Source: an uncultured Pelagibacteraceae bacterium (GTDB taxonomy: Bacteria > Pseudomonadota > Alphaproteobacteria > Pelagibacterales > Pelagibacteraceae). Taken from it: 64,000 nucleotides of DNA. The notes beneath the pieces were generated by a model. The model did no database searches. It was not told the origin of the DNA and was given only the letters and a program-made list of their open reading frames with translations. This document shows, in pieces, positions 1-64,000 of the stretch. The translations under genes were made by a program, and so were the position numbers. How positions within the stretch are numbered: position 1 is the first letter of the stretch; every line of letters starts with the position of its first letter. The stretch is taken from positions 11,657 to 75,656 of the forward strand of contig CACJMB010000005.1 in NCBI GenBank assembly GCA_902594405.1, written 5' to 3'.

Positions 1-2
1 TT

Positions 3-2087
3 ACATTATTAGATATTCCACTTTTAAATAATTCAGAAGCTCCCCTTCAAGAAAGACTAGAAAGTTTCAAAACGTTAAAAGATGAAGATGTTGATAGAGA
101 GCGAGGTTTTAAAGAAATTTTAAATAGTCCTGTTTTTCGAAATTTTGTCATCAGCGAAGATGGTAAAACTAGTGGAATTATTGTTAACATTAAACAGTCT
201 CAAAAATTAGAAGATATAGAAAATAAATCAAAAGAAGAAGTTGAGCTAATTAAAGATCAAATCAAAAAACAAAACCACCAGAATATTTTAGAAATAAGAC
301 AAGTTATTCAAAGTTATGGTGATGTTGGAAAGATTTATCTTGGAGGAATACCAATGATTGCTGATGATATGATGACTTTTATCAAAAGTGATATAATTGT
401 TTTTGGCTTAGGAGTTCTATTATTTATAATTGCTACTTTATGGTTTGTTTTTAGAAATCTTCTTTGGATTGTGGTTCCTATAAGCAGTTGTCTTTTTTCT
501 GTGATAATAATGATGGGATTGCTTGGATTGCTAGGATGGAAAGTTACAGTCATTTCATCAAATTTCATTGCACTTATGTTGATTTTAACAATGGCAATGA
601 ATATTCATATGAGTACTAGGTTTCTTCAACTTAAAAAAGATTTTCCATCAAAAAATAATTTTGAAATTATTTCCTTAACAACTTCAAAAATGTTTTGGCC
701 AATTCTTTATACCGTTCTAACAACAATATTTGCATTCTTATCTTTAATTTTTAGTGAAATAAAACCTATTATTGATTTTGGTTGGATGATGACTTTTGGT
801 TTGATTACATCATTTATCATTACATTTACTTTACTGCCTACCCTTTTAAACTTTGCACCCACAAATAATATTTCAGTGAAGAAAGAACAAAAATCTAAAA
901 TTACAAATTTACTTAGTTTAATTTCTATAAATAATAAAAATTCTATATTCTTAGTAACTGGAATAGTTATAATATTCAGTATTACTGGAATAAGTAAGCT
1001 TGAAGTTGAAAATAGCTTTATAAATTACTTTGATAAGAATACTGAAATTTACAAGGGTATGAAGCTTATTGATGAGGAACTAGGTGGAACCACTCCTTTA
1101 GAGGTTATTTTAAAATTTCCTGAGAAAGAAAAGGTGAAAAAATCTGAAGAAGATGATGAGTTTGAGGATTGGGGTGATGAAGAAGATGCTAATGATGAAA
1201 AATACTGGTTTACCAAAGATAAAATTGATCTAATTACATCTGTTCATAATTACTTAGATAGCTTACCTGAAATTGGCAAAGTTCTATCTTTTTCATCTAT
1301 TATTGAGGTTGCTACTCAATTAAATAATAATAAGCCTTTAGGCACTTTAGAAATGGGAGTGCTTTACTCTAAAATTCCAGAGAGCATTAAAACTGAAATC
1401 ATTGATCCCTATCTTTCAATTAAAGAAAATGAGGCTCGAATTAGTTTAAGAATTATAGACTCGCAGGAAAATTTAAGAAGAAATGACCTAATTAACAAAA
1501 TTAATTTTGATCTTAAAGATAAATTTGGTTTAGAGGATAAGGATTATAAATTAGCAGGTGTATTAATATTGTTTAATAATTTATTGCAAAGTCTGTTTAA
1601 ATCTCAAATTTTAACATTGGGATTGGTTATGATTGGAATATTTTCAATGTTCATAATCTTATTTAGAAATATTAAACTTTCATTGATTGGTGTTGTTCCA
1701 AATTTTATTGCTGCTTTTTTTATACTAGGAATAATTGGATTGTTGGGAATACCTTTAGATATGATGACTATAACTATTGCAGCAATCACAATAGGAATTG
1801 CTGTAGATAACAGCATTCATTATATTTACAGATTTAAAGAAGAATTTAATAAAATAAAGGATTATAACAAAACATTAAAAACATGTCATTCAACTGTTGG
1901 GGTTGCTATACTAAACACTTCAATTACGATTGTTTTTGGATTTTCAATTTTGGTGTTATCAAAGTTTATCCCAACAATTTATTTTGGTGTGTTTACTGGG
2001 CTAGCAATGTTATTAGCTATGATATCGGTATTAACACTACTTCCTGCATTAATTTTAATTATTAAACCTTTTGGCAAATCATCTTAA
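3..2087 (+). CDS. MMPL/RND-family membrane transporter (5'-truncated by window edge)
   Basis: The frame of ORF 354..2087 stays open back to position 3. Two multi-TM blocks are separated by a soluble loop, with a GIAVDNSIH motif in the second block. Confidence 0.85.
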   Translation, partial: TLLDIPLLNNSEAPLQERLESFKTLKDEDVDRERGFKEILNSPVFRNFVISEDGKTSGIIVNIKQSQKLEDIENKSKEEVELIKDQIKKQNHQNILEIRQVIQSYGDVGKIYLGGIPMIADDMMTFIKSDIIVFGLGVLLFIIATLWFVFRNLLWIVVPISSCLFSVIIMMGLLGLLGWKVTVISSNFIALMLILTMAMNIHMSTRFLQLKKDFPSKNNFEIISLTTSKMFWPILYTVLTTIFAFLSLIFSEIKPIIDFGWMMTFGLITSFIITFTLLPTLLNFAPTNNISVKKEQKSKITNLLSLISINNKNSIFLVTGIVIIFSITGISKLEVENSFINYFDKNTEIYKGMKLIDEELGGTTPLEVILKFPEKEKVKKSEEDDEFEDWGDEEDANDEKYWFTKDKIDLITSVHNYLDSLPEIGKVLSFSSIIEVATQLNNNKPLGTLEMGVLYSKIPESIKTEIIDPYLSIKENEARISLRIIDSQENLRRNDLINKINFDLKDKFGLEDKDYKLAGVLILFNNLLQSLFKSQILTLGLVMIGIFSMFIILFRNIKLSLIGVVPNFIAAFFILGIIGLLGIPLDMMTITIAAITIGIAVDNSIHYIYRFKEEFNKIKDYNKTLKTCHSTVGVAILNTSITIVFGFSILVLSKFIPTIYFGVFTGLAMLLAMISVLTLLPALILIIKPFGKSS

Positions 2088-2632
2088 TGTTGGAAATCAT
2101 ACAAGATTTTTATAAAGCAATATCAATAATTGATTTAATTTATTTAATTTTAACAATCCTTTCTTTAATAAATTGTTACAAAAAGGGCTTCATTTTAAGT
2201 ATTCTCTCAATGGCTAAATGGTTGCTGGCTTACATAATTACATTAATTCTATTTCCAAAAATTAAACCTTATGTAAAAGATATAATTGATAATGAGTATG
2301 TACTCGATGTTAGTTTAGGAATACTAATATTTGTAGTTGTTATATTTTTGGTTTTATTAGTTAATAAAGGAATCAGCAAAGCAGTCAGATATACGGGAAT
2401 CGGTGGCTTAGATACGACATTTGGATTCTTTTTTGGTTTTATAAGAGCTTACATTATTTCTGTTTGTATCTTTTCAGGTGTTCATATCGTTTATAATTAT
2501 GATAAATGGCCAATAAATTTTGACAAATCATACGTCTTTCCATATTTAGAAAAAGGTAGTAGTTATCTGATAAAAGAATTTCCTAATGAAAAAACATATC
2601 AAGATTCTAAAGAAAAAATTACAGAGCTATAA
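2087..2632 (+). CDS. cvpA: Colicin V production protein CvpA family
   Basis: Hydrophobic 181 aa protein with GLDTTFGFFFGFIRA (the LDRxLGxxFG-like motif), directly upstream of purF. Confidence 0.85.
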   Translation: MLEIIQDFYKAISIIDLIYLILTILSLINCYKKGFILSILSMAKWLLAYIITLILFPKIKPYVKDIIDNEYVLDVSLGILIFVVVIFLVLLVNKGISKAVRYTGIGGLDTTFGFFFGFIRAYIISVCIFSGVHIVYNYDKWPINFDKSYVFPYLEKGSSYLIKEFPNEKTYQDSKEKITEL

Positions 2633-4067
2633 TCCAAGACTTAAGGAAGAATGTGGAGTTTTTGGTATTAGCAATGCAAAAGATGCTTCAGCTCTAACAG
2701 CACTTGGACTACACGCTCTACAACACAGAGGTCAAGAAGGTTGTGGAATAGTTACTTTTGATGGGGAAAAATATTATTCTGAAAAAAGATTTGGTTTGGT
2801 TGGTGACAATTTCAACAAAGAAAAAGTGCTTAATAATCTTAAGGGAAATTATGCAATTGGTCATAACAGATACAGTACGACTGGAAACAATATATTAAGA
2901 AACATCCAGCCTTTTTTTGCTGACACCAATGCCGGTGGAATTGGAGTTGCACACAATGGAAATCTTACTAATTCAATAGCTTTAAGAAATAAACTAGTTG
3001 AAGATGGAGCTATATTTTACACTACCTCAGATACTGAAACGATTGTTCAATTAATTGCTAAATCAAAGAGACCAAAGACAATTGATAAAGTAATTGATGC
3101 AATTTTTCAAATTCAAGGTGGCTATGCATTAGTAATGTTAACTCAAAACTCTTTAATTGGAGTTAGAGATCCTTATGGAATTAGACCATTAGTAATTGGT
3201 AAGCTTGGCAATAGTTATGTCTTAGCATCTGAAACCTGTGCATTTGACATTATTGGTGCTAAATTTGTTAGAGAAGTTGAAAATGGTGAGATAGTTTTAA
3301 TTGAAAATAATGAGCTGAAAAGCATTAAACCCTTCCCCGCTAAAAAAGTTAGACCTTGTGTATTTGAGTATATTTATTTTTCAAGACCAGACAGTTTAAT
3401 AGGTGGAAAAACAGCTTATGAGCATAGAAAAAATATTGGTAGAGAGCTAGCAAAAGAAAATGATACTGATGCTGATATAGTTGTTCCAGTCCCAGACTCT
3501 GGAAATGCTGCTGCTATGGGTTTTGCTCAAGAATTAAAAATGAATTTTGAACATGGATTAATTAGAAATCATTATGTTGGAAGAACTTTCATAGAGCCAA
3601 GCCAAAAAATTAGGAGCTTGGGTGTCAAATTAAAATTAAATGCCAATCAAACAACAATAAAAAATAAAAAAATAATTCTAATTGATGACTCTCTTGTTCG
3701 AGGAACAACGTCATACAAAATTGTTAAAATGCTTTATGATGCTGGTGCAAAAGAGGTTCATGTTAAAATTGCATGCCCTGAAATAAGATATCCAGATTTT
3801 TATGGCGTAGACACACCTACTAAAAAAGAATTGCTAGCAGCAAATAAAACAAATGATGAAATTTGTGAATATATTGGAGCTAAATCTTTGAGATTTTTAT
3901 CAATAGAGGGATTGTATAAAGCTATTGGTTTTGAAAAAAGAAACGAAACATATCCACAATTAACAGATCATTATTTCACAGGTGAATATCCTGTTAAATT
4001 AGTAGATGAATTAGGCGATAATAAAATAACTCAATTATCTTTACTAAGTACTGGATCAAATAATTAA
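2586..4067 (+). CDS. purF: Amidophosphoribosyltransferase
   Basis: EECGVFG (mature N-terminal Cys), QHRGQE, GHNRYST and the PRPP-binding LIDDSLVRGTT motif. Confidence 0.97.
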   Translation: MKKHIKILKKKLQSYNPRLKEECGVFGISNAKDASALTALGLHALQHRGQEGCGIVTFDGEKYYSEKRFGLVGDNFNKEKVLNNLKGNYAIGHNRYSTTGNNILRNIQPFFADTNAGGIGVAHNGNLTNSIALRNKLVEDGAIFYTTSDTETIVQLIAKSKRPKTIDKVIDAIFQIQGGYALVMLTQNSLIGVRDPYGIRPLVIGKLGNSYVLASETCAFDIIGAKFVREVENGEIVLIENNELKSIKPFPAKKVRPCVFEYIYFSRPDSLIGGKTAYEHRKNIGRELAKENDTDADIVVPVPDSGNAAAMGFAQELKMNFEHGLIRNHYVGRTFIEPSQKIRSLGVKLKLNANQTTIKNKKIILIDDSLVRGTTSYKIVKMLYDAGAKEVHVKIACPEIRYPDFYGVDTPTKKELLAANKTNDEICEYIGAKSLRFLSIEGLYKAIGFEKRNETYPQLTDHYFTGEYPVKLVDELGDNKITQLSLLSTGSNN

Positions 4068-4070
4068 GTT

Positions 4071-4628
4071 ATGAAAACAGTTAATTTTACTGAAATGAAA
4101 AATGGAACTAAGGAAGATTATGAGCTTCTTGAAAAATTTGAAAAAAACTTTGAAAGACAAACAGCTGAGAGAGTTTTAAATTATTTATCTAAACAAACTA
4201 CTACTTTAGAAGGTTACAAAATCACTAGACTAGAACACTCCTTACAAGCTGCAACAAGAGCTTTTAAAAATAAAGAAAGTGATGAAATGGTTGTTGCAAC
4301 TTTATTACATGATATTGGAGATGATTTGGCACCAATGAATCATTCTCAATATGCTGCATCTATACTAAGACCTTATGTTTCAGAAAGAACTTATTGGATT
4401 GTTTTACACCATGGTCTTTTTCAAACTTACTACAGCGCTCACCATTTAGGTGGTGACAGAAATGCAAGAGATAAATTTAAAGACCACAAGTATTATCAAG
4501 ACACGATAGATTTTTGTGAAAAATATGACCAATGCTCTTTTGACCCTGATTATAAAAGTATGACTTTGGATGATTTTAAGCCATTAGTTAAAAAAATATT
4601 CGCAAAAGAGCCTTATTATTATCTTTAA
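4071..4628 (+). CDS. HD-domain metalloprotein (PhnZ/TmpB-like di-iron subfamily)
   Basis: RLEHSLQAA, LLHDIGD, NHSQ, LHHG and YDQ metal-ligand pattern. Confidence 0.75.
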   Translation: MKTVNFTEMKNGTKEDYELLEKFEKNFERQTAERVLNYLSKQTTTLEGYKITRLEHSLQAATRAFKNKESDEMVVATLLHDIGDDLAPMNHSQYAASILRPYVSERTYWIVLHHGLFQTYYSAHHLGGDRNARDKFKDHKYYQDTIDFCEKYDQCSFDPDYKSMTLDDFKPLVKKIFAKEPYYYL

Positions 4629-4657
4629 ATTTAGGTATAAATCACTACTTACAGCGC

Positions 4658-5953
4658 ATGATTGATTCAAAAGAGAAAATTATAAATTATTTTAAATCAG
4701 GTATTAAGGAACCCAAAAATTTCAAAATTGGGATCGAGCATGAAAAGTTTTTATTTAATAATTCGGACAATAAAAGAATTGATTATTCAAAAATAAAAGA
4801 AATGTTTACAGCACTGCTTGAATTTGGCTGGAATCCAGTTTTTGAAAAAGAAAATATCATTGCTCTTAATAAAGGTGGAAAAAATATAACTCTTGAACCA
4901 GGTAATCAAATAGAATTATCAGGAGATAAATTAAATCATATGCACGAAGCTTGTGCAGAATCACAAGACTATTTGTTTGAATTAAAACAAGTTACAAAAA
5001 AACTAGATATAAAAATAGTCAGCGCAGGTTTCGATCCTATATCTAAATTAAATGAAATCCCAAACAATCCTAAACAAAGATATGAATTGATGACTAAGGA
5101 TATGCCTCTAGGTGGTGAACTTAGTTTGGATATGATGTATCGAACATGTGGCACTCAGTTAAATATAGATTATAGCTCAGAAGAAGATTTTATTAAAAAG
5201 TTTAGAGTAGCAAACTCAATAGTGCCTATTGCAATCGCTTTATTTGCGAATTCCTCAATTGTAGAGAAAAAAAATAGCAACTATTTATCTTATAGATCTA
5301 AAGTATGGCAAAGCACTTCTAGAGGTGGATTGCCTAAATTATTTTTCGAAAAAATGAATTTTGAAAAATATGCAGATTTTGTAATTAATTTTCCTATATT
5401 ATTTATACAACATAAAGATCAGTATATCTCAGGTAGGAAATATATTTTTAAGGATTTTATGGAAGGAAAAATTCAAGAAATTGCAAATAGACTTCCAACT
5501 GAAGCAGACTTAACAACTCACTTAAGTACAATATTTACTGAAAACAGAGTTAAGAAATATATTGAATTGAGATCAATGGATACCTGTGGTTGGGATTGTT
5601 TATGTGCAGGACCAGCTTTCAATATAGGCATGCTTTATGGGAATTTAGATGAAGTTCATGAACTAATTTCAACATGGGACAACGATAAAATAATTAATGC
5701 CTATTTAGAGGCACCAAAAAAAGGATTTAATACTCAATTAATGGGTAAAGATCTTCTTTATTGGTCATCTACACTTTTAGACCTTTCAAGAAAAGGTTTA
5801 GAGAATAGAGATGTTTTAAGTAAAAAAGGTAATAACGAGACTGTATTCCTAAACCATCTACAAAAAGTAATTGATAATAAGACAACAAACGCAGATCATA
5901 TGATTAGTAAATTTTCAAAAAACGAAAATTTAGACGAATTGTATGATAAATAA
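4658..5953 (+). CDS. gshA: Glutamate--cysteine ligase (alphaproteobacterial/plant type)
   Basis: IGIEHEKF, TLEPGNQIELSG, MMYRTCGTQLNID and YIELRSMD motifs; adjacent to gshB. Confidence 0.93.
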   Translation: MIDSKEKIINYFKSGIKEPKNFKIGIEHEKFLFNNSDNKRIDYSKIKEMFTALLEFGWNPVFEKENIIALNKGGKNITLEPGNQIELSGDKLNHMHEACAESQDYLFELKQVTKKLDIKIVSAGFDPISKLNEIPNNPKQRYELMTKDMPLGGELSLDMMYRTCGTQLNIDYSSEEDFIKKFRVANSIVPIAIALFANSSIVEKKNSNYLSYRSKVWQSTSRGGLPKLFFEKMNFEKYADFVINFPILFIQHKDQYISGRKYIFKDFMEGKIQEIANRLPTEADLTTHLSTIFTENRVKKYIELRSMDTCGWDCLCAGPAFNIGMLYGNLDEVHELISTWDNDKIINAYLEAPKKGFNTQLMGKDLLYWSSTLLDLSRKGLENRDVLSKKGNNETVFLNHLQKVIDNKTTNADHMISKFSKNENLDELYDK

Positions 5954-6869
5954 AATTGTTGCTGTTCAAGGAAACCATCCTTCTAAACTAAATCCTTTAA
6001 CGGATACAAGTGTTTTTTTAGCAAACGAAATTCAGAACAAAAAATATAAAATTTTCTATTACGATCCAAAAGACTTATCGGTAGTTAATTCGAAAGTTAT
6101 AGCTAAAGGTTTTTTTATTAAATTTAACTATAGCAATAAAAAATTTTATAAAATCATAAAAAAACAAAATCTAGACTTAACAAAATGTAAATTTATTCTT
6201 ATCCGCCAAGATCCACCCTTTAATCTTGAGTATATTTCAACAACATACATTTTAGATACAATTAAGACTAAAGTTAAAATAATTAACAACCCTACCTCTG
6301 TAAGGAATATTTCTGAAAAATTGTATTCATCTAAATATCAAAAATACATGCCAGCTACTATTTTTACTCAAAATTTGCATGAAATAAAAAAATTTTTCAA
6401 AAAGAACAAAAAAGTCATTTTAAAACCCATCCATAGTTTCAGTGGAAATGATATTCATTTACTAACTAAATTTAATTCAAAATTAGTTAATAAATTTATA
6501 AAAAAACATGATCATATTATGTGCCAAAAATTTCTTACTAAAATAAGTAAAGGAGACAAAAGGGTTTTTATTATTAATGGGAGAGTATGTGGTGCCATTT
6601 CAAGAGTTCCAAAGAAAGGTTCAATTTTAAGTAATATGAGTAAAGGAGCAAAACCAACTAATATAAAATTAACAAGTAAAGAAATTAAAATTTCAAAATT
6701 AATTGCAAAAGATTTAAAAAAAGAAAATATTTTTTTTGCAGGAATTGATTTTATCGATCAAAAACTCAATGGAGATATTAATGTTACCTCTCCAACTGGA
6801 CTTAAAACACTTTATGATCTATCAGGAAAAAATTTAGCTAAAACTTTTTGGAAAGAGCTTAAAGCGTGA
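5943..6869 (+). CDS. gshB: Glutathione synthetase
   Basis: RQDPPFNLEY, GDKRVFIING and INVTSPTG ATP-grasp motifs. Confidence 0.95.
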   Translation: MINKIVAVQGNHPSKLNPLTDTSVFLANEIQNKKYKIFYYDPKDLSVVNSKVIAKGFFIKFNYSNKKFYKIIKKQNLDLTKCKFILIRQDPPFNLEYISTTYILDTIKTKVKIINNPTSVRNISEKLYSSKYQKYMPATIFTQNLHEIKKFFKKNKKVILKPIHSFSGNDIHLLTKFNSKLVNKFIKKHDHIMCQKFLTKISKGDKRVFIINGRVCGAISRVPKKGSILSNMSKGAKPTNIKLTSKEIKISKLIAKDLKKENIFFAGIDFIDQKLNGDINVTSPTGLKTLYDLSGKNLAKTFWKELKA

Positions 6870-7741
6870 ACAATTTAACCAATCAGCAAAAAGGTTCATT
6901 GATGGCTTTTATAGGAGTTATGTTTATCACTCCTGACTCTTTGCTAATTAGATTGTCAAATATTGATACTTGGGGGATGCTTTTTTACCGAGGAGCAATA
7001 CCATTTGTGGTGGTTTTAATTGGTCTTCTTTTATTTTATAAAAATAATTTCTTAAAAGCTTTGTTTAAAATTGGTTACCCAGGGATTTTTTATGTAATTA
7101 GTTTTTCTATTTGTAATATTACTTTTATTATTTCAATTCAAAATACTAATGTAGCAAACACTTTATTGATGGTAGCTCTTGCACCAATGCTCTCAGCAAT
7201 ATTAGGGGCTATTTTCTTAAAAGAAAAACCAGATAATAAAACTTGGGTCGCTATAATAATTACCTTCATTGCTTGTGTTTATATTTTTTACGACTCTTTA
7301 AGTCTTGGCAATTTTTATGGAGATATGTTTGGTTTAATAACTTCTTTTGGATTAGCTTGTAATGCTAACATTGCGAGATACGCTAAAACTATTGATTTAG
7401 TACCTGCTGCTGTAATTGGAAAATCGTGCGTTGCTATATTTGCCTTTTTCTTTGTTAAAGACTTTGCATTAGTGGGAAACGATCTTTTTTATATACCTTT
7501 AATGTGTGTAATGTGTGTAGCCATACCATTTGTTTTAGTCACCATAGCACCAAGATTTATAACTGCAGCTGAAGTTAATCTATTTTTCCTATTAGAAACT
7601 ATCCTTGGACCGATATGGGTTTGGATGGTTATTAAAGAACAGCCCTCTAACGAGACTATCTATGGAGGTGTCGTTATCATTATTACGATAGCAATTCATT
7701 CTTTACTGGCCATAAAAAAAACACAAACCAAAACTACGTAG
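6866..7741 (+). CDS. DMT/EamA-family transporter
   Basis: About 10 TM helices in two EamA halves; LETILGPIWVW motif. Confidence 0.85.
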   Translation: MNNLTNQQKGSLMAFIGVMFITPDSLLIRLSNIDTWGMLFYRGAIPFVVVLIGLLLFYKNNFLKALFKIGYPGIFYVISFSICNITFIISIQNTNVANTLLMVALAPMLSAILGAIFLKEKPDNKTWVAIIITFIACVYIFYDSLSLGNFYGDMFGLITSFGLACNANIARYAKTIDLVPAAVIGKSCVAIFAFFFVKDFALVGNDLFYIPLMCVMCVAIPFVLVTIAPRFITAAEVNLFFLLETILGPIWVWMVIKEQPSNETIYGGVVIIITIAIHSLLAIKKTQTKTT

Positions 7742-7769
7742 CCAGAAATATTAAACTTAAAAACTAAAT

Positions 7770-9077
7770 ATGCAAAAAGAAGTAAAAAAATCCTGGGCTC
7801 TATTTATAGGGATAGGGGTAATGATGATTGCTCATGGATTGCAAATGCAAATTATGGGTATTCGATCAGTGCTTGAAGATTTTAGTGTTTTTACAACTGG
7901 TATCTTTATGTCTGGATATTATGTTGGTTACTTTGTAGGCTCGAGAACTACTCCTAATTTTGTTTCAAAAGTTGGTCATATAAGAGTTTTTGCTGCATTC
8001 GCTTCGCTTGCATCTTTAAGTGCTTTAATCGCTGTTGTTTATGTAAATCCATTTATGTGGACAATTAGTAGGTTCATAACAGGTATAAGTTTAGTTAGTT
8101 GTTATGTGGTTACTGAAAGCTGGTTGAATGATAGAGCAACCAATAAAAATAGAGGACAATTATTGTCTGCTTATATGATGGTTATATATTTTGGATTAGC
8201 TATAGGTATGTTGCTACTTAATATTAGTAAACCAGATGATTACGAACCATTTATTTTGGTTTCTATTTTGCTATCTGTTGCTCTTGTTCCTATTTTATTA
8301 ACTAAAAGACCTGCACCTAAATTTAAAAAAATAGAGACAATAAGTATTAGAGAATTATATAAAATTTCACCACTAGGTTCATTGAGTTCATTCTTTACTG
8401 GTATTATTCATGCAGCATTCTTTTCTTTAATATCTGTTTATGCAACACTTGCAAAATTTACTTTAGTTGAAACATCGATACTTTTATTTATCGCAACAAT
8501 TGCTGGTGTGATTGGTCAAGGGCCAATAGGTTATTTTTCAGATACATTTGATAGAAGAAAAGTCATCGTAATTACAACATTTGGAAGTTCTTTTTTAGCA
8601 TTAATTTCAATTCTAACTTCAAATGATCCAATCCAAAATATTTATTACATGGATGAATTTTCTTTTAGAAAAATTATTTTTTTTATTGCTGTAGGATTGT
8701 ATTCAAGTTTATGTCTTCCTTTATTTTCACTTAACCTTGCTCACACAAATGACTTTGTTCCTAAATCAAAATTCGTAGCGGCTGGAGGTGGTTTGCAATT
8801 TATCTTTGGTGTAGGCGCAATTAGTGGTCCTATTTTATGTTCTGTATTTATGGAATGGTTTGGATTAAATGGTTTTTTTATTTTTTTAATTATTGCGCAT
8901 GCGATAATTGGTGGATTTGGCCTATATAGAATGAAAGTAAGAGATACTGTTGAAAACCCAGACTCAACCTTTACACCTATTCCAGCAACAATTACACCTG
9001 CTGGATTACAATTAGATCCTGACACTCCAGAAACTTTAGAAAATAATTTAAAAAAAGAATTTAAATCAACAAATTAG
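7770..9077 (+). CDS. MFS transporter (YcaD-like)
   Basis: About 12 TM; GHIRVFAAF, VTESWLND and SDTFDRRKVI motifs. Confidence 0.85.
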   Translation: MQKEVKKSWALFIGIGVMMIAHGLQMQIMGIRSVLEDFSVFTTGIFMSGYYVGYFVGSRTTPNFVSKVGHIRVFAAFASLASLSALIAVVYVNPFMWTISRFITGISLVSCYVVTESWLNDRATNKNRGQLLSAYMMVIYFGLAIGMLLLNISKPDDYEPFILVSILLSVALVPILLTKRPAPKFKKIETISIRELYKISPLGSLSSFFTGIIHAAFFSLISVYATLAKFTLVETSILLFIATIAGVIGQGPIGYFSDTFDRRKVIVITTFGSSFLALISILTSNDPIQNIYYMDEFSFRKIIFFIAVGLYSSLCLPLFSLNLAHTNDFVPKSKFVAAGGGLQFIFGVGAISGPILCSVFMEWFGLNGFFIFLIIAHAIIGGFGLYRMKVRDTVENPDSTFTPIPATITPAGLQLDPDTPETLENNLKKEFKSTN

Positions 9078-9126
9078 TCTTTTATTTATAGTAATAATTG
9101 AAAATTCATGCAAAAAATAGTTTTCA

Positions 9127-10953
9127 ATGAACTCTAATCTAAAAAATAATTTAAATGAATTATTTAATTTAGCTATTGAAAATCATCAAAAAAATAATCT
9201 AGCTGAGGCTTTAAAAATTTATGAGAATGTTCTCAAAATTGATCCTGGTCATTTTAATTCAATACTCAATTTGGGAATTTTGATGGCTCAAAAAAGCATG
9301 TTTGATAATTCATTAATATATTTTAATAAAGCGCTTAAAATTCAACCTGATAATCCAGATATTTTAAACAATCTAGGTCTAGTTAATCGTGATTTGGGTA
9401 ATTTATCTGAAAGTATTAAATTTTTTCAAAAAGCAATAGATATTAAAAAAGATTTTTTTGTTGCCTATAACAATTTAGGAATAATTTACAAAGAACAAGG
9501 TAAATTTGAAAATGCAAAAAGTAATTTTTTAAAATCAATTGAAATAAATTCAATTTATAGTGATCCATACAATAATTTAGGTTTAATTTACAAAGATGAA
9601 AATAAAATTGACCAAGCAGAAAAATATTTTTTAAAAACAATTGAATTAGATCCAAAAAATTTACATGCAATTAATAATTTAGGTAATTTATTAAAAAATA
9701 AAGGTGAAATTTTACAAGCTGAAAAGTATTTTAATAAAGCGATAGAAATTAATAATAAATACTTCGACTCGTTTAATAATTTAATGGATTTATATGAAAG
9801 AACGAATAAAAATGAAAAATTAATTGAAATTATAAATAAAGCAAAAAAATACTTTCCTAATAATTTAGTAGTTGAATTATTTTATGGTCAATATCTCTAC
9901 AAAGTTGAAAAATATAAAGAGTCTATAAATTGCTTAAATAAAATTTCATTTAATGACAATGAATTGAAAAGAGAAAAATTTAAATCACTAATACTTGCAA
10001 AAAGTTATGATAAAATCAATGATGTTGATCAAGCCTATAAATTTTTTGAAATTACAAATAACATTAATCTTCAATTAAAAGATATTAAGATTAATAAAAA
10101 TAATTTTTTAAATATTATAAATGAAAGATTTACTTTTTTTGAAACATATAAAAAAATAGTAAATGATCATGAAAATGAAACTGTTGATAAGAGCCCTATA
10201 TTTTTAATTGGTTTTCCTAGATCTGGAACCACTCTATTAGATACAATTTTAAGATCACATAAGTGTATAGAAGTTATAGAAGAAAAACCAGCAGTGCAAA
10301 ATTTAATTTCGTCAATTAACGCATATACAAAAGGAAATTTTGAAAATTTAGATAATTTAAATCAATTCCAAAAATATCTTTTAAGAGATGAATATTTTAA
10401 AAACTTAAACAGTTATATTGGAAAAAAAAATTATAAAGATATTGTCTTAGATAAAATGCCACTTAATATTATTTATGTTGGTGAAATAATAAAAATTTTT
10501 CCAAATGCAAAATTTATTTTATCATTACGACATCCGTATGACTCTGTCCTAAGTTGTTTTATGCAAAGTTTTGAATTAAACAGCGCTATGTCTAATTTTT
10601 TAAATCTAAATGATAGTGCAATTTTATATGATTTAGTAATGAAGTTATGGAAAGTATATACTGAGAAATTAAATATCAATTATCATATAATAAAATATGA
10701 GGAAATTATAAATGACTTTAATAATACAATTGAAAAAACCTTAAATTTTATCGATTTAAAATGGTCTGATGATTTAAAAAAATTTTATGAAACAGCAAGA
10801 AAAAGAAATTTGATAAACACGCCTAGTTATAATCAGGTAAATAAACCTTTATATAGTAGTTCTATAAATAGATGGAAAAAATATGATAATAAAATTAATA
10901 ATATTTTTCCAATTTTAGATAAATGGGTTAATGAATTTCAATATAAGACATAA
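9127..10953 (+). CDS. TPR-repeat protein with C-terminal sulfotransferase domain
   Basis: Tandem YNNLG-type TPRs, then the PAPS-binding GFPRSGTTL, DKMPLN and RHPYD motifs. Confidence 0.9.
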   Translation: MNSNLKNNLNELFNLAIENHQKNNLAEALKIYENVLKIDPGHFNSILNLGILMAQKSMFDNSLIYFNKALKIQPDNPDILNNLGLVNRDLGNLSESIKFFQKAIDIKKDFFVAYNNLGIIYKEQGKFENAKSNFLKSIEINSIYSDPYNNLGLIYKDENKIDQAEKYFLKTIELDPKNLHAINNLGNLLKNKGEILQAEKYFNKAIEINNKYFDSFNNLMDLYERTNKNEKLIEIINKAKKYFPNNLVVELFYGQYLYKVEKYKESINCLNKISFNDNELKREKFKSLILAKSYDKINDVDQAYKFFEITNNINLQLKDIKINKNNFLNIINERFTFFETYKKIVNDHENETVDKSPIFLIGFPRSGTTLLDTILRSHKCIEVIEEKPAVQNLISSINAYTKGNFENLDNLNQFQKYLLRDEYFKNLNSYIGKKNYKDIVLDKMPLNIIYVGEIIKIFPNAKFILSLRHPYDSVLSCFMQSFELNSAMSNFLNLNDSAILYDLVMKLWKVYTEKLNINYHIIKYEEIINDFNNTIEKTLNFIDLKWSDDLKKFYETARKRNLINTPSYNQVNKPLYSSSINRWKKYDNKINNIFPILDKWVNEFQYKT

Positions 10954-10969
10954 ATTGTCCAAGTTTATT

Positions 10970-11410
10970 TTAAAATTTGATTTTATCACCCACTCTTATA
11001 CTTGCTGATGTAAGAATTTGGCATCTTAGACCACCTTTTCTCATAAATTCTTTAAGAATATTTTTTTGATCAAGCATTTCAGTCAAATGTTTGCACGGAC
11101 GACATAATTCAACCCCCTCTAATTCAACATTCCCTACTTTTAATTTTTTTCCAATTAATTCATTTAGCTGAATCCCTTTTGTAACGACATTCCTTCTAAA
11201 ATCGATGTAAGGTATGTCTAGCCCAAATTTAATATTATATTCATCAATATTCTCAGACTCTATTAAAGACAATTGATTGTATGGATCATTAAAATCATGA
11301 AAATGTCTATCACCTACTATTCCTTTATTTGCTAAAACCTCAATTGAATTTACTTCCTTGATGGGTTGATTATTGTTAGCAGTAATTCCTAATTTAAATA
11401 CTTCGGCCAT
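10970..11410 (-). CDS. MOSC domain protein
   Basis: GIVGDR, FRRNVVTKG, LCRPCKHL and GGLRCQIL motifs. Confidence 0.9.
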   Translation of the reverse strand: MAEVFKLGITANNNQPIKEVNSIEVLANKGIVGDRHFHDFNDPYNQLSLIESENIDEYNIKFGLDIPYIDFRRNVVTKGIQLNELIGKKLKVGNVELEGVELCRPCKHLTEMLDQKNILKEFMRKGGLRCQILTSASIRVGDKIKF

Positions 11411-11457
11411 AAATTATTGAAGAAATAGTTGAGCTCATATAATCTTTTTAAAATAAT

Positions 11458-12282
11458 ATGACTTATCTATCTTCAAATCAACTTAAACAGTATGAAGATC
11501 AAGGTTATATATCCCCTATTGAAGTTTTGTCTAGTCGTGAAGCATTAGAGACAAGAGAAGAAATAGAATTAATTGAAAAAAAAATGCCAAATGAAATAGA
11601 TAAGTCGGGAAGATATAATGTTCATTTAATTTCTCCAAAACTTGATTCGATCGTTCATAATTCTAAAATTTTAGATGCTGTAGAAAGTATTATCGGAAAA
11701 AATATCTTAGTTTGTAGCACTACTTTATTTATTAAAAACCCTAACGAGCAAGGTTTTGTAAGCTATCACCAAGATGCAAAGTACATAGGATTAGAGCCTC
11801 ACAATTGGGTCACAGCATGGGTCGCATTAACAGACTCGAATGAAAACAACGGGTGTATGAAAATGTGGCCTAAATCACATTTAAATATTAAAGATCACAA
11901 TGAGAAATTTAATGAAGGCAACTTGCTTACTCGAGGACAAACAGTAGAGAATGTACCTGAGGACAAAGTTAAGTCTATAGAACTAAAAGCTGGTCAAATG
12001 TCTTTGCATCATCCAAGAATAGTCCATGGGTCAGGAATAAATAAGAGTAATGATAGAAGAATAGGATTTGTTATTCAAAGTTATATAGGGACAAACGTAA
12101 AACAAACCTTAGGTAAAAATGGTGTTCAAGTTGCAAGAGGAGAGGATAAATACCATCATCATGAAATTATAAATAGAACTAATGCTTTAATGAGTGAAGA
12201 AAGTATTTTACTTCGAAAAAAAGAAAATGATTATTTGCAGGAAATTTTTTATAAAGGTGCAAAACAAAAAGGATCTTACTAG
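11458..12282 (+). CDS. Phytanoyl-CoA dioxygenase (PhyH)-family Fe(II)/2-oxoglutarate dioxygenase
   Basis: FIK...YHQD (HxD) motif, distal His in IVHGS, and conserved Arg in DRRIG. Confidence 0.9.
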   Translation: MTYLSSNQLKQYEDQGYISPIEVLSSREALETREEIELIEKKMPNEIDKSGRYNVHLISPKLDSIVHNSKILDAVESIIGKNILVCSTTLFIKNPNEQGFVSYHQDAKYIGLEPHNWVTAWVALTDSNENNGCMKMWPKSHLNIKDHNEKFNEGNLLTRGQTVENVPEDKVKSIELKAGQMSLHHPRIVHGSGINKSNDRRIGFVIQSYIGTNVKQTLGKNGVQVARGEDKYHHHEIINRTNALMSEESILLRKKENDYLQEIFYKGAKQKGSY

Positions 12283-12285
12283 TTT

Positions 12286-13296
12286 ATGAAAAAAGCACTT
12301 AACCTTGGAGTAATCGGAATAGATCATGGTCATATTTTCGATATGCTAGATGAAATGATTAAAGAAGGTTGTAGCTGTAATTATTTTTGGACAGATGGAG
12401 ATCCTTTAACTCTTAAAGAATTTAATAAAAAATATCCAAATATTAAAAGAAAAGAAAATAAAGAGGAAATATTAAATGACTCATCTATTGATATGATTTT
12501 AATATCTTCAATCCCTGTAGATAGAGCTGGTCATTCAATAGACGCATTAAAAGCTGGTAAAGATGTTATGGTAGATAAACCAGGCTGTACTACCTTAGAT
12601 CAGTTAAATAATTTAAAAAACGTTGTTAAAGAAACTGGAAAGATATGGTCTGTAAATTTTTCTGAAAGATTTCACGTTGCTGCAGTTGCTAAAGCTGAAG
12701 AATTAGTCAATGAGGGAAAAATTGGTAAAGTAAAGCAAACGATTGGTACAGGTCCCCATAGACAGGGTAATTATGAAAGACCTGATTGGTTTTATAATCG
12801 TCAAAGTTATGGAGGAATTATTACCGATATTGGTTCTCACCAAATTCATCAATTTTTGGTTTTTACAAATTCAAATCAAGCAAAAATCAACCATGCATTA
12901 GTAGAAAATACTACAAAGAAAGATATGCCTGGTTTTCAAGATTTTGGCGAAGTGAACCTTACTGGTAATGGTGGGCATGGTTATATTCGCCTAGATTGGT
13001 TTACTCCAGATGCCCTTCCAACCTGGGGAGATGGCAGATTGTTAATCCTTGGAGACAAAGGTTTTATTGAAATAAGAAAATATACAGACCTAGCAAAATC
13101 AGAAAAAGGTAATCATTTATTTTTAGCAAATAATGATGAGGTGAAGCATATTGATTGTTCTAATGTTAAACTACCCTACTTTAGCAATTTAATTACTGAT
13201 GTTTTAAACAGAACAGAAACTGCATGTCCTCAAGATCTTACTTATCTTTCAATGGAACTTGCTATTAAAGCTCAAGAGCAAGCCGAAAAAAAATGA
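12286..13296 (+). CDS. Gfo/Idh/MocA-family oxidoreductase
   Basis: Rossmann GVIGIDHGH, GKDVMVDKPG and DIGSHQI motifs. Confidence 0.9.
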   Translation: MKKALNLGVIGIDHGHIFDMLDEMIKEGCSCNYFWTDGDPLTLKEFNKKYPNIKRKENKEEILNDSSIDMILISSIPVDRAGHSIDALKAGKDVMVDKPGCTTLDQLNNLKNVVKETGKIWSVNFSERFHVAAVAKAEELVNEGKIGKVKQTIGTGPHRQGNYERPDWFYNRQSYGGIITDIGSHQIHQFLVFTNSNQAKINHALVENTTKKDMPGFQDFGEVNLTGNGGHGYIRLDWFTPDALPTWGDGRLLILGDKGFIEIRKYTDLAKSEKGNHLFLANNDEVKHIDCSNVKLPYFSNLITDVLNRTETACPQDLTYLSMELAIKAQEQAEKK

Positions 13297-14372
13297 AAAA
13301 ATATCAAGTTGCAATAATTGGTACCAATATAGGGGCAAAACATTTTGAAGATTTTCAAAAAGTATCTGAGAGATTTAGTATTCACACATTATGTGGTTTA
13401 ACTCGGGAGGCTATTGATAAAATATTACAATTAAATACTGAGACAAAAGTTTCTCTAAATTTTGATGATGTATTAAAAGTTAAAGAAATTGATATTATTG
13501 ATATTTGTCTCCCACCCCATTTACATTTTTCTGCTTGTAAAAAAGCTATAGAAGCTGGAAAGCATGTGATTTGTGAAAAACCATTAGTTTCAAGTCTTAA
13601 AGAAATAGATGAATTAGAAAAAATTAGCAAAGAAACTGGCAAAATTATTTTTCCAGTATTTCAATATCGATATGGTCTAGGATTTTCAAAATTAAAAGCA
13701 TTGATCAAATCTGGTTTAGCAGGAAACCCTTTGGTTGCTTCTTTAGAAACTCATTGGAATAGAGGTAAAGATTATTATTCAAAACCTTGGAGAGGAACTT
13801 GGGAAGGTGAACAAGGTGGGGCAATTTTAAGTCACTCTATTCATATTCATGATTTAGTTAGTATGATCCTGGGGCCTGTCTCAAATATTTTTGCAAAATT
13901 AACAACTAGAGTAAATGATATTGAAGTTGAAGATTGTGCAGCTCTTTCTATTGAAATGGAAAACGGCACATTAGTTACAAGTTCAATTACATTGGGTGCA
14001 GCAAATGATACGAGTAGACTTCGATTTTGTTTTGAAGGGTTAACAGCTGAGTCTGGTGCATCACCAGATAAACCATATAGTCCAGCTGATGATAAATGGG
14101 ACTTTTTACCAAGAGCACCTATAACTCAAGCTCAAATAGATGAAGTGCTATCAAAGGTAAAAGAACCAAAATCATGGTATGCAGGTATGTTTGAAGAAAT
14201 TGCTAATAAACTAGATGGATATCCTAGTGATGAAGTAACTTTATCAGATGCTAGAAAATCTCTAGAATTTGTAACCGCTGTGTATGATTCTTCTAGACAA
14301 AATAAGAATATTAAACTTCCAATTAATAAAGATAATCCTTTATATAATTCTTGGTTACCTTTAAATAATTAA
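13293..14372 (+). CDS. Gfo/Idh/MocA-family oxidoreductase
   Basis: GKHVICEKPL, EQGGAILSHSIHIHD and EVED motifs. Confidence 0.9.
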   Translation: MKKYQVAIIGTNIGAKHFEDFQKVSERFSIHTLCGLTREAIDKILQLNTETKVSLNFDDVLKVKEIDIIDICLPPHLHFSACKKAIEAGKHVICEKPLVSSLKEIDELEKISKETGKIIFPVFQYRYGLGFSKLKALIKSGLAGNPLVASLETHWNRGKDYYSKPWRGTWEGEQGGAILSHSIHIHDLVSMILGPVSNIFAKLTTRVNDIEVEDCAALSIEMENGTLVTSSITLGAANDTSRLRFCFEGLTAESGASPDKPYSPADDKWDFLPRAPITQAQIDEVLSKVKEPKSWYAGMFEEIANKLDGYPSDEVTLSDARKSLEFVTAVYDSSRQNKNIKLPINKDNPLYNSWLPLNN

Positions 14373-14374
14373 AC

Positions 14375-14842
14375 ATGTCAGATTCAAATAAAGCACCAAA
14401 CGATTTTTTTGATAATTGGAATAAAATCCAATCAATGTCGTATAAAAATGTCATTGAGCTACTTGTAAAGAGAAGTAGTGAAAAAAAGATATTAGCTTTA
14501 ATTCAATTTGAATTAGATCAATTTTCAGAAAATGTTCAAAAGGATTTGACTATTTCAGAAACAAGTTCTTTCTATCAAGAAATATCTAATCTTTTCAGAG
14601 ATTCAAACTGGTGGTCAACCGCTACAGTAACAGATGCTTGTAAATATTACTTAAACTGTGCAAGAAATAATATTTCTTATTTTAAAAACTATGTGGAGGC
14701 AGATAGTGATTTGTCTCAAAATCAAAAAAATGAGATATTTGCTTTATATCAATTGTGCACTTTATTTGTTTCTTGGAATGCCAGTAAAGACAAACAAATC
14801 AGAGAAATTATAGATATTAGAAAAAGTTTATTTTTTAGATAA
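14375..14842 (+). CDS. Hypothetical protein, 155 aa
   Basis: Clean ORF starting 2 nt after the upstream stop; no motif recognised. Confidence 0.6.
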   Translation: MSDSNKAPNDFFDNWNKIQSMSYKNVIELLVKRSSEKKILALIQFELDQFSENVQKDLTISETSSFYQEISNLFRDSNWWSTATVTDACKYYLNCARNNISYFKNYVEADSDLSQNQKNEIFALYQLCTLFVSWNASKDKQIREIIDIRKSLFFR

Positions 14843-14850
14843 AACTAAAC

Positions 14851-14913
14851 TGTATGAACAAAGAAAACGCAAGTAAACTCTGGAAAATTATTCAGGATGC
14901 TGGCGATTATTTG
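14851..14913 (+). repeat. 63-bp direct repeat, left copy (partner at 18821..18883)
   Basis: 61 of 63 positions are identical by manual alignment; mismatches at 14859/18829 and 14898/18868. Confidence 0.95.
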
Positions 14914-14922
14914 GGGTGCTAG
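14854..14922 (+). pseudogene. Truncated duplicate (22 codons) of the 5' end of the 75-aa gene at 18824
   Basis: Reads MNKENASKLWKIIQDAGDYL-GC-stop, versus MNKENASKLWKIIQEAGDYLLG at 18824. Confidence 0.85.
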
Positions 14923-14930
14923 TGGTACAC

Positions 14931-14965
14931 CCTACCTGACACTACCTCACACTACTTCACACTAG
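14931..14965 (+). repeat. Imperfect 10-bp tandem repeats (cctacctgac actacctcac actacttcac actag)
   Basis: Read directly from the sequence; 10-nt period, 3 to 3.5 units. Confidence 0.75.
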
Positions 14966-15030
14966 CTATGCGGACTATTTAATTTTCATCAAAAATAATT
15001 TGCTTAAAGACTCATCAATTTAAGCAATAA

Positions 15031-15067
15031 ACTAGTCCCCAAACTAGAACATATTGAGATAAATCAA
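15031..15067 (+). repeat. Repeat R1 (37 bp) ACTAGTCCCCAAACTAGAACATATTGAGATAAATCAA
   Basis: One of three near-identical intergenic copies (15031, 16989, 18774). Confidence 0.95.
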
Positions 15068-15121
15068 ATAGCCATTTTTAAGTAATTAGACTCTCTATTT
15101 ATGATTTGGTAATCTTGGATC

Positions 15122-16423
15122 ATGAGCTTAAGTACTGAACTTAAAAAAAAAATTGCTAGAGTAAAACTTAAAGAGTCAGGAACATTTGTTTCTATTTATG
15201 CAGGAGATCTTATTTATGATATCTTGCGCGTTGATCCTAGAGTCGTAGATGGTGTTGATTTTCTTCGAAAAGATGATTTGTCCAGTGTATTAAAGTTTGG
15301 AAAACAAGAGATTGCAGATAGAGCAGAAAAATCAAAAGAATCTTTATCTGGATTACATGACAGTTACACTGGATACACTTTTGAAAGAGTTGTTGCCTTG
15401 GATTTTCAACAGAGAGGTTCTGAAGTTCAATTCCCAAATTCAGCTCAACAATCTGGTCATGATCTTGTAATTAATGGTGAAAAGTTTCAAGTAAAGACCC
15501 AGGGGGACGGTATAGATATAATTGAGAGACATTTTGAAAAATATCCAAACATTAGAGTAATTGCAAACAGTGAAGCTCATGAAAAGTTTATAGAAAAGTA
15601 TCCTGAAAAAGCACATTTGGTTATGAATAGTGGATTTAGCCACGATCAAACTGAAAACCTGGTTAAAGAAAGTACAGACGCAGCTGTGGAAGTATTTGAA
15701 GACAATAATTTATTTGGAAGTGCAATTCCTGAAATACTTGGAATCGTTTCAATTATTTCTATTGGAAAAAATTTTATGAATTGGGCAGAGGGAAATACAA
15801 ATGTTGAGACAGCATTAAAAAATGTTGCAATCGATAGTGTAGGAAAATTTGCAGGAGCTGGAGTAGGTGCAAAATTAGGTTCTTTTATACTGCCACCTTT
15901 TGGAACTATAGTTGGTGGCACACTAGGATTTGTTTTTGGTGGCAACTTAGCTAATGAATATAAAATTGATAATTACTGCAAATATGAAATGGAAAATTTA
16001 GATAAAGCAATTGATGATTATTTAAAAAAAAGTGAGGAGATAATAAGTAAAAATAATAAAAATTTTGAAAAGAAAGTAAAATATTTAACCGAAAAATTAA
16101 AAAATAAAAAAGGTGAAAGAGCTAGAGAGTTTGAATTATTTATTAATAAAAAAATTTTAAGAGAAAGAAAAGATAAACAAGGAATTCTAAATACACTTAG
16201 AAAATATTTTAAAAAATCTAGACGAGGTATCGAAAAATTTGAGGAACTATCTAAGAAATTTAAAGATAAGACTAGTTCAACGAAATATAATCATTACGCA
16301 CTAGAAGCATTAAATTTGTCAGCAGAAAATGGCGTTATGCCAGAGTTTATCCCTTTCGAAGCAGATAATTTATTTGATAAAGTTAAGAAATTTATGGAAG
16401 CAGCAAAAAAACACGGTGTTTAA
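15122..16423 (+). CDS. Hypothetical protein with putative PD-(D/E)xK-like nuclease motif, glycine-zipper TM segment and Lys/Glu-rich C-terminus
   Basis: GYTFERVV...GHDLVINGEKFQVKT (E...D...QxK) followed by AGAGVGAKLGSFILPPFGTIVGGTLGFVFGG. The nuclease call is inferred from the motif only. Confidence 0.55.
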   Translation: MSLSTELKKKIARVKLKESGTFVSIYAGDLIYDILRVDPRVVDGVDFLRKDDLSSVLKFGKQEIADRAEKSKESLSGLHDSYTGYTFERVVALDFQQRGSEVQFPNSAQQSGHDLVINGEKFQVKTQGDGIDIIERHFEKYPNIRVIANSEAHEKFIEKYPEKAHLVMNSGFSHDQTENLVKESTDAAVEVFEDNNLFGSAIPEILGIVSIISIGKNFMNWAEGNTNVETALKNVAIDSVGKFAGAGVGAKLGSFILPPFGTIVGGTLGFVFGGNLANEYKIDNYCKYEMENLDKAIDDYLKKSEEIISKNNKNFEKKVKYLTEKLKNKKGERAREFELFINKKILRERKDKQGILNTLRKYFKKSRRGIEKFEELSKKFKDKTSSTKYNHYALEALNLSAENGVMPEFIPFEADNLFDKVKKFMEAAKKHGV

Positions 16424-16429
16424 AATAAG

Positions 16430-16771
16430 ATGTTTAATTGGATTAAAAGTAAAATCTCTAAAAAAATTAATTCAGAAATGGATGGATGCATTTTGCAAAA
16501 TCTTAATTTTGTAAATATGGTTGAGAAGGAACAATATATTTTTAAGAAAAATATTGACCAGACTATAATGAATCGAATTTATGAGATCAAAGAACAAACT
16601 GAAAAATATGATAAAATTAAAAAAGCTGGTGATAACTTTACCCCTAAAGAAACAGATGATTTGTTGGAAATGAATATGCATTGTAGAAACATTTGGAAAA
16701 CTTATTTTAATAAAACCGCTTTTGAGTTTGATAAAATATTTTCAAGTGATGATCTTGACAGTGATAACTAG
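16430..16771 (+). CDS. Hypothetical protein, 113 aa
   Basis: ORF begins 6 nt after the upstream stop on the same strand. Confidence 0.6.
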   Translation: MFNWIKSKISKKINSEMDGCILQNLNFVNMVEKEQYIFKKNIDQTIMNRIYEIKEQTEKYDKIKKAGDNFTPKETDDLLEMNMHCRNIWKTYFNKTAFEFDKIFSSDDLDSDN

Positions 16772-16791
16772 AGTATCTAACCTAATTAAGT

Positions 16792-16971
16792 ATGACAAAT
16801 TGGCAAATAATTTTAGCGATTATAATTGTTGGATTGTCAATTGTTATGCCAATTTACTATTCTCAAAAAAGAAAGAAAGAAAATCAAACCAAACAAGAAG
16901 CAATTGAGCGTATGCAAATTCGAGAATATGGTAGAAAAATAAACGACGAAACTAGAGCAAAGAAAAAATAA
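16792..16971 (+). CDS. Small single-pass membrane protein, 59 aa (not in the ORF track)
   Basis: Manual translation MTNWQIILAIIIVGLSIVMPIYYSQKRKKENQTKQEAIERMQIREYGRKINDETRAKKK: a hydrophobic N-terminus followed by a basic tail. Confidence 0.7.
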   Translation: MTNWQIILAIIIVGLSIVMPIYYSQKRKKENQTKQEAIERMQIREYGRKINDETRAKKK

Positions 16972-16988
16972 ATTAAATTTTATTGAAA

Positions 16989-17025
16989 ACTATTCCCCAA
17001 ACTAGAACATTTAGAGATAAATCAA
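16989..17025 (+). repeat. Repeat R2 (37 bp) ACTATTCCCCAAACTAGAACATTTAGAGATAAATCAA
   Basis: Second copy of R, lying between cassette A and the SDR-TetR cassette. Confidence 0.95.
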
Positions 17026-17054
17026 AATAGTAATTTATATCAAAATAAGTATTT

Positions 17055-17101
17055 GTCAACAGTTGTTGATAAAATAATAATATAAGTCAACAGTTGTTGA
17101 C
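17055..17101. promoter_or_regulatory. Two palindromic operator candidates GTCAACA-GT-TGTTGA(T/C) at 17055..17070 and 17086..17101
   Basis: The second copy is a perfect 7-2-7 inverted repeat. Both lie upstream of the SDR gene that is paired with a TetR gene. Confidence 0.75.
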
Positions 17102-17147
17102 TCTTTAAATAATAACTTCTAAATTTTATCTAAAAAAAGGAGCAATT

Positions 17148-18101
17148 ATGAAAAATGAAAATAAAAATATGAGTCGAAGACAAGCAATTAAGGGAATTGG
17201 TGCAGTAGCATTAGGTACCACAGCATTAGCAGCTTCAAGTACTGCTAAAGCGAATGAAAAAAAAACAAAAAAAGAACTTGAAGGAAAAACAGCTCTGATC
17301 ACAGGTGGAGCACGTGGCATTGGTTTGGCTAGTGCTGAAGAGCTTGCAAAAGCAGGAGCAAATATCGTTCTTTTTGATGTAGCAAGTGATTTAGAGGGTG
17401 TAAATTATCCTTTGGCCACTGATTTAGATCTAGCAAATGCAAAAAGTAAAGTAGAGTCTTATGGTGTTAAATGTATTTCTTATAAAGGAGATGTAAGAGA
17501 TAGATCTGCCCTATCAGATGCTGTTGGTATGGCTGTTAAGCAGTTTGGAACATTAGATCATGTTGTAGCAAATGCAGGAGTAACACAAATTGGAATGATG
17601 GAATATTTCAGTGAAAAAGAAATTCAAACTGTAATTGATATAAATGTGACTGGAGTTGTGAAAACTATACAAGCTTCTATACCAGTTATGAGAAAACAAA
17701 ATTCTGGGGGAATAACTATTTTATCTTCAGTTTTAGGACGTATGGGTGAAGAGTGGTTTCCAGTTTATTCTGGTACCAAGTGGGCTGTAATTGGATTAGC
17801 AAAAAGTACCGCTTTAATTATGGGAAAGCATAACGTTACTTGCAATGCTATATGTCCAACTGTTGTAAAAACTAAACTCATGAACAATAAATATGTTCTA
17901 GGAGCAATGTCTCCTGAAAACCCAACATGGGAAGGTTTAGAAACGTTAATGAAACAATGGAGAAACCCTCTTCCAATGGGAGCATATAACCCTAATGAGA
18001 TTGGTGAAATGGTTAAATTCTTTGCTAGTAAAAGTGGTGAAAAAATTACTGGTGAAGTTCTAGGAGTAGCAGCAGGTTTATTTGCTCGGAATACTGCTTA
18101 A
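17148..18101 (+). CDS. SDR oxidoreductase with Tat signal peptide, resembling the mycofactocin-associated/carveol dehydrogenase SDR subfamily
   Basis: SRRQAIKG twin-arginine motif plus hydrophobic stretch and AKA cleavage site; TGGARGIG, VVANAG and YSGTK motifs; the DVASDLEGVNYPLATDLDLA insert. Confidence 0.8.
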   Translation: MKNENKNMSRRQAIKGIGAVALGTTALAASSTAKANEKKTKKELEGKTALITGGARGIGLASAEELAKAGANIVLFDVASDLEGVNYPLATDLDLANAKSKVESYGVKCISYKGDVRDRSALSDAVGMAVKQFGTLDHVVANAGVTQIGMMEYFSEKEIQTVIDINVTGVVKTIQASIPVMRKQNSGGITILSSVLGRMGEEWFPVYSGTKWAVIGLAKSTALIMGKHNVTCNAICPTVVKTKLMNNKYVLGAMSPENPTWEGLETLMKQWRNPLPMGAYNPNEIGEMVKFFASKSGEKITGEVLGVAAGLFARNTA

Positions 18102-18159
18102 ATATTCTTCCTCTCGGATCAATCTTTAAGACCCTATTTGAATTGATCTAAAAAACTAT

Positions 18160-18190
18160 AAGTCACCTTGTATTTATTATAAGGTGACTT
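18160..18190. promoter_or_regulatory. 10-bp inverted repeat AAGTCACCTT-N11-AAGGTGACTT upstream of tetR (operator or hairpin)
   Basis: Perfect inverted repeat in the SDR-TetR intergenic space. Confidence 0.55.
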
Positions 18191-18208
18191 GTTATATTTT
18201 TTTAAAAG

Positions 18209-18754
18209 ATGAGAAATTCAAATAATTCAAAAAAAATAATTTTTAATACTGCTAAAAAGCTTTTCTGGACGAAAGGTTATTCAAATGTTTCAGTTCGAGA
18301 TATTGCCAAACAATCTAAATATGACATCGCTCTTATCTCTAGGTACTTCGGCAGTAAGAAAAAGCTTTTTGAAGAAACATTAAAAGATGTTGCAGAATGG
18401 TTTGTTGATGTAAATCCAAATAATATTGTTGATTTTATGGTTGAAGGCCTAATGGAAAATTCAAATCCAAAAGATGATGTAAACCTTGTTAGAATGCTGT
18501 GTATGAATTCTGGTGATCCAGAAGTTGGACATATAGTCAAAAAATTTCATAGAGAAAAAATGAGAAAACCAGTAATTGATGGGATAAGGAAAAAAATTAA
18601 ACCTATCAATTACGATTTAATGGGTGCAATTTTAGTAGGGGTTTCTGTTGCACGAAAAACTCTCGACAATCCTATTTTAAGCAAACTGAATGATAGAGAA
18701 TATGAAAAGATATTAAGGCATTTATTTAATGCAGCGTTAAATTATAAAAACTAA
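18209..18754 (+). CDS. TetR/AcrR-family transcriptional regulator
   Basis: N-terminal HTH: IFNTAKKLFWTKGYSNVSVRDIAKQSKYDIALISRYFGSKKKLF. Confidence 0.92.
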   Translation: MRNSNNSKKIIFNTAKKLFWTKGYSNVSVRDIAKQSKYDIALISRYFGSKKKLFEETLKDVAEWFVDVNPNNIVDFMVEGLMENSNPKDDVNLVRMLCMNSGDPEVGHIVKKFHREKMRKPVIDGIRKKIKPINYDLMGAILVGVSVARKTLDNPILSKLNDREYEKILRHLFNAALNYKN

Positions 18755-18773
18755 TTATAGGATTTTATGGGAT

Positions 18774-18810
18774 ACTAGTCCCCAAACTAGAACATTTGGA
18801 GATAAAACAA
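18774..18810 (+). repeat. Repeat R3 (37 bp) ACTAGTCCCCAAACTAGAACATTTGGAGATAAAACAA
   Basis: Third copy of R, ending 13 nt before the ATG at 18824. Confidence 0.95.
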
Positions 18811-18823
18811 GAATTTAGGTTGT

Positions 18824-19051
18824 ATGAATAAAGAAAACGCAAGTAAACTCTGGAAAATTATTCAGGAAGCTGGCGATTATTTGTTGGGGCAATTACCTGA
18901 TCACCCAAATCACCCCAAAGGAAGAAACCCCTATGCTCATGTTGCTATTTGTGTGAAGAGTAAGTTTAACGCAAGTTATAAAGACATTCCTGATGAACAA
19001 TATGATGAAGTGATAAAATATATTGAGTTTTTAAAAGAAAATCCTAGTTAG
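18824..19051 (+). CDS. Small hypothetical protein, 75 aa (apparent integration target)
   Basis: Intact ORF whose first 20 codons are duplicated at 14854. Confidence 0.75.
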   Translation: MNKENASKLWKIIQEAGDYLLGQLPDHPNHPKGRNPYAHVAICVKSKFNASYKDIPDEQYDEVIKYIEFLKENPS

Positions 19052-20093
19052 CTTTAATTATATCTAACAATTCGTCAACATCACTATCTTTAGTATTCCA
19101 AGCAGCAACTAATCTTACCGCTTTACCATCTAATTCTTCTTCATTCATTTTATAACCTTCAGAATTTAGATGTTCTATTTTTTCTCTTGGAAATTTTGCA
19201 AAAACTTCATTTGCTTCTGTTGGATAAGCAATTTCAATATCATTATACTTACTTAGACCATCACTTAATTTTTTACCCATAGCATTGGCATGTTTTGCAT
19301 TTCTTAACCAAACATCATTTGAAATGTATGCATCGAGTTGAGCAGAAACAAAACGCATTTTAGATAATAAGTGCCCTGCTCTTTTCATTAAAAAAGTAAT
19401 GTCTCCAACTAATTCTTTCTTAAAAAAAATGATTGCTTCAGCTGCTAAACATCCATTTTTAGTTGCGCCAAATGACAATACATCAACCCCTGATTTCCAT
19501 GTCATTTCAGCAGGAGTAACATCTAAAGAAACCAATGCATTAGCAAATCTTGCTCCATCCATATGTAAATTTAAATTATGTTTATGAGTGATTTCTGCAA
19601 TTTTTTTGATTTCATCTAATTGGTAAACTTCACCTGTTTCACACACTTGAGTGATACTGACTGATGAAGGTTGTGTATGATGAACAATCCCTTTTCCCCC
19701 AATAGATTGATCTAACTCCTCTGCAGTTATTTTTCCCATTACCCCATTTAATGTAACTAACTTTCCTCCTCCTGTATAAAATTCAGGTGCACCACATTCA
19801 TCAGTATTTATATGGGACATCTTATGACAATAAATGTTTCCATAAGAAGGTGTCATTGTAGATAATGCTAAAGCATTAGCAGCTGTTCCTGATGCAGTAG
19901 GAAATACAATTACTTCTTTTTCAAATATTTCTGAAAACTTGTCTTGTAATTCAGTTGATATTGGGTCATTCCCATAAGGAGTACTATCTCCCTCATTGGC
20001 TTTTAAAATTGCATCTAATACTTCAGGACAAGCACCAGCAACATTATCAGAAGCGAATTTAACTCGCTCTCTTTTTATTTTAATTTTTGCCAT
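19044..20093 (-). CDS. ltaE: Low-specificity L-threonine aldolase (PLP)
   Basis: FASDN, SGTAANAL, LHMDGARFANA and the PLP-lysine motif SFGATKNG. Confidence 0.88.
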   Translation of the reverse strand: MAKIKIKRERVKFASDNVAGACPEVLDAILKANEGDSTPYGNDPISTELQDKFSEIFEKEVIVFPTASGTAANALALSTMTPSYGNIYCHKMSHINTDECGAPEFYTGGGKLVTLNGVMGKITAEELDQSIGGKGIVHHTQPSSVSITQVCETGEVYQLDEIKKIAEITHKHNLNLHMDGARFANALVSLDVTPAEMTWKSGVDVLSFGATKNGCLAAEAIIFFKKELVGDITFLMKRAGHLLSKMRFVSAQLDAYISNDVWLRNAKHANAMGKKLSDGLSKYNDIEIAYPTEANEVFAKFPREKIEHLNSEGYKMNEEELDGKAVRLVAAWNTKDSDVDELLDIIKAN

Positions 20094-20095
20094 AA

Positions 20096-21211
20096 TTATT
20101 GTTTTGGAAAGTAATCTTTAAGTTCACCCTCTCGGTAAACATCTGCAGTACAACAATGTAAACCTCCACCAAAAGCGTATGCATCTCTAAGTTCTACTGG
20201 TATAACTTCCATTCCTAATTTATCTAATTGTTCAGCTTGATATTTTTCACTTTTTTCCACACATACAGTTTTAGGATCTAAAACTAAAACATTCATTGAT
20301 AACCAAGTTGATGAATAACATAATGGTGGTGGTTCGTTATGAGCTGGTTGTGCACTGTCTACGATTTCCCAACCATTGTCTTCAAATAATTTTCTTTGTT
20401 CCTTAGGAAGTCTTCTTTGTGGGTTATTGATAATTAAACCCTCTTTAATTGGGGTAAAAGTTGCATCAATGTGAATTGGATAAGGATCACCTGGGAAGTT
20501 AACTGCATGAACTCTGTGATCTTTATAATGTCTCTTTAGCCAATCAATTCCTTTTAAATTTGTTGTAAAACCATGTTGAACAACTAAATCTTTTCCAAAT
20601 CTCAATACATCTGCTGCATCAAATAATGGTTCTTCCTCAGTGGTTACAAAATATTTTTTTTCAGTCCACTCTAATCTTTTTTGAACACCAATTTTATCTG
20701 ATAAATAATCTTTTCTGTAATCTGCATCCGTTAATCTTGGTTTTGGAGCAGACTCGTGTCTCATATTAGGATCTTGATTATAATAATCTTTTAGAAGTGG
20801 TCGGTAACATAAATATTCAAACCAACGACAACGATAACTCATTGTAGCTTCTAAAATTTCGTTTCCCACAGTTAACAAAACATCTCTTGGGGGCATGCAG
20901 CCAAACATTGTTTCTGCTTCCCAATCAGGTGTAGATGTTTTTTGATTAAAATCTATTGGTGTCGGTCGATCAACTTTAATACCTCTTTTTTCAAGCATAT
21001 TTGAAAAGTTATCTAATAATTCATTTGCTTTATCGACAGTATCTTTTGTTCTTGGACCAAACTGACCCCGCATATCACTATCTTCTGGAACTTTTGCATC
21101 TAATGCAGGCTCTGGTGCTGGTATACAAGTACCATCCGCTCTACCAACAATTACATGTTTTAACGGATCCCACTCATTCCAACTATTAACAATAGTTTTA
21201 TTCTCGCTCAT
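20096..21211 (-). CDS. Amidinotransferase (glycine/inosamine-phosphate amidinotransferase family)
   Basis: SWNEWDPLKHVIVG, PRD, FDAAD, HIDAT and GGGLHCCT, giving an intact Asp/His/Cys triad. Confidence 0.9.
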   Translation of the reverse strand: MSENKTIVNSWNEWDPLKHVIVGRADGTCIPAPEPALDAKVPEDSDMRGQFGPRTKDTVDKANELLDNFSNMLEKRGIKVDRPTPIDFNQKTSTPDWEAETMFGCMPPRDVLLTVGNEILEATMSYRCRWFEYLCYRPLLKDYYNQDPNMRHESAPKPRLTDADYRKDYLSDKIGVQKRLEWTEKKYFVTTEEEPLFDAADVLRFGKDLVVQHGFTTNLKGIDWLKRHYKDHRVHAVNFPGDPYPIHIDATFTPIKEGLIINNPQRRLPKEQRKLFEDNGWEIVDSAQPAHNEPPPLCYSSTWLSMNVLVLDPKTVCVEKSEKYQAEQLDKLGMEVIPVELRDAYAFGGGLHCCTADVYREGELKDYFPKQ

Positions 21212-21216
21212 AAAGA

Positions 21217-22434
21217 TTAGTTTTTTATAATATTATGCTCAGGCCCGAAAGGAAATTTTGTAATATTTTCTGCTCCATCTTTACCAATCACCAAAATATC
21301 ATGTTCTCTATATCCACCAGCGCCAGGATTACCCTCTGGGATCATGATCATTGGCTCCATCGACACGACCATATTTTCCTCAAGAACAGTATCAATATCT
21401 TCTCTTAATTCTAAACCAGCTTCTCTTCCATAAAAGTGTGAAAGCATACCAAATGAATGTCCGTAACCAAAAGTTCGGTACTGAAGGTAACCAAGTTCAG
21501 CAAACAATTCATTTAACTCATGACAAATATCTGAACATTTAACACCTGGTTTAATCAATTCTAATCCACGTTTGTGAACTTTAACATTTGCTTCCCAAGC
21601 TTTAAGTGAAGCATCATCAGCATGGTCCAAAAACAAAGTTCGCTCTAGTGCGGTGTAGTAACCTGAGATCATAGGAAAAGTATTTAAAGATAAAATATCT
21701 CCTTTAACTAATTTTCTATTAGTCTTTGGATTGTGAGCTCCATCTGTATTGATACCAGATTGAAACCATACCCAAGTATCCATGTACTCTGCACCTGGAT
21801 AGCTTTTAACAATCTCTCTTTCCATTCTATCTCTTGCTGCTATTGCTACTTCGATCTCTGTATTATCTTCTCTAATATTTTTAACTATTTCTTCACCACC
21901 AATGTCTGCAATTCTTGCACCATTTCTAATGATCTCTATTTCTTCGTTTGATTTAATCATTCTAAGTTTCATTAGATCCTTTGAAACATCACTAAACACA
22001 GAGAAAGTAAAAATAGACCCTATTTTTTCTCGCATATCTAACGTGACATGATCATTTTCAATTCCAATATTTTTTGGAGGTTCATCTCTTCCTATAATTG
22101 AAACAATGGCTCTTAAAAAATTATCCCTTTTCCAATCAGTGTAAATAACGTTATCACAATGAGATCTACGCCATGGTTGACTTGCATCAATGTTAGCTGA
22201 AATTGTTGAGATTTTATTTTGAGTGATCACACATCCGTATGGTCTTCCAAAAGAGCAATAAATAAATCCGGTGTAATATGCAACGTTATGCATTGAGGTT
22301 AAGATAACCATATCTAAATTATTTTTATCCATCACTGATCTAAGTTTGCTTACTCGATCGTTATATTCTTTATCGGTAAATGGTAATTTTACTTTTTCAC
22401 CGTTTTTAAGTTCAAAAAAATCTGGTCGTTCCAT
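21217..22434 (-). CDS. Creatinase (creatine amidinohydrolase, M24 fold)
   Basis: YCSFGRPYG, WFQSGINTDGAHNP, YTALERT, GHSFG and SMEP motifs. Confidence 0.88.
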   Translation of the reverse strand: MERPDFFELKNGEKVKLPFTDKEYNDRVSKLRSVMDKNNLDMVILTSMHNVAYYTGFIYCSFGRPYGCVITQNKISTISANIDASQPWRRSHCDNVIYTDWKRDNFLRAIVSIIGRDEPPKNIGIENDHVTLDMREKIGSIFTFSVFSDVSKDLMKLRMIKSNEEIEIIRNGARIADIGGEEIVKNIREDNTEIEVAIAARDRMEREIVKSYPGAEYMDTWVWFQSGINTDGAHNPKTNRKLVKGDILSLNTFPMISGYYTALERTLFLDHADDASLKAWEANVKVHKRGLELIKPGVKCSDICHELNELFAELGYLQYRTFGYGHSFGMLSHFYGREAGLELREDIDTVLEENMVVSMEPMIMIPEGNPGAGGYREHDILVIGKDGAENITKFPFGPEHNIIKN

Positions 22435-22435
22435 A

Positions 22436-23341
22436 TTAATTTAATGCTATATATCTTTTGTTCCATCTCATTATTAAACTGTAATAAAATATAGATACAA
22501 AAAGAAAAAAGCCTCCGATTATTGTATTTGTGGATGGTACTTCATTAATACCAAATAATGGCAACCAAACCCAAAAAATTCCACCTACAACTTCAGTTAA
22601 AGATAATAAAGTTAATTCTGCTGCTGGTATCGCTTTAGATCCAATTGAATATAAAATTAAACCAAAACAAACTAGTGTCCCATGCAAAGAAAATAAAGCT
22701 CCGTTATAGCTAGATGAAAAGAAAACTAAGTCTTTTGATAAAATCATAATTGTTGCAAATACAAAACAAAAGAAACCTGCAAAGGCTACTGTTGTGAATT
22801 TTGGTGTTTCTTTTCTCCATCTAAGCGTTACAGAAAAAACTGAGAAACCAATTGAGGAAGTTAAACCAAATACAAAACCAATTAATGATTTTTCACCGGT
22901 GTTTCCAAGTGCCATAATAATGATACCAACTGTTGCAATTATTATTGATATCCAAACATTGAGAGAAATTTTTTCTTTTAAAAATAAAAATGCTAATAAT
23001 GCTGTAAAAAAAGGCATTGCTGCCAAACAAAGTAAAGTAACTGCGGCGCTAGTATTTGTAATTGAATAAATGAATGTAATCATAGCGATTCCCAATCCAG
23101 ATCCACCAATTACCCCTGATAAACCTATTTTATAATAGTTTTTGTAAAAATTTTTTCCTTCCTCGAAAAATAAATAAAGATTTAATAAGATGAAAATTGT
23201 TAAACCTCTCCCAAAAATATACTGCCAAGGTGCCAATTGAGGATTATCCATGTATCGAACCACTAATGGGCCAAACGACCATAGTAGACCTGCAAAAAGT
23301 ACAACGGGAATGGCTATTCTTGGATTTCTCAACTCTAACAT
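22436..23341 (-). CDS. DMT/EamA-family transporter
   Basis: About 10 TM helices; first gene of the creatinase operon. Confidence 0.85.
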   Translation of the reverse strand: MLELRNPRIAIPVVLFAGLLWSFGPLVVRYMDNPQLAPWQYIFGRGLTIFILLNLYLFFEEGKNFYKNYYKIGLSGVIGGSGLGIAMITFIYSITNTSAAVTLLCLAAMPFFTALLAFLFLKEKISLNVWISIIIATVGIIIMALGNTGEKSLIGFVFGLTSSIGFSVFSVTLRWRKETPKFTTVAFAGFFCFVFATIMILSKDLVFFSSSYNGALFSLHGTLVCFGLILYSIGSKAIPAAELTLLSLTEVVGGIFWVWLPLFGINEVPSTNTIIGGFFLFVSIFYYSLIMRWNKRYIALN

Positions 23342-23390
23342 AATGAGAAATCTAATTCTAAATAGAATTTTCTACAACAAAAATACGTTT

Positions 23391-24635
23391 CTAAACTAAA
23401 TTTTGGTTTGAAAGGTTGGGGAAAAAGCAATCAACGATATCTCCCTTTTTAAATTTTGATTTACCCGCTGGTAACAAAACCCAAATATTTGAATTTACAA
23501 ATGATTTAATTCTAAAAGACTCTTGACCTTTTAAAATTTCAACATTTAGTTTTCCATTTTTAGTTGTGCTTAATTGACTCTTTACAAATCTTGTGAAATT
23601 CTTTTTTTTATCAAAACCATTTGTCAAAATAGCTTTAATTGATTTTTCTTCTGATAATCCTAAAGCATTTAAAATATATGGAATTACAAAAAATCTAAAA
23701 CATGCAGCTGAGGAAATTGGATTTCCAGGGAGTCCGAATATCGCCTTTTCTTTCCCTTTAATTTTTGCAAACATTATTGGTTTTCCTGGCCTTATTGCAG
23801 CACTTTTAAAGTAGCTTGATAACTTAAATTTTTTAACAACATCAGGTATAAAATCAAACTTACCTGCAGACACTGCACCTGACGTAATAATAATATCATC
23901 TTTAGATTTAATTAATTTATTTATTTTTTGTTTAAAAATATTTTGATGATTATCTCTTAATATGCTTCCACTTTTAAAATTAAATAAAAAATTTTGATTT
24001 AAGTTTTTAATATAATGTGTATTAGAATTTCTTACCATCCAATTTGGAATATTATCTTTGTCTGATATTTCGTTTCCAGTTGAAAAAAATAATATGTTAA
24101 TTCTTTTTTTTACTTTAATTTTTTTGATGCCTAAACTTTTAAAAGCTAAAATATGGTTTGGTTGAACGATTGTATTTTTTTTTATTACAACCTCTCCTTT
24201 TCTATAATCTGAACCTGCAAACCTAACGTGATCAAATTTTTTTATTTTCTGGTCGATTAAAATATATTTTTTATTAAGAGCAAAAATTATTTGTTCTATA
24301 GGAATAATTGTATCAAAACCCTTTGGTATAATTCCTCCAGTCATTATTTCGGCAGTATCAAATTTTTTTATCTTTTTTTTAAATGGTTTCATTCCTGCAG
24401 CAATTGAACCAATAATTTTAAATTTTTTTGGGAATTTTTTTTTTAATTCATTAGTATCTTTTGAATTAATTGCATAACCATCAAACGCAGCATTATTCCC
24501 TGCTGGATAATTTATTTTAGAATAAATATTGGTGGAAACTACTCTATTTAAGGAATTTATACTCTTTATAGTTTCGTCCTTAATTTTAATTTTGGCTTTT
24601 TTTAAAACTGTTTTTGATTTTTCGTAACTAATCAT
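23391..24635 (-). CDS. moeA: Molybdopterin molybdotransferase
   Basis: AFDGYA, IMTGG, STGNEI, SGAVSAG, IRPGKP and GLPGNP motifs. Confidence 0.95.
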   Translation of the reverse strand: MISYEKSKTVLKKAKIKIKDETIKSINSLNRVVSTNIYSKINYPAGNNAAFDGYAINSKDTNELKKKFPKKFKIIGSIAAGMKPFKKKIKKFDTAEIMTGGIIPKGFDTIIPIEQIIFALNKKYILIDQKIKKFDHVRFAGSDYRKGEVVIKKNTIVQPNHILAFKSLGIKKIKVKKRINILFFSTGNEISDKDNIPNWMVRNSNTHYIKNLNQNFLFNFKSGSILRDNHQNIFKQKINKLIKSKDDIIITSGAVSAGKFDFIPDVVKKFKLSSYFKSAAIRPGKPIMFAKIKGKEKAIFGLPGNPISSAACFRFFVIPYILNALGLSEEKSIKAILTNGFDKKKNFTRFVKSQLSTTKNGKLNVEILKGQESFRIKSFVNSNIWVLLPAGKSKFKKGDIVDCFFPNLSNQNLV

Positions 24636-25236
24636 TTTTGAATATTTCTTCAGCTTTTTTTAAATCTTCTTTTGTATTTATATTAAAGAAAGGATCATTA
24701 TTTGAAAACTCCATATTAATTATTTTTACCCCAGTATTATTAGCCCACAACTCTACTTTTCTTTCTCCATTTTTTAGATCCTTCTCTAACTTATCTAATA
24801 AATTAATCGACCATAAGCCAAATATATTATGTCGTGTGTTGTTTGACTTAATAAAAAATAAATCACTTTCATTGAAATTAATATTTTGAATAAAATCTTT
24901 TAATATTTGTCTCTTAAAAAAGGGTGTATCAACAGGGAAAGTTGCTATCCATTTGTAGTCTTTTTGATTTTCTTTTATCCATTTCATAGCTGAAAAAACT
25001 CCACCTAACGGACCAAGACCTTTTTCATAATCCTCGATTATTGAAATTTTTTCTGAGTTATGAAAACTAATTTTATTATTTGATACTATTAAGAGTTCTT
25101 TGAATTCATCAATAATTTCAGTCAACATGTGATCAATTAACAATTTACCAGCTAACTTTACTTGGGATTTATCTTCTCCAAACCTTTGTGACTTACCGCC
25201 TGCTAGCACAGTGCCTAAAATGTTGTTATGATCCAT
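24628..25236 (-). CDS. mobA: Molybdenum cofactor guanylyltransferase
   Basis: LAGGKSQRFGEDK, GPLGG, PVDTP and FFNINTKEDL motifs. Confidence 0.95.
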   Translation of the reverse strand: MDHNNILGTVLAGGKSQRFGEDKSQVKLAGKLLIDHMLTEIIDEFKELLIVSNNKISFHNSEKISIIEDYEKGLGPLGGVFSAMKWIKENQKDYKWIATFPVDTPFFKRQILKDFIQNINFNESDLFFIKSNNTRHNIFGLWSINLLDKLEKDLKNGERKVELWANNTGVKIINMEFSNNDPFFNINTKEDLKKAEEIFKND

Positions 25237-25278
25237 CTATAAAATATAAAACATTCAAAGTTGAATTAAAGAAATTAA

Positions 25279-25677
25279 ATGGATTTAAGAATTTTAGAAA
25301 TAGCAGCCCATACTGAAAATAATAAAGTTGTTGAAAACTATACTCATAAGTCAAAACACAAAAATCCATTATGTGGTGATGAGATGGAAATAAGCTTAAT
25401 TGTTAAAGAAGATGTTGTAAAAGATATGGGTTATCAGTGTAAATCGTGTGTTTATTGTCAAGCATCAGTCAGTCTATTATCCAGAAAAATTAAGGAAAAA
25501 AAAGTTGATGATGTTAAAAAATTTATAAAAGTTGGTGAGCAACTTTTTGAGGATGCAAAAGTAAGTATGGAAAAACATTGGAAAGATTTTAAAGAAATTT
25601 TAGATAAAAAAAATCTTTCAAGGAAAGAATGTTTGCTTTTACCTTTAAGAACTATTGCGAAAGCATTAAAGATATAA
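25279..25677 (+). CDS. IscU/SufU (NifU N-terminal)-like protein
   Basis: NPLCGD, CKSCVYCQAS and RKECLLLP motifs. Confidence 0.75.
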   Translation: MDLRILEIAAHTENNKVVENYTHKSKHKNPLCGDEMEISLIVKEDVVKDMGYQCKSCVYCQASVSLLSRKIKEKKVDDVKKFIKVGEQLFEDAKVSMEKHWKDFKEILDKKNLSRKECLLLPLRTIAKALKI

Positions 25678-26154
25678 ATGATTAAAATTACAAAACCCTT
25701 ATTACAAAAAGCATTAATTGCAGGTTTTTTTTCAGCATTTACAATTGGTGTACTAACAGTCCTTACTTACAAAAGTACACTCGGATATTTTATTGCAGCC
25801 TCTTTTGGTTCTTCAATGGTTTTACTATTTGGTTTTCCTGAAAGCCCATTTGCACAACCAAAAAATGTTTTTTTTGGACATTTGGTAACTGCTTTAGTAG
25901 GAGTAATTTTTGTAAACTTTATTCCACTTCCGATTTATATCAGTATTGCAATCGCTGTTGGAGCTGGAGTTTTTTTAATGATTTTATTTAATATTGTTCA
26001 CCCACCTGCTGGTGGAAATCCAATCATAGTTATTATTGGAAGTGTCTCTTATGATTATTTAATTAATCCAATAATTTTTGGTTGTATAATTATATTGTTA
26101 TTAGCAATTATAATTAACAAATATTTATTAAAAAAGAACTATCCACTAAAATAA
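25678..26154 (+). CDS. HPP-family membrane protein
   Basis: ESPFAQPKNVFFGH and VHPPAGGNP motifs. Confidence 0.9.
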   Translation: MIKITKPLLQKALIAGFFSAFTIGVLTVLTYKSTLGYFIAASFGSSMVLLFGFPESPFAQPKNVFFGHLVTALVGVIFVNFIPLPIYISIAIAVGAGVFLMILFNIVHPPAGGNPIIVIIGSVSYDYLINPIIFGCIIILLLAIIINKYLLKKNYPLK

Positions 26155-26158
26155 TTTA

Positions 26159-26998
26159 ATGAATTCTAAATACAAAGTTTTAAAATATTCATCTAATAAG
26201 TTTGAAAATATAGATGACTTAATTTCAATTGAAGAACCATTGGAGATTTCATTAAAGTTTAAGGAATCTGATAAATGGATAAATCAAAGTTTATCTATAA
26301 CAATGAGAACTCCTGGTGATGATGAAGATCTTGTAAGAGGATTTTTATATAATGAGCAAATTATAACAAATATTGGTGATATTGACTCAATAGAAAGTTA
26401 TGGAGATAAAGTTGGTCAATACAATATTCAAAATAAAATATTAGCAACTTTAAATAATTCTAAAAATATAAATATTGCAAAAATAAAAAGAGACTTTTTA
26501 ACTAATTCCTCATGTGGTGTATGTGGAAAATCTTCTCTTGATGCTCTAGAAATAATTAAAAAAAATAAAACAAATTCATCAGAACCCAAAATCAAAAAAG
26601 AGGTAATTGTTAAATCACCAGATATATTGAGAGAAGGCCAATCAGAATTCAGTAAAACAGGTGGAATTCATGCAAGTGGTCTTTTTAATAGCAATGGAGA
26701 ATTAGTTGCTGTCAGAGAGGATGTAGGAAGACATAATGCTCTTGATAAACTTATTGGTTGTGCATTAAAGAACAATCAAATTGATCCGAAAAACCAATTT
26801 ATAACATGCTCAGGTAGACTAAATTTTGAATTGGTTCAAAAGGTTTTGATGACGGATATAGGTATAATGATAGGTGTTGGTGCGCCAACTAGTCTTGCTA
26901 TCGATTTAGCGAATAAATTTGACATTACCCTTGTTGGTTTCGTAAAGAGGGACAGTTTTAATATTTACACAAATAACAAAAAAGTTATTGTGGGCTAA
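26159..26998 (+). CDS. fdhD: Formate dehydrogenase accessory sulfurtransferase
   Basis: MRTPG, SSCGVCG, TGGIHA, EDVGRHNALDK and GAPTSLA motifs. Confidence 0.95.
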   Translation: MNSKYKVLKYSSNKFENIDDLISIEEPLEISLKFKESDKWINQSLSITMRTPGDDEDLVRGFLYNEQIITNIGDIDSIESYGDKVGQYNIQNKILATLNNSKNINIAKIKRDFLTNSSCGVCGKSSLDALEIIKKNKTNSSEPKIKKEVIVKSPDILREGQSEFSKTGGIHASGLFNSNGELVAVREDVGRHNALDKLIGCALKNNQIDPKNQFITCSGRLNFELVQKVLMTDIGIMIGVGAPTSLAIDLANKFDITLVGFVKRDSFNIYTNNKKVIVG

Positions 26999-27016
26999 AT
27001 TAATAAAAGGGTATTT

Positions 27017-28672
27017 GTGTCAAAAAATATAAGTAATTTATCAGGCAGAATAGGCTTAAAAGATAACCTATTTAAGCAAATCTCAGAAAATACCTTAAGC
27101 GATAATCCACAAGATATTAAAGAAATTGCCAAAAAACATAACCTAGGTGTTTCAACTCTTCATGGTGCTGAATCCTTTTATGAATTTTTGAGACCCTCTC
27201 ATAGAGAAAAGAAAGCTTTTGTTTGTAACGGTAGTGCATGCATGTGCGCGGGAACTCAAGACAAATTAAAAAATAAATTAAAAGAAAAACTAGGTGATGA
27301 CAAAGTTGGAGAAATGTTCTGCTTAGGTCATTGTTATGAAAACCATGCATTTCACTATGATGGAGAAAATTATGCTGGTAAAGATATAGAAAAAATTGAC
27401 CAAATAATTAAAGGTGAGGAAATTAAGCGAGAAAAATTTTTCTCAAAAAGTTTTGCTACAACAAGTTTTTTAATGGATGACAAATTATCCTCAACAGATC
27501 AATTTAAAGAGCAATTAAGTAAATTTTTAAAAACAGACAAAAAAGAAATAGTAAAATCATTATTAGATTCAAATTTAACAGGAAGAGGCGGTGCTGGTTT
27601 TCCAACAGGAATGAAATGGGATTTCTGTAGCAAAGCAAAAGGAGATAAAAAATATGTTATCTGTAATGCAGATGAGGGCGACTCTGGTGCTTTCTCAGAC
27701 AGATACTTATTAGAGGACCAACCTTTAAAAGTTATTTTTGGAATGGTAATTTGTGGTTATGTGATAGGAAGTAATGAAGGAGTTTTGTACATTAGAGGTG
27801 AATATCCTAAATCTATTGAAGCAATTAATGGGAGCATCAATGAACTTAAAAAATTAAATTTATTAGGTGAAAATATTTTAGGAAATGATTTTTCTTTTGA
27901 TCTTGGAATTTGTATCGGACAAGGTGCTTATATTTGTGGAGAAGAAACAGCTTTGATTGCATCTATTGAAGGAAGAAGAGCAGAAGTTGATGTAAGACCT
28001 CCGTTTCCTGTAACAGAAGGCTTATATAAAAAACCAACGGTAGTTAATAATGTTGAAACATTAGCTGCTGCAACTGGAATTTTATTAAATGGATCAGAAA
28101 AATTTTCTTCAGTTGGAAATAAAAAATCAGCTGGAACAAAATTAGTTTGTTTAGATAGTTTCTTTAACAACCCAGGTGTTTATGAAATTGATATGGGTAC
28201 GCCAATGAAAAAAATATTTAATGAAATTGGTGGTGGATACAAAGAACCTGTTAAAGCATTTCAAATTGGAGGCCCATTAGGTGGGGTTGTTCCTTTAAGT
28301 GAAATAGAAAATTTAAATTTAGATTTTCAAGAGTTCACAGCAAAAGGTTTTATGTTAGGTCACGCAAGTGTAGTTAGTATTCCAAAAGATTTTCCAATGG
28401 CTGAATATATTCATCACTTGTTTGAATTCTCAGCAGAGGAATCGTGCGGGAAATGTTTCCCAGGAAGACTTGGATCTTACAGAGGTAAGGAGATGTTTGA
28501 TCAAGCTAAGAAGAAAACAGCTAAAATTCCTTTAAAATTACTAGAAGAATTGTTGGTTACCATGCAAAAAGGATGCCTATGTGCACTTTGTGGAGCAATC
28601 CCAACTCCAATTCAGAACATTCTAAAATACTTTGGTGATGAAATGAAAAATGATATGGTGAAAGATAATTAA
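27017..28672 (+). CDS. NAD-dependent formate dehydrogenase beta (NuoF-like) subunit with fused NuoE-like N-terminus
   Basis: N-terminal VCNGSACMC...CLGHC, then GRGGAGF, NADEGD, YICGEETAL and ESCGKCFP...CLCALC. GTG start. Confidence 0.88.
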   Translation: MSKNISNLSGRIGLKDNLFKQISENTLSDNPQDIKEIAKKHNLGVSTLHGAESFYEFLRPSHREKKAFVCNGSACMCAGTQDKLKNKLKEKLGDDKVGEMFCLGHCYENHAFHYDGENYAGKDIEKIDQIIKGEEIKREKFFSKSFATTSFLMDDKLSSTDQFKEQLSKFLKTDKKEIVKSLLDSNLTGRGGAGFPTGMKWDFCSKAKGDKKYVICNADEGDSGAFSDRYLLEDQPLKVIFGMVICGYVIGSNEGVLYIRGEYPKSIEAINGSINELKKLNLLGENILGNDFSFDLGICIGQGAYICGEETALIASIEGRRAEVDVRPPFPVTEGLYKKPTVVNNVETLAAATGILLNGSEKFSSVGNKKSAGTKLVCLDSFFNNPGVYEIDMGTPMKKIFNEIGGGYKEPVKAFQIGGPLGGVVPLSEIENLNLDFQEFTAKGFMLGHASVVSIPKDFPMAEYIHHLFEFSAEESCGKCFPGRLGSYRGKEMFDQAKKKTAKIPLKLLEELLVTMQKGCLCALCGAIPTPIQNILKYFGDEMKNDMVKDN

Positions 28673-31440
28673 TGAGCTCAGAAAAAAGAAAAATTGCATA
28701 TATTGATGGAAAACCATACGAAATTGGTCCTAAACACACATCTATCTTAAAATTTGTAAAAAGCTATGTAGGTGAAAAAAAAGTACCTACTTTATGCGAT
28801 GATCCAAACCTAGCTCCTTATGGTGCTTGCAGAGTTTGCTCTGTAGAAGTTGCTTTAGAAAAAGATGGTCCAACAAGAGTGGTCGCATCTTGTCATACTC
28901 CAGTTGCTGAAAACCAACATATCTTTACTTCAAATGAAGCTTTAACAAGTCTAAGAAAAAATATTGTTGAATTAGTTTTAACTGATCATCCAATGGAATG
29001 TGATACTTGTGAGGTAAACAATAATTGTGAATTACAAACAGTAGCAAACGATCTAGGAGTTGCTGATCACAGATACAACAGTCCTAAACAGCACAAAGGT
29101 ATACCAAGAGATACTTCTCACGATTACATGAGAATGAACTTGGACAATTGTATTAATTGTGGAAGATGTGTTAGAGCCTGTGATGAAATTCAAGGTTCGT
29201 TTGTACTAACAATGAGCGGAAGAGGTTTTGAATCTAGAATAACAACTGACAATGATATGATGTTTGGAGATAGTTCGTGTGTTTCTTGTGGTGCTTGCGC
29301 TCACACTTGTCCAACAGATGCAATTTCAGATGTTTTCCAATCTAAATCTGCGGCTGTAGATAAAAAAGTAAGAACAACTTGTTCATACTGTGGTGTTGGA
29401 TGTAATTTAGAAGCATCAATAAAAGATGATAAAGTTGTTGCAATAGATACTCCAAAACAAACAGAAGTAAATGCTGGTCATACATGTATTAAAGGAAGAT
29501 ATGCATTTAGTTTTTATGATCATCCAGACAGATTAAAAACACCATTAATTAAAAGAAATGGAAAGTTTGAAGAAGCTTCTTGGGATGAAGCTTATGAATT
29601 CATTAAAAAAGAAATGAATAGAATTACAAAAGATAATGGTCCAGATGCCTTTGCTGGAATTTCTTCTGCAAGATGTACGAATGAAGAAAATTATGTTTTT
29701 CAAAAAATGATTAGAGCTGCTGTAGGAACTAACAGTGTAGACTGTTGTGCAAGAATTTGTCATTCACCAACAGCTTGGGGAATGCAACAAACTTTTGGGA
29801 CTGGGGCAGCAACTAACTCTACAGAAGATATTTATCATGCAGATTTATTTTTGGTAATTGGAGCTAATCCAACTAACGCTCATCCTGTAACAGGTGCAAA
29901 AATAAAACAACAAGTCATGAAAGGTAAAAAATTAATTGTACTTGATCCAGTTACAACTGAATTAGCAAAACTTGCTGATTATCATATTAAACTAAGACCA
30001 GGAACTAACGTTGCGGTATTAAATATGATGTTGCACTTTATTATTAAATCAAAACTTTATAATGCAGATTTTGTTAGAGATAGAACAGAAGGTTTTGATA
30101 ATTTTTTAAAAGAAATTGAAAGACAAGATGTTGATCATTTAGCAAAAGTAGCTGGTGTAGATAAACAATTAGTTAAAGAAGCAGCAATTGCATATGCTAC
30201 TGCAAGAAATTCAATGGAGTTCCATGGTTTAGGAGTTACTGAACACGAGCAGGGATCTAAAACAGTAATGTTAATTGCAGATCTAGCAATGATTACTGGA
30301 AACATTGGACGAAAAGGTGTTGGAGTTAATCCTTTAAGAGGTCAAAACAATGTTCAAGGTGCAGCAGATATGGGATGTCAACCACACCAAGGTGCTGGAT
30401 ATTTCCCTGTAGCTGATGAAAAGCATCAAGAATTCTACACAGAAAAATATGGAGTAACTCACCCAACTAAGCCAGGATTAAAAATTCCTCAGATGTTTGA
30501 AGCTGCAATAAACAAGGAATTAAAAGGTTTATGGATTATAGGGGAAGACATTGTTCAAACAGATCCTAATAGTGCACATGTAATTGAAGCTATGAACTCT
30601 TTAGAACTTTTAGTCGTTCAAGAAATATTTATGAGTGAAACAGCAAAATTAGCAACTGTTGTTCTGCCAGGTACAACGTTCTTAGAAAAAGATGGAACTT
30701 TTACAAATACTGAGAGAAGAATTCAAAGAGTGAACAGAGCTGTGCCTCCTCTACCAGGCACTAAACCTGATGGATTAATTGTAACTGAGATGATGCAGAA
30801 ATTAGGATTTGATCAGCCAACTTATGATGCAGATCAAGTTCTAGCAGAAATTGCTGATATCGTTCCTTTCTTTAAGGGTGTTACTCGAGAGAGACTTGGA
30901 AAATTTGGATTACAATGGCCAGTTCAAGAAGATGGAACTGATACAAAAATTTTACATACAGAAACATTTAAATTAGGTAAAGGCAGACTAAAAAACTTTG
31001 ATTGGAAAGAATCATCAGAAATAGAGGCTAATCAGAAAGACTACCCTTTGATTTTAACAACTAGTAGAGTTTTACAACATTACAACGCAGCAACAATGAC
31101 TAGAAGAACAAAAAATATAAATATTGTTGATGAAGATGTTTTATTAATTCATCCTAAAGATGCAGCACATAGAGATCTAAATACTGGTGATATCGGAAGA
31201 CTTTATTCAGGTAGAGGCGAGGTTGCACTTAAAGTTGAGGTTACAGATAAAGTTAAAGAAGGAATTGTGTTTACTACGTTCCATTTCCCAGAGCATATGG
31301 TTAATATGGTTACAGGTCATGGTAAAGATGAAGAAACAATGTGTGCAGAATACAAAGTATCTTCTGTTGAAGTACAAAAAATCTCTAATCAATTTAAAAC
31401 AGAAGTTAAACCAAAAGAAAATCAAGCTGAAGTTAGTTAA
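28672..31440 (+). CDS. fdhF: Formate dehydrogenase alpha subunit (Mo-bisPGD, FdsA/FdhF type)
   Basis: 2Fe-2S and 4Fe-4S Cys clusters, CSYCGVGC, ARICHS (Cys ligand) and LRGQNNVQG. Confidence 0.93.
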   Translation: MSSEKRKIAYIDGKPYEIGPKHTSILKFVKSYVGEKKVPTLCDDPNLAPYGACRVCSVEVALEKDGPTRVVASCHTPVAENQHIFTSNEALTSLRKNIVELVLTDHPMECDTCEVNNNCELQTVANDLGVADHRYNSPKQHKGIPRDTSHDYMRMNLDNCINCGRCVRACDEIQGSFVLTMSGRGFESRITTDNDMMFGDSSCVSCGACAHTCPTDAISDVFQSKSAAVDKKVRTTCSYCGVGCNLEASIKDDKVVAIDTPKQTEVNAGHTCIKGRYAFSFYDHPDRLKTPLIKRNGKFEEASWDEAYEFIKKEMNRITKDNGPDAFAGISSARCTNEENYVFQKMIRAAVGTNSVDCCARICHSPTAWGMQQTFGTGAATNSTEDIYHADLFLVIGANPTNAHPVTGAKIKQQVMKGKKLIVLDPVTTELAKLADYHIKLRPGTNVAVLNMMLHFIIKSKLYNADFVRDRTEGFDNFLKEIERQDVDHLAKVAGVDKQLVKEAAIAYATARNSMEFHGLGVTEHEQGSKTVMLIADLAMITGNIGRKGVGVNPLRGQNNVQGAADMGCQPHQGAGYFPVADEKHQEFYTEKYGVTHPTKPGLKIPQMFEAAINKELKGLWIIGEDIVQTDPNSAHVIEAMNSLELLVVQEIFMSETAKLATVVLPGTTFLEKDGTFTNTERRIQRVNRAVPPLPGTKPDGLIVTEMMQKLGFDQPTYDADQVLAEIADIVPFFKGVTRERLGKFGLQWPVQEDGTDTKILHTETFKLGKGRLKNFDWKESSEIEANQKDYPLILTTSRVLQHYNAATMTRRTKNINIVDEDVLLIHPKDAAHRDLNTGDIGRLYSGRGEVALKVEVTDKVKEGIVFTTFHFPEHMVNMVTGHGKDEETMCAEYKVSSVEVQKISNQFKTEVKPKENQAEVS

Positions 31441-31445
31441 TTAAA

Positions 31446-32891
31446 ATGACCATTGGTTGGCATTTTGATAATACCTATTCAAAGTTATCAAATACGTTTA
31501 AAGAAAATATTAAACCAACTCCTGTTCATGATCCTGAGTTGGTAATTTTAAATGAGGAACTAGCCTCTACTTTAAATTTAGATTTTTCAAAAACAGACAA
31601 AAAAAAATTAGCAGAAATATTTTCTGGAAACTCCATACCGGAAGAAACTAATACTATTGCGCAAGCATATGCAGGTCATCAATTTGGACACTTTACTATG
31701 TTAGGAGATGGTAGAGCAGTTTTATTGGGTGAGCATTTAGTAAACAATGACAATCGTTTTGACATTCAGTTTAAAGGTTCAGGAAGAACTTCTTTTTCTA
31801 GAGGTGGTGACGGAAGAGCAGCACTAGGACCTATGCTTAGAGAATATATTATCAGTGAAGCGATACATTCATTAAATATTCCAACTACTAGAAGTCTTGC
31901 TGTTGTTAAAACTGGAGAAAAAGTTGTAAGAGAAAATCTTTTACAGGGCGCTATATTAACAAGAGTTGCATCAAGTCATCTTCGGGTTGGAACATTTCAA
32001 TATATTGCTGCAACTCAAAACATTGAAAACTTAAATACTTTAGTCGACTACACAATAAACAGACATTATCCGGAAATTAAAATATCAAATTCAAAAGCAT
32101 TAGACTTGTTAAATCTTGTTATGGAAAAGCAATGCCAGCTAGTAATCAATTGGATGAGAGTTGGATTTATTCATGGGGTTATGAATACTGATAATATGGC
32201 AATTTCAGGTGAAACCATTGATTATGGTCCTTGTGCATTTATGGATCATTATGATCCAAAAACTGTATTTAGCTCAATCGATAAATTCGGAAGATATGCC
32301 TTTTCTAATCAACCACCAATTACAAAGTGGAATTTAGCAAGATTTGCAGAATGTTTAATCCCTCTAATTGATAAAAATGAAGATACTGCAATTAAATTAG
32401 CAACAGATTTAATAGATAATTTCCAAAATATTTATGAAAATAAGTGGTTAAATATGATGAGAGATAAGCTTGGTCTATTCGGTGAGGATAAAAATGATAA
32501 AAAATTAATTAATGATTTATTTAATTGGATGGAAAAAAATAAAGCAGATTACACAAACACTTTTTGTAATCTAATGGATATCAATTCTGATGAAATTTAT
32601 AAAAATAATGATTTTATCAATTGGAAAAATGAATGGAAAAAAAGATCTGAGTTAAATAATTCAACTAAGGAAAAACAAAGCAAACTTATGAAATCAAATA
32701 ATCCAATTGTAATTCCTAGAAATCACAAAGTAGAGGAAGCTTTAGCTGAAGCAGAAAAAGGAAGTTTAGATAAAATGAAAAAGTTATTAGCTATTTTAAA
32801 AAATCCTTATGATAATCAGAGTAATATTGAAGAATATCAAGAGCCTGCTCCATCGAGTAACGAAAAGTATCAAACTTTTTGTGGAACTTAA
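31446..32891 (+). CDS. selO: Protein adenylyltransferase SelO/YdiU
   Basis: YAGHQFG, LGDGRA, GDGRA, HGVMNTDN, IDYGP and C-terminal TFCGT. Confidence 0.95.
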   Translation: MTIGWHFDNTYSKLSNTFKENIKPTPVHDPELVILNEELASTLNLDFSKTDKKKLAEIFSGNSIPEETNTIAQAYAGHQFGHFTMLGDGRAVLLGEHLVNNDNRFDIQFKGSGRTSFSRGGDGRAALGPMLREYIISEAIHSLNIPTTRSLAVVKTGEKVVRENLLQGAILTRVASSHLRVGTFQYIAATQNIENLNTLVDYTINRHYPEIKISNSKALDLLNLVMEKQCQLVINWMRVGFIHGVMNTDNMAISGETIDYGPCAFMDHYDPKTVFSSIDKFGRYAFSNQPPITKWNLARFAECLIPLIDKNEDTAIKLATDLIDNFQNIYENKWLNMMRDKLGLFGEDKNDKKLINDLFNWMEKNKADYTNTFCNLMDINSDEIYKNNDFINWKNEWKKRSELNNSTKEKQSKLMKSNNPIVIPRNHKVEEALAEAEKGSLDKMKKLLAILKNPYDNQSNIEEYQEPAPSSNEKYQTFCGT

Positions 32892-32892
32892 T

Positions 32893-33996
32893 TTATAGAA
32901 CGTAGGGCTCTGGCCTAGCTGTTTTACCCAAAACTCTCTCAACTGCGAAATCACTTATATCAATTGTTTGGTATGATCCTGTTGTGATTAATTCAGTTAA
33001 GGCTCTACCGATACCTGGTGCCTGCATTAATCCTCGGCCTGTAAATCCAGAGGCCATGTAAACATTGTCATATTTTGGATGCTTACCAACAACTGCATTA
33101 TTATCTAATCTATTACAATCATAGTAACCTGCCCATCCACCAGTTAACTTTAACTCTTCAAAGGCAGGTATTCTCTTAGCAAGAGCTGGCCAAACTAATT
33201 CCTCAAAATCATTCCAAGCTGGTTCCAAATCATCTGCATCAAATACAGAAATAGGCGATCCTGCTAAATATTCTCCTCCTTCTGGTCTCCAATAAACACC
33301 AGTTGTTAAGTCTCCACTTAGTGGCATCTCTTTTATATATGTTGGGCATTTTACTCTAAACACAGTGTGCTTTTGAGGAACAACAGGAATATCATCTAAC
33401 AATTCTTTAGTCCAGCAACCAGCTGCGGAAACAATTGTTTTAGCATTTATTTCAGAAATACTTTTTACTTCACCTTTAGTAAATTCTGCTCCAAGCTCTA
33501 TTGCTTTACTTTTAAGAGCGCTATGAAACATAAATGGATCAATCCATCCTTCACTTTGATTATCCGTATAAGTTGCTGTCTCTATCCCTTCACTATTAAC
33601 ATAAGGGAAAACCTTGGATAATTCTGATCCTTTAATATTTTTTGTTCCTGCATCACATTCTTTATGATTTTCTAATGCTCTATATTGTTCTTCAGCATGC
33701 TCAGGACCAAACATTAAAAGATATCCATTGGTTACCATACTAGCTGTTGGGTTAGGGTTTTTTTCTGTTTTTAATAATTCTGGTATTTGAAAAATAAATT
33801 CTCTTGCAAATTTTCCTAATAAAATATTTTCTTTTTGGAAAAATTGTCTTCTAAAACCACCTAGAGATAATGGGAATGAAGCTGTTTTATAAGTAGGATC
33901 TCTTTCAATAACTTTTACTTTTCTACCTTCTTTGGATAAAAAATAAGCGGTTGCCGCACCTATTATTCCACCACCAATTACTACAACATCATCCAT
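32893..33996 (-). CDS. FAD-dependent oxidoreductase (DAO/sarcosine oxidase-beta/FOXRED1-like)
   Basis: GGGIIG FAD motif, ERDPTY, GGFRRQF and GFTGRGLMQAPGIG. Confidence 0.85.
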   Translation of the reverse strand: MDDVVVIGGGIIGAATAYFLSKEGRKVKVIERDPTYKTASFPLSLGGFRRQFFQKENILLGKFAREFIFQIPELLKTEKNPNPTASMVTNGYLLMFGPEHAEEQYRALENHKECDAGTKNIKGSELSKVFPYVNSEGIETATYTDNQSEGWIDPFMFHSALKSKAIELGAEFTKGEVKSISEINAKTIVSAAGCWTKELLDDIPVVPQKHTVFRVKCPTYIKEMPLSGDLTTGVYWRPEGGEYLAGSPISVFDADDLEPAWNDFEELVWPALAKRIPAFEELKLTGGWAGYYDCNRLDNNAVVGKHPKYDNVYMASGFTGRGLMQAPGIGRALTELITTGSYQTIDISDFAVERVLGKTARPEPYVL

Positions 33997-33998
33997 AT

Positions 33999-34466
33999 CT
34001 AATTTAACATAATTAAGCTTGTATTCAGAATTAGTGCAAAGCTACACCAAAGTAAATATGGAATCATTAGATAGGCACTCAACATCTTGACGCGTTTAAA
34101 CTTTAAAATAAGATTGATTATCAATGCTATTAGTATGATTAATACTAGAAGAGCCAAAACCATATTGTGAAAAACAAAAAAAACTACACTCCAAGTTGTA
34201 TTGAATACTAAATGAATAAAATAAATATAAACAGTATTCATATCTCTATTTTTCGTATGCCAATAAAGCCATATTGCAACTGTCATCAATGTATACAAGG
34301 TGGTCCAAACAGGTCCGAATATCCAATCTGGTGGATTAAATGATGGTTTATTTAGTAATGAATACCATGGCTCTTTAAAAGTAACAGTAGCTAAACCGCC
34401 AATCAATGAAGCAGAGAATGTAATAGCAAGAAACAATATAAATGTTAAAAATTTATTTTTAAACAT
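33999..34466 (-). CDS. tspO: TspO/MBR-family tryptophan-rich sensory protein
   Basis: WYSLLNKPSFNPPDWIFGPVWT and PYLLWCSFA motifs. The second Met (34466) was chosen as the start. Confidence 0.92.
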   Translation of the reverse strand: MFKNKFLTFILFLAITFSASLIGGLATVTFKEPWYSLLNKPSFNPPDWIFGPVWTTLYTLMTVAIWLYWHTKNRDMNTVYIYFIHLVFNTTWSVVFFVFHNMVLALLVLIILIALIINLILKFKRVKMLSAYLMIPYLLWCSFALILNTSLIMLN

Positions 34467-34489
34467 GTTAGATATATACATAACAAAAA

Positions 34490-35248
34490 ATGAGTAAAAA
34501 AACTATTTGGATTACAGGTGGTAGTACAGGGATTGGAAAAGCTTTAGCAATTAAGTTTGCAAGTAAGGGATGGAATGTTGCTATATCTGCAAGAAGAGCT
34601 GAATTACTAAATGAGCTTTCAAATTCTTATGAAAATATTTCAAGTTTTCCTTTAGACGTAACAGATAAAGAAAAGTGTAAAGAAGTATTTAACGAAATTA
34701 AAAACAAATATGAAAATATAGATATTTGTTTTTTTTCAACTGGAACATGGGATCCCAAAAAAGAAAAAGATATAGATGTTGAACAAATGGAAGATGTTTT
34801 TAAAGTAAATTTTTTTGGAACTGTGAATAGCATCAAAGCAGTTGAACAATACTTTAGAGATAAAAAAAATGGTATAATTACTATTGTTTCGTCAATTGCA
34901 GGATATAGAGGGTTACCTAATTCAACTGGATATGGGCCATCTAAATCTGCATTAAATAACTTAGCTGAAAGTTTGTATTTTGATTTTAAAAGATACAATG
35001 TACGTGTTTGTTTAGTGTCTCCTGGGTTTATTAAAACACCAATGACAGATAAAAATGATTTTAAAATGCCTTTTTTAAAAACTCCTGAGTATGCTGCAGA
35101 TCAAATTTATGAAGGTTTAGTTAACAAAAATATATTTGAAATTCATTTTCCAAAATCACTTACAATTACATTAAAACTATTGAGTTTTTTGCCAAGTAAA
35201 ATTTATTTTGGTTTAGTTGGAAAACTAACGAAATATCAAAAAAAATAG
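34490..35248 (+). CDS. Short-chain dehydrogenase/reductase
   Basis: TGGSTGIG, YGPSK and PGFIKTPMT motifs. Confidence 0.9.
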   Translation: MSKKTIWITGGSTGIGKALAIKFASKGWNVAISARRAELLNELSNSYENISSFPLDVTDKEKCKEVFNEIKNKYENIDICFFSTGTWDPKKEKDIDVEQMEDVFKVNFFGTVNSIKAVEQYFRDKKNGIITIVSSIAGYRGLPNSTGYGPSKSALNNLAESLYFDFKRYNVRVCLVSPGFIKTPMTDKNDFKMPFLKTPEYAADQIYEGLVNKNIFEIHFPKSLTITLKLLSFLPSKIYFGLVGKLTKYQKK

Positions 35249-35809
35249 TTAATCTTTAACAAATACAACTGTCAATTCAGCTACTTTAAAACCAAATTTA
35301 GTCATTGTTGCTCTATTAATTGCAACTCTATCATCTTGTTTAAAAATCCAATCATCGAAAGTTATTTTTAATTCTTTACCTTTAACTGGAACTAATAAAA
35401 CATATTCAAATTTAAACGCAGGTCCGTAAGAATATCCTATTGCTTTACCCACAACATCTCCTGCTGTTCCTTCATAATTATGCTCGTCAATTTTGTTTAT
35501 TGTCCATTCTCGATCTTGAACTTCACCATCATCCCAATTAAATTTTTCTTTAAGAATTAATTGCTTTCCATCCCAAGTTCCATTTAAATCTGCAGAAAAT
35601 TGTCTTGTAACTTTTCCTGATCTATTTTGCAGAACACCCCAGGCCTTAACATTTCCAGATAAGTATTCCTCAATAATTAATCTTGGTTCTTTGTTTTTAA
35701 AGTCTTCTGGTTTCATAGCGCTATTATTTGAGCAACTTGTAATTAAGAATAATGAAATTATCAATGAAATTGACTTAATTATTTTTATATGTCGCATAAA
35801 TATCTCCAT
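35249..35809 (-). CDS. DUF3833-family lipoprotein
   Basis: Lipobox-like ITSC and the FDDWIF...NRATMTKFG motif; typical neighbour of cfa clusters. Confidence 0.8.
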   Translation of the reverse strand: MEIFMRHIKIIKSISLIISLFLITSCSNNSAMKPEDFKNKEPRLIIEEYLSGNVKAWGVLQNRSGKVTRQFSADLNGTWDGKQLILKEKFNWDDGEVQDREWTINKIDEHNYEGTAGDVVGKAIGYSYGPAFKFEYVLLVPVKGKELKITFDDWIFKQDDRVAINRATMTKFGFKVAELTVVFVKD

Positions 35810-35814
35810 TATTT

Positions 35815-36993
35815 TTATTTGTTTTGCATTGAAAATTGTATCAGATCAATATTTTTTGACTTAAATCCAGCCTCACAATAAGAAAGATAAAACTCCCACA
35901 TTCTTTTAAATGTTAAGTCAAAGCCTTGATTTTTTATTAAATCCCATTTTTTTAAAAACTCATTTCTCCATATAGCCAATGTATTTGCATAATGATCAGC
36001 ATAAGAAATATATGAATTTATAGTCAAACCGTTATCAGAAACATAACGATTAATGCTATTTTTATTAGGTAAAAAACCACCAGGAAAAATATATTTTTGA
36101 ATAAAATCTTGTTTGTTTTTGTATCTATCAAACAATCTGTCATCGATGGTAATTGCTTGAATAGCTGCTTTACCGCCATCAGATAAGTTGGTTTTAATAG
36201 TTTTAAAATAACCCTCTAAATAATTTTGACCAACAGCCTCTATCATCTCTATAGAGGCAATTGAATTGTATTTGCCTTTAAGATCTCTGTAATCTTTTAT
36301 TTCAATATTTACTTTTTCGTTTAAACCACAATTAAAAATTCTTTCTTTTGCGTATTCAAATTGTTTTTTTGATATTGTAATACAGTCTAGTTTAACATCA
36401 TATTTTTTACCTAAGTACTCAGCAAAACCTCCCCAACCACATCCTATTTCTAAAACTTTGTCGCCATTATTTGGTTTTATTAGATCAATTAATTTTTGAT
36501 ATTTATTATTTTGAGCATCAGAAAGATTTTTCGATTTATCATCAAAAATAGCACTAGAGTAAGTAAGTGTGTCATCTAACCAAAGAGAAAAAAAATCATT
36601 ACCTAGATCATAATGTTTAGCAATATTTTCTTTGCTTCTACTTTTTGTATTTTTGATTATTTTATTTTTTACAAAATTAATTATTGGAAAATCAAGAAGT
36701 CCTGAGAATTTATATATAACTTCTATATTTCTTGCAGTTAATTCAATTAAATTTGATAAGTTGTCAGTTTCAAATTCACCTCTCATGTAGCTCTCAGCAA
36801 ATCCAATACTGCCACCTCTAATTAAATTATAATTAAAATCTGGTTTTTTGATTGAAATATTTGCATGCAATTTTTCATTCAGATTTCCAAACTTTAAAAC
36901 TTTTCCGTCATGTGTAGTCAGCACTAGATAACCATGATTTATTTTATTAAGAAATTTAAAGACTAATTTATCTGCGGCGTTATTTAAAAACAT
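35815..36993 (-). CDS. cfa: SAM-dependent fatty-acyl phospholipid methyltransferase (Cfa/UfaM-like)
   Basis: HYDLGNDF, TYSSA, LEIGCGWGG, SIEMIEAVG, KYIFPGG and YCEAGF motifs. Confidence 0.88.
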   Translation of the reverse strand: MFLNNAADKLVFKFLNKINHGYLVLTTHDGKVLKFGNLNEKLHANISIKKPDFNYNLIRGGSIGFAESYMRGEFETDNLSNLIELTARNIEVIYKFSGLLDFPIINFVKNKIIKNTKSRSKENIAKHYDLGNDFFSLWLDDTLTYSSAIFDDKSKNLSDAQNNKYQKLIDLIKPNNGDKVLEIGCGWGGFAEYLGKKYDVKLDCITISKKQFEYAKERIFNCGLNEKVNIEIKDYRDLKGKYNSIASIEMIEAVGQNYLEGYFKTIKTNLSDGGKAAIQAITIDDRLFDRYKNKQDFIQKYIFPGGFLPNKNSINRYVSDNGLTINSYISYADHYANTLAIWRNEFLKKWDLIKNQGFDLTFKRMWEFYLSYCEAGFKSKNIDLIQFSMQNK

Positions 36994-37757
36994 TAATTTT
37001 CTACTGTTATATTATTTTTAATTTTAAATTTTTTCTTAATAAATTTAATTCCTTTAATCCACAATTTAAACGCTTCAAAATGTATCGCAGAGATAATTTT
37101 AAATGTCATCAAAGGGTGTTTAAGATAAGAATTCATTAAGTTTTTACTTGTCAAATCAGATCTTTCACCATCTTGAGATGCAAAAAGAATTTTTCCTTCT
37201 TGATCATATTGATCAATTACAACTGACAACTTCTGCTCTGGATTTAATATCCTAAAAAAATAATTACAATCCATTTCAATAAATGGTGAAACATGAAATT
37301 TCTTTGAGCAATTATTTTGAATTAATTTATTTTGTCCCTCCACTTTGAAAACATATGTGTGTTGCTCACCAAATGTATTCTTAACTTCATATAAAATAGA
37401 AATTAAATTATCATTTTTATCGTATACAAAAAAAATACTTAGTGGATTAAAAACATAACCAAATATTCTTGGATAGCATAAAAGTTTAACTTTTATATTA
37501 TCTGTTGTGATTTCGTTATTAATTAGATTTTTTTTTACCCATTCAAAAAGAGATGAACCATCACGATCACCATGATCTTTCTCATAAAAACTAATAAGAT
37601 TAAATTTATTTAATGAAAAAAATTTTAATTTATCATCAAGCTCATTTAGTTCTGATAGATCTATAAATAATGAAAATACTTTATACTTAAAAAAATGTTC
37701 TTTTGGTTTAAATCTCTTATGGATTACATTACCATTATATATACAAGAACTAATCAT
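36993..37757 (-). CDS. DUF1365-family protein (UfaO-like)
   Basis: HKRFKPKEHFF, PRIFGYVFNPLS, EVKNTFGEQH and KFHVSPF motifs. Confidence 0.85.
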   Translation of the reverse strand: MISSCIYNGNVIHKRFKPKEHFFKYKVFSLFIDLSELNELDDKLKFFSLNKFNLISFYEKDHGDRDGSSLFEWVKKNLINNEITTDNIKVKLLCYPRIFGYVFNPLSIFFVYDKNDNLISILYEVKNTFGEQHTYVFKVEGQNKLIQNNCSKKFHVSPFIEMDCNYFFRILNPEQKLSVVIDQYDQEGKILFASQDGERSDLTSKNLMNSYLKHPLMTFKIISAIHFEAFKLWIKGIKFIKKKFKIKNNITVEN

Positions 37758-38988
37758 TAAGGTTTTTCAGCATTTCAATGGATGATTTTATTCCATCTTC
37801 ATGAAATCCGTAACCAAAATAACTGCCACAAAAAAGTAAATCTTTTTGATTTTGTATTTTAATAAGCTCTGACTGAGCATCTAATGCTTTTTGATCGTAA
37901 TATGGATGTGTAAATTTTACTTTTCTCAATATTTTTTTCTCATCAATATCGAAGTAAGGATTAAGTGTTAAGAAAATATTTTCATCACACTTTAAATTTT
38001 GTAATAAATTTAACCAGTAGGTTATTGAATTTTTCTCTAAATTCTTGTCGTCTATTGATGAATTCCAAGAAGACCAAGCTTTTTTATTTTTTGGCATAGC
38101 CCGCTGATCTGTATGTATGTAAGCTATATTTTCTTTGTAGCTAAAATTTGAAAGAATATTTTTCTCATCCTCAGTTGGATTTTCAATTAACTTTAAGGCT
38201 TCATCTGCATGCGTTGCCAAAACTACTTTGTCATAATCGAAGAATTCACTTTCTCCACCATAATATAAATCTAATCCTGATGATTTTCTTTTAACTCTTG
38301 TAACTTTGTAATTTTTGTAGTGTTCACCACTTATTTGAGAAAGTATTTTATTAACATAAGTTCTGCTTCTATTGGTTACTGTGTACCACTGGGGTCTATT
38401 TTTTAATTTAAACAAACCATGATTTTGGAAAAATCTAAGAAAGAAACTAATTGGCATCTTGCTCGCTTCATAAGGAGGCATAGACCAAATTGCAGATACC
38501 ATTGGTATTATATGATAATCAACAAATGTTTTTGATAGTTTATTTATTTTTAAATATTCACCTAAAGTAATTTTATCATTTGATACATTTACTTGATCAC
38601 TTTTTTTATAAAATTTAATTATATCAAAAAACATTTTTAAGAACTCTATGTTAAACAAATTTGATTTATTAGAGAAAATTCCACTCAACCCTTTTCCACA
38701 ATATTCAAAGTTTGTATTATCTACTGTAACTGAAAAAGACATATTGCTTTTTTCAATTTGAATATCATTTTCCTTAAAAAAATTAATTAAATTTGGATAA
38801 TTTTGAAAATTAAAAACAATAAAACCAATATCTACTGAAACTTTTTTTTCATCAAAAATCAAATCTATTGTATGAGAGTGTCCACCAAAATGATCTTCTC
38901 GCTCGAAAAGATCTACGTGATGATTTTTAGATAAATAATAAGCAGCACTTAATCCGGAAATACCTGAGCCAACAACAGCAATTTTCAT
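37750..38988 (-). CDS. NAD/FAD-binding amine-oxidase-like protein (COG2907, UfaD-like)
   Basis: GSGISGL, FGGHSHT, DIGFIVFN and GSYFGYGFHEDG motifs. Confidence 0.85.
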   Translation of the reverse strand: MKIAVVGSGISGLSAAYYLSKNHHVDLFEREDHFGGHSHTIDLIFDEKKVSVDIGFIVFNFQNYPNLINFFKENDIQIEKSNMSFSVTVDNTNFEYCGKGLSGIFSNKSNLFNIEFLKMFFDIIKFYKKSDQVNVSNDKITLGEYLKINKLSKTFVDYHIIPMVSAIWSMPPYEASKMPISFFLRFFQNHGLFKLKNRPQWYTVTNRSRTYVNKILSQISGEHYKNYKVTRVKRKSSGLDLYYGGESEFFDYDKVVLATHADEALKLIENPTEDEKNILSNFSYKENIAYIHTDQRAMPKNKKAWSSWNSSIDDKNLEKNSITYWLNLLQNLKCDENIFLTLNPYFDIDEKKILRKVKFTHPYYDQKALDAQSELIKIQNQKDLLFCGSYFGYGFHEDGIKSSIEMLKNLND

Positions 38989-38994
38989 TAATTA

Positions 38995-41865
38995 TTATGC
39001 TGCATCTTCTTTAAACTCATCCATACTTGGACAAGTACAAAAAATATTTTTATCTCCATATACGTTGTCAACTCTTGCAACTGGAGGCCAAAATTTATTT
39101 GCTTTTAAGAATTTTGCTGGATATGCAGCTTGCTCTCTTGAATATTTATGATTCCATTCATCTGAAGCTAATTCAATATCTGTATGAGGTGCATTTTTAA
39201 TTGGATTATCAACTTTATCGAATTTTCCTGATTTGATCATATCTATTTCTGATTTAATACTAATCAAAGTATCACAAAATCTATCTAGTTCGGACAAGCT
39301 TTCACTTTCAGTTGGTTCAATCATCATTGTACCTGCTACTGGCCATGACATTGTTGGTGCATGAAAACCATAATCAATCAACCTTTTAGCTATATCTTCT
39401 TCTGTGATCCCTGTTTCAGTTTTAATATATCGAATATCAATTATACATTCATGAGCTACATTTCCGTTTGAACCTTTATAAAGAATTGGGTAATGATCTT
39501 TAAGTCTATGAGCTATATAATTTGCATTTAATATTGCAACTTGAGTAGCTAATTTCAAACCTTCAGAGCCCATCATTTTGATATACATCCAAGAAATTGA
39601 TAAAATACTTGAGCTTCCCCAAGGTGCTGCTGAAACTGCTCCTATTCCCGTGGCAGGTCCACAGTCTTTAACAACCGGATGATTAGGTAGATAAACTTGT
39701 AAATGTCTTTTACATGCAATTGGTCCCATTCCTGGTCCTCCACCACCATGTGGAATACAGAATGTTTTGTGTAAGTTAATGTGGCAAACATCTGGACCAA
39801 AATTTCCAGGTCTTGCAATACCAACAAGCGCATTTAAATTTGCACCATCCATATAAACTTGACCACCATGTTTATGAATTAACTCACATATGTCTGTAAT
39901 TTTTTCTTCGAATACTCCGTGAGTAGACGGATACGTGACCATTAATGCTCCAAGATTTTCAGAATGCATTTCTGCTTTTTTCTTTAAATCCTCAAAATCA
40001 ACATTTCCTTCTTTGTCACAATCAACAACGACAACTTTCATTCCTACCATTTGTGCACTAGCAGGATTGGTTCCATGTGCTGAGCTAGGTATTAAACATA
40101 TATTCCTGTTTTCTTCGCCTCTATCTAAATGATATTTTCTAATAACCATTAATCCTGCATACTCCCCTTGAGCGCCTGCATTTGGCTGAAGTGAAACACC
40201 TGAAAAACCAGTAATTGATCTAAGCCAATTTTTAAGATCAGTGAATAAATCTCTATATCCTTCCATCTGCTCAATAGGTACAAATGGATGAGGCTCTGCT
40301 AATTCTCTCCACGAAATAGGTATCATTTCTGCAGTAGCATTTAATTTCATAGTACATGAACCAAGTGCAATCATAGTTCTATTTAAAGCTATATCTTTAT
40401 CTTCTAACTTTTTTAAATATCTGAGCATCTCAGTTTCTGAGTGATATGAATTAAAAACAGGATGTTCTAAATATTTTGAAGTTCTTAATAAATTTTTTGG
40501 TAAATTAGGTAAACTTACTGTTGGGTCTTCTTTTTTAATCGACTCAGCTGCATTAAAAATTTTTAGTAATTGATTTACTCTATAAACGTTTTTCTTTTCA
40601 TCAAAAGAAACTGCCAACATTTCAGAATTTACTCTTCTAATGTTTACCTTTTGATCCAAAGCATTTTTATAAATTTGATCAGTTTTATCTTTTGTTACAA
40701 TTGTAACTGTATCAAAGAAATGCTCTGAATAAATTTCATATCCAGATTGTTTCAATTTATCTGCAAAATTTTTAGCTAATTGAGAAACTCTCTCAGCAAT
40801 AGTTTTTATTCCATCTGGTCCGTGGTAAATGGCATATGCAGCTGAAACAATTGCTAACAAAGCTTGGGCAGTACAAATATTACTTGTAGCTTTATCTCTT
40901 CTTATATGTTGTTCCCTAGTTTGTAATGATAATCTGTAAGCTTTGTTTCCATGTCTATCAACAGAAACCCCTACAATTCTTCCAGGCATAGATCTTTTAT
41001 ATTCATCTTTAGTTGCAAAGAAGGCTGCATGAGGTCCACCGTAACCCATTGGAATTCCAAATCTTTGAGAACTTCCTACAGCAATATCTGCTCCTAGTTC
41101 TCTTGGTGTTTTTAATTTAGCAAGTGCTAATAAATCACAAGCTAATATTGCTTTACCATTTTTTTTATGAATTTTACTTATTGCTTCACTAGGATCTTTT
41201 ATATCTCCTAACGTTCCCGGATATTGTAATATACCACAAACTAAATCTTCCTTTAATTGGTCTAATACTTCATCTTCATTACCAACAAGTACTTTTAATC
41301 CCATTGGTTCTGCTCTTGTTTGAATTACATCGATTGTTTGTGGGTGACAATTTTCTGAGACAAAAACTAAATTACTATCTTTTTTATTTAATCTATGACT
41401 TAATCCCATTGCTTCTGCAGCTGCTGTTCCTTCATCTAATAAAGACGCATTTGCAATATCCATTCCTGTAAAATCAACTATCATTTGTTGGAAATTAAGC
41501 AGCATTTCTAATCTTCCTTGAGCTACCTCGGGTTGATAAGGTGTATAAGAAGTATACCAACCTGGATTTTCTAAAATATTTCTTAGAATTACGTATGGTG
41601 TGTAAGTTCCATAATAACCCATTCCAATAAAGTTAGAATAAATTTGATTTTTTTTTGAAATTGCCTTTAATTTTCTTAATGCTTCATATTCTGAATTAGA
41701 CTCACCAATATTTAATTCATCTTTCAATTGGATTTTTTCTGGAACTGTACTTTTGATTAAATCATCAAGTGATTTGTAATTAAGCTCCTTAAGCATTTTA
41801 TTTTGATCTTCATTTGAAGGTCCAATATGCCTTTTTAAAAAATCTTTTTGAGAATTATGTAACAT
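38995..41865 (-). CDS. gcvP: Glycine dehydrogenase (decarboxylating), P protein
   Basis: YTPYQPEVAQG, ATSNICT, LGSCTMK, AHGTNPAS and HINLHKTF motifs. Confidence 0.98.
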   Translation of the reverse strand: MLHNSQKDFLKRHIGPSNEDQNKMLKELNYKSLDDLIKSTVPEKIQLKDELNIGESNSEYEALRKLKAISKKNQIYSNFIGMGYYGTYTPYVILRNILENPGWYTSYTPYQPEVAQGRLEMLLNFQQMIVDFTGMDIANASLLDEGTAAAEAMGLSHRLNKKDSNLVFVSENCHPQTIDVIQTRAEPMGLKVLVGNEDEVLDQLKEDLVCGILQYPGTLGDIKDPSEAISKIHKKNGKAILACDLLALAKLKTPRELGADIAVGSSQRFGIPMGYGGPHAAFFATKDEYKRSMPGRIVGVSVDRHGNKAYRLSLQTREQHIRRDKATSNICTAQALLAIVSAAYAIYHGPDGIKTIAERVSQLAKNFADKLKQSGYEIYSEHFFDTVTIVTKDKTDQIYKNALDQKVNIRRVNSEMLAVSFDEKKNVYRVNQLLKIFNAAESIKKEDPTVSLPNLPKNLLRTSKYLEHPVFNSYHSETEMLRYLKKLEDKDIALNRTMIALGSCTMKLNATAEMIPISWRELAEPHPFVPIEQMEGYRDLFTDLKNWLRSITGFSGVSLQPNAGAQGEYAGLMVIRKYHLDRGEENRNICLIPSSAHGTNPASAQMVGMKVVVVDCDKEGNVDFEDLKKKAEMHSENLGALMVTYPSTHGVFEEKITDICELIHKHGGQVYMDGANLNALVGIARPGNFGPDVCHINLHKTFCIPHGGGGPGMGPIACKRHLQVYLPNHPVVKDCGPATGIGAVSAAPWGSSSILSISWMYIKMMGSEGLKLATQVAILNANYIAHRLKDHYPILYKGSNGNVAHECIIDIRYIKTETGITEEDIAKRLIDYGFHAPTMSWPVAGTMMIEPTESESLSELDRFCDTLISIKSEIDMIKSGKFDKVDNPIKNAPHTDIELASDEWNHKYSREQAAYPAKFLKANKFWPPVARVDNVYGDKNIFCTCPSMDEFKEDAA

Positions 41866-42248
41866 TAGCTAGCACTCTCCTTTGCAAATTTATCATATTC
41901 TTCTTTATTCATAAGACTATCCATTTCAGATTGATCTTTCATTTTAAGTTTAAAAAACCATGCTGAACCCTCTGGATCTTCATTAATTTTAGATGGATCA
42001 TCTACAATAGCTTGATTAATATCTACTACTTCACCACTAACTGGAGTATAAACATCACTAGCAGCTTTCGTAGATTCTACTACTCCTGCAGTACCATCTT
42101 TTTCAACATTAGATCCTTTTTCAGGAAGTTCTGCAAAAACGATGTCGCCGAGCATTTCTGTTGCATGTTTTGTAATTCCTATTGTAGCTACATCTCCCTC
42201 TAATGTAATCCACTCATGTTCTTTTGAAAATTTTACTTCACTCATCAA
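41865..42248 (-). CDS. gcvH: Glycine cleavage H protein
   Basis: FSKEHEW and the lipoyl-Lys motif VESTKAASD. Confidence 0.97.
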
Positions 42249-43348
42249 TTTACTCCTTTCACATAATTTTTTTTATAAAATGGTAATGCGCAAACATTTG
42301 CTGGATGTTTTTTCCCTCTTACCTCAAGCAAAATTTTAGTATCAACTTTTGAAAACTCTTTATTAACATAACCCATCGCTATAGGACCGTTTACACTTGG
42401 TCCAAACGTGCCACTAGTTATCTCACCGATTTGTGTATCTGTATCATCAAATATTTTAGTTTTTTCTCTAGCAATCAATCTACCTTCGGGTTTAATTCCT
42501 ACTCTTATTTGGCTTGCTCCATCTTGCATTTGGTTCATAATTTTTTTCGATCCAATAAAACCCCCGTTTGATAATCTAGATTTTGAGATTGCCCATCTAA
42601 GATTTGCCTCAACTGGTGTTTTATTAATATCTAATTCGTGACCATATAAACACAATCCAGCTTCCAATCTCAAGGTATCTCTTGCCCCAAGTCCTATAAG
42701 TTGTGCTCCCTTTTCTATTAAATTTTCAACGAATTTTTCAGCTTTATCGTTAGAAATTGAAATTTCAAATCCATCTTCCCCTGTATAACCTGATCTTGTA
42801 ACAAATGATTTTTGATTACCAGAATCGAACCAATTTCCTGTCATAAAATTTAATTGATCAACCCCATTTATAATTGAGTTTAAAATTTCAACAGACTTGG
42901 GTCCTTGAATTGCTATCAAAGATCTATTGTTATCTAAATTCATTTTGAATTTTGAACCTAGTAAATTAGATAAAATCTCAAAGTCTTTATCTTTGCATGC
43001 AGCATTTAGGATAATTAAATACCCCTCCTCTATTTTGGTGATGATTAAATCATCATAAATTCCTGCATCCTCATTCATTAAAAAACTATACTTAGAACAG
43101 TTTAGTTTTAGATTTTTTAAATCTAATGGAAAAATTTTTTCTAATTCTTCAGTTAAACTTTCATCACCATATATAAATAGTTGGCCCATATGTGATACAT
43201 CAAATATTCCAGAGTGGGATCTTGTGAATTTATGCTCTTCAATAATACCTTTGCTATACTGAATAGGCATTTCATACCCAGCAAATTCAACAAACTTTGC
43301 GTTGTTACTTTGATGAAGTTTATTAAGTGTTGTTTTTTTTATTTCCAT
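42245..43348 (-). CDS. gcvT: Glycine cleavage T protein (aminomethyltransferase)
   Basis: [33 protein letters not shown] and TSGTFGP motifs. Confidence 0.97.
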
Positions 43349-43359
43349 ATTAACTCTTC

Positions 43360-43506
43360 TTTGCCCCCTCTGTCTTGGTGCCTGAGAGATTTGCTCCGTC
43401 GGCGAGAATAATTCTCTTTCCAGAGTTAATATGTACGGTCCTTTTGCCTGAGAGTTTCCGGGGTGGTTGCTCCTTCGGCGCTACAAAAGTAGTCTCTCCC
43501 GTATAT
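43360..43506 (-). ncRNA. Tandem glycine riboswitch
   Basis: Minus strand reads GGGAGAGAC...CGCCGAAGGAGCAA...CTCTCAGGCAAAAGGACCG (aptamer I) and CTCTGGAAAGAG...CGCCGACGGAGCAA...CTCTCAGGCACCAAGACAGAG (aptamer II), directly upstream of gcvT. Confidence 0.96.
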
Positions 43507-43541
43507 AAATTTATAACACATTTAGAATGTTTATGTGAATT

Positions 43542-44414
43542 TTATTTGGCTAGTTTTTTAACAAGTAATGGAGACAAAAACTGTATAACTACTGCTGTTA
43601 TAACTACGGCTCCCCCAAAAAGTACAGTAAGTGGTGGGTTTTCGTTTGCAAACATCCATGCCCACATGGGTCCTAAAACAGCTTCAGTTAACATAATAAT
43701 TCCAACAAATGCTGAAGGAGTTGATCTTGCTCCAATTGTTATAAGTATAAATCCAAGTCCAACTTGAAAAAATCCTGCAATAAAACCTAAAAAGATATCA
43801 TTTGTTGAAACCAAAATACTCGGTGACATAAACAAACCTATTAGTGTTGCAAAAATTCCAGCAACCAATTGTAAAGGTATCATGTCGACTTTTGGATATT
43901 TTCTGACAATTAAAATTAAGATTGCAAATGATATCGGCATAATAAACGCAACTAAGTTTCCAGTCATTTGACCTGGTGTTAGTGAACTTCCCAACATTAA
44001 AATGATACCAGCTACTGCTGTAATAATGCAAGTTAATGTAATTTTTGAAATTTTTTCTTTTAAAAATACGTAACCAAAAATTGCTAAAAACAAAGCTTGA
44101 GTTTGTATTATAAAGTTTGCATTAGCTACTGTTGTTTCGTACATAGCAAATACATAGCTAGCAAATCCAATGGATAAAATTATACCTCCGAATAAACCTG
44201 GAATTCCAGATTTATAAAGAGCACTGAAAATTTTTCCTTTGTAAGTAAAAATTAAAAAAATTGTAATTACTCCAATAAAGAAAAGTGATCTCCAAAATAA
44301 TATTTGCCAAAGTGTAGATCCATCGAAAGACTTAACAATTAAACCTCCAAAACTTAATGCACAAGCTCCTAAAAAAACTAAAAAAGGACCTGGTATTTTT
44401 GATAAAAAATTCAT
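43542..44414 (-). CDS. DMT/EamA-family transporter
   Basis: About 10 TM helices; LTEAVLGPMWAW motif. Confidence 0.85.
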   Translation of the reverse strand: MNFLSKIPGPFLVFLGACALSFGGLIVKSFDGSTLWQILFWRSLFFIGVITIFLIFTYKGKIFSALYKSGIPGLFGGIILSIGFASYVFAMYETTVANANFIIQTQALFLAIFGYVFLKEKISKITLTCIITAVAGIILMLGSSLTPGQMTGNLVAFIMPISFAILILIVRKYPKVDMIPLQLVAGIFATLIGLFMSPSILVSTNDIFLGFIAGFFQVGLGFILITIGARSTPSAFVGIIMLTEAVLGPMWAWMFANENPPLTVLFGGAVVITAVVIQFLSPLLVKKLAK

Positions 44415-45358
44415 TAAATTTGTGATAGTAAATTTTGAGTTTCCATCTCATATAACTTAAATAGATTCTCTGCATCAGATAAATTAATCTCTTTAAATTT
44501 TATTTTTGAACCAGGAGACATCTGTACTAATCGGTCATAATCGACACTAGCCACAACTCCAATTTTTGGATAGCCACCAATAGTACCATGATCTGAAAGC
44601 ATTATAATTGGATTTCCGTCTGCCGGTACTTGGATTACACCTTTAATCAAACCCTCTGATTTTATGTTGGTATTCACTATATTATCAATTTTAGGTCCCT
44701 CTAGCCTCATACCCATTCTGTCTGAAAGTTTCGATACTGTGAATTCCTTTTCATAAAATATTTTTTTACCTTCTTCAGAAAAGTAATCAAAATTAGTGCC
44801 TTTGATCACTCTTATGTTTTCTATTTTGGTATTAATGTAATTAGTTTTTTTAATATCCTTATTTGAATTTATTTTTTTTAAATTAATTCTTTGCCCTACA
44901 TCTAATTTTTTTCCATCATTAGATCCAATATTTGCTTTTGTATTTATAGAGCAACTATTCCATTGGAATTTTAAATCGAACTCTCCACCTAATGCTAAAT
45001 ATCCATAAACTGATTTATTTGTAGATATGATATTTATCTCATCTCCATTTTCAATTTGATAACTTTCGTAACAATTTCCCTCAATTTCAGTATCTTTTTT
45101 TTTTATTGAAAAAATTACATCTCCAGTGATGGCACAATTAATTTTTTCTCCTGAATATTTTATATGGGGACCTTGATATGCAAACTCTATAACTGCAGAA
45201 TCTAAATTATTATTAACAAGTTTATTAGCTATAAGATAATTTCTATTATCCATAGCGCCACTAAACGGAATGCCAATATGATAAAGATGATCCCTGCCTT
45301 TATCTTGAAAAGTGGTATTAATTCCAGGTCTGATTATATCTAGATAATTGCTACTCAT
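44414..45358 (-). CDS. pxpC: 5-oxoprolinase subunit C (AHS2/KipA family)
   Basis: TTFQDKGR, SGAMD, SDRMGMRL, GVIQVP and TIGGYPKI motifs. Confidence 0.9.
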   Translation of the reverse strand: MSSNYLDIIRPGINTTFQDKGRDHLYHIGIPFSGAMDNRNYLIANKLVNNNLDSAVIEFAYQGPHIKYSGEKINCAITGDVIFSIKKKDTEIEGNCYESYQIENGDEINIISTNKSVYGYLALGGEFDLKFQWNSCSINTKANIGSNDGKKLDVGQRINLKKINSNKDIKKTNYINTKIENIRVIKGTNFDYFSEEGKKIFYEKEFTVSKLSDRMGMRLEGPKIDNIVNTNIKSEGLIKGVIQVPADGNPIIMLSDHGTIGGYPKIGVVASVDYDRLVQMSPGSKIKFKEINLSDAENLFKLYEMETQNLLSQI

Positions 45359-46025
45359 TATAATTTTTATACTGATCTAAAGTAATTTCCTTAAAAATTA
45401 CTGTGTCTCCTGGGTTAATTAGATTTGGTGTGTCTTCTTTTGAACTATCAAAGATATCTAAAGGTGTGTTTCCTAAAATATTCCATCCACCTGGACTTTC
45501 AAATGTATAAATGTTTGCAAATTGCTCAGTTAATGCAACTGATCCCTTTGGCACTTTTACTCTTGGAGTCTCTAAGCGTTGAGCTCTCATATTCTCATCT
45601 AGGTCACCAAGAAAAGGCATGCCTGCAATAAACCCTGTCATGTAACAAAAATATTCCTTATTTAAAAAATTCTCTAAAATTTTTTCTCTACTTAATTTTA
45701 ATATTTCTTCTAATCTTTTAATGTCCATTGAAAAATTTTCATGACAACAAACTGGTATTTCTAATTTTTTTGAATTTATATCTTTTGAGTCTTGAGCATT
45801 AATGTTTTCAACATAATTTTTTACTTCTTTAAAATTTGTTTTTTTTAGATCATAAGAAATAATTAGTTTATTATAAGAAGGTGTTAAATTATTTATCCCT
45901 TCAAATTTTTTTTCTTTAATAGTTTTAAAATATTTTATTACTTGTGAATTAATTGATTTATTTACTTCATTACCAAAATCACAGTACAAAGCTGCGTCAC
46001 CAAGATTTGATATATTTTTTATCAT
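45351..46025 (-). CDS. pxpB: 5-oxoprolinase subunit B (AHS1/KipI family)
   Basis: GFIAGMPFL, PRVKVPKGSV and SPGGWNILG motifs. Confidence 0.9.
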   Translation of the reverse strand: MIKNISNLGDAALYCDFGNEVNKSINSQVIKYFKTIKEKKFEGINNLTPSYNKLIISYDLKKTNFKEVKNYVENINAQDSKDINSKKLEIPVCCHENFSMDIKRLEEILKLSREKILENFLNKEYFCYMTGFIAGMPFLGDLDENMRAQRLETPRVKVPKGSVALTEQFANIYTFESPGGWNILGNTPLDIFDSSKEDTPNLINPGDTVIFKEITLDQYKNYNE

Positions 46026-46052
46026 GTCATGTTATACTTAACATTAGAGACT

Positions 46053-46826
46053 ATGGAAATTAATATAAATTGCGATTTAGGTGAAAAATCAAAACATCAT
46101 TCAAATAAGTATGATCCAGATTTGCTAGAAATAGTTAATTCTGCAAATGTCGCATGTGGTTATCATGCAGGTGATAATGAGTCGATGAATCAAGTAGTTC
46201 AAATTTCAAAAAAAAATGGTGTTAGTATTGGAGCGCATCCGTCATTTAATGACCCTGAAAATTTTGGAAGGCAAAGAATGAATCTTCCACCTAATGAGGT
46301 AAGGCAATTAATTATTGATCAATATGAAATTCTTCAAAAAATTGCTCAAGATCATGGAGAGAATGTTACTCACATAAAACCACACGGTGCTTTAAATAAT
46401 ATGGCTTGTGAAGATATAGATTTAGCTACTACTTTAGCAAAAGCTATAAACGAGATAAGTAAAGATATAATTTATTTGGTTCCTACTGGATCTAAAATGG
46501 AAGAAGCAGCCAAAAAACTAAATATGCGAATAGCTTGTGAAATATTTGCTGATAGAAATTATGAAGATAATGGCAATTTAGTTTCTAGAAAAAAACCACA
46601 TGCTCTTATTACTGATCCAGAAGAAGCTAAAAAACACGTATTAAATATGGTAAAAAATCAGTCACTTAATTGTCACAGTGGAAAGCAGATACCTTGTGAA
46701 ATAGACTCTGTGTGCATACATGGGGATAATGAAAGTTCATTGTCTACTGCAAAATCAATTAGAGAAAATTTAATAGAAAATGGGCTGCAACTAAAACCAC
46801 TTAACCAAATGAAAAAATTTATATGA
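46053..46826 (+). CDS. pxpA: 5-oxoprolinase subunit A (LamB/YcsF)
   Basis: NCDLGE, ANVACGYHAGD, GAHPS, IKPHGALNN, FADRNY and CIHGD. The ATG at 46053 was preferred over 46029. Confidence 0.92.
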   Translation: MEININCDLGEKSKHHSNKYDPDLLEIVNSANVACGYHAGDNESMNQVVQISKKNGVSIGAHPSFNDPENFGRQRMNLPPNEVRQLIIDQYEILQKIAQDHGENVTHIKPHGALNNMACEDIDLATTLAKAINEISKDIIYLVPTGSKMEEAAKKLNMRIACEIFADRNYEDNGNLVSRKKPHALITDPEEAKKHVLNMVKNQSLNCHSGKQIPCEIDSVCIHGDNESSLSTAKSIRENLIENGLQLKPLNQMKKFI

Positions 46827-47308
46827 TCAAAAAAACTTTTTATTCACTTTTGTTTTTAGTTTTACTATCAACAAATTCATATTCTGCAGGGACTGACAGT
46901 ACTAGTAAAGTTAAATCAGATTATACTCAGGCAGTTACTTTAATTAAAGCGGCTAAAAAATATGAAAAAAAAGGGAAAATAGAAAAAGCCAACAAAAGAT
47001 ATGAAAAAGCTCAGGCCTTATTAATCAAATCAAACAAAAAAAAACCACTCCAAGCAGATACTTTAAACTATCTTGGCTTTACAACTAGGAAACTTGGAGA
47101 TTTTGAAAATGGAGAAAAGTATTATCTTTTAGGTTTAGAAATTGATCCAAATCACGTTGGTATAAATGAATATTTGGGTGAATTATACGTTGTTACTAAT
47201 AGAATAGATTTAGCGAAAGAAAGATTAAAAGTATTAGAAAGTTGTAATTGTGAAGAGTATAATGAATTAAAAGAAATTATAGAAGGCACAAAGAAATCTA
47301 AATATTAA
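46823..47308 (+). CDS. Exported TPR protein
   Basis: Signal-peptide-like N-terminus, then TLNYLGFTTRKLG and NEYLGELY TPR helices. Confidence 0.8.
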   Translation: MIKKTFYSLLFLVLLSTNSYSAGTDSTSKVKSDYTQAVTLIKAAKKYEKKGKIEKANKRYEKAQALLIKSNKKKPLQADTLNYLGFTTRKLGDFENGEKYYLLGLEIDPNHVGINEYLGELYVVTNRIDLAKERLKVLESCNCEEYNELKEIIEGTKKSKY

Positions 47309-47313
47309 AAATC

Positions 47314-47925
47314 TTGATTGAAGAACTCATAATTTTAACAAATATAATTTTTATCACGATTATATTAACAGCAGACAATGCTGTAATTGTTGGATCAATT
47401 GCTTCAAATTTTGTTCCAAAAAATAGAAAACAAATAATTCTTTGGGGCGTAATTGGAGCCTTTGTTTTTAAAATATTTTTTGCAATTTTTGCGACTTTTT
47501 TATTTGAATTTTATTTCATAAAGATTTTAGGTGGTTTGTTATTAATTTGGATTGTTAATGATTTAAGGAAAGATTTATTAGACATTAAAAAAGTAAAACC
47601 CACTACAAAAAAAAGTAAAGAACCTTCTTACATAAGTAGTATTGGAAAAGTTTTGTTTGCAGATATCATGATTAGTTTCGATAACGTTATTGGTGTTGTA
47701 GCTGCAGCCAAAGGTTATTTTGGATTTATGATTTTTGGACTTGTTTTGTCAGTAGTTCTTACTGGTGCATTAGCAACATATATGGCTAATTATATCCAAA
47801 GACATATCTGGATAGCTTATGTTGGTTTAATATTTATCTTAATCGTAGGTCTACAATTAGTAATTGGTGGGTTAGTTGATCTTGAAATACTAAAAATTAA
47901 TGATGAATTTAAAAAATACTTTTAA
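47314..47925 (+). CDS. TerC/YjbE-family membrane protein
   Basis: LTADNAVIV and ADIMISFDNVIGV motifs; TTG start. Confidence 0.88.
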   Translation: MIEELIILTNIIFITIILTADNAVIVGSIASNFVPKNRKQIILWGVIGAFVFKIFFAIFATFLFEFYFIKILGGLLLIWIVNDLRKDLLDIKKVKPTTKKSKEPSYISSIGKVLFADIMISFDNVIGVVAAAKGYFGFMIFGLVLSVVLTGALATYMANYIQRHIWIAYVGLIFILIVGLQLVIGGLVDLEILKINDEFKKYF

Positions 47926-48696
47926 CTAAAAAGAATTTTTTTTATTAGGAAATTTAATTTTTCTAACTTCTTTTGAATAATTTAAAACAGCTTTAGAAAT
48001 ATCTTTTCTAATATTTGCATATTTTTTTACAAACTTATAATTCATTGGATTTAGGCCAATTAAATCATCAAAAACTAATATTTGTCCATCGCAATATTTA
48101 GAAGCTCCAATCCCTATTGTTGGCACTTTAATATTTTGAGTAACAAGTTTTGCTAAAGAAGTTTCGACACATTCTAAAACAATAGAAAATACTCCAGCTT
48201 TTTCTAATAATTGCGAGTCTCTTATAATGTTGTTTCTCTCTAACTTTTTTTTTCCCTTAAACTTGAAAGTTTTATCAGACTGGGGGAGCAAACCTAAATG
48301 GCCCATAACTGGAATTTTGTTTTTAACTAAAGTTTTAATTGTCTCATAAATTTTTTTTCCACCTTCCAATTTTACTCCATCACATTTAGTTTTTTTCATT
48401 ATTTGTTTTGCATTTTTTACTGCTTCTTTAGGAGTTCGATAGGTGTTATGTGGCATATCAACAATCATTAAACTTTTTTTTATACCCATTCTGACACTTT
48501 TAGAATGTTCAATCATAGTGCTCAAATTTACTTCTCTTGTAGATTTATAATTGTATAAAACCGAACCAAGTGAGTCTCCTACTAAAATTAAATCACAATA
48601 ATTATCCAATATAGAAGCAATATTTTTTGAATAGGCAGTTAGACTAACTATTTTTGACTTATTTTTTTTTGCAATAAATTTTTTAATTTTACTCAT
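47926..48696 (-). CDS. panB: 3-methyl-2-oxobutanoate hydroxymethyltransferase
   Basis: LVGDSLG, VDMP, VKLEGG, MGHLGL and IGIGA..CDGQILV motifs. Confidence 0.95.
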   Translation of the reverse strand: MSKIKKFIAKKNKSKIVSLTAYSKNIASILDNYCDLILVGDSLGSVLYNYKSTREVNLSTMIEHSKSVRMGIKKSLMIVDMPHNTYRTPKEAVKNAKQIMKKTKCDGVKLEGGKKIYETIKTLVKNKIPVMGHLGLLPQSDKTFKFKGKKKLERNNIIRDSQLLEKAGVFSIVLECVETSLAKLVTQNIKVPTIGIGASKYCDGQILVFDDLIGLNPMNYKFVKKYANIRKDISKAVLNYSKEVRKIKFPNKKNSF

Positions 48697-49090
48697 TTAT
48701 TAATTCTTGGTTCTTATAAGCTTTCAAAAGCTTTTTAGATATAGATAGTTTCTTTGCAATAGGAGATTTTTCGTCAATAATTCTCCAAAAAGGAAGTTTT
48801 GGTTTTTTAGTTTTTTTTTTAATTTGTTCCTCTAATGATGCCTCTATAGCAATTCTTAAAAAAATCCCTGTAGATACTGGGCACGTTTTGTTAGCTTTGG
48901 CTTTTTTAGCTAAAGCTGCTCTCATTTCAATAACTGTCTTTTTTTTACCTTTAGGAATTTTATGAATATATTTTGCTATTGAACTTGGAGATGAAACTAG
49001 CATCGTTTCACCTTTTTTTATATCTGCAAAATTAAAAGTTAATTTTTTAATTTTTTCCTTGTATGGTTTGTTAAACTTAGCAATCCACAT
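48689..49090 (-). CDS. Hypothetical protein with MGMT/ATL-like C-terminal DNA-binding fold
   Basis: IPKGK..T..E and PFWRII resemble the PC/WHRV region of alkyltransferase folds. Confidence 0.5.
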   Translation of the reverse strand: MWIAKFNKPYKEKIKKLTFNFADIKKGETMLVSSPSSIAKYIHKIPKGKKKTVIEMRAALAKKAKANKTCPVSTGIFLRIAIEASLEEQIKKKTKKPKLPFWRIIDEKSPIAKKLSISKKLLKAYKNQELINE

Positions 49091-49100
49091 TAGAAAAATA

Positions 49101-49520
49101 TTACCAGGTACCAGTATTCTCCATTGAGGCCCAAGGTTCTTTAGGTTCTAGATTTCCCTCTTGAAGTATTTCAATTGAAATTTTGTCTGGTGATCTAACA
49201 AAAGCCATATGACCATCTCTTGGAGGTCTATTAATCGTGTAGCCCATGTCCATTAATCTTTGGCATGTTTCATAAATATTATCTACTCTATAGGCAAGAT
49301 GACCAAAATTTCTTGAACCTTCTCCTAGCTCATCACCATCCCAATTATAAGTTAATTCTATTTCTGCTTTTTCATCATGAGGAGCTGCAAGAAAAATTAG
49401 AGTATATCTTCCTTTTTCATTTTCCATTCTTCTTGTTTCTTTTAAACCAAGCCCTTCGCAGAAAAATCTTAGAGACTCCTCCACGTCTTTAATTCTAATC
49501 ATTGTATGTAAATATTTCAT
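49101..49520 (-). CDS. gloA: Lactoylglutathione lyase (glyoxalase I)
   Basis: [21 protein letters not shown] and FVRSPD..SIE motifs. Confidence 0.9.
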
Positions 49521-49542
49521 AATCTTAATTTATATTTAAAAA

Positions 49543-51105
49543 CTACTCTAATTCAATAGTGCTTGGTGGTTTTGAAGTAACATCATACACTACCCTATTT
49601 ATACCTCTTATACTGTTAACTATTTTATTTGAAATAGTTTGCATAAAAGATTTTTTAAATTCATAATAATCAGCTGTCATTCCATCTTCAGATGTAATTG
49701 CTCTTAATAAACATAAATATTCATAAGTTCGATTGTCTCCCATAACACCTACAGTTTTAACTGGCAGCAATGCTGCATATGCTTGCCAAATCTTATGATA
49801 AAGACCGTGATCTTTTAAAGCTTGAATAAAATAATAATCAGCTTCTTTTAAAATTTTAATTTTTTCATTAGTAATAATACCTGGCATTCGAATTGCTAAG
49901 CCTGGTCCAGGAAAAGGATGTCTTGAAATAATTTCTTTACTTAAATTTAACTCTAAACCTAATTTTCTTACCTCATCCTTAAATAAGAATTTTAGTGGTT
50001 CTACTAATTTTAAATTCATTTTTTTTGGTAAGCCACCAACATTATGATGTGATTTAATTTTAGAAGTTTGACTACCAGTAACTGATTTACTTTCAATCAA
50101 GTCTGGATAAAGAGTGCCCTGGGCTAAAAATTTAACATTTTTAATTTTCTTAGCGTATCGTTCAAATATTTTGATAAATAAATTACCAATTATTTTTCTT
50201 TTTTTTTCTGGATCAGAAACATTATTTAATTTTTTTAAGAATTCCTTTTCAGCATTTACATAAATTAAATTCATTTTTAAACGCTTCTTAAAAGTTTGAA
50301 CTACCTGTACTTCTTCATTTTTTCTTAAAAGGCCTGTGTTTACAAAAATACAATAAAGTTTTTTACCAATAGCTTTATTCAGTAATTGAGCAACTACACT
50401 ACTATCCACACCTCCTGATAAAGCACAAATAACTTTATTATTTCCAACTTGTTTTCTAACATCTTTAATAAGCTGATTTTTTTGATCCCTAGAAGACCAA
50501 TTTCTTTTAATTTTACAAATTAAAAAAATGAAATTACTTATTAATTTTTTTCCATTCTCTGTATGAGTTACCTCTGGGTGGAATTGTACCCCATAATATT
50601 TTTTTATTTTATTTTCAACAATTGCAAATTTTGAATTAGTGCTTGATGCTACAACTTTAAAACTCTTAGGAAGTTTTGAAACTTGATCGGAATGACTCAT
50701 CCAAACTTGTTTGGATTTTTTGTTTCCAAAAAAATTAGTTGTTAAAAGACTGGTATTTTTTTTGTAAACATTAGCTAGACCAAATTCTCTATGTTTTGAT
50801 TGTTTAACCCTTCCACCGTTGAGTTTTGATAAAATTTGATGCCCAAAACATATTCCAAGAACTGGTACATCAAGTTGTAAAATTTTTTTATCAAATGAAT
50901 ATTTATTTATTTGATAAACATTTAATGGACCGCCAGATAATACTATACCTTTAATACTGTGATTTATGTCTTTTAGTTTTATTTTTTTGTGACTAACTAT
51001 TTCAGAAAAAACACCTAATTCTCTTACTCTTCTTGCAATTAATTGAGTAAATTGAGAACCAAAATCTATTATTAAGATTTTGTTAAGATTTTGATCAAGA
51101 CTCAT
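49543..51105 (-). CDS. guaA: GMP synthase (glutamine-hydrolysing)
   Basis: [35 protein letters not shown] and KPPSTIE motifs. Confidence 0.98.
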
Positions 51106-51535
51106 TATTTTCAGGTTCTATATTTTTTAATGACTCTTGAATATCCTTGTTTTCATCACATAAATTTTTACAAACTTTTACAAACTTATCTGAAAGATCT
51201 TTAACTTTTTCATAATTAGATTTTTCTAAAGCAATTTTCATTAACATTAATAAAGCTTCTTCGTTATCAGGCTCAATTAAAAGTGTCGTTTCTAAATTGT
51301 ATTCTTCTTTTCTTTGATTTTCTTCTTGGTTATAAATTTTTGCTAAATATAAATATGAGTTTGCATCTTTTGGATTAAAAACAATATTTCTCTCAAATAA
51401 AAAACGTGCATCTTCATATTTTTCTTTTTTAAATAATTCTAAAGCTTCATTAAAAAAATTTTCTTTACTAAAAGACGTGCTGTTAAAAGAAGCTGTTAAA
51501 AGTATTAATCCTATAAATTTGAAAAATCTGCTCAT
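51095..51535 (-). CDS. Exported TPR protein
   Basis: Signal-peptide-like N-terminus and TPR-like helices (SYLYLAKIY). Confidence 0.75.
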
Positions 51536-52611
51536 TAATATTTACTATCGTTTTTTACCACATCTACATTATGAACCATACTTTCATAAAATCCAGCTTT
51601 TGTAATTTTCACAAATTGTGGTTTATTTCTTAATTTAATAATTGTTTTTGATCCAAGATAACCCATGGAAGATTTCAATCCACCAATCAATTTATAAATA
51701 ATATTCCCAACATCCCCTTTATATTTAACAAAACCTTCAACACCCTCAGGCACATATTTTGAGGTGTCTTTTTGTTTTTTTTGAAAGTATCTATCAGCTG
51801 ACCCTTTGTTCATAGCTCCAACAGACCCCATGCCTCTAAAGCTTTTGAAAAGCTGTCCATTTTTTTTTATTAATTTTCCTGGGGTTTCGTTTGTACCTGC
51901 AAATAACGAACCAATCATTACAGCATCAGCTCCTGCAGCAAAAGCTTTTGCTAAATCACCTGAATATTTTATTCCACCATCTGAAATTATTTTAACATTT
52001 TTATTTTTTAAACCGCTTCTTACAGCTAAAATTGCGCTTAATTGAGGAACTCCTATTCCAGCAACCAGTCTTGTTGTACAAATAGAACCTGGCCCTATAC
52101 CAATTTTAATTATATCTACTCCTAACTTTATTAAGAATTTTGCAGCTTCTAGTGTTGCAATATTTCCTGCACACAAAGCAGTTTTGTTAGTTTTTATTTT
52201 CTTTATATATCTAATTATTTCAGCAACTTTCTTTGTATGGCCATGTGCTGTGTCTACTACAATAAGATCTACACCTTCTTTAATTATTTCTTTAGCTCTG
52301 ATAAATTCATTTGGTGCTGCACCTACTGCTGCTCCAACAATTAATTTTTGTTTTTTTACTGTTTTTATCTCTGATAATTGTGTTTTAATATCAAGATTTC
52401 TGTGAATTACTCCAATACCACCAGCTTTAGCTATAGCTATTGCCATTCTGCTCTCTGTGACAGTATCCATTGCAGATGATAAAAGTGGAATTTTAAGCTT
52501 CAAATGCTTTGTTAGATATACGCTGGTGTCTGCATCAGAAGGTAATATTTCTGAATACTTTGGAGCTAATGTAACATCATCAAAGGTGAGTGCTTCTTTT
52601 ATAGGAACCAT
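51535..52611 (-). CDS. guaB: IMP dehydrogenase lacking the CBS subdomain
   Basis: [25 protein letters not shown] and FRGMGS motifs; only 358 aa. Confidence 0.96.
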
Positions 52612-52648
52612 AATCTTTTATATACGATTCCTTTTAAATTAAAAGTCT

Positions 52649-53260
52649 CTATCGAACTTTTCTACAAATTATAAAACTTTCTTTTGAATCTTTTCTGCTA
52701 GATTTTGGTTTAAAAACCTTAACTTCTTTAAAATATTTTTTTCCCTCTGCGACGATTTCGTTAAATGTTCCTCCCATGAAAATTTTTGAAATAAAATATC
52801 CATTTTCTTTCATTAAATCTTTTGCAAAAAACATTGCCTCTTTGCATAGTTCTCCAGTTTGAATTGAGTCAATATTTTTTATACCTGTTGTATCTACGGC
52901 CATATCCGACATTACGACCTCAACTTTGCCGTTTATATGTTTTTTGATTTCTTCTTGAGTTTTTTCTTCAGTAAAATCTCCTTGGATTTGAACACTATTA
53001 CCTATGGGTTCCATTTTTTTTAAATCTATAGATATCAATTTTCCACTTTTAGCTGCTTTGAGAGCATATTGTGACCAACTTCCTGGAGCTGCACCAATAT
53101 CAATTACTGATAATCCACCTTTAAAAATTTTAAATTTTTCATCAATTTCAATTAATTTATAAGCTGATCTAGCGCGATACCCATCTACTTTAGATTGTCT
53201 TACATAGATATCTCTGCGCTGCTTATTAACCCAATTCTTTGAGATTTTATTTTTTTTCAC
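52649..53260 (-). CDS. rlmE: 23S rRNA Um2552 methyltransferase
   Basis: YRARSAYKL, DIGAAPGSW, SDMA and SRKDSKE motifs. Confidence 0.95.
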   Translation of the reverse strand: MKKNKISKNWVNKQRRDIYVRQSKVDGYRARSAYKLIEIDEKFKIFKGGLSVIDIGAAPGSWSQYALKAAKSGKLISIDLKKMEPIGNSVQIQGDFTEEKTQEEIKKHINGKVEVVMSDMAVDTTGIKNIDSIQTGELCKEAMFFAKDLMKENGYFISKIFMGGTFNEIVAEGKKYFKEVKVFKPKSSRKDSKESFIICRKVR

Positions 53261-53272
53261 TTTGTTAAAGAT

Positions 53273-54241
53273 TTAAATTAATTTCAAAACATCGTCCTCA
53301 GTAATATTTGAGATGTCTTCTGAATTATAAATTATTTTACTATCTAGGATTTCTATATTTTTTACTTTAGGTGCAAATTTTTTTGAATTAGTTGGACCAA
53401 ATAAAACTATCATTGGAATATCAGCTAAACCTATCATGTGCATAATTCCATTATCAATAGAAATAGCTTTATCAAGTCTTGATGAAAGTGAAGTTACTAG
53501 TGGTGGGCCTGATAGTTGCGAATCTAACTCAGGAAACATTGCATTATTGATTTCTCCCTTTATTCTTTGGATTAATTCTAAATTATTTTTCTCAATAAAA
53601 AAGACTGGTTTTTTATTTAATAATGAAATTTTTTTAGCGACATTAATGAACTTTTCTATTGGCCAGCTTTTTTTTCTGTATTCATTACCCTGAGTGACTG
53701 AAAAACCTACATAATTGTCATCAGGAAGTAATCTTTTTGCTTCATTGAAATATTTCTCATTTATTTCATTAAAGTCATATTTTTTAAATGGAATTTCAGT
53801 ATTAAGTAATTTTTCTATATTTATAAGAATATTTTTTAAGTCAAATTTTGTAGAGATATAATCTTTTGCAACATTGCAAAAATTAAAATTTAAGGTCGAT
53901 GAATAAAAGTTTTTAGAGGGAAATTGTTTAAGTATAATAGTGTTCCTTAATTTAGATTGAAGATCTACAATTAAATCAAATTGCTCAATTGAATTATTTT
54001 TAAGTATATTTTTTTTCGATTTGAATAAATGCCAAAGTCTGAAACCAAAATAAATTATATCAGTTTTTAACTCATTTAATTGAATATTGTAGTCAGAAAG
54101 TGAGTTGTTAAAGTGATTTTTATGAGCTGATAAATAAAAAATATTATTTGATCCAAATTTTTCTCTTAAGCTGTAAATTATGTCAAGTAATTGAATACTA
54201 TCACCTAGACCACCGCCTGAATTATAAATTAATATTTTCAT
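53273..54241 (-). CDS. Glycosyltransferase family 9 (heptosyltransferase-like)
   Basis: GLGDSI, DLQ, SIDNGIMH and LFGPT motifs. Confidence 0.88.
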   Translation of the reverse strand: MKILIYNSGGGLGDSIQLLDIIYSLREKFGSNNIFYLSAHKNHFNNSLSDYNIQLNELKTDIIYFGFRLWHLFKSKKNILKNNSIEQFDLIVDLQSKLRNTIILKQFPSKNFYSSTLNFNFCNVAKDYISTKFDLKNILINIEKLLNTEIPFKKYDFNEINEKYFNEAKRLLPDDNYVGFSVTQGNEYRKKSWPIEKFINVAKKISLLNKKPVFFIEKNNLELIQRIKGEINNAMFPELDSQLSGPPLVTSLSSRLDKAISIDNGIMHMIGLADIPMIVLFGPTNSKKFAPKVKNIEILDSKIIYNSEDISNITEDDVLKLI

Positions 54242-54281
54242 TTACTTAAACAATTTAAAGATATTTATAGAAATTTTAATT

Positions 54282-55091
54282 CTACAAAATATCTTCTAAT
54301 TTATCGTTATCCTCATCTGTATCGCCATTTTCATTTTTATCTTTTTTAATTTTCTGAAAATGGAAGTAGCCAACAGGGATTAATAAAAGATAAATCAAGC
54401 TACTAATTGCTAAGACTTCAAATGTATAAATTAATAACATTCCAAAAAATAAAACTATTCCAAATAATAAAAATATAGTTGTGTTTCTTCGTATCACTAT
54501 TTTTTTAAATGAATAAGTGGGAAATTTACTAATTAAAAGTAATGAAGTTAAAATAAAAAATGTTGGAACTACAATATTATAATTAATATTAAATACATCT
54601 AATCCACTTAAACTAAATATTAAAGGAGTGAGAACCAATATTCCTCCTGCTGGTGATGGTACTCCTTCAAAAAAATTATCTTTCCAAGAAGGTTCCTCTG
54701 AAGAATTAACATTAAATCTTGCCAGTCTTAGTGCTACACAAATTACATAAATTAAGCATACAAGCCATCCAAATCTACCCAAACTATTAAGTTTCCAAAA
54801 GTACATAATAAATGCTGGAGCAACACCAAAACTAATCATGTCTGTTAAAGAATCTAGCTCTTTTCCAACTTTTGATGTACCTTTGATCAATCTAGCAATT
54901 CTACCATCCAATCCATCAATTAATGCTGCAAATATAATTGCAATAATTGCTAATCCAAACTTTTCATCCAATGCAAATCTTATTGAAGTTAATCCAATAC
55001 ATACTCCTATTAAGGTAAGCATGTTTGGCAAAATTACTCTTGCATTTTTTTTATTTGATACAACTTTCAAATTGTTTTTTGGCTGTTCCAT
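54282..55091 (-). CDS. pssA: CDP-diacylglycerol--serine O-phosphatidyltransferase
   Basis: DGLDGRIAR...GKELDSLTDMISFGVAPA and LRLARFN motifs; next to psd. Confidence 0.93.
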   Translation of the reverse strand: MEQPKNNLKVVSNKKNARVILPNMLTLIGVCIGLTSIRFALDEKFGLAIIAIIFAALIDGLDGRIARLIKGTSKVGKELDSLTDMISFGVAPAFIMYFWKLNSLGRFGWLVCLIYVICVALRLARFNVNSSEEPSWKDNFFEGVPSPAGGILVLTPLIFSLSGLDVFNINYNIVVPTFFILTSLLLISKFPTYSFKKIVIRRNTTIFLLFGIVLFFGMLLIYTFEVLAISSLIYLLLIPVGYFHFQKIKKDKNENGDTDEDNDKLEDIL

Positions 55092-55094
55092 AAA

Positions 55095-55742
55095 TTAATT
55101 TTTAGCCAGCAGTGTTTCTCCTGAAATTGCTGTTTGACCTACTTTAACTAGTGGTTCATAATTTTCATAATAAACATCTGCTCTACTACCAAATCTAATC
55201 ATCCCAATTCTATCACCTTGATTCAATTCTTGGTTTTTATTTGTTTCACAAACTATTCTTCTTGCAACTAATCCTGCAATTTGAACGACTACAATATCAT
55301 TTCCATGCTTATCTTTAATTTTATAATAATTTCTCTCATTGTCTTCACTTGCTTTATCTAAAGATGCATTTAAAAATTTACCTGGTTTATATAAAATGTC
55401 TTCAACAATACCTGAGCATGGCGTTCTGTTTACATGACAATCAAAAACGTTCATAAAAATACTTATTTTTTTAAATTTTTTATTTTCTAGTCCGAGTTCT
55501 TTTGGACCGTCCACTTCTTCAACTTTAATTACTTCTCCATCAGCAGGACTTACAAGATAACTATCGTCTCCTATGATTGTTCTTTCTGGATCTCTAAAAA
55601 AATAATAAACCCAGACAGTTAGTAAAATTCCTATTAATCCTAAAAAATTATTAATAATTAAAAAAATGATAGTTATGAATACAGCTATTACTATAAACTT
55701 GTATCCTTCAGTGTGAATCTTTGGAAATATCTTACTAAACAT
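55095..55742 (-). CDS. psd: Phosphatidylserine decarboxylase
   Basis: FFRDP, SPADG, HVNR and the RFGS cleavage motif. Confidence 0.95.
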   Translation of the reverse strand: MFSKIFPKIHTEGYKFIVIAVFITIIFLIINNFLGLIGILLTVWVYYFFRDPERTIIGDDSYLVSPADGEVIKVEEVDGPKELGLENKKFKKISIFMNVFDCHVNRTPCSGIVEDILYKPGKFLNASLDKASEDNERNYYKIKDKHGNDIVVVQIAGLVARRIVCETNKNQELNQGDRIGMIRFGSRADVYYENYEPLVKVGQTAISGETLLAKN

Positions 55743-55818
55743 ATTCTTCTATTTGCTAATTTTCGATTAATATGTATATAAAATGATCAAATTCAATTAA
55801 TAAGATAATTTTTATTTA

Positions 55819-57033
55819 ATGAGCAAAATCAAGGTAAAAAACCCAGTTGTAGAGCTGGATGGCGATGAAATGACTCGTATTATATGGGAGTTCATCAAAA
55901 ATAAATTAATCCTCCCATATTTAGATCTTGGTATCGAATATTACGATTTAGGCATGAAAAGCAGAGATAATACTGATGATCAGATTACCATCGACTCTGC
56001 GAATGCTATCAAAAAAATTGGTGTTGGAATTAAGTGTGCAACAATTACACCTGATGAAGCGAGAGTAGAAGAATTTGATTTAAAAAAAATGTGGAGATCT
56101 CCAAACGGAACCATAAGAAATATAATTGGAGGAACAGTTTTCAGAGAACCAATTATTTGTAAAAATATTCCAAAACTTGTTCCCTCATGGACTGATCCAG
56201 TGATTATTGGAAGGCATGCATTTGGTGATCAATACAGAGCAACAGATTTTAAAGTTCCTGGAAAAGGAAAAATGGAAGTGAAGTGGACATCAGAAGATGG
56301 AAAAGATGAAATTAAATATGAAGTATTTAATTTTACAGGTCCTGGAGTGGCTTTATCAATGTACAATTTAGATAAGTCCATTGAAGACTTTGCAAGATCT
56401 TGTTTCAGTTATGGGTTAATTAAAAAATGGCCTGTTTATATGTCGACAAAAAATACAATTCTAAAACAATATGATGGTAGATTTAAAGATATTTTCCAAG
56501 AAATTTTCGACAAAGAATATAAAAGCGAATTTGAAAAAAATAATTTAACTTACGAACATAGATTAATTGATGACATGGTTGCATGTGCAATGAAATGGAG
56601 TGGAAAATATATTTGGGCTTGCAAAAATTATGATGGAGATGTGCAATCAGATACTATGGCACAAGGTTATGGATCTTTAGGATTAATGACAAGTACATTA
56701 TTAACTCCAGATGGAAAAGTAATGGAAGCAGAAGCTGCACACGGAACAGTAACTAGACACTATAGAATGCATCAACAAGGGAAAGAAACTTCAACCAACC
56801 CAATCGCATCAATTTTTGCTTGGACTAGAGGATTGGCTCACAGAGGTAAATTAGATGGTAATGAAGAACTGATCAAATTTGCACAAACTTTAGAAAAAGT
56901 TTGTATTGAATGTGTGGAAACTGGATCAATGACAAAAGATTTAGCAATTCTTGTAGGTCCAAATAGTAAATTCTTAACTACAAATCAATTTTTAGATGAA
57001 ATTGATGGTAATTTAAAAAAGAGATTAAACTAA
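55819..57033 (+). CDS. icd: NADP-dependent isocitrate dehydrogenase
   Basis: [25 protein letters not shown] and [10 protein letters not shown] motifs. Confidence 0.97.
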
Positions 57034-59691
57034 ACCCTTAAGCTTTTCAAAAGCTTCTTCAATTTTTGACTGGTCTTGTCCACCAGCTTGGGCAAAGTCT
57101 TTTCTTCCACCACCACCTTTACCACCAATTATTTCAGATCCAACTTTTACAAATTTAACTGCATCAAATTTGTTTGTTAATTTATCTGTTACTCCAACAG
57201 CTAATCCAACCTTGTCATCTTTATTTGCAAATACAACCACAATACCTTCAACTAAATCTTTTTTGCCTTTATCTACAAGTTTTCTTAATTCTTTTGGAGG
57301 TAATCCATCTATTTTTTGAAGTCTTAACTTAATTCCACCAATTTCTTCATCTTTAATAATATTTTTAGATTTATCCTCTAAAATTGCGTTTACTGAAATA
57401 GTTTCTAATTGTTTATTTAAATTTTTAATTAAAGTTTTTTGATCAGCTTCTTCTAAACTTGGCTTTCCACCAAGTTTTATAATTTGCTGACTTAAATCTT
57501 TAATTGTTTCCTCATCTTTTTCTGCAGATAGGTTTAATAATTTTTCTTTATTTTTTAAATATTCCTCTAATTGTTTATCTCTCAAAGCCTCAATTCTTCT
57601 AACCCCTGCAGCAATTGAGGACTGGCTTACAATCTTAAATTTACCAATATCACCAGTGTTTTTAACATGTGTTCCACCACACAACTCTGTTGAAAAATAC
57701 TTTCCATCCTCATCTCCCATTGAAAGAACCCTTACTTCATCTCCGTATTTTTCCCCAAATAATGCTAAAGCACCATTTTCAACTGCCTCATCAGGTGTCA
57801 TTAGTCTAGTTTTTACATCAGATTTTTTTGAAACCATCGTGTTTACAAACTCTTCTATTTTATCAATTTCCTCATTCAAAATAGGTTTCATGTGACTGAA
57901 ATCAAATCTTAATCTACTTGGCTCAACTAATGAGCCTTTTTGAGTAACATGCGTACCAAGAACCCTTCTTAAAGACTCGTGCAATAGATGTGTTGCTGAA
58001 TGATAAGCACGAGTATTATCTCTTCTTTCCACATCAATTTTTAACTCTACATTTTCCTGTAATTTTATAGATCCGCCCTTAACCTTCCCGTAATGAACGA
58101 ACAAATCTCCAAGTTTTTTTTGAACATCGGTTACTTCAAATTTAAAATCATTTGATACTATTTCACCAGTATCACCGACCTGACCTCCAGACTCACCATA
58201 GAAAGGAGTTTGATTTACTATAATCATTCCCTCATCATTTTCTTTTAACTGATCTACTTCTTTGTTATCTTTTAAAAGAGACAACACAACACCTTCAGCT
58301 TGATTGGTTTCATATCCTAAAAATTCAGTTGGCTCAATTTTATCTTTTATTCCAAACCAGATATCTTCAACAGCTGCATCACCAGAACCTTTCCAATTTT
58401 TCTTAGCAAGTTCTCTACTTTCCTTCATCAAAGATTGAAACTTTTCAGTATCAATTGACATAGATTTATTTCTTAAAATATCTTCAGTAAGATCTAATGG
58501 AAAACCATAGGTGTCATATAATTTAAAAGCCACTTCACCTGGCAAAACTTTGTCTATTTTAGATATTTCGTCATTTAAAATTTTTATTCCTCTGTCTAAT
58601 AGAACTAAGAATTTTTCTTCTTCCATTTTTAAAGTTTCTTTAATTAAAGATTCGGCTCTAACTAATTCTGGATAGTTTCCTGACATTTCATTTTTAAGTG
58701 TGTCAAACAAATTATAAAAAACTGGTTCCTTAGATCCAAGTAAATGAGAATGTCTCATCCCTCTTCTCATAATTCTTCTAAGAACATAACCTCTTCCTTC
58801 GTTTGAAGGTAAAACTCCTTCAGCAATTAAAAACGAACTTGCTCTCAAGTGATCAGCTATAACTCTAAAACTTGAAAGATTAGATTTATCCGATTTGACT
58901 TTTACTATTTCAGATGCTGAGTTAATTATCTTTTTAAAATGATCTGTTTCATAATTATCATGAGTACCTTGTAGTAAGGCTGCAATTCTCTCAAGTCCCA
59001 TTCCTGTATCAACAGATGGTTTTGGAAGATTTATTCTTTTATCTTTTGTAACTTGTTCAAATTGCATAAAGACCAAATTCCAAATTTCTATAAATCTATC
59101 TCCGTCTTCATCTTTAGTACCAGGCAATCCACCTGGTAAATGATCACCATGATCAAAGAATATTTCAGAGCACGGCCCACAAGGACCTGTTTCACCCATT
59201 GACCAAAAATTATCTGAAGTTGCTATCCTTATAATTCTATCATCGCTAAAACCCGCTATTTTCTTCCAAAAATTAAAGGCTTCATCGTCTTCATGAAATA
59301 CAGTTACATAAAGTCTGTTTTTATCTATTCCAAAATCTTTTGTAATTAAGTTCCAAGCATAATGAATTGCTTGCTCTTTAAAATAATCACCGAAAGAAAA
59401 GTTTCCTAACATCTCAAAAAAAGTATGGTGTCTTGGTGTGTAACCAACATTCTCTAAATCGTTATGCTTACCACCTGCCCTTACACATTTTTGTGATGTG
59501 GTTGCTCTTACGTAATCTCTTTTTTCTAATCCAGTAAATACATTCTTAAACTGAACCATTCCAGAGTTGGCAAACATTAATGTAGGATCATTGTTTGGAA
59601 CCAAATTACTAGATTCCACAATCTTATGATCATTCTTTTCAAAATACTTTAAGAATGTATTCCTTATCTCATTGAGTGTTTTGTCTGCCAT
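57025..59691 (-). CDS. alaS: Alanine--tRNA ligase
   Basis: [44 protein letters not shown] and GGKGGG motifs. Confidence 0.98.
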
Positions 59692-59739
59692 ATTTTTAAA
59701 ATACAGCTTTTTTATTCTATGTCTAGATATCGAAGGGAA

Positions 59740-59766
59740 AAAAGGCGCTTAAATTAAGCGCCTTTT
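59740..59766 (-). terminator. Intrinsic terminator downstream of recA
   Basis: AAAAGGCGCTTAA-A-TTAAGCGCCTTTT perfect hairpin; on the minus strand it is followed by a T tract. Confidence 0.88.
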
Positions 59767-59784
59767 ATTAATAAAGATGACCTA

Positions 59785-60939
59785 TTAATTCTTTTTAGAT
59801 GGAGGAGTAGCTTCTGCTTTATCAGCTTCTTCTTTTTCAGCTACTTTCTTTTCTTTTTCCAATTTTTCAGGATCGATTGGATTTCCTTCTATTTTCTTAG
59901 AAATCACACCTGCTTTTTCTCTAATTGCCATTTCAATTTCTGCAGCAACTTTAGGATTTTGAGCTAGATAAGTCTTAGCATTCTCTCTACCTTGACCAAT
60001 TTTCTCACCTTTGTAAGCATACCATGCACCTGATTTTTCAATTATATCTGCTTTAGAACCAAGATCGACTAATTCACCCATCTTGCTAATTCCTCTTCCA
60101 TACATCAAGTCAAATTCAACAACTTTAAATGGAGGTGCTACTTTATTCTTAACTACCTTCACTCTTGTAGAGTTACCAATAATTTCATCTTTATCTTTGA
60201 TGGCACCAATTCTTCTAATATCCATTCTTACAGATGAGTAAAACTTAAGTGCATTACCGCCTGATGTTGTCTCTGGACTTCCAAACATAACTCCAATTTT
60301 CATTCTAATTTGGTTGATGAAAATCATCATTGTATTTGTGTTTGATATTGAACCAGTTAATTTTCTTAAAGCCTGACTCATTAATCTTGATTGAAGACCA
60401 ACATGATGATCTCCCATCTCACCTTCAATTTCAGCTTTAGGAGTTAAAGCTGCAACAGAGTCGATAACAATTACTGAAATAGAGCCTGATTTTACTAGTG
60501 TATCAGCGATTTCTAACGCTTGCTCACCAGTGTCTGGCTGAGAAATTAAAAGTTCTTCAGTATTTACGCCTAATTTTTTTGCATAAACTGGATCTAATGC
60601 ATGTTCTGCATCAACGAATGCACAAATTCCACCAGATTTTTGAGCTTCAGCAACAACTTGTAATGCTAATGTTGTTTTTCCAGATGACTCTGGTCCATAA
60701 ACTTCAATAATTCTTCCTTTTGGTAATCCACCGATACCTAAAGCTAAATCAAGACTTAAAGAACCTGTTGAAACAGACTCGATATCCATTGCTCTCTTTT
60801 CACCAAGCTTCATTACAGAGCCTTTTCCAAAATTATCTGTAATTTGAGCTATCGCAGCGTCTAACGCTTTGTTCTTTTCTTTAACGTCCATTTCTTGATC
60901 TTTAGTAGATTTAACTACTTTTAGGTTATTTTTCGTCAT
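59785..60939 (-). CDS. recA: Recombinase A
   Basis: [22 protein letters not shown] and GGNALKFY motifs. Confidence 0.99.
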
Positions 60940-60988
60940 TTTTTGCCTCTTTTTTTAAATTTTTTAACACTCGAATCATGAAATAAAT

Positions 60989-61003
60989 GTACACATTTTG
61001 TTC
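60989..61003 (-). promoter_or_regulatory. Alphaproteobacterial LexA (SOS) box GAAC-N7-GTAC upstream of recA
   Basis: Plus strand GTAC-ACATTTT-GTTC about 50 nt upstream of the recA start. Confidence 0.7.
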
Positions 61004-61046
61004 TCATTAGCAATATATTTATTTTTTGGCCTTAAAAATCAAATAA

Positions 61047-62339
61047 TTACTTAAGTTTTAGATATTGACTATTAAGCAAGCCTACTGCTTTAAGTAGATT
61101 GTATTGAGCCATTAGATAGTTTTTCTCTGAACTTGCTAAAGAAATTTGAGCAGAAAGTAATAAAGAATTAGATTGGATAACATCTAAAGTTGTTCTCGAA
61201 CCTCTTTCGTATTCTGCAGCTATTCCTTCATTAGCTATTTCAGCTGCATTTACTTGAACCCTAACTGAATTTAAAAAACTTTCAGAAGATTCTAGACTAG
61301 ACCATGCACTTGCAACATTTGTTTCGTTTGATTTAACAGCATCATCCAACAATAATCTTTTTCTAGCAGTTAAATTTGAATTTTTATTGATAGTTGATCT
61401 CTTTTTTCCACCTGAATAAAAAGGCCAACTAATTTCTGCTTTTAAAATATCTTTTTCTCTCTCATCATAAGTAGAACTAAGGTCTTCTGTATAAGATCTT
61501 TCTAAAGATAAAGAAGCAGTTGGTTTTAGATCTGACTCTGAAATTGCTAGTTCTTTCTCCGCTTTAGCTAAATCAAATTTTGCTATTTGAATATCGGGGT
61601 TATTTTGTTTTGAAAGATTAATTGCCTCGTTTAAAGTACTTGGAATACTAACTATCGCATTTGAATTTTTTTGTAATTGATTTGGATCACTGATTTTACC
61701 AATTATATTCTCATAATTAAGTTTGCTGATTAACAAGTCACTTTTTGCTTTAGCAAATTGTGCTTGAGCACCTGCAAGCGATGATTCGGATTGTGCTAAA
61801 TCAGTATTTGTAATTTGACCTCTGTCTCTTCTAATTTTATCATTTTCAACTTGTCTAATTAAAAGATTTAAATTTTTAGCGTTAATATCTAGCGTTTCTC
61901 TAGCAAGAATTAAGTTTGTAAATGCATCAATTGCTTTATGTAAAATATCTTGTTCTTTTTTAAATAACTGAGCTTTTGCTAAATCTAAAGCAGTAATATT
62001 TTTTTGAAGTGCAAGATCTCTACCAAAATCTAACAATGTTTGTTCTAATTTAATTGAAGTGGTTAATGGATCTACATCAGTTACACTTGCATCACCTCCA
62101 CTTTGATTAGTTAATTTATTAGTATCTTCAAAACTTTTGGATCCTTTTAAAGTTAAAGAAGGTTTGTAATCTGCTTTTGCAATATTCACATCTTCTTCTG
62201 ATACTTTAATATTTTCTCTTTCAGCATTTAATTGAATATTGTTTTTGTAAGTTTGATTTAATGCATCAAGAAGCGTAACTGCAAAAGCATTACTAAAATA
62301 TAATATTGATGCAATAACTATTATAAATATTTTTTTCAT
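61047..62339 (-). CDS. tolC: TolC-family outer membrane protein
   Basis: Signal peptide, two OEP repeats and the GSRTTLDVIQS motif. Confidence 0.9.
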   Translation of the reverse strand: MKKIFIIVIASILYFSNAFAVTLLDALNQTYKNNIQLNAERENIKVSEEDVNIAKADYKPSLTLKGSKSFEDTNKLTNQSGGDASVTDVDPLTTSIKLEQTLLDFGRDLALQKNITALDLAKAQLFKKEQDILHKAIDAFTNLILARETLDINAKNLNLLIRQVENDKIRRDRGQITNTDLAQSESSLAGAQAQFAKAKSDLLISKLNYENIIGKISDPNQLQKNSNAIVSIPSTLNEAINLSKQNNPDIQIAKFDLAKAEKELAISESDLKPTASLSLERSYTEDLSSTYDEREKDILKAEISWPFYSGGKKRSTINKNSNLTARKRLLLDDAVKSNETNVASAWSSLESSESFLNSVRVQVNAAEIANEGIAAEYERGSRTTLDVIQSNSLLLSAQISLASSEKNYLMAQYNLLKAVGLLNSQYLKLK

Positions 62340-63265
62340 TTCGATTTATATACAGCAGTTTTAATTTGATGTTTACTGTTTAAATTTAAAATTATAGATG
62401 CATATTTAGGCATATTTTTGAACATGTTTTGAGTAATTCTTTGGTAAGTTTGCATAAAATTAATTACATCCCCTTTACTCATTATTTTATGACCGCCCTT
62501 TTTCTTTGTTTTTAACCATAATTTATGTTCCTGCTTTAATCTCCACTTTTGTAATAAACTAAAGTTTTTTGCTTTTAAGTAAATCATACAATTTAACTTA
62601 GAATATAGCTTTTTATATTTAGTCTTTAATTGTTGATTAACATATTTTCTCCAAACCAGTTTATGATCATTGGCCTTTTCCATAGAATTTATAGATTTTT
62701 TCAATGTCTTGTTTGCTTCAGCTCTTGCTCCAACACACCATCCCTCAAAAATAATTACATCTGGTCTTTTGTTAATTGTGTTCCATTTATTTTTAGGAAA
62801 TCTGTCGTCTATAGCTTTATTAAAATTCGGTAATTTTAATTTATTGAATTTTTTTGCTTTAGATTTTTTAAAGAAATCTAGCATCATATTGATGTCATGA
62901 GTTCCGGGAACCCCCCTAGTAAGCAACATTGGATGTATTTTTTTTGATAAAGCTACTCTTTCTTTTCTGGTTTTATAAAAATCATCAATAGAAATCTTAA
63001 ATACTTTTAATTTAAAATATTTTTCTAATATTATCTTTATTATTGAACTTATTGTTGTTTTGCCTGTTCCTTGTCCTCCAGCTAAACCAACAAAGTAAGG
63101 TTTTTTGTTATCTGCTTTTTTTGCAATCCAAAAACATATTGGGATTAAAAAATTCTTAATCATCCCCTCTTTATTTCCAAACTTTTCAGTTGAGGTTTCT
63201 TGTAATTTAATAAACTTAAAACAATCTTTTTTAACTTTCTTAAAACACTCTTCAGCTAATTTCAT
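62336..63265 (-). CDS. P-loop kinase, D-glycerate 3-kinase (GLYK/COG4240)-like
   Basis: GLAGGQGTGKTT, SIDDFY, RGVPGTHD and FEGWCVG motifs. The ATG at 63265 was preferred because it avoids overlap with the upstream gene. Confidence 0.75.
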   Translation of the reverse strand: MKLAEECFKKVKKDCFKFIKLQETSTEKFGNKEGMIKNFLIPICFWIAKKADNKKPYFVGLAGGQGTGKTTISSIIKIILEKYFKLKVFKISIDDFYKTRKERVALSKKIHPMLLTRGVPGTHDINMMLDFFKKSKAKKFNKLKLPNFNKAIDDRFPKNKWNTINKRPDVIIFEGWCVGARAEANKTLKKSINSMEKANDHKLVWRKYVNQQLKTKYKKLYSKLNCMIYLKAKNFSLLQKWRLKQEHKLWLKTKKKGGHKIMSKGDVINFMQTYQRITQNMFKNMPKYASIILNLNSKHQIKTAVYKSK

Positions 63266-63272
63266 TAAACTT

Positions 63273-63638
63273 TTATTTTTCTTGATCCATTGGATGGTTA
63301 AGACCATCAAAGAAAGCTACTTCTTTTAAATCCTCTACTTTAACTTCATCTACGCATCCTAAATTAAAACCAGTCATAGATGGTGCACTTCTTGGATTGT
63401 GATGAGTGTAAATCCCACATTCAGTACAAAAGTAATGGTTAGCAACTTTAGTATGATACTGATAAAGTTTTAATTTATCTTGTCCTTTGGTAACTTTAAA
63501 ATCTTCATTTTTAACCATACCCATTGTTGCATTTTTTCTTTTACAAATAGAGCAATTACATCTTACAATTTTTGCTAATTCGTTAACTGTAGCATTAATT
63601 TCTGCTTCAACCGCTCCACAATGACAATTTAATTTCAT
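63273..63638 (-). CDS. GFA (glutathione-dependent formaldehyde-activating)-family protein
   Basis: CHCGAV, CNCSIC and HYFCTECG Zn motifs. Confidence 0.9.
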   Translation of the reverse strand: MKLNCHCGAVEAEINATVNELAKIVRCNCSICKRKNATMGMVKNEDFKVTKGQDKLKLYQYHTKVANHYFCTECGIYTHHNPRSAPSMTGFNLGCVDEVKVEDLKEVAFFDGLNHPMDQEK

Positions 63639-63650
63639 ATATCTCCTTTT

Positions 63651-64000
63651 TTATTTTAAAATACTTTTTGCTGCAATCTTATTTCCATCTAAATCACGAA
63701 TATATCCATAATAATTTCCATCTTTTCTAACTCCTGGAGCTCCCTCGTCAGTAGCTCCTTTTGAAATTGCAATCTCATAAAACTTTTCTACTGCTTCTTT
63801 GTTATCTGCTAATAAAGTTATTTGTGTTCCGTTGCCAAACGTTGCGTCTTTTCCATTTACAGGATGTGTTACGTAAAATTGAACTTTCTCTGGATCACTT
63901 GAATGAGCGTAACCAAGATATTTTTGTGTTTTCAAAATTCTTTTTAATTTCAAAGGTTCAAAGACGGCATCATAAAAATCACCTGATTTTTCATGATCAT
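63651..64000 (-). CDS. VOC/glyoxalase-family protein (start lies beyond the window edge)
   Basis: The frame is open to the window end; GNGTQITL, GATDEGAPG and YIRDLDGNKIAA motifs. Confidence 0.85.
   Translation of the reverse strand, partial: DHEKSGDFYDAVFEPLKLKRILKTQKYLGYAHSSDPEKVQFYVTHPVNGKDATFGNGTQITLLADNKEAVEKFYEIAISKGATDEGAPGVRKDGNYYGYIRDLDGNKIAAKSILK

What the first reader, a model, noticed from the sequence alone, without database searches (positions are those of the whole stretch)
14851..19051. Integrase-less, repeat-delimited gene-cassette array (three 37-bp R repeats)
Seen: three intergenic copies of ACTA(G/T)TCCCCAAACTAGAACAT-N3-GAGATAAA(T/A)CAA at 15031, 16989 and 18774, all in the same orientation and spaced 1958 and 1785 bp. 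Each sits just upstream of a self-contained unit: cassette A (433/113/59-aa orphans), cassette B (Tat-SDR + TetR with its own operators) and the small target gene. I found the repeat nowhere else in the window. R has an internal 12-nt periodicity (ACTAG-N7-ACTAG), like tandem protein-binding sites. Established: integrons and tandem-accreting islands leave one recombination site per captured cassette, and tyrosine integrases use tandem arm-type sites. Inference: this locus is a site-specific cassette-capture hotspot served by a recombinase in trans, which I do not recognise as a described SAR11 system.
Basis: partly seen in the sequence, partly recalled or inferred. Interest (0 to 1): 0.9.

Follow-up and report, generated by a model that had tools for sequence, protein, structure and literature searches.

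The report
Integrase-less gene cassettes in SAR11
The three repeats are real: they are the flanking integrase-binding-type repeats of attachment sites left by a family of small mobile elements that insert into the start of a tiny conserved SAR11 gene, and the two gene cassettes between them have kept the sites but carry no integrase.

Summary
R occurs three times (15031, 16989, 18774), and none is expected by chance.

R is not a stand-alone cassette boundary. It belongs to a conserved ~230-nt module: R, 13 nt, the first 60 nt of the 75-aa gene ("G5"), a 10-nt tandem array, a leader, then R again.

In related contigs the second R lies inside codons 5-17 of a 570-aa tyrosine integrase. That integrase sits on a ~9.1-kb circular or concatemeric element that also encodes a primase-helicase. 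The module is therefore an attP.

The window island (14851-18883) is bounded by a 63-nt G5 repeat (attL/attR), and the 64-kb window encodes no such integrase.

Across 129 SAR11 loci:
- Cargo differs between cassettes and is rich in defence genes.
- The two R copies bounding one cassette share a lineage-specific "barcode"; neighbouring cassettes do not.
- The barcode changes together with the integrase N-terminal domain.
- An integrase element carrying exactly the window's barcode exists.
- Empty sites exist.
- In metagenomes, depth steps occur at R1, R2 and R3.

R2 looks like a scar from a deletion between R copies that fused two cassettes.

Verdict: a hitchhiker cassette array of a tyrosine-integrase element family.

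The parts
14851..14913 (+). Left copy of the 5' end of the 75-aa gene (G5; attL core side). It forms a truncated 22-codon ORF, 14854-14922.
   Evidence: 63-nt direct repeat, 97% identical to 18821-18883. The same fragment precedes the module in 62 related modules.
14927..14967 (+). Tandem array of ACTA[CG]-N5 units at a 10-nt period (the 'CACT' array), next to the inferred crossover. It is a candidate site for a directionality factor or for core-proximal binding.
   Evidence: Coordinates. The array is conserved in position and varies in concert between lineages; L052 and L060 have GTTGAGT repeats instead.
14968..15030 (+). Leader ('SP'). It is colinear with the region upstream of the integrase gene plus its first four codons in integrase-bearing elements.
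   Evidence: Module alignment: G5-to-R spacing is 177 nt in 44 of 62 modules, both with and without integrase.
15031..15067 (+). R1, the P'-arm-type R. It has two half-sites, ACTAGTCCCC and ACTAGAACAT, followed by GAGATAAATCAA.
   Evidence: It has R(2)-type context: SP upstream and T at position 34.
15068..16988 (+). Cassette A, with ORFs 15122-16423 (433 aa), 16430-16771 (113 aa) and 16792-16971 (59 aa).
   Evidence: only weak or no family matches. Metagenome contig depth is about 10-60, against 3,000-37,000 on the flanks.
16989..17025 (+). R2, an orphan hybrid R. Its first half-site is mutated (ACTAT).
   Evidence: Its left context resembles R(1)-type and its right side is R(2)-type, identical to the L002 leader of cassette B. 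Similar lone R copies occur in L070, L073 and L082.
17026..18773 (+). Cassette B. It contains two TetR-type palindromic operators (17050-17069 and 17081-17100), an SDR with a Tat-like signal (17148-18101), a terminator hairpin (18158-18192) and TetR (18209-18754).
   Evidence: It is 96% identical to L002, where it is the only cassette. Metagenome depth is about 400-5,500.
18774..18810 (+). R3, the P-arm-type R. It ends 13 nt upstream of the start codon of the 75-aa gene.
   Evidence: It has R(1)-type context: ATAGGATTTTATGGGAT upstream and A at position 34.
18821..19051 (+). Right G5 copy (18821-18883, attR core side) inside the intact 75-aa target gene (18824-19051).
   Evidence: The gene is a conserved Pelagibacter hypothetical protein with 5,669 clusters. 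In empty sites it directly follows the upstream gene with no R.

Best explanation
The region 14851-18883 is an integrated, integrase-less mobile island. It sits in the attachment site of a family of about 9-kb SAR11 integrative elements.

These elements encode a 567-577-aa tyrosine integrase and an AEP-primase/D5-type helicase. They insert into the first ~60 nt of a conserved 75-aa gene and bring a replacement copy of that 5' end (G5).

Their attP reads: R(1), 13 nt, G5, a 10-nt tandem array, a leader, then R(2). R(2) overlaps integrase codons 5-17.

R is a block of two or three direct half-sites, ACTAG plus a 4-5-nt lineage-specific barcode, present on both arms. I infer that these are arm-type sites read by the integrase N-terminal domain.

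Many derivatives have lost the integrase and every other element gene but keep the complete att module around 0.5-6 kb of cargo. The window holds two of them with the same barcode, A and B.

I infer that A and B first lay in tandem. The G5-array-leader segment between them was then lost by recombination between the two flanking R copies, leaving R2.

I infer that excision and integration need a matching integrase supplied in trans or from a neighbouring element. That integrase exists (L140/L141) but is not in this window.

Shown here: the anatomy, its homology to attP, empty sites, variable cargo, barcode matching, and barcode/N-domain co-variation. Inferred: protein binding to R, the exact crossover point, and present-day mobility.
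For: 1. R occurs only at such loci. The genome-collection scan found it in 9 Pelagibacteraceae SAG/MAG contigs, all at this locus. A metagenome scan gave 120 further loci.

2. The module is conserved. G5-to-R(2) spacing is 177-178 nt in 55 of 62 modules, and in 17 of them R(2) lies inside the start of the integrase ORF.

3. The protein is an integrase. It matches PHROG_1 'integrase' at E=1.3e-21. Its AF2 model matches Tn1549 Int, XerA, lambda Int and Cre at probability 1.00.

4. L034 repeats with a period of 9,116 bp. Its order is att module, int, small ORFs, primase-helicase, RusA-like gene and a 285-aa ORF. Many family contigs are about 9.1 or 18.3 kb long.

5. Empty sites exist. In L134-L137 PhyH, 17 nt and the gene follow each other with no R within 10 kb. 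One metagenome contig joins 14844 to 18823.

6. Barcodes match within cassettes. The two R copies bounding one cargo differ by a median of 1 of 17 variable nt, and 38 of 47 pairs differ by 2 or fewer. R copies across a junction differ by a median of 7, and only 1 of 29 pairs by 2 or fewer (p=1.5e-9).

7. The L034 barcode 9-mer occurs only in the att module, five times, all in one orientation.

8. The N-terminal domain follows the barcode. Among integrase pairs at least 90% identical in the catalytic domain, N-domain identity is 98% with the same barcode (n=101) and 63% with different barcodes (n=240).

9. L140 and L141 carry an integrase whose R(1) and R(2) half-sites are those of the window.

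10. No integrase is detectable in the window by tblastn or by a family HMM.

11. Metagenome depth steps fall at R1, R2 and R3.

12. The same arms occur around a second, unrelated core sequence.
Against: - No excised circle or concatemer of an integrase-less cassette was seen. Only assembled contigs were available, not reads.
- The integrase N-terminal 345 aa match no known arm-binding domain.
- The barcode is encoded in codons 5-21, next to the N-domain. Their co-variation could therefore be physical linkage rather than recognition.
- Matching barcodes at both ends of a cassette could partly reflect common descent.
- The fixed 36-nt spacing from R(2) to the first cargo ORF, and the 68:18 bias in cargo orientation, also fit an expression role for R.
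Confidence: 0.72

Rival explanations
1. This is the integron-like reading, the first reader's. R itself is the recombination site, one per cassette. A trans recombinase inserts and removes R-bounded cassettes.
For: Cassettes are separated by a lone R in the window (R2) and in L070, L073 and L082. L002 lacks exactly cassette A plus one R. Depth steps coincide with R.
Against: - 29 junctions keep the full R-G5-array-leader-R module, against a handful of lone R copies.
- attP and empty attB share G5, not R.
- R flanks G5 on both arms in direct orientation, and one copy lies inside the integrase ORF.
- Lone R copies are hybrids of the two context types and occur between cassettes with the same barcode. 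That is what a deletion between two repeats would give.
- There is no IntI-type gene and no conserved attC-like palindrome.
Confidence: 0.1
2. R is primarily a promoter or operator that each cassette carries. Cassettes are shuffled by ordinary homologous recombination at these repeats and in the flanks, with no dedicated recombinase acting today.
For: - The first cargo ORF often starts exactly 36 nt after R(2), behind a conserved leader, and cargo is mostly co-oriented.
- After integration, R(1) plus 13 nt is all that lies upstream of the 75-aa gene.
- That gene is the most deeply covered stretch in four metatranscriptome contig sets.
Against: - R contains no sigma-70-type match.
- In autonomous elements R(2) is inside the integrase coding sequence, where it cannot be that gene's promoter.
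- RNA contigs run through R rather than starting in it.
- The barcodes diverge between lineages yet match within a cassette, and they track the integrase N-domain.
- A regulatory role could coexist with the arm-site role.
Confidence: 0.1
3. The array is only a fossil: decayed remnants of old integrations that are no longer mobile. Strain differences would come from lineage sorting and deletions.
For: There is no integrase in the window. Truncated integrase fragments exist in other loci: L026, L045 and L129. No circles were observed.
Against: - 45 integrase-less modules with unrelated cargo keep the whole ~230-nt module and matching barcodes.
- They share a derived leader, which implies spread of a cassette platform rather than independent decay.
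- The same cargo families occur behind different barcodes.
- Cassette frequencies differ about 100-fold within single metagenomes.
Confidence: 0.08

Closest known systems
Cis-mobilizable elements (CIMEs) of ICEs
   Same: These islands have lost their integration and transfer genes but keep intact attL and attR (definition in PMC6323972). They lie in tandem with related autonomous elements at the same target and are thought to move using the neighbour's integrase.
   Different: The helper here is a ~9-kb integrase and primase-helicase element, not a conjugative element. The cassettes are very small (0.5-6 kb) and numerous, and each carries both arms of attP with a lineage-specific barcode. Mobilisation was not tested.
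Marine VEIME phage satellites and Pelagibacter tyrosine-recombinase elements (PMC9618062, PMC11876622)
   Same: The integrase-bearing relatives resemble these: about 9 kb, a tyrosine integrase, a primase/helicase, periodic or concatemer-like contigs, and a Pelagibacter host.
   Different: I could not test identity with a named VEIME module. Those papers, as far as I read them, do not describe this att architecture, the 75-aa gene target, or integrase-less cassettes.
Tycheposons of Prochlorococcus (bioRxiv 10.1101/2020.12.28.424599)
   Same: Successive integrations at one site build an island. Partial copies of the target separate the elements, degenerate remnants are present, and cargo is carried.
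   Different: The target here is the 5' end of a protein-coding gene, not a tRNA. Relatedness of the integrases was not tested. The preprint does not mention SAR11.
Integrons
   Same: An array of small, mostly co-oriented, exchangeable gene cassettes at one chromosomal site, dependent on a tyrosine recombinase.
   Different: There is no adjacent IntI/attI platform and no attC hairpins. The cassettes carry lambda-type att modules with direct-repeat arms, and the recombinase is on a separate mobile element.
Lambda-type attP with arm-type sites
   Same: Several direct-repeat sites lie on both sides of a core, next to or overlapping the int gene. The integrase has an extra N-terminal domain.
   Different: The N-domain matches no known arm-binding family. 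The arm sites diversify into many specificity classes that swap together with the N-domain.

Membership tests
Integron | An IntI-type integrase gene with an adjacent attI and Pc at the head of the array | tested here: not met
   The window has no integrase homologue by tblastn or by a family HMM against 106 ORFs. The neighbours are PhyH, oxidoreductases and an aldolase.
Integron | attC sites: imperfect inverted repeats that fold as hairpins, one per cassette | tested here: not met
   R is built of direct repeats. The module as a whole folds only moderately better than shuffles (z=-2.8), and no conserved palindrome appears across loci.
Tyrosine-integrase integrative element with arm-type sites | Encodes a tyrosine recombinase | tested here: met
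   This holds for the relatives, not the window: PHROG_1 at E=1.3e-21, Pfam Phage_integrase below threshold at E=8.9e-5, and a fold match to Tn1549, XerA, lambda and Cre recombinases.
Tyrosine-integrase integrative element with arm-type sites | The integrated form is flanked by direct repeats of the target (attL/attR), and empty target sites exist | tested here: met
   A 63-nt G5 repeat brackets the island. Empty sites are L134-L137 and the contig joint 14844 to 18823.
Tyrosine-integrase integrative element with arm-type sites | A circular form carrying attP | tested here: inconclusive
   L034 is periodic at 9,116 bp and family contigs cluster at about 9.1 and 18.3 kb. No such form was seen for the window's integrase-less cassettes.
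Tyrosine-integrase integrative element with arm-type sites | Repeated arm sites on both sides of the core, bound by the integrase N-domain | tested here: inconclusive
   The arrangement fits, as does the barcode/N-domain co-variation. Binding cannot be tested here, and the N-domain matches no known arm-binding family.
CIME (cis-mobilizable element) | Lacks integration and transfer genes but keeps intact attL and attR | tested here: met
   The window module fits the consensus of integrase-less modules.
CIME (cis-mobilizable element) | Mobilised by a related autonomous element that uses the same att site | not testable with these tools
   A cognate element exists (L140/L141), and mixed arrays exist (L125). 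Movement itself was not observed.
VEIME / phage satellite | A small integrative element with integrase and replication genes, packaged as concatemers in virions | tested here: inconclusive
   Gene content and periodic contigs fit. Only 2 IMG/VR contigs were found and no INPHARED record. Packaging cannot be tested here.
Tycheposon | Integration at tRNA genes | tested here: not met
   The window has no tRNA. The target is the 5' end of the 75-aa gene, and a second target is also not a tRNA.

The most novel reading that the evidence does not exclude
SAR11 runs a barcoded cassette economy. Hundreds of integrase-less mini-elements each carry a complete attP. The arm-site barcode of each attP assigns it to one of many helper-integrase specificity classes, and those classes arise by swapping the integrase N-terminal domain. 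Small defence and metabolic cassettes would then be captured, stacked, fused and exchanged at the start of one tiny core gene, and at one or more further sites. This would be functionally integron-like but built from lambda-type att sites, in an organism thought to be nearly free of mobile elements.
Probability: 0.4. Interest if true: 0.85.

Novelty: new variant of a known kind. Interest (0 to 1): 0.72.

Why it matters
SAR11 is the most abundant bacterial group in the ocean. A recent pangenome study reported no canonical mobile elements in its genomic islands and only one integrase (PMC11796062).

This locus gives a concrete, sequence-defined mechanism for small flexible islands in SAR11. It has a named target gene, a named integrase family, and recognisable att modules that can be searched for in any genome or read set. 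The cargo is rich in restriction-modification and helicase or nuclease genes, so the site is probably a hotspot for exchange of phage defence.

The barcode and N-domain pairing would be a natural set of orthogonal integrase specificities. The question of how streamlined genomes exchange genes becomes directly testable, through recombination assays and long-read searches for circles.

Tried and rejected
- **Viral hit:** the only viral-contig hit to the R core (L001) lies inside a coding sequence and is a chance match.
- **RNA families:** Rfam found nothing in 14000-19500.
- **Promoters:** the sigma-70 scan found no more sites than shuffles and none in R.
- **tRNA target:** there is none in the window.
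- **Window proteins:** PADLOC and NCBIfam gave no credible match for the 433-, 113-, 59-, 155- and 75-aa products.
- **The 75-aa protein:** it models as a three-helix bundle (pLDDT 89) with no significant PDB fold match, so its function stays unknown.
- **Integrase N-terminus:** the N-terminal 345 aa match no Pfam arm-binding domain.
- **Phage records:** no INPHARED record encodes the integrase.
- **Crossover mapping:** using polymorphisms inside G5 to place the crossover was not informative, because G5 variants are not strictly linked to barcodes.
- **Transcription starts:** RNA contigs cannot locate them.


Full report
**Observation**

The 37-nt pattern matches at 15031, 16989 and 18774, all on the + strand. 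With up to three mismatches allowed there are no other matches in the 64 kb, and shuffles gave none. The copies are intergenic and each precedes a separate gene set.

The repeat finder also shows a 63-nt direct repeat, 97% identical, at 14851-14913 and 18821-18883. It is the 5' end of the 75-aa gene (18824-19051), duplicated 3,970 nt upstream, where it forms a 22-codon stump.

Two more features lie between that stump and R1. One is an array of ACTA[CG]-N5 units at a 10-nt period (14927-14967). The other is a 63-nt leader (14968-15030).

**Distribution**

A scan of one genome per species (185,579 species) found the R core in nine contigs. All are Pelagibacteraceae SAGs or MAGs, and all hits are at this same locus next to the 75-aa gene.

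R is therefore neither a general promoter motif nor a dispersed repeat.

**Anatomy across loci**

R is part of a conserved module: R(1), 13 nt, G5 (the first 60 nt of the gene), the tandem array, the leader, then R(2). G5-to-R(2) spacing is 177-178 nt in 55 of 62 modules.

In 17 modules R(2) lies inside codons 5-17 of a 567-577-aa ORF, and a third half-site follows in a different reading frame. The repeat is therefore a DNA-level signal rather than a coding constraint.

That ORF is a tyrosine integrase:
- It matches PHROG_1 at E=1.3e-21. Its Pfam Phage_integrase match is below threshold.
- Its AF2 model (pLDDT 75) matches Tn1549 Int, XerA, lambda Int and Cre at probability 1.00.

L034 repeats with a period of 9,116 bp. 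It carries, in order, the att module, int, small ORFs, an 894-aa AEP-primase/D5-type helicase, a RusA/PDDEXK-like protein and a 285-aa ORF with a weak Cox-like hit.

The integrase family has 331 clusters, some named 'site-specific integrase [Pelagibacterales]'. Many of its contigs are about 9.1 or 18.3 kb long.

The module is therefore the attP of a small integrative, probably replicative element.

**The window island**

The window has the same module split around cargo: G5, array, leader, R1, cassette A, R2, cassette B, R3, G5 and the rest of the gene. That is, attL and attR with no integrase.

Neither tblastn with all L034 proteins nor a family HMM against 106 window ORFs finds an integrase.

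**Empty sites**

In L134-L137 the PhyH gene is followed after 17 nt by the 75-aa gene, with no R within 10 kb. L131 and L133 also lack R. R is therefore brought by the elements and is not native to the gene.

One metagenome contig joins 14844 to 18823 with 8 nt in between. This is the empty site in the window's own context.

**Cassettes are discrete units with barcodes**

Forty-seven R-bounded cassettes of 0.46-6 kb carry mostly unrelated cargo: 321 protein families among 563 ORFs. Cargo ORFs run 68:18 in the + orientation.

Cargo includes:
- type I and type IIG restriction-modification genes, an EcoRI-type methylase, and Mrr, HNH and UvrD/GajB-like proteins;
- metabolic genes such as the SDR/TetR pair.

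The variable part of R (ACTAG plus 4-5 nt, twice) differs between lineages but matches between the two R copies that bound one cargo:
- Within a cassette, the median difference is 1 of 17 nt, and 38 of 47 pairs differ by 2 or fewer.
- Across a junction module, the median is 7, and only 1 of 29 pairs differs by 2 or fewer (p=1.5e-9).

In L034 the barcode 9-mer occurs five times, only in the att module and all in one orientation. Some elements have a further half-site 56 nt upstream of R(1).

**Link to the integrase**

Because R(2) is coded in the integrase N-terminus, the barcode can be read from protein sequences. Among integrase pairs at least 90% identical in the catalytic domain, residues 31-135 are 98% identical when the barcode is the same (n=101). 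They are 63% identical when it differs (n=240). The N-domain and the barcode therefore swap together.

This fits arm-type recognition. Because the two are adjacent in the DNA, it does not prove it. The N-domain matches no known family.

Integrases whose N-terminus reads KLVPKLEQV predict the window's barcode. Their DNA (L140, L141) shows:
- R(1) = ACTAGTCCCCAAACTAGAACATTTAGAGATAGATCAT
- R(2) = ACTAGTCCCCAAACTAGAACAAGTTAAGATAAAACAAACTAGTCCC.

A cognate helper therefore exists in nature.

**R2**

R copies fall into two context classes. R(1)-type has ATAGGATTTTATAGGATAA upstream, mostly A at position 34, and G5 downstream. R(2)-type has the leader upstream and mostly T at position 34.

R2 has an R(1)-like left side and an R(2)-type right side. 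The right side is identical to the cassette-B leader of L002, where B is the only cassette. The first half-site of R2 is mutated.

Similar lone hybrid R copies occur in L070, L073 and L082, and L073 carries cassette B in another array.

The simplest account is two same-barcode cassettes in tandem, followed by loss of the ~190-nt G5-array-leader segment through recombination between the flanking R copies. Whether that step is homologous or integrase-mediated is unknown.

**Populations**

In four marine metagenomes (assembled contigs, so depths are approximate), the flanks have word depths of 3,000-37,000. Cassette B has about 400-5,500 and cassette A about 10-60. The steps fall in the bins that hold R1, R2 and R3.

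Metatranscriptome contigs cover cassette B, the att module and, most deeply, the 75-aa gene. They run through R, so they do not locate a transcription start.

**What R does**

The best-supported reading is that R is a block of arm-type integrase sites on both arms of attP.

A second, compatible role in expression is possible. R(1) plus 13 nt is all that precedes the target gene after integration, and many cargo ORFs start 36 nt after R(2), behind a conserved leader. However, R contains no sigma-70-type match.

The crossover is inferred to lie at the 3' end of G5, where attP-attB homology ends. It was not mapped.

The same arms also surround a second, unrelated core sequence in L041, L044, L066, L092, L103 and L120. 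This argues that R is an accessory arm element rather than target homology.

**Comparison with the known**

The autonomous relatives fit what has been reported broadly for Pelagibacter: tyrosine-recombinase plus primase/helicase elements and VEIME satellites (PMC9618062, PMC11876622).

The build-up of the array resembles tycheposon islands (bioRxiv 10.1101/2020.12.28.424599). The target, though, is a protein-coding gene and not a tRNA.

The integrase-less cassettes meet the definition of CIMEs: att sites kept, integration genes lost (PMC6323972).

They are not integron cassettes. There is no IntI/attI platform and no attC hairpin.

I found no description of this att architecture, of the barcodes, or of the cassette platform in the papers searched. 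A SAR11 pangenome study states that its islands held no canonical mobile elements (PMC11796062).

**Limits**

- Loci were ascertained through R itself.
- Only contigs, not reads, were available.
- Binding, crossover position and present-day mobility are inferences.

Noticed in passing
window 12286-14842: Three genes (336 aa, a 359-aa GFO/IDH/MocA oxidoreductase and a 155-aa orphan) lie between PhyH (11458-12282) and the left G5 copy. They are absent in L004 and L134-L136, where PhyH abuts G5 or the gene. Their metagenome depth is about one third of the right flank. There is no R or G5 scar at their left edge, so this variable block has another origin.
   Followed up: partly
window 19044-20093 (-): The 349-aa Beta_elim_lyase gene (threonine-aldolase-like) overlaps the stop of the 75-aa gene by 8 nt. 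It is missing in L002, L003, L031 and L134, where the 371-aa gene follows directly. This is a second small presence/absence difference on the other side of the target gene.
   Followed up: no
window 18824-19051: The 75-aa target gene is an abundant, strongly conserved Pelagibacter protein of unknown function (5,669 clusters). It models as a three-helix bundle with no PDB match. It is the most deeply covered stretch of the region in four metatranscriptome contig sets. Its first ~20 codons are supplied by whichever element integrated last.
   Followed up: partly
L041:2261, L044:1593, L066:1426, L092:949, L103:1794, L120:1586 (oriented as): Here R(1) is followed not by G5 but by a different ~75-nt segment (gtttctgatgtaagtttgtttgaataagcg...aaggcgcttaaatta). 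That segment continues either into chromosome with a hairpin or into the tandem array and leader. It looks like a second target site used by the same kind of att arms.
   Followed up: partly
window 17050-17100 and 18158-18192: Two copies of the palindrome TCAACAGTTGTTGA lie upstream of the SDR gene and are likely TetR operators. A 15-bp-stem terminator hairpin lies between the SDR and TetR genes.
   Followed up: no
window 15122-16423; L091: The 433-aa product of cassette A has a glycine-zipper segment and a lysine-rich C-terminal half predicted to be helical. A 445-aa relative sits in the opposite orientation in another cassette with the same barcode (L091). No defence-family match was found.
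   Followed up: partly
L052, L060: In these modules the ACTA[CG]-N5 tandem array is replaced by GTTGAGT-type repeats at the same place and period, while R keeps ACTAG. The array therefore probably has its own binding protein, separate from the one that reads R.
   Followed up: no
L026, L045, L129, L069: Truncated integrase ORFs of 74-102 aa occur here. One 561-aa ORF shares only the first 176 aa with the integrase. These look like stages of integrase decay or replacement inside arrays.
   Followed up: no

What the first reader, a model, noticed from the sequence alone, without database searches (positions are those of the whole stretch)
14851..18883. 63-bp duplication of a gene's 5' end brackets the island (attL/attR-like, target gene restored)
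Seen: 14851..14913 matches 18821..18883 at 61 of 63 nt. The left copy dies after 22 codons while the right copy continues as an intact 75-aa gene. Both mismatches are at third codon positions (AAC/AAT Asn/Asn; GAT/GAA Asp/Glu), as expected for two functional alleles rather than random decay. Established: integrative elements that target a gene's 5' end carry a replacement fragment that restores the gene. Inference: the element entered with a donor allele of this small protein-coding gene (not a tRNA), and the gene is valuable enough to be preserved.
Basis: partly seen in the sequence, partly recalled or inferred. Interest (0 to 1): 0.75.

Follow-up and report, generated by a model that had tools for sequence, protein, structure and literature searches.

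The report
Integrase-less island at a Pelagibacter att site
The 63-base duplication is real and marks the two ends (attL/attR) of a small cargo island left by a family of integrase-carrying mobile elements that repeatedly insert into the first 60 bases of a conserved 75-codon Pelagibacter (SAR11) gene and rebuild that gene; the mechanism is a familiar one, but this target site and its heavy use do not appear in the papers I searched.

Summary
In detail: 14851-14913 and 18821-18883 match at 61 of 63 bases. The left copy stops after 22 codons; the right copy opens an intact 75-aa gene (geneX).

The attL/attR reading is supported.
- Among 79 Pelagibacter genome loci, 19 are empty sites with one geneX directly after the upstream gene. 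29 carry the element's right arm 46 nt before the conserved core (about 25 nt before the geneX start codon). 17 carry truncated 60-nt copies, and 5 carry two.
- A circular 9-kb viral contig (L081) and a Tara contig (L086) carry attP next to a 568-571-aa tyrosine recombinase.
- L086's arms match the window's: 58 of 58 nt after the core, and the same arm repeats.
- Intact integrated elements sit at this locus in two other genomes (L082, L083).

The window's island has no integrase. It holds two cargo modules: a 433-aa glycine-zipper protein with two small ORFs, and a Tat-signal SDR with a TetR regulator. Three copies of a 40-nt arm motif bound them, and the middle copy is a P/P' hybrid. The likeliest origin is two non-autonomous units integrated in tandem, whose internal junction later collapsed.

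GeneX's first 20 codons show depressed synonymous diversity, ending exactly at the repeat boundary.

Verdict: new member of a known kind (tycheposon/satellite/CIME-like), of moderate interest.

The parts
14375..14842 (+). Conserved chromosomal 155-aa gene (no Pfam family). This is the B arm of the attachment site. In empty-site relatives its stop lies a few nt (gap of 3-9 nt by blastn) before the start of geneX.
14851..14913 (+). attL copy of the 63-nt repeat. It holds the first 60 nt of geneX (ATG at 14854). The truncated ORF 14854-14922 has 22 codons plus a TAG stop.
14875..14913 (+). 39-nt common core AAACTCTGGAAAATTATTCAGGA(T/A)GCTGGCGATTATTTG. This is the only stretch shared by attB, attP, attL and attR, so strand exchange must lie within it. 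Its second copy is at 18845-18883.
14914..14971 (+). Proximal part of the P' arm, 58/58 identical to the integrase-bearing element L086. It supplies the stop codon and four 10-nt-period repeats (CACCCTACCT GACACTACCT CACACTACTT CACACTAGCT), which are putative protein-binding sites.
14972..15028 (+). Spacer specific to the integrase-less class of elements, including AAGACTCATCAATTTAAGCAA at 15007-15027. More than 120 metagenome contigs hold this sequence.
15029..15067 (+). Motif A, the P'-arm motif: two type-specific direct repeats (AACTAGTCCCC, AAACTAGAACAT) plus the conserved box GAGATAAATCAA. It starts 181 nt after the start of the core, the same spacing as in most other islands (181-183 nt). 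In autonomous elements this motif overlaps the start of the integrase ORF.
15068..15121 (+). Leader shared by several integrase-less units (ATAGCCATTTTTAAGTAATTAGACTC...GATTTGGTAATCT...ATG), placed before the first cargo gene.
15122..16971 (+). Cargo module 1: a 433-aa protein with a glycine-zipper segment (15122-16423), a 113-aa ORF (16430-16771) and a 59-aa membrane ORF (16792-16971). Functions are unknown. The module is rare in metagenomes (k-mer depth about 1-90, mostly 7-25).
16987..17025 (+). Motif B, a hybrid arm motif of the same repeat type. Its left flank resembles the P arm (motif C) and its right flank resembles the P' arm (motif A). I interpret it as the collapsed junction of two tandem units.
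17057..17106 (+). Two copies of TTGTCAACAGTTGTTGA upstream of the SDR gene. They look like an operator for the module's TetR regulator (inference).
17148..18754 (+). Cargo module 2: a 317-aa short-chain dehydrogenase with a twin-arginine-like signal (17148-18101), a terminator-like hairpin (18158-18192) and a 181-aa TetR-family regulator (18209-18754). Its metagenome k-mer depth is roughly 10 to several hundred times that of module 1, depending on the run.
18756..18820 (+). P arm: TATAGGAT-type repeats, then motif C (ACTAGTCCCC, AAACTAGAACAT, box GAGATAAAACAA at 18799-18810), then 10 nt up to the repeat. The repeats are identical to the P arm of L086. This arm replaces geneX's native upstream region.
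18821..18883 (+). attR copy of the 63-nt repeat.
18824..19051 (+). geneX, an intact 75-aa conserved SAR11 protein. The AlphaFold2 model has three helices with pLDDT 93.4. There is only a faint resemblance to the ORF6C / Bro-N-associated C-terminal domain. Function is unknown.

Best explanation
The region 14851-18883 is a non-autonomous (integrase-less) integrative island. It sits in the attachment site of a family of Pelagibacter mobile elements that encode a 560-590-aa tyrosine recombinase.

The site and the reaction. attB is the 5' end of geneX. An element's attP holds a copy of the first 60 nt of geneX, of which the last 39 nt are near-identical to the host. This copy lies between a P arm and a P' arm. 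The P arm has two type-specific direct repeats and a GAGATAAA[A/T]CAA box. The P' arm has a stop codon, four 10-nt repeats and a second copy of the same motif, which overlaps the integrase start. Recombination inside the 39-nt core leaves a dead 22-codon stub joined to the P' arm (attL). It also leaves a rebuilt geneX whose upstream region, and potentially its first codons, come from the element (attR).

The window's island. It keeps both arms, of the same repeat type as the autonomous element L086, but has no integrase or replication genes. It carries two cargo modules separated by a P/P' hybrid motif. The likeliest history is that two non-autonomous units of one type integrated in tandem. 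The internal attR/attL junction was then lost by recombination between the directly repeated arm motifs.

Shown and inferred. Shown: the att architecture, empty sites, attP on elements that carry an integrase, the catalytic residues, the modular distribution of the cargo, and the nucleotide-level constraint on the core. Inferred: that the repeats are integrase arm-type binding sites, that the P arm drives geneX expression, that integrase-less units are moved in trans or in cis by cognate integrases, and the tandem-then-collapse history.
For: Repeat and anatomy of the island.

Empty and occupied sites. Of 79 genome loci, 19 are empty, 29 carry the P-arm motif at -46, 17 have at least one truncated copy and 5 have at least two. 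No locus is both empty and motif-bearing. The truncation point is constant at gene nt 60. The spacing core -> +53 repeats -> +181 motif is nearly constant (181-183 nt).

Autonomous elements.
- L081 is circular (29-bp terminal overlap). It carries motif-core-arm-motif directly before a 568-aa ORF with a weak Phage_integrase hit, plus an AEP primase/DUF5906 protein.
- L086 carries attP with the window's own repeat type and 58/58 nt of the window's P' arm.
- L083 and L082 are intact integrated elements (integrase ... primase ... geneX) followed by the same downstream genes as the window (Beta_elim_lyase, Creatinase/M24 and, in L083, ADI-like and EamA).
- The integrase family has 349 clusters. R383, K410, K504-x-x-R507, H531 and Y541 are invariant in 118 members.

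Arm repeats. P' and P repeat types match within a unit (identity 0.78) and differ between units (0.56), p = 2.6e-7. This holds even inside one array.

Core constraint. Synonymous diversity is 0.13 in codons 2-20 against 0.32 in codons 21-75, p = 3e-5, with the jump exactly at codon 21.

Modularity in metagenomes. Depth differs strongly between the modules. Contig joints 15035->17001 skip module 1. Joints 14843/4->18823/44 are the empty-site form.

Absence of integrase in the window and in L001-L080: no tblastn hit to any L081 protein, and the window's island ORFs have no recombinase domain.

Solo scars of 227 bp (stub + arm + one motif + geneX) occur in L069 and L072.
Against: - No recombination was observed directly. 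All evidence is comparative.
- No circular or excised copy of an integrase-less unit was found among 120 metagenome contigs that hold its left arm, so its present mobility is unproven.
- The crossover point inside the 39 nt cannot be placed. The two mismatches are consistent with an exchange between gene nt 6 and 45 but are also ordinary polymorphisms.
- No sigma-70-like promoter is predicted in the P arm, and a metatranscriptome contig runs from the TetR gene through motif C into geneX. GeneX may therefore be expressed by read-through rather than from an element promoter.
- Low synonymous diversity at a gene's 5' end can also reflect translation-initiation constraints, though that would not predict a step exactly at codon 21.
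Confidence: 0.85

Rival explanations
1. Integron-like cassette platform. The 40-nt motif (two direct repeats plus the GAGATAAA[A/T]CAA box) would itself be a dedicated recombination site. Single cargo modules would be inserted, excised and shuffled at it, independently of the geneX core, by an integrase acting in trans.
For: - Every module boundary in the window is a motif copy.
- Internal motifs without a geneX stub recur in other arrays: L036, L041, L047, L049, L068, L106, L174.
- Metagenome contigs join motif A to motif B and skip module 1 precisely.
- Solo scars keep exactly one motif.
- The two modules have very different abundances.
Against: - The motif is part of both att arms of the autonomous elements and overlaps the integrase start. 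Directly repeated 40-nt copies would also recombine by ordinary homologous recombination, which fits the same data.
- No integron-type integrase, attI or hairpin-forming attC is present.
- No circular single-module molecule was found.
- Motif B is a P/P' hybrid, as expected from the collapse of a tandem junction.
Confidence: 0.2
2. Immobile fossil. One or a few ancient integrations left the stub and arms. Since then the island has been immobile, and its cargo is swapped between strains only by homologous recombination, using the conserved stub/arm on the left and geneX on the right as homology arms.
For: - None of the 79 genome loci with islands in the species-representative set holds an integrase.
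- No excised integrase-less circle was found.
- A study of SAR11 genomic islands reports essentially no canonical mobile elements in them (PMC11796062).
- High recombination in SAR11 is established knowledge.
Against: - There are at least 10 distinct repeat types, each matched at both ends of its unit, and different types sit side by side in one array. This argues for repeated independent integrations of discrete units.
- Up to two stubs occur per locus, giving three copies of the 5' end with the intact gene.
- Arms are well preserved: 58/58 nt identical to a live element.
- Cognate integrase-bearing elements exist today in metagenomes, in a viral-contig collection and integrated in SAGs.
Confidence: 0.3
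3. Artefact or chance. The duplication would be an assembly error or a local slippage duplication unrelated to mobile DNA.
For: None beyond the general possibility. The window is a single assembly of unknown provenance.
Against: The same architecture occurs in 17 independent genomes and SAGs, in more than 120 metagenome contigs and in metagenome assemblies that contain the window's own junctions. The chance expectation for the repeat is 0.
Confidence: 0.01

Closest known systems
Tycheposons of Prochlorococcus (Hackl et al.; bioRxiv 10.1101/2020.12.28.424599)
   Same: - Marine, streamlined host.
- Site-specific tyrosine recombinase plus a primase/helicase module in the autonomous forms.
- The integrated element is flanked by a full and a partial copy of the target.
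- Repeated integration at one site produces tandem arrays.
- Islands are littered with partial target copies and degenerate, cargo-only remnants.
- Cargo includes defence and metabolic genes.
   Different: - The target here is the 5' end of a protein-coding gene, not a tRNA.
- The element must supply the start codon region and the upstream sequence.
- Whether the integrase belongs to the tycheposon clades was not tested.
- The window's copy has no hallmark genes at all.
VEIMEs / marine phage satellites found integrated in Pelagibacter (Eppley et al. 2022, PMC9618062; also PMC11876622)
   Same: - Small (about 9 kb) integrative elements with a tyrosine integrase and a primase or replicative ATPase.
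- Pelagibacter hosts.
- L081 comes from a viral-contig collection and is circular.
   Different: - Packaging in virions, concatemer structure and helper dependence were not tested.
- The main texts I searched do not mention this attachment site. One of them (PMC11876622) mentions tRNAs as likely sites.
- The window holds only a cargo remnant.
CIMEs (cis-mobilizable elements) and site-specific accretion with ICEs in streptococci (recalled from memory, not checked here)
   Same: - Flanked by functional-looking att sites of an integrase-bearing relative.
- No recombination or transfer genes of their own.
- Found in tandem with autonomous elements. In L082 and L083 the integrase-bearing element is preceded by another unit's P-arm motif.
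   Different: - The partner elements here are small satellite-like replicons, not conjugative elements.
- Mobilisation has not been demonstrated.
Lambda-type attP organisation (core flanked by arm-type Int binding sites), and integrase promoters embedded in attL as in KplE1 intS (PMC2951348, listed)
   Same: - A short core of identity is flanked by arms that carry short direct repeats.
- The repeats differ between element types and co-vary on both arms.
- One repeat set overlaps the integrase start.
   Different: Binding of the repeats by the integrase N-terminal domain is inferred, not shown. The same 40-nt motif occurs in direct orientation on both arms, which makes the integrated element prone to internal deletion.

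Membership tests
Site-specific integrative island made by a tyrosine recombinase, with target gene restored | Direct repeats at both ends that equal part of the target gene; one copy truncated, one intact | tested here: met
   61/63 nt match; 22-codon stub against an intact 75-aa gene
Site-specific integrative island made by a tyrosine recombinase, with target gene restored | Relatives with an empty site carrying a single intact target | tested here: met
   19 of 79 genome loci have geneX 3-9 nt after the conserved upstream gene, with no stub and no arm motif. Empty-site joints also appear in metagenome contigs.
Site-specific integrative island made by a tyrosine recombinase, with target gene restored | A free or circular element carrying attP (P arm - core - P' arm) whose arms match attR and attL | tested here: met
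   L081 is circular and carries attP. L086's attP has the same repeat type and 58/58 nt of the window's P' arm.
Site-specific integrative island made by a tyrosine recombinase, with target gene restored | Integrase gene inside the island, next to one att site | tested here: not met
   No recombinase domain was found in the window's island ORFs. tblastn found no hit to the L081 proteins in the window. The feature is met in the relatives L082, L083, L084 and L086. The window's copy is therefore a non-autonomous derivative.
Site-specific integrative island made by a tyrosine recombinase, with target gene restored | Recombinase has the catalytic R...K...[H/K]xxR...H...Y residues | tested here: met
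   R383, K410, K504/R507, H531 and Y541 are conserved at 98% or more in 118 family members. The Pfam Phage_integrase hit is only 26.1 bits against a cut-off of 27.1.
Tycheposon | Integrase belongs to the tycheposon-specific tyrosine (or large serine) recombinase clades | not testable with these tools
Tycheposon | Integration at tRNA or tmRNA genes, leaving partial tRNA copies | tested here: not met
   There is no tRNA in the 64-kb window. The target is a protein-coding gene.
Tycheposon | Tandem arrays, degraded remnants and cargo at a conserved island position | tested here: met
   Arrays with 2 stubs occur in L007, L036, L041, L047 and L068. Solo scars occur in L069 and L072. Cargo includes restriction-modification genes.
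VEIME / phage satellite | DNA packaged in virus particles as concatemers; dependence on a helper phage | not testable with these tools
   The only pointer is that L081 is in the IMG/VR viral-contig collection.
CIME-like non-autonomous element | Bounded by att sites of an autonomous relative, and lacking recombination and replication genes | tested here: met
CIME-like non-autonomous element | Shown to excise or transfer when the cognate integrase or element is present | not testable with these tools
   No circular integrase-less unit was found among 120 contigs. An experiment is needed.
Integron | IntI-type integrase with an adjacent attI, and cassettes ending in hairpin-forming attC sites | tested here: not met
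   There is no integrase in the window. The boundary motif consists of direct repeats plus a box, and no inverted-repeat pair at the motif is among the 25 longest listed for 12000-22000.

The most novel reading that the evidence does not exclude
The integrase-less units may not be debris. They could be a large, living population of minimal 'hitcher' cassettes. Each would be a cargo module framed by a standard left arm (stub, stop codon, 10-nt repeats, conserved spacer, motif, leader) and a right arm. The variable pair of direct repeats would act as an address code that matches one of many integrase specificities. Autonomous satellite-like elements would then move these cassettes in and out of the geneX site, and perhaps between motif copies. 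That would give the most abundant marine bacterium an integron-like, multi-specificity system for exchanging cargo, anchored in a protein-coding gene's 5' end, whose nucleotide sequence is held constant by the elements.
Probability: 0.3. Interest if true: 0.75.

Novelty: new member of a known kind. Interest (0 to 1): 0.55.

Why it matters
SAR11 genomes are usually described as almost free of mobile elements. A 2025 survey of SAR11 islands reported one integrase and only tRNA/tmRNA-linked partial repeats (PMC11796062).

This locus shows a heavily used integration hotspot: at least 29 of 79 species-representative genomes are occupied. Its target is the first 60 nt of a small conserved protein gene. 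Cognate integrase-bearing elements are still circulating, and there are many cargo-only units, several carrying restriction-modification genes.

It gives a concrete, testable route for gene gain and loss in SAR11. It also gives a simple sequence signature (stub, arm and motif) for finding such islands in metagenomes, and a natural case where a coding sequence is constrained at synonymous sites by its role as an attachment site.

Tried and rejected
- **Integrase search in islands.** I looked for an integrase inside the window and in the islands of 80 relatives. A Pfam scan of 71 island ORFs listed only cargo, with many restriction-modification domains; only the top 25 of 112 families were visible. 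tblastn with all L081 proteins found nothing.
- **RNA explanations.** There is no tRNA. The only Rfam hit in the window is an unrelated glycine riboswitch.
- **Function of geneX.** Pfam, NCBIfam and PADLOC gave nothing significant. A PDB sequence profile search gave nothing. Foldseek against PDB gave a best E-value of 3.2. Foldseek against viral models gave only weak hits to C-terminal parts of Bro-N/'repressor domain' phage proteins (E 0.2-1.2, TM 0.6-0.7), in line with a sub-threshold ORF6C hit (E 0.11). This is suggestive only.
- **Viral-contig scans** for more attP copies found only L081.
- **Circular integrase-less units** among 120 metagenome contigs: none found. L116 is two different units in tandem.
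- **Promoter in the P arm:** no consensus site was predicted. Metatranscriptome contigs show that the region is in RNA libraries but give no transcription start sites.
- **Crossover position** from the two mismatches: not resolvable, because both variants are common alleles.
- **Cargo functions.** The 433-aa protein shows only a glycine-zipper segment and sub-threshold hits. No defence-system assignment was possible.

Full report
**1. The observation**

The window is an AT-rich (about 30% G+C) Pelagibacter (SAR11) chromosome segment. The 75-aa gene at 18824-19051 has 5,669 relatives in the protein collection. The few that carry a source name are from Pelagibacter, and the best genome matches are HIMB isolates and Pelagibacteraceae single-cell genomes.

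- The reported repeat is real. 14851-14913 and 18821-18883 are 63 nt long and 61/63 identical.
- A 44-nt sub-pattern occurs exactly twice, against zero in shuffles.
- It is the longest two-copy direct repeat in the 64 kb.
- The left copy reads 20 codons of the gene, then GGG TGC TAG. The right copy is the start of the intact gene, here called geneX.
- Both mismatches are third-position differences that also exist as alleles among 81 intact copies.

Three copies of a ~40-nt motif contain the exact 17-mer TCCCCAAACTAGAACAT at 15036, 16994 and 18779 (0.16 expected).

**2. Relatives: empty, occupied and multiply occupied sites**

Eighty Pelagibacter genome loci around geneX were fetched and compared with pieces of the window. 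GeneX is intact in all of them.

- In 19 loci it follows the conserved upstream gene within 3-9 nt, with no second copy.
- In 29 loci the same kind of motif as the window's motif C lies 46 nt before the conserved core, about 25 nt before the geneX start codon.
- In 17 loci one or more truncated copies of the first 60 nt lie upstream, and in 5 loci there are two.
- No locus is both empty and motif-bearing.

The truncation point is always gene nt 60. Wherever the conserved arm follows the stub, the next sequence supplies a stop at codon 23.

Spacing is nearly fixed. Four 10-nt-period repeats (consensus CACACTACNT) start 53 nt after the core start. The motif starts at +181 in most units (+181 to +183), and the next motif lies at -46 from the next core.

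Two genomes (L069, L072) carry a 227-bp solo scar: stub, arm, one motif, geneX.

**3. The elements that make these junctions**

A scan of viral contigs for the stub-arm junction found L081, a 9,070-bp contig with a 29-bp terminal overlap, so it is circular. It carries motif - 60-nt geneX 5' copy - arm repeats - second motif. A 568-aa ORF follows directly, whose start overlaps the second motif.

- That ORF has a near-threshold Phage_integrase hit.
- A 903-aa neighbour has AEP-primase and DUF5906 domains.
- The integrase has 349 relatives at E <= 1e-10.
- In 118 of them, R383, K410, K504-x-x-R507, H531 and Y541 are invariant. This is the tyrosine-recombinase catalytic set.

Two relatives lie on long contigs as intact integrated elements at this very locus: L083 (a single-cell genome) and L082. 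Each reads stub, arm, integrase, small genes, primase/helicase, motif, geneX. After geneX come the same downstream genes as the window (Beta_elim_lyase, Creatinase/M24 and, in L083, ADI-like and EamA).

The integrase N-termini encode the motif (KLxxKLxx.EIKQT). Two members (P0198, P0224) read KLVP(K/E)LEQ, which is what the window's repeats would encode.

The contig of P0224 (L086, a Tara Oceans assembly) holds an attP matching the window's:
- Its P-arm repeats (AAACTAGTCCCCAAACTAGAACAT) match the window's motif C.
- Its P' arm is identical to window 14914-14971 over 58 nt.

The four-way alignment shows the textbook arm swap around a 39-nt common core, AAACTCTGGAAAATTATTCAGGAAGCTGGCGATTATTTG. 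The four sequences are attB (L008), attP (L086), window attL and window attR.

Element copies often differ from the host in the first 21 nt (MSPEKSQ/MTPENSQ instead of MNKENAS). Some intact genes carry such element-type starts (L027, L082). This shows that the element really supplies the 5' end.

**4. What the window's island is**

None of the island's ORFs is a recombinase or replication protein. The island nevertheless has complete arms. Integrase-less islands in other genomes share a left arm of their own. After the 10-nt repeats comes a conserved spacer (AAGACTCATCAATTTAAGCAA), then the motif. In several of them a conserved leader then runs up to the first cargo gene. More than 120 metagenome contigs hold this left arm.

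Within each unit, the variable pair of direct repeats is the same at the P' and P ends. It differs between units, even between neighbours in one array: mean identity 0.78 against 0.56, p = 2.6e-7. The units are therefore discrete two-ended entities of at least ten repeat types. I interpret the repeats as arm-type binding sites of cognate integrases (inference).

The window's island contains two modules.
- Module 1 (15122-16971) encodes a 433-aa protein with a glycine-zipper segment and two small ORFs.
- Module 2 (17148-18754) encodes a short-chain dehydrogenase with a twin-arginine-like signal and a TetR regulator. Two operator-like repeats lie upstream.

The motif between them (B) has a P-like left flank and a P'-like right flank. 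In four metagenomes, module 2 has roughly 10 to several hundred times the k-mer depth of module 1. Contigs join motif A to motif B and skip module 1, and empty-site joints are present too.

The simplest history is that two units of one type integrated in tandem. The internal stub-plus-arm was then lost by recombination between the directly repeated motifs. The same process explains the solo scars.

**5. Constraint on the target**

Among 81 intact genes, synonymous diversity is 0.13 in codons 2-20 and 0.32 in codons 21-75 (p = 3e-5). It jumps to 0.50 and 0.66 at codons 21 and 22, exactly where the duplicated segment ends. Either the nucleotide sequence is selected as a recombination site, or it is homogenised by repeated replacement with element copies. 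Both readings fit an active attachment site.

**6. GeneX**

- The family is small: 269 representative clusters at E <= 0.001.
- It is strongly conserved, with the motif LP..P.HPKGRNPYAH...IK.KFG.SYKD.
- It folds with high confidence into three helices, pLDDT 93.4.
- No solved structure or curated family matches.
- Weak fold matches to C-terminal parts of phage Bro-N/'repressor domain' proteins, and a sub-threshold ORF6C hit, hint at a phage-derived small domain.
- It is present in metatranscriptome assemblies.

Its function remains unknown. That it is always restored argues that it is useful to the cell or to the elements.

**7. Comparison with what is known, and novelty**

The closest described systems are Prochlorococcus tycheposons and the VEIME satellites and other tyrosine-recombinase elements reported in Pelagibacter. 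Tycheposons show tRNA targets, tandem arrays, remnants and cargo. Cis-mobilizable elements flanked by the att sites of an autonomous relative are also close; that comparison rests on memory.

The searched texts name tRNAs as likely sites. A 2025 study of SAR11 islands found one integrase and only tRNA/tmRNA partial repeats.

The kind of system is therefore known. What I did not find described:
- the attachment site, a protein gene's 5' end with the element supplying the start region;
- its frequency of use;
- the type-matched arm repeats;
- the abundant integrase-less class.

I rate it a new member of a known kind, with interest 0.55.

**8. Limits**

- Everything is comparative.
- The integrase's action, the role of the repeats, the promoter for geneX and the present mobility of integrase-less units are all inferred.
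- The depth figures come from assembled contigs of metagenomes and are only rough.
- The Pfam survey of island ORFs in relatives showed only the top 25 families.

Noticed in passing
window 17057-17106: TTGTCAACAGTTGTTGA occurs twice, 31 nt apart, upstream of the Tat-signal SDR gene. It is probably the operator of the adjacent TetR regulator (18209-18754). One copy also scores as a minus-strand terminator-like hairpin.
   Followed up: no
P0369: A 2,693-aa protein in the representative library contains five stretches similar to geneX residues 28-66. The small domain therefore also exists as a repeat module in a giant protein.
   Followed up: no
L042:7959-8020: Directly after the GFO-family gene lies a diverged copy of the geneX first 20 codons (MNKENVSKMWKIIKEVDDYN...). 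It continues in frame into unrelated sequence. It may be an old stub fused to another ORF. Several short proteins likewise match only geneX residues 1-40/60.
   Followed up: no
L084:9566-21479: Stub, arm, motif and a 492-aa integrase are followed by at least 10 kb of small minus-strand genes (GIY-YIG, PDDEXK_1, an 852-aa protein). The upstream neighbour of the site in this genome is yajQ. This looks like a larger, perhaps phage-like, element using the same attachment site.
   Followed up: partly
window 18756-18774, and P arms of most loci: A type-independent pair of repeats (TATAGGAT-TTT-TATAGGAT; in the window TATAGGATTTTATGGGATA) lies just upstream of the type-specific repeats in the P arm of most element types. 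It is a further candidate protein-binding site.
   Followed up: no
window 18600-18883: One metatranscriptome contig spans the TetR 3' end, motif C and the geneX 5' end. RNA-library contigs also continue from the core into an arm-like sequence. Both the rebuilt gene and a stub-arm junction appear in RNA libraries, although DNA carry-over is not excluded.
   Followed up: partly
window 9127-10953: A 608-aa TPR-repeat ORF lies in a stretch of only 19-22% G+C, well below its surroundings. It may be another flexible gene.
   Followed up: no
window 43426-43511 (-): A glycine riboswitch aptamer (Rfam RF00504, 70.5 bits), as expected for SAR11.
   Followed up: no
islands of L011, L015, L018, L036, L048, L074 and others: Cargo at this site in relatives is rich in restriction-modification and helicase-nuclease genes: ResIII, Mrr_cat_2, N6_N4_Mtase, EcoRI methylase, type I S subunits and C5 methylase. 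The hotspot therefore doubles as a defence island.
   Followed up: partly

Follow-up and report, generated by a model that had tools for sequence, protein, structure and literature searches.

Introduction

Nicotinoprotein alcohol/aldehyde oxidoreductases and formaldehyde dismutase, members of the MDR family, carry bound NAD(P) and, with no need for free coenzyme, catalyse alcohol:aldehyde transhydrogenation and the dismutation of aldehydes; nicotinoproteins are reportedly the subject of a review by Piersma, de Vries and Duine. The glucose-fructose oxidoreductase of Zymomonas mobilis and the aldose-aldose oxidoreductase of Caulobacter, which belong to the Gfo/Idh/MocA oxidoreductases, keep NADP firmly bound; one sugar reduces it and a second sugar re-oxidises it, so that no external acceptor is involved. 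According to PMC4628093, both enzymes are periplasmic and their Tat signals are cleaved on export.

In the NAD-bound SDRs dealt with in PMC5264612, an insertion buries the NAD (exposed cofactor surface of 18 Å2 vs 89 Å2), no exchange is seen by NMR, and the nicotinamide ring is exposed only at an edge. Deletion of the loop abolishes tight NAD binding, and the loop is necessary, though not sufficient, for such binding (PMC12985038). The family of mycofactocin-coupled SDRs, TIGR03971, is presented in PMC3023750 as exclusive to mycofactocin species, an 'only-if' relation.

Here, we describe an SDR gene that combines such an insertion with a predicted twin-arginine signal. It lies in a stretch of 64,000 nucleotides from an uncultured Pelagibacteraceae bacterium (contig CACJMB010000005.1), referred to below as the window.

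A classical SDR with a NAD-site insertion

The open reading frame list gives a protein of 317 residues with an ATG start (Table 1). It carries the TGxxxGxG motif and the N-S-Y-K tetrad, and its score against PF00106, the classical SDR family, is far above the gathering cut-off of 26.6 bits. Only SDR families are found among its Pfam matches, and the fold matches are SDRs as well. The start codon is supported by the Shine-Dalgarno sequence, which is invariant in four genomes despite the variable intergenic DNA around it. An internal start at M8 was considered and rejected, as the twin arginine would still be downstream of it.

Table 1. Features of the SDR locus in window coordinates. A1 is the alignment of 24 sequences.
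Feature	Position	Strand	Basis and details
Left boundary repeat of the cassette (D1 copy)	16977..17043	.	D1 copies: 15019-15085, 16977-17043, 18762-18828
Two palindromic boxes, TCAACAGTTGTTGA (17056-17069) and AGTCAACAGTTGTTGACT (17085-17102)	17056..17102	.	direct repeat D10; sequence
Shine-Dalgarno AGGAG	17138..17142	+	5 nt before ATG; invariant in four genomes
SDR CDS	17148..18101	+	stop codon included; ORF list; PF00106 158.5 bits; TIGR03971 256.1 bits
Predicted Tat signal peptide, residues 1-35	17148..17252	+	n-region MKNENKNMS; RR at 17175-17180; h-region IGAVALGTTALAASS; c-region A33-K-A35; sequence and hydropathy
Rossmann glycine motif T52-GGARGIG-59	17301..17324	+	T52, G53, A55, R56, G57, G59 invariant in A1
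NAD-site insertion D77-L95 (DVASDLEGVNYPLATDLDL)	17376..17432	+	aligns with 3S55 and 3T7C insertion loop; D77, Y87, D94 invariant in A1
Catalytic tetrad N166 (17643-17645), S194 (17727-17729), Y207 (17766-17768), K211 (17778-17780)	17643..17780	+	all four invariant in A1
Terminator-like hairpin (I7), 15 pairs and T-run	18158..18202	+	between SDR and TetR gene
TetR-family regulator, 181 aa	18209..18754	+	PF00440 50.9 bits; TetR_C_16 22.5 bits
Right boundary repeats	18762..18883	.	D1 copy 18762-18828; D2 copy 18821-18883 = 14851-14913

In agreement with the original prediction, the insert is present: residues 77-95 read D-VAS-DL-EG-V-N-YPLAT-DL-DL, the same pattern as expected, and align residue for residue with the loop of 3S55. 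Specificity for NAD is set by the acidic residue D77. The spacing from TGxxxGxG to NAG is 90 residues in this SDR and in most insert-bearing relatives, compared with 76-83 in the multi-domain or ordinary SDR matches. By sequence, the closest solved structure is 3S55 (169.8 bits), followed by 3T7C, 5EJ2 and 3UVE. Mycobacterial SDRs with bound NAD take the listed Foldseek ranks 1-12, 15, 18 and 22, at TM scores of 0.89-0.94 when normalised to the target. The AF2 model is confident for the SDR core, weaker for a second loop (about residues 248-281, pLDDT blocks of 62-87), and falls below a pLDDT of 50 at residues 1-9 and 15-38. By homology to the buried-cofactor structures, the NAD of this SDR may be tightly bound and non-exchangeable, with the reservation that PMC12985038 describes the loop as necessary but not sufficient.

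The best NCBIfam family is TIGR03971, with the next score outside the mycofactocin models at 166.8 bits. The proposed family type thus stood in part: the protein is closest to the NAD-burying SDRs, but its 256.1 bits fall short of the curated 300-bit cut-off for membership, and it belongs to a separate, signal-bearing clade. Among 15 other signal-bearing relatives, 14 scored 218.6-279.2 bits and one 300.6 bits, while signal-less controls reached 295.2-354.6 bits.

A predicted twin-arginine signal

Residues 9-16 read SRRQAIKG, and the twin arginine that had been claimed from this N-terminus is kept across relatives. The stretch S-R-R-Q-A-I-K fits the Tat pattern S/T-R-R-x-F-L-K, with A-I in place of F-L as a deviation from the consensus, and is followed by a mild h-region (Kyte-Doolittle 1.2-1.8) and by A33-K-A35, near which the signal may be cleaved. 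A lipoprotein reading was rejected, as the N-terminus contains no Cys.

R10 and R11 are invariant in the 24-sequence alignment, in which the N-termini are otherwise unconserved. A twin arginine with an h-region was found in 115 of the 120 best homologues, preceded by S or T in 90 of these 115. Three of the remaining five lack the glycine motif: two are fragments that start inside the domain, and the third carries a foreign N-terminus. The other two are a protein truncated at the N-terminus and one whose extension contains no twin arginine. In the SDR's own genome, the strict motif [STGNDQ]RRx[FLIVMA][LIVMFKA] with a hydrophobic stretch near the N-terminus occurs in 9 of 1192 open reading frames of at least 100 residues. 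The twin-arginine motif of the SDR exceeds chance.

Residues 1-45 were matched by Tat-signal HMMs only, all of them below their cut-offs: PF10518, the sole Pfam match in this region, scored 17.6 bits (cut-off 22.7), TIGR01409 14.3 (16.7) and TIGR02811 29.6 (48.45). Whole-protein scans of 24 clade members returned PF10518 in one and the Rieske Tat-signal model in two. Genes tatA, tatB and tatC are clustered in the same genome, with two TatA/B genes directly upstream of tatC (TatC 242.9 bits). Judged by its N-terminus, the SDR would be exported and its signal removed.

A signal-bearing sister clade

In the tree, one branch (SH-aLRT 96) holds 46 of the 48 signal-bearing rows, and five actinobacterial or Competibacter TIGR03971 controls fall outside it. 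The tree was a quick LG+G4 search from which 37 of 150 representatives (fragments, multi-domain proteins and rows without the glycine motif) were left out. Sequences P0225 and P0269, which lie outside the clade and carry the label 'tat' from a crude classifier, were regarded as false, with the twin arginine in atypical positions. Five signal-less rows are nested within the clade and may be real cytoplasmic forms. On these sequence comparisons, the SDR falls into a large clade of its own that bears the signal and is sister to the mycofactocin-coupled SDRs.

Insert and twin-arginine signal together occur in Cyanobacteriota, Bacteroidota, several Pseudomonadota lineages and this streamlined marine genome. 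A phylum-wide protein search at E<=1e-70 returned one of 401 genomes, the SDR's own, which is weak evidence of rarity, as five candidates were scored per genome. A plasmid search gave only two matches, both of the cytoplasmic mycofactocin type. The profile search of genome contigs based on A1 used generic SDR motifs and returned mostly unrelated SDRs; its only clade members were L003, L008 and L016, and L004-L011 served as controls.

The original prediction had noted that no mft genes lie in the window. For mftC this holds for the whole genome, which also lacks pqqE. Among six carrier genomes, mftC (TIGR03962) was above its cut-off in none, with a top score of 103.7 bits against 265. The NAD-burying insert has so far been read as a mark of mycofactocin dependence (PMC3023750); here it is conserved across the clade, and the SDR carriers do not follow the rule that TIGR03971 occurs only in mycofactocin genomes.

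A two-gene mobile cassette

SDR and TetR gene together form a mobile cassette of 1.9 kb in a streamlined marine genome, with conserved operator-like palindromes. Homology to other genomes begins at about 16970-17015 and stops at 18813-18883, and a community contig that joins 17018 to 18822 represents the empty site. The TetR gene accompanies the SDR in G073, G122 and G061, and the same TetR type adjoins it in L145 and L151. Both palindromic boxes are identical in four genomes, with a single-base difference in box 1 of G061 as the exception, whereas their flanks vary; they may serve the neighbouring TetR as operators. Promoter-like sites at 17053-17081 and 17097-17125 overlap the boxes, such sites being no commoner here than in shuffled sequences.

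Contigs from three runs filed as RNA (two studies) span the SDR at 17092-18025 (X11) and 17149-17800 (X12), and the TetR gene at 18081-18690. They were not counted as expression of either gene, as an assembled contig is no proof of transcription and the libraries may contain DNA. The segment 16700-16942 is covered by no run, including a probable DNA run, which reflects only the cassette boundary.

Conserved neighbours

Across 22 loci, the SDR is adjoined by an AraC-family gene in 15, by a second, cytoplasmic SDR in 11 and by a DkgA-like aldo-keto reductase in 5; a TetR gene is found in 4 loci and the same TetR type in 3. No further family is common to two of the 22 loci, and no gene for a redox partner was seen, be it a cytochrome, a cupredoxin, a cofactor-synthesis enzyme or another redox protein. 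At least 8 of the 15 AraC neighbours have the AraC_N and HTH_18 architecture of E. coli YqhC, and one aligns with YqhC along the entire protein at 30% identity. YqhC senses aldehydes, and in E. coli yqhC adjoins yqhD and dkgA.

Nothing in these neighbourhoods points to the terpenoid substrate that had been proposed; the neighbours are YqhC-like AraC and TetR regulators, cytoplasmic SDRs and DkgA-like aldo-keto reductases. Their conservation suggests small carbonyl compounds as the substrate class, with neighbourhood being weak evidence and the window's own copy adjoined by TetR only. The proposed redox mediator likewise found no counterpart, as no candidate mediator or partner gene is conserved across the 22 loci. 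With no conserved partner, an unknown mediator is no more likely than a hydride shuttle that runs between two substrates and needs no partner.

Proposed mode of action

The SDR is probably a periplasmic enzyme that carries its own cofactor, of a type not yet described. A literature search (full texts, most subscription journals outside its scope) found no description of an SDR of this type that is periplasmic or exported through Tat; PMC12542777, on Collimonas, mentions Tat signals and SDRs separately, not together. In the proposed mechanism, the classical SDR would fold and load NAD in the cytoplasm, pass through TatABC in this folded, loaded state and lose its signal near A33-K-A35. In the periplasm it would act as a nicotinoprotein, with the inherited loop D77-L95 retaining NAD(H), as is required of any periplasmic NAD enzyme because there is no free NAD pool. 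Since no partner gene is conserved beside the SDR, the bound cofactor would most likely be recycled by a second small substrate, in alcohol:carbonyl transhydrogenation or aldehyde dismutation. A ligand-sensing TetR with its two operator palindromes would make the SDR inducible here, a task that would fall to YqhC-like AraC proteins elsewhere. The net role would be an inducible periplasmic step against reactive carbonyl compounds.

Taken as a whole, a Tat-exported SDR of the nicotinoprotein type that passes hydride back and forth between carbonyls and alcohols in the periplasm is the best explanation, and we hold it to be slightly better than an even bet. Its parts differ in weight: that the enzyme is exported and retains its NAD is likely, while the two-substrate shuttle on carbonyls, taken separately, is tentative and somewhat doubtful. 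The substrate class and a ping-pong cycle would follow from the neighbours and from the missing partner.

The insert and the signal speak equally for the reading of the original prediction, an exported SDR with permanent NAD whose electrons would be taken up in the periplasm by an external acceptor from another part of the genome. This acceptor could be a cytochrome c, a quinone or a small mediator, paralleling the cytoplasmic mycofactocin system. This is rather unlikely, although the closest relatives need an external partner or a dye such as DCPIP (PMC5264612, PMC3023750), and only the edge of the nicotinamide ring is exposed in the relatives' structures (PMC5264612). No redox-protein or cofactor-synthesis gene is common to even two of the 22 loci, mftC is above its cut-off in none of the six carriers and pqqE is absent from the SDR's own genome. 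Moreover, the SDR moves with a regulator as its only companion, so that any electron partner would have to belong to the housekeeping equipment that very different phyla share. A missing partner gene would also be explained if the bound NAD were purely catalytic, in a redox-neutral reaction that oxidises the substrate transiently and then reduces it again. A sugar or polyol in the periplasm could be epimerised, isomerised or subjected to elimination in this way, with neither a second substrate nor an acceptor required. Enzymes that bind NAD tightly do catalyse reactions of this kind, for example UDP-galactose 4-epimerase and the GH109 glycosidases with a Tat signal. We nevertheless regard it as improbable here: the N-S-Y-K tetrad marks the protein as a classical SDR, the nearest characterised relative, carveol dehydrogenase, carries out a net oxidation (cited in PMC3023750), and the neighbours are reductases and aldehyde-type regulators instead of sugar transporters or glycosidases.

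That the protein is an ordinary cytoplasmic SDR, with NAD exchanging freely and an N-terminal extension that is no export signal or serves as a membrane anchor, appears very improbable. It would fit the sub-threshold scores of the Tat HMMs, the TIGR03971 score below the cut-off and a loop that, according to PMC12985038, does not suffice alone for tight binding. However, the twin arginine does not vary and different phyla retain the n/h/c architecture even though the remaining N-terminus drifts, the Shine-Dalgarno sequence puts the start ahead of the signal, and an AxA site follows the h-region. The h-region itself is too short and too weakly hydrophobic for a stable anchor, and the insert is fully conserved.

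A broader extension of the preferred exported shuttle is that the whole clade forms a self-contained periplasmic system, in which a NAD-locked SDR disarms reactive aldehydes before they pass the inner membrane, with no electron-transport partner. Algal or lipid-derived unsaturated aldehydes in seawater would be example targets, which the enzyme would either dismutate or transhydrogenate together with a co-substrate. The insert would then have evolved for cofactor retention generally, with mycofactocin only one use of it. We offer this as a speculation that is unlikely to hold.

If exported, the clade members would be the first SDR-type nicotinoproteins outside the cytoplasm, and they would offer a simple test system for the re-oxidation of captive NADH without mycofactocin and for the purpose of the loop. 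Members near the TIGR03971 cut-off run the risk of being mislabelled as 'mycofactocin-coupled', as would be the case for L008 from a cyanobacterial MAG, the relative with 300.6 bits.

Comparison with known systems

With the TIGR03971 SDRs (LimC of Rhodococcus; the mycobacterial 3S55, 3T7C, 3UVE and 5EJ2), the protein shares the SDR fold, the insertion after strand 2 with its YPLAT-xx-DL core, the Asp for NAD and the N-S-Y-K residues. Unlike the actinobacterial controls of that family, the SDRs of its clade have a twin-arginine N-terminus of 35-43 residues. They further differ in the score (256 bits for this SDR against the cut-off of 300), in forming a separate clade, in occurring in genomes without mftC, and in having regulators and reductases as neighbours instead of mft genes.

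The E. coli YqhC-YqhD-DkgA locus, where yqhC adjoins genes for an aldehyde reductase and the methylglyoxal reductase DkgA, resembles the SDR loci in the AraC-family regulator (15 of 22) and the DkgA-like aldo-keto reductases (5 of 22). It contains no exported SDR, however, and the window's own copy is paired with TetR, not AraC. The nicotinoproteins of the MDR family keep bound NAD(P) as a cofactor, as is proposed for this SDR, but are zinc-containing, medium-chain, cytoplasmic enzymes without a signal peptide. The likeness to the Zymomonas and Caulobacter oxidoreductases lies in the proposed working mode; it is an analogy in mechanism only, not membership, as those enzymes have the Gfo/Idh/MocA fold, which was not found here, and use NADP and sugars, whereas this protein has the SDR fold and a site for NAD.

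Family and predicted fold of the SDR

The SDR is encoded by one ORF of 317 aa, and the two features named in the original prediction are present in it: the SRRQAIKG motif at residues 9-16 and, as quoted, the insert DVASDLEGVNYPLATDLDL at residues 77-95. Its Pfam family is adh_short (158.5 bits). The proposed match to TIGR03971, 'mycofactocin-coupled SDR family oxidoreductase', holds insofar as this is the top NCBIfam model, but its 256.1 bits lie below the curated cut-off of 300; the top model outside the mycofactocin models, 3-hydroxybutyrate dehydrogenase, stays well under 256.1 with 166.8 bits. Closest by sequence among solved structures are 3S55 (169.8 bits) and the 'carveol dehydrogenases' 3T7C, 5EJ2 and 3UVE.

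An AlphaFold2 model based on a 24-sequence alignment has a mean pLDDT of 83.3 and a confident core, with residues 1-9 and 15-38 disordered. In a Foldseek search with this model, the same mycobacterial NAD-bound SDRs take ranks 1-12, 15, 18 and 22 as listed, at target-normalised TM values of 0.89-0.94. According to PMC5264612, the insertion buries NAD in mycobacterial SDR structures, leaving a cofactor surface of 18 Å2 vs 89 Å2 in ordinary SDRs, and NAD/NADH exchange was not seen by NMR. Removal of the loop from carveol dehydrogenase abolished tight binding, while the loop alone did not confer it on another SDR (PMC12985038).

Positions of the SDR, its signal elements and the surrounding repeats
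Feature	Position	Strand	Remarks
SDR CDS	17148-18101	+	one ORF, 317 aa (ORF list)
Shine-Dalgarno AGGAG	17138-17142	+	upstream of SDR ORF; sequence
n-region MKNENKNMS	SDR N-terminus, ahead of RR		sequence
h-region, 15 residues, Ala/Gly/Thr/Val-rich	after RR		Kyte-Doolittle 1.2-1.8
A33-K-A35	after h-region		sequence
D1 repeat	16977-17043, 18762-18828		bounds SDR+TetR unit; sequence repeat
D2 repeat	18821-18883 = 14851-14913		bounds SDR+TetR unit; sequence repeat
Two palindromes	17056-17069, 17085-17102		upstream of SDR; kept in four genomes
Terminator-like hairpin	18158-18192		between SDR and TetR gene

Evidence for a twin-arginine signal

A Lys-rich linker connects the signal region to strand 1 (residue 47). 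On residues 1-45 the sole Pfam match is TAT_signal (17.6 bits vs a cut-off of 22.7), and the NCBIfam matches are mostly Tat-signal or Tat-substrate models, all under their cut-offs (TIGR02811, 29.6; TIGR01409, 14.3 vs 16.7; and one Tat-substrate family). Whole-protein scans of 24 members of the signal-bearing clade matched PF10518 in one and a Rieske Tat-signal model in two. HMM support for the predicted signal is suggestive, not conclusive, and the stronger argument for it is comparative.

Of the best 120 of 4512 homologue matches (8000 candidates scored), 115 have RR and then, before the glycine motif, a hydrophobic stretch; in 90 of them S or T precedes RR. Three of the other five lack a recognised glycine motif (two fragments starting inside the domain, one foreign N-terminus); of the last two, one has a truncated N-terminus and the other an extension that contains no RR. 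A diverse alignment of 24 sequences shows R10 and R11 without exception, the remaining N-terminus being unconserved. The Shine-Dalgarno box and ATG are invariant across four genomes, which argues that the signal is translated.

Only 9 of 1192 ORFs of at least 100 aa in the SDR's own genome have the strict twin-arginine motif; the TatA, TatB and TatC genes adjoin one another on contig 1. Four further ORFs with good twin-arginine N-termini (G000:C3:66421-67575, C3:71144-72346, C5:82797-83960 and C1:36980-37882; motifs among them SRRKFFK, SRRDFLK and NRRSFIK) are likely Tat substrates of this small genome.

Signal-bearing clade and mycofactocin genes

Scanning all 1.84 billion cluster representatives yielded 201 proteins at E<=1e-30. 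Among the best 150 of these, the top ranks are proteins of ~305-350 aa with an RR N-terminus, mixed from about rank 14 with shorter proteins (~270-285 aa) beginning with the Rossmann fold. The insert's 90-residue motif spacing is common to most proteins of either kind, against 76-83 in multi-domain or ordinary matches. A tree of 124 core domains was calculated with signals removed (quick LG+G4 search); 37 representatives, mostly fragments, multi-domain proteins and rows without a recognised glycine motif, were omitted. With signal classes from a custom classifier, one branch of 57 rows (SH-aLRT 96) unites 46 of the 48 signal-bearing rows with 6/7 that have an extension without RR and 5/67 without signal. 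Outside it fall the actinobacterial controls (TIGR03971 scores of 295.2-315.4) and the Competibacter control (354.6). Clade members whose source is named come from marine cyanobacteria, Methyloceanibacter, Pleionea, Sediminicola, Roseovarius and Deltaproteobacteria.

On TIGR03971, 14 of another 15 signal-bearing members reach 218.6-279.2 bits. The fifteenth, a cyanobacterial Tat-signal SDR (L008:2326-3303, +), is barely above the cut-off with 300.6 bits; naming it 'mycofactocin-coupled' is likely an annotation error, its genome having no mftC over cut-off. In the accessible parts of PMC3023750 and PMC5264612, TIGR03971 is described as exclusive to mycofactocin species, and nothing relevant on TAT, twin-arginine or periplasm appears there. 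The genome search for mft and pqq genes suggested with the original prediction left mftC below cut-off and pqqE absent in the own genome; mftC (TIGR03962, cut-off 265) exceeded its cut-off in none of six carrier genomes (highest 103.7 bits).

A mobile cassette in variable surroundings

The own genome (1.25 Mb, ~30% G+C, 90% complete) is one of only 4 among 201 of its order with the SDR, which occurs in 3 of 116 other species of the genus. With the three others the own genome has only ~1.9 kb in common, comprising the SDR and the TetR gene downstream of it, at 91-98% nucleotide identity; two of the three have unrelated surroundings. The empty site of this unit is seen in a community contig that connects 17018 with 18822. 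The upstream palindromes are identical in all four genomes bar one base (box 1, G061), with variable sequence around them. Runs filed as RNA include contigs over the SDR gene, which is not proof of transcription.

The region 14851-19051 is a repeat-delimited cassette array, one cassette holding a glycine-zipper protein and a 113-aa ORF, the next SDR and TetR. A ~67-nt repeat (core ACTAGTCCCCAAACTAGAACATTTGGAGATAAA) is present in three copies (15019-15085, 16977-17043, 18762-18828), and a second copy of the 5' end of a small ORF (18825-19050), 97% identical, lies at 14851-14913. In four marine runs, summed contig word depth is 217-4891 over 18806-18886 vs ~5-66 over SDR/TetR, and many different sequences adjoin this 80-nt stretch at 18823-18828 in community contigs. 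This suggests that a very common junction or repeat of the community lies at the start of the small ORF. In the metagenome relative L151, which has the same SDR+TetR pair, the ORF directly upstream of the SDR (1523-2806, -) carries Phage_integrase and HTH_36 domains and may bear on cassette movement.

Elsewhere in the window, a PhyH-family dioxygenase gene precedes two genes for Gfo/Idh/MocA oxidoreductases (11458-14372; 93% identical to G073, one of the three genomes sharing the cassette), with a TPR-sulfotransferase and an MFS transporter upstream. A run of genes at 19044-23341 (-) possibly forms a catabolic cluster for small nitrogen compounds; its products are a threonine-aldolase-like lyase, an amidinotransferase-like protein, a creatinase/M24 peptidase and an EamA transporter.

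Neighbouring genes at other loci

A family-specific DNA pattern retrieved 63 metagenome loci, and the SDR ORF was recognised by motifs in 56. Together with locus L090 these formed 18 clusters at 85% identity; one representative per cluster, three genome loci and the window gave 22 loci. Within 4 kb of the SDR, an AraC-family regulator occurs at 15 of the 22, a second SDR (PRK06182 type, without signal) at 11, a DkgA-like aldo-keto reductase at five and a TetR of the window's type at three, with another TetR in L147; no further family is common to even two loci. Glyoxalase-fold proteins are found in three loci (Pfam). In domain architecture (AraC_N + HTH_18), at least eight of these AraC regulators match E. 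coli YqhC, and one of them is 30% identical to it over the full length (E 6e-47). In E. coli, yqhC adjoins yqhD and dkgA, genes for an aldehyde reductase and a methylglyoxal reductase.

Possible mode of cofactor recycling

An NAD enzyme in the periplasm has to arrive with its cofactor and retain it. A conserved Tat-type signal and a conserved NAD-burying loop in one clade fit this need, and judged from sequence the SDR is probably an exported, NAD-retaining enzyme; that it is an ordinary cytoplasmic SDR is very improbable. The electrons might be passed to an external periplasmic acceptor, in line with the redox mediator originally envisaged, which we consider unlikely; no cytochrome, cupredoxin or cofactor-synthesis gene was found within 4 kb of the SDR at the 22 loci. 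Redox-neutral catalysis appears quite unlikely. The originally suggested 'terpenoid' substrate is unsupported here.

We tentatively favour a two-substrate hydride shuttle, in which the captive NAD would be recycled by alcohol:carbonyl transhydrogenation or aldehyde dismutation, because no partner gene is conserved, the SDR gene moves with a regulator only, and it is usually accompanied by regulators of aldehyde type and by carbonyl reductases. The full-text literature, in a coverage that leaves out most subscription journals, yielded no account of an SDR of such kind that is periplasmic or Tat-exported. PMC4628093 describes glucose-fructose oxidoreductase as periplasmic and bearing a Tat signal. 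The mode proposed for the SDR is known from this Tat-exported enzyme, with its bound NADP and ping-pong cycle, and from MDR nicotinoproteins.

What the first reader, a model, noticed from the sequence alone, without database searches (positions are those of the whole stretch)
19044..23341. DMT-creatinase-amidinotransferase-threonine aldolase operon: a guanidino-compound-to-glycine route
Seen: four same-strand genes with gaps of 1, 5 and 2 nt, and intact catalytic motifs in both creatinase and amidinotransferase. Established: creatinase gives sarcosine + urea; AGAT-type enzymes reversibly interconvert Arg + Gly and ornithine + guanidinoacetate; LtaE yields glycine; cultured SAR11 are conditional glycine auxotrophs. 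Inference: all three enzymes converge on glycine supply. The amidinotransferase may run in reverse on guanidinoacetate (or creatine), salvaging the amidino group into arginine rather than losing it as urea. Bacterial amidinotransferases are mostly known from secondary-metabolite clusters, so this catabolic context is unusual.
Basis: partly seen in the sequence, partly recalled or inferred. Interest (0 to 1): 0.66.

Follow-up and report, generated by a model that had tools for sequence, protein, structure and literature searches.

The report
SAR11 transporter–creatinase–amidinotransferase–threonine aldolase operon
A SAR11-type ocean bacterium has a real four-gene block (transporter, true creatinase, AGAT-like amidinotransferase, threonine aldolase) built on a near-universal transporter–amidinotransferase pair. 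It most likely scavenges creatine-type nitrogen compounds for glycine and arginine, but that chemistry is untested.

Summary
Four minus-strand genes with gaps of 1, 5 and 2 nt encode:
- a 10-helix DMT/EamA permease;
- a true creatinase (60% identical to the Pseudomonas putida enzyme, active-site residues kept);
- an AGAT-type amidinotransferase (44% identical to human AGAT, catalytic and substrate-binding residues kept);
- an L-threonine aldolase (the window's LtaE gene).

The unit is not a fixed four-gene pathway. In 251 genomes of the genus:
- the amidinotransferase is nearly core (210; 44 of 48 high-quality genomes) and follows the permease where I checked;
- creatinase (90) and threonine aldolase (79) are independent add-ons, almost always at the same slots;
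- only 38 genomes carry both.

The same amidinotransferase family (70–97% identity) occurs in at least 571 species genomes. The 80 loci retrieved were all marine Rhodobacterales, where the gene stands alone.

This genome lacks urease and has two sarcosine oxidase operons.

The glycine-supply and amidino-salvage reading is coherent with these facts. The direction and substrates of the amidinotransferase and permease are inference only. Tight spacing is the genomic norm here and proves nothing.

No paper I could search describes this enzyme's role in SAR11.

The parts
22436..23341 (-). DMT/EamA-family permease (301 aa, about 10 transmembrane segments). It is the first gene and the constant member of the locus.
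   Evidence: Pfam EamA 2.5e-18. NCBIfam 2A78 carboxylate/amino acid/amine transporter, 52.9 bits, below cut-off. Hydropathy peaks. Orthologues (69-99% identity) lie directly upstream of the amidinotransferase, or of creatinase, across the genus.
21217..22434 (-). Creatinase (creatine amidinohydrolase, EC 3.5.3.3 type; 405 aa). Accessory insert between the permease and the amidinotransferase.
   Evidence: PDB 1chm E = 5.5e-162, 7yto 1.1e-161, 1kp0 4.3e-148. 60% identity to 1chm. C60, F62, R64, H232, N249, Y258, A260, E262, C298, F320, H324, R335, E358 and H376 are all identical. Present in 90 of 251 genus genomes and directly upstream of the amidinotransferase in 84 of 85 with coordinates.
20096..21211 (-). 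AGAT-type amidinotransferase (371 aa). Near-core SAR11 gene of unknown physiological substrates.
   Evidence: Human AGAT 1jdw E = 5.9e-87; SxtG, HsvA and StrB1 score lower. Catalytic triad and substrate-binding residues are kept. Flap residues N300->Y244 and M302->I246 are invariant in the family. Found in 210 of 251 genus genomes, 44 of 48 high-quality, and in 51 of 61 Pelagibacterales relatives.
19044..20093 (-). L-threonine aldolase / phenylserine aldolase family PLP enzyme (349 aa). Accessory last gene and the only homologue in this genome.
   Evidence: PF01212 2e-59. PDB 1v72 1.6e-108; L-threonine aldolases 7yvr, 9l9g and 5vye. SFGATK motif, Lys212. Present in 79 of 251 genus genomes and directly downstream of the amidinotransferase in 68 of 71 with coordinates. 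Sole copy in the genome.
23355..23383 (-). Conserved upstream motif TTTTTGTTGTAG (23372-23383) followed by TAGAAT (23355-23360), in the 49-nt spacer between moeA and the permease gene. Possible promoter or operator of the operon.
   Evidence: The motif is kept in 9 loci of other genomes with the moeA-permease arrangement, though flanking coding sequence is only 60-85% identical. It is degenerate in one more (L023) and absent where sufU is the neighbour. The generic promoter scan did not flag it, and promoter-like hits were not above shuffles. Function is inferred.

Best explanation
This is a modular nitrogen-solute scavenging operon of a SAR11/Pelagibacter-type bacterium, built on an ancestral permease-amidinotransferase pair.

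**Shown by sequence**
- The second gene is a true creatinase (creatine + H2O -> sarcosine + urea).
- The third gene is an intact AGAT-family amidinotransferase.
- The fourth gene is an L-threonine aldolase (threonine -> glycine + acetaldehyde).
- The genome also encodes two sarcosine oxidases (sarcosine -> glycine + C1 unit) and no urease.

**Inferred**
- The DMT permease imports small zwitterionic guanidino or amino acids such as creatine and guanidinoacetate.
- The amidinotransferase runs in the salvage direction. It passes the amidino group of guanidinoacetate, or a related guanidino acid (possibly creatine), to ornithine.
- That reaction yields arginine plus glycine (or sarcosine, beta-alanine, GABA or taurine, depending on the donor).
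- Two nitrogens are thereby kept that hydrolysis would lose as unusable urea.

Creatinase and threonine aldolase are optional extensions. They add creatine and threonine as further sources for the glycine that these serine/glycine-dependent cells need.
For: - **Gene identities and intact active sites:**
- **Conserved core:** the amidinotransferase is in 210 of 251 genus genomes, 44 of 48 high-quality. It is directly after the permease in every locus compared.
- **Fixed slots for the add-ons:** creatinase is directly upstream in 84 of 85 cases and threonine aldolase directly downstream in 68 of 71. All four combinations exist: permease-AT, permease-creatinase-AT, permease-AT-LtaE and the full set.
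- **Recurring catabolic context in other SAR11 lineages:**
  - next to a creatinase/DoeA-like M24 hydrolase in G040 and G046 (coordinates);
  - inserted after a dimethylglycine-dehydrogenase-like gene in a BHMT operon in G004.
- **Downstream chemistry:** two soxB loci above cut-off. No urease in this genome, and the syntenic site of the nearest relative's urease holds other genes.
- **Established knowledge:** the AGAT reaction is reversible and accepts several guanidino acids and amines. Pelagibacter needs exogenous glycine (bioRxiv 10.64898/2026.04.03.716430).
- **Context:** creatine use by marine bacteria, and creatinase genes in SAR11 metagenomic bins, are already noted (PMC3686209; PMC11366302).
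Against: - Nothing computed here shows the direction or substrates of the amidinotransferase.
- Every characterised member of the family works physiologically from arginine towards a guanidino product.
- DMT/EamA proteins are often exporters.
- Tight spacing is the norm in this genome, and synteny within one genus may simply be inherited.
- An unrelated TPR-sulfotransferase gene sits between creatinase and the amidinotransferase in G565. Insertion into this operon therefore does not require a shared function.
- In the 80 marine Rhodobacterales loci retrieved, the same family has no conserved neighbour. In the sister SAR11 family it is not linked to the permease homologue.
- There is no glycine riboswitch or other known RNA element on this operon.
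- I found no paper reporting guanidinoacetate as a seawater solute.
- Co-transcription could not be tested.
Confidence: 0.45

Rival explanations
1. The amidinotransferase runs in the classical direction (arginine + glycine -> ornithine + guanidinoacetate).
- It would serve as an arginine-cleaving or ornithine-supplying step in a cell without a canonical arginase.
- Guanidinoacetate would then be exported by the DMT protein. Alternatively, one of the agmatinase-family ureohydrolases would hydrolyse it back to glycine + urea, giving a two-step 'arginase' with glycine as carrier.
- Threonine aldolase and creatinase/sarcosine oxidase would then feed the glycine acceptor.
For: - All characterised AGAT-family enzymes act this way (PMC2242806).
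- All arginine/ornithine-binding residues are kept.
- EamA-family proteins are frequently exporters (established knowledge).
- The genome has two agmatinase-type ureohydrolases but nothing reaching the rocF arginase cut-off.
- An enzyme annotated as agmatinase in humans is in fact a guanidino-acid hydrolase (PMC9772407, listed).
- The gene is stand-alone in the Rhodobacterales loci. That fits an enzyme acting on common intracellular metabolites.
Against: - It spends glycine in an organism that depends on external glycine.
- The urea produced is useless without urease.
- A catabolic creatinase has been inserted precisely between the permease and this enzyme in 36% of genus genomes. That fits import better than export.
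- No guanidinoacetate methyltransferase partner is conserved. The methyltransferase next to the second copy in G004 belongs to the host operon.
Confidence: 0.2
2. The four genes are neighbours without a shared pathway. SAR11 genomes are packed into long co-directional runs, and this locus borders a variable region. Creatinase, amidinotransferase and threonine aldolase would each work independently, and the permease would carry something else.
For: - The median same-strand gap is 3 nt across the window.
- The unrelated molybdenum-cofactor genes mobA and moeA lie on the same strand just upstream.
- A TPR-sulfotransferase gene is inserted in the operon in G565.
- Creatinase stands alone in G039, and the amidinotransferase stands alone in G037 and the Rhodobacterales loci.
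Against: - Two accessory genes of related chemistry (both yield glycine or its precursor) were each fixed at a defined slot of the same operon.
- The amidinotransferase recurs beside M24 hydrolases and methylated-amine catabolic genes in other SAR11 lineages.
- Permease-amidinotransferase adjacency holds across genus members whose flanking MoeA is only 53-78% identical.
Confidence: 0.17
3. The amidinotransferase uses the sarcosine/creatine pair: creatine + ornithine <-> sarcosine + arginine. It would be a nitrogen-conserving alternative to creatinase, and its reversibility would let label flow from sarcosine into creatine.
For: - Boysen et al. saw 13C3,15N1-creatine form from labelled glycine betaine in seawater. 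They called for an unidentified sarcosine-to-creatine enzyme or a reversible creatinase (PMC9321204).
- The gene lies next to creatinase here. In G004 it lies directly after a dimethylglycine-dehydrogenase-like gene that should yield sarcosine.
- The flap residues differ from human AGAT and are invariant in this family.
- An earlier, unchecked note reports a creatininase-amidinotransferase block without creatinase in another bacterium (e1-3733751).
Against: - To my knowledge creatine or sarcosine has not been reported as a substrate of any AGAT-family enzyme.
- If the enzyme handled creatine well, acquiring a creatinase would be largely redundant.
- CyrA, a strict arginine:glycine enzyme, also carries an aromatic residue at the N300 position (my recollection, not tested here).
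Confidence: 0.13

Closest known systems
Vertebrate L-arginine:glycine amidinotransferase (AGAT/GATM, EC 2.1.4.1; PDB 1jdw) and cyanobacterial CyrA/SxtG
   Same: Same fold family. 44% identity over 351 aligned residues. The Cys-His-Asp triad (C407, H303, D254) and D170, D305, R322 and S355 are all kept. It scores higher against human AGAT than against SxtG, HsvA or StrB1.
   Different: - Flap residues N300 and M302 are Tyr and Ile, invariant in this clade.
- There is no methyltransferase or toxin-cluster partner.
- It is a near-core gene of a streamlined heterotroph, placed behind a permease and beside catabolic enzymes.
- The physiological direction and substrates are unknown.
- NCBI's pipeline labels members 'serine/threonine protein kinase'.
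Classical bacterial creatine/creatinine pathway (creatininase, creatinase, sarcosine oxidase; Pseudomonas putida, Arthrobacter)
   Same: The creatinase is 60% identical to the P. putida enzyme with the full active site. Sarcosine oxidase genes are present elsewhere in the genome.
   Different: No creatininase was seen in the locus. Sarcosine oxidase is unlinked. No urease is present to use the urea. The partners are a DMT permease and an amidinotransferase.
Low-specificity L-threonine aldolase / phenylserine aldolase (LtaE; PDB 1v72, 5vye)
   Same: Strong full-length match, with the PLP lysine motif kept.
   Different: It is an accessory gene found only in part of the genus (79 of 251). It almost always lies at the 3' end of this operon. 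Its substrate range is untested.
SAR11 methylated-amine/osmolyte demethylation network (glycine betaine -> dimethylglycine -> sarcosine -> glycine; Sun et al. 2011, as cited in PMC3686209)
   Same: It converges on sarcosine and glycine. Creatine was already drawn as an input through creatinase.
   Different: In the papers I could search, the amidinotransferase and the DMT permease are not part of any described scheme for SAR11.

Membership tests
Creatinase (creatine amidinohydrolase, M24 'pita-bread' fold, metal-free) | Full-length similarity to characterised creatinases, with an N-terminal creatinase domain plus an M24 domain | tested here: met
   1chm 5.5e-162, 7yto 1.1e-161, 1kp0 4.3e-148, each over the whole length. 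Pfam Creatinase_N plus Peptidase_M24.
Creatinase (creatine amidinohydrolase, M24 'pita-bread' fold, metal-free) | Active-site residues of the P. putida enzyme: His232, Glu262, Glu358, Arg64, Arg335, Phe62. The metal-ligand positions are replaced by Asn249, Ala260, His324 and His376. | tested here: met
   All are identical in the alignment. The residue list comes from my memory of the 1chm literature; the numbering matched the alignment exactly.
Creatinase (creatine amidinohydrolase, M24 'pita-bread' fold, metal-free) | Hydrolysis of creatine to sarcosine and urea | not testable with these tools
   Needs an enzyme assay.
AGAT-type amidinotransferase (guanidino-group-modifying enzyme superfamily) | Cys-His-Asp catalytic triad (human C407, H303, D254) | tested here: met
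   C353, H247 and D198 align with them. They are invariant in 18 family members.
AGAT-type amidinotransferase (guanidino-group-modifying enzyme superfamily) | Guanidino- and carboxylate-binding residues D170, D305, R322 and S355 | tested here: met
   D110, D249, R266 and S301.
AGAT-type amidinotransferase (guanidino-group-modifying enzyme superfamily) | 300-flap residues N300 and M302 of the human arginine:glycine enzyme | tested here: not met
   Y244 and I246, with a one-residue insertion before the flap. FPGDPYPIHIDATF is invariant in this clade. Arginine:glycine specificity is therefore not assured.
AGAT-type amidinotransferase (guanidino-group-modifying enzyme superfamily) | Arginine + glycine <-> ornithine + guanidinoacetate activity | not testable with these tools
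   Needs an enzyme assay.
L-threonine aldolase (fold-type I PLP, Beta_elim_lyase) | Family-level match and PLP-binding lysine | tested here: met
   PF01212 2e-59. 1v72 1.6e-108. Lys212 in SFGATK. The NCBIfam equivalog models (LtaE PRK10534, GntG) score below cut-off, so the exact subfamily is open.
DMT superfamily, 10-TMS drug/metabolite transporter (EamA) | EamA repeat(s) and about ten transmembrane segments | tested here: met
   One EamA repeat is significant. About 10 hydrophobic segments. The second repeat is not detected by Pfam.
DMT superfamily, 10-TMS drug/metabolite transporter (EamA) | Substrate and direction of transport | not testable with these tools
   Only a sub-threshold hit to the carboxylate/amino acid/amine transporter model.
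Operon (single transcription unit) | Co-transcription of the four genes | not testable with these tools
Promoter and terminator scans were not above shuffles. There is only a conserved upstream motif.

The most novel reading that the evidence does not exclude
The near-universal SAR11 (and roseobacter) AGAT-family enzyme is a guanidino-acid:ornithine amidinotransferase that also handles the creatine/sarcosine pair. If so, the ocean's most abundant heterotrophs would convert creatine-type solutes into arginine without releasing urea. The enzyme's reversibility would also be the missing 'sarcosine-to-creatine' activity seen in seawater isotope tracing (PMC9321204).
Probability: 0.13. Interest if true: 0.8.

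Novelty: new variant of a known kind. Interest (0 to 1): 0.6.

Why it matters
SAR11 is the most abundant heterotroph in the sea. It is limited by reduced nitrogen and by glycine supply.

A near-core, extremely conserved enzyme of the creatine-pathway family has no assigned role in these cells. It is even mislabelled as a protein kinase in public annotation.

If it salvages amidino groups into arginine, three things follow:
- it defines a new, urea-free route for guanidino compounds in the marine nitrogen cycle;
- it adds creatine and guanidinoacetate to the compounds that can relieve the glycine requirement;
- it may explain the puzzling creatine labelling in field experiments.

The natural mix-and-match of modules across strains offers ready-made comparison strains for testing this.

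Tried and rejected
1. **Glycine riboswitch control of the operon: rejected.** The only Rfam hit in the window is the gcvT riboswitch at 43426-43511.
2. **Creatinase and amidinotransferase as an obligate pair: rejected.** The amidinotransferase is present in 210 genus genomes and creatinase in 90. Permease-amidinotransferase loci without creatinase are common.
3. **Threonine aldolase as an obligate member: rejected.** 52 creatinase carriers lack it and 41 carriers of it lack creatinase.
4. **Creatine biosynthesis (amidinotransferase plus methyltransferase): considered, then rejected.** In G004 a SAM methyltransferase follows a second amidinotransferase copy. The same methyltransferase follows the dehydrogenase gene in this genome with no amidinotransferase present, so it is not a partner.
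5. **Conserved partner genes outside SAR11: none found.** No neighbour family recurs in more than 12 of 80 Rhodobacterales loci. Seven other alphaproteobacterial loci show no creatinase nearby.
6. **Creatinase linked to urease: weak.** Only 2 of 15 creatinase carriers among close relatives have urease, and this genome has none.
7. **Promoter and terminator scans:** not above shuffled controls.
9. **Literature:** ten searches gave no functional description of the SAR11 amidinotransferase. One preprint has a KEGG-based mention of GATM as 'taurine to taurocyamine'.
Full report
**1. What is in the sequence**

Four ORFs lie head to tail on the minus strand at 22436-23341, 21217-22434, 20096-21211 and 19044-20093. 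The gaps are 1, 5 and 2 nt.

- **Permease.** An EamA/DMT protein (Pfam 2.5e-18) with about ten hydrophobic segments.
- **Creatinase.** It matches the crystal-structure creatinases over its whole length (1chm 5.5e-162, 7yto, 1kp0) at 60% identity.
  - All fourteen active-site or former metal-ligand positions that I recalled for the Pseudomonas putida enzyme are identical.
  - NCBIfam gave only sub-threshold hits to other M24 enzymes, so that library holds no creatinase model.
- **Amidinotransferase.** It matches human L-arginine:glycine amidinotransferase best (1jdw 5.9e-87). SxtG, HsvA and StrB1 score lower.
  - Over 351 aligned residues it is 44% identical.
  - It keeps D170, D254, H303, D305, R322, S355 and C407.
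  - Flap residues N300 and M302 are Tyr and Ile.
- **Threonine aldolase (LtaE).** It belongs to the L-threonine/phenylserine aldolase group (1v72 1.6e-108), with the PLP lysine in place.

**2. Is the tight packing meaningful?**

Not by itself. In this window 32 of 51 same-strand neighbour pairs are separated by 5 nt or less, and the median is 3 nt. The unrelated molybdenum-cofactor genes mobA and moeA lie on the same strand just upstream.

Promoter- and terminator-like sites are not enriched over shuffles. Rfam finds nothing on the operon. The window's only riboswitch is the glycine riboswitch before gcvT at 43426-43511.

A short motif, TTTTTGTTGTAG (23372-23383), followed by TAGAAT lies in the 49-nt spacer before the permease gene. 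It is conserved in 9 related genomes that share the moeA neighbour and degenerate in one more. It may be the operon's promoter or operator.

**3. Comparative anatomy**

The genome is a 1.25-Mb, 29% GC, SAR11/Pelagibacter-type assembly.

| Gene | Of 251 genus genomes | Of 48 high-quality | Position |
|---|---|---|---|
| Amidinotransferase | 210 | 44 | follows the permease in every locus compared |
| Creatinase | 90 | 21 | directly upstream of the amidinotransferase in 84 of 85 with coordinates |
| Threonine aldolase | 79 | 29 | directly downstream of the amidinotransferase in 68 of 71 with coordinates |

- Thirty-eight genomes have both add-ons, 52 have only creatinase and 41 have only the aldolase.
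- Fetched loci show every combination at the same chromosomal site:
  - permease-amidinotransferase;
  - permease-creatinase-amidinotransferase;
  - permease-amidinotransferase-aldolase;
  - all four;
  - once, permease-aldolase with the amidinotransferase elsewhere.
- Decay also occurs. The aldolase carries stop codons in G005, and creatinase does in G571 and G648.
- In G565 an unrelated TPR-sulfotransferase gene sits between creatinase and the amidinotransferase.

The ancestral unit is therefore the permease-amidinotransferase pair. Creatinase and the aldolase are independent optional modules. The four-gene form in the window is one of several states.

**4. The amidinotransferase family beyond this genus**

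- **Sister SAR11 family.**
  - The gene is also nearly universal, at 70-75% identity, but is not linked to the 45%-identical permease homologue.
  - In two genomes it lies directly before a creatinase/DoeA-like M24 gene (coordinates).
- **G004.** A second-type copy is inserted after a dimethylglycine-dehydrogenase-like gene in an operon that starts with a betaine-homocysteine-methyltransferase-like gene. The methyltransferase that follows it there belongs to the host operon, since this genome has the same operon without the amidinotransferase.
- **Outside SAR11.**
  - The family is remarkably conserved at 72-85% identity.
  - It is sparse among Alphaproteobacteria as a whole, with 8 close homologues in 401 evenly drawn genomes.
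  - A pattern scan found relatives in at least 571 species genomes. The 80 best loci were all marine Rhodobacterales, and no neighbour family recurs in more than 12 of them.
- **Public annotation.** NCBI labels members 'serine/threonine protein kinase', while JGI calls them glycine amidinotransferase. The flap sequence FPGDPYPIHIDATF is invariant across the clade.

**5. Metabolic setting in this genome**

- There are two soxB genes above the curated cut-off and two dimethylglycine/sarcosine-dehydrogenase-like genes. Sarcosine from creatinase can therefore reach glycine.
- No urease is present. The nearest relative, G024, has urease in a segment that in this genome is replaced by unrelated secreted-protein genes, on an unbroken contig. 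Urea from creatinase is therefore probably lost through that route. I did not search for other urea-degrading enzymes.
- There are two agmatinase-type ureohydrolases, and nothing reaches the arginase model's cut-off.
- The aldolase and the amidinotransferase in the window are the only copies in the genome.

**6. Interpretation**

The three enzymes do converge on glycine or its precursor, and Pelagibacter depends on external glycine.

Two glycine-yielding accessory enzymes have been fixed at defined slots of a permease-led operon. The amidinotransferase also recurs beside osmolyte-catabolic genes in other SAR11 lineages. Both facts favour a scavenging role with the amidinotransferase working towards arginine. 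That direction conserves two nitrogens which a urease-less cell would otherwise discard.

This remains inference. Every characterised family member works from arginine. DMT proteins are often exporters. Synteny within a genus can be inherited. Unrelated genes can also enter the operon. I put the salvage model at 0.45.

The rivals are:
- a classical-direction role in arginine cleavage (0.20);
- mere neighbourhood (0.17);
- a creatine/sarcosine-specific transamidinase (0.13).

The last would also explain the 13C3,15N1-creatine formed from labelled glycine betaine in seawater. For that observation the authors invoked an unknown enzyme or a reversible creatinase (PMC9321204).

**7. Novelty**

Already in the literature:
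- creatinase in SAR11 bins and creatine use by marine bacteria (PMC3686209, PMC11366302);
- threonine aldolase in Pelagibacter.

I found no description of the SAR11 amidinotransferase, its permease partner or this modular locus. One preprint has only a KEGG-derived mention of GATM.

Earlier unchecked notes of this scan reached similar readings on other genomes. I reproduced the locus variants independently, but I did not test their claims of transcription or of a creatininase-linked version.

The finding is a new variant of known enzyme kinds in a new context. It is not a new kind of system.

Noticed in passing
window 20096-21211 and homologues P0007, P0028, P0073, P0093: Members of this highly conserved AGAT-like family are named 'serine/threonine protein kinase' in NCBI records. 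This is a systematic misannotation that hides the family from keyword searches.
   Followed up: partly
G000 contig C5:77525-82779 (just beyond the window's right end) versus G024:C1:68370-73536: The nearest relative carries urease in a roughly 5-kb segment. In this genome that segment is replaced by genes for large secreted/lipoprotein-like proteins, and the flanks are collinear. It looks like a small hypervariable spot.
   Followed up: partly
L122 (G004:C4) 2845-13807; G000 contig C4:1-6596: A long operon contains BHMT-like, dimethylglycine-dehydrogenase-like, SAM methyltransferase, M24 creatinase-like, small kinase-like and enoyl-CoA hydratase genes, beside a glycine-betaine binding protein gene. 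G004 additionally has a second-type amidinotransferase, a Rieske oxygenase and a SET-domain gene inserted in it.
   Followed up: partly
L124 (G565:C16) 3352-5064: A 570-aa TPR plus sulfotransferase protein gene is inserted between creatinase and the amidinotransferase in one genome.
   Followed up: yes
G005:C7:21907-22951; G571:C1:245960-246745; G648:C13:40784-41995: Decaying copies: the threonine aldolase has stop codons in G005, and creatinase is truncated or interrupted in G571 and G648. The add-on modules are being lost as well as gained.
   Followed up: no
window 43542-44414 (-) and 6866-7741 (+): Two paralogues of the DMT permease are present (phmmer 1.3e-20 and 7e-27). One lies immediately upstream of the glycine riboswitch-gcvT unit.
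   Followed up: no
window 18826-19046 (+): A small plus-strand gene converges on the threonine aldolase gene, and their stop codons overlap. Earlier notes describe its 5' end as an integration hotspot bounding the island at 14851-19051.
   Followed up: no
G000 contig C2:161914-163083 and C2:171332-173745: An ectoine-hydrolase-like M24 protein (DoeA model, 452 bits, below cut-off) lies about 8 kb from a core agmatinase-subfamily ureohydrolase that is followed by an aldehyde dehydrogenase. They may form another guanidino or osmolyte catabolic set.
   Followed up: partly
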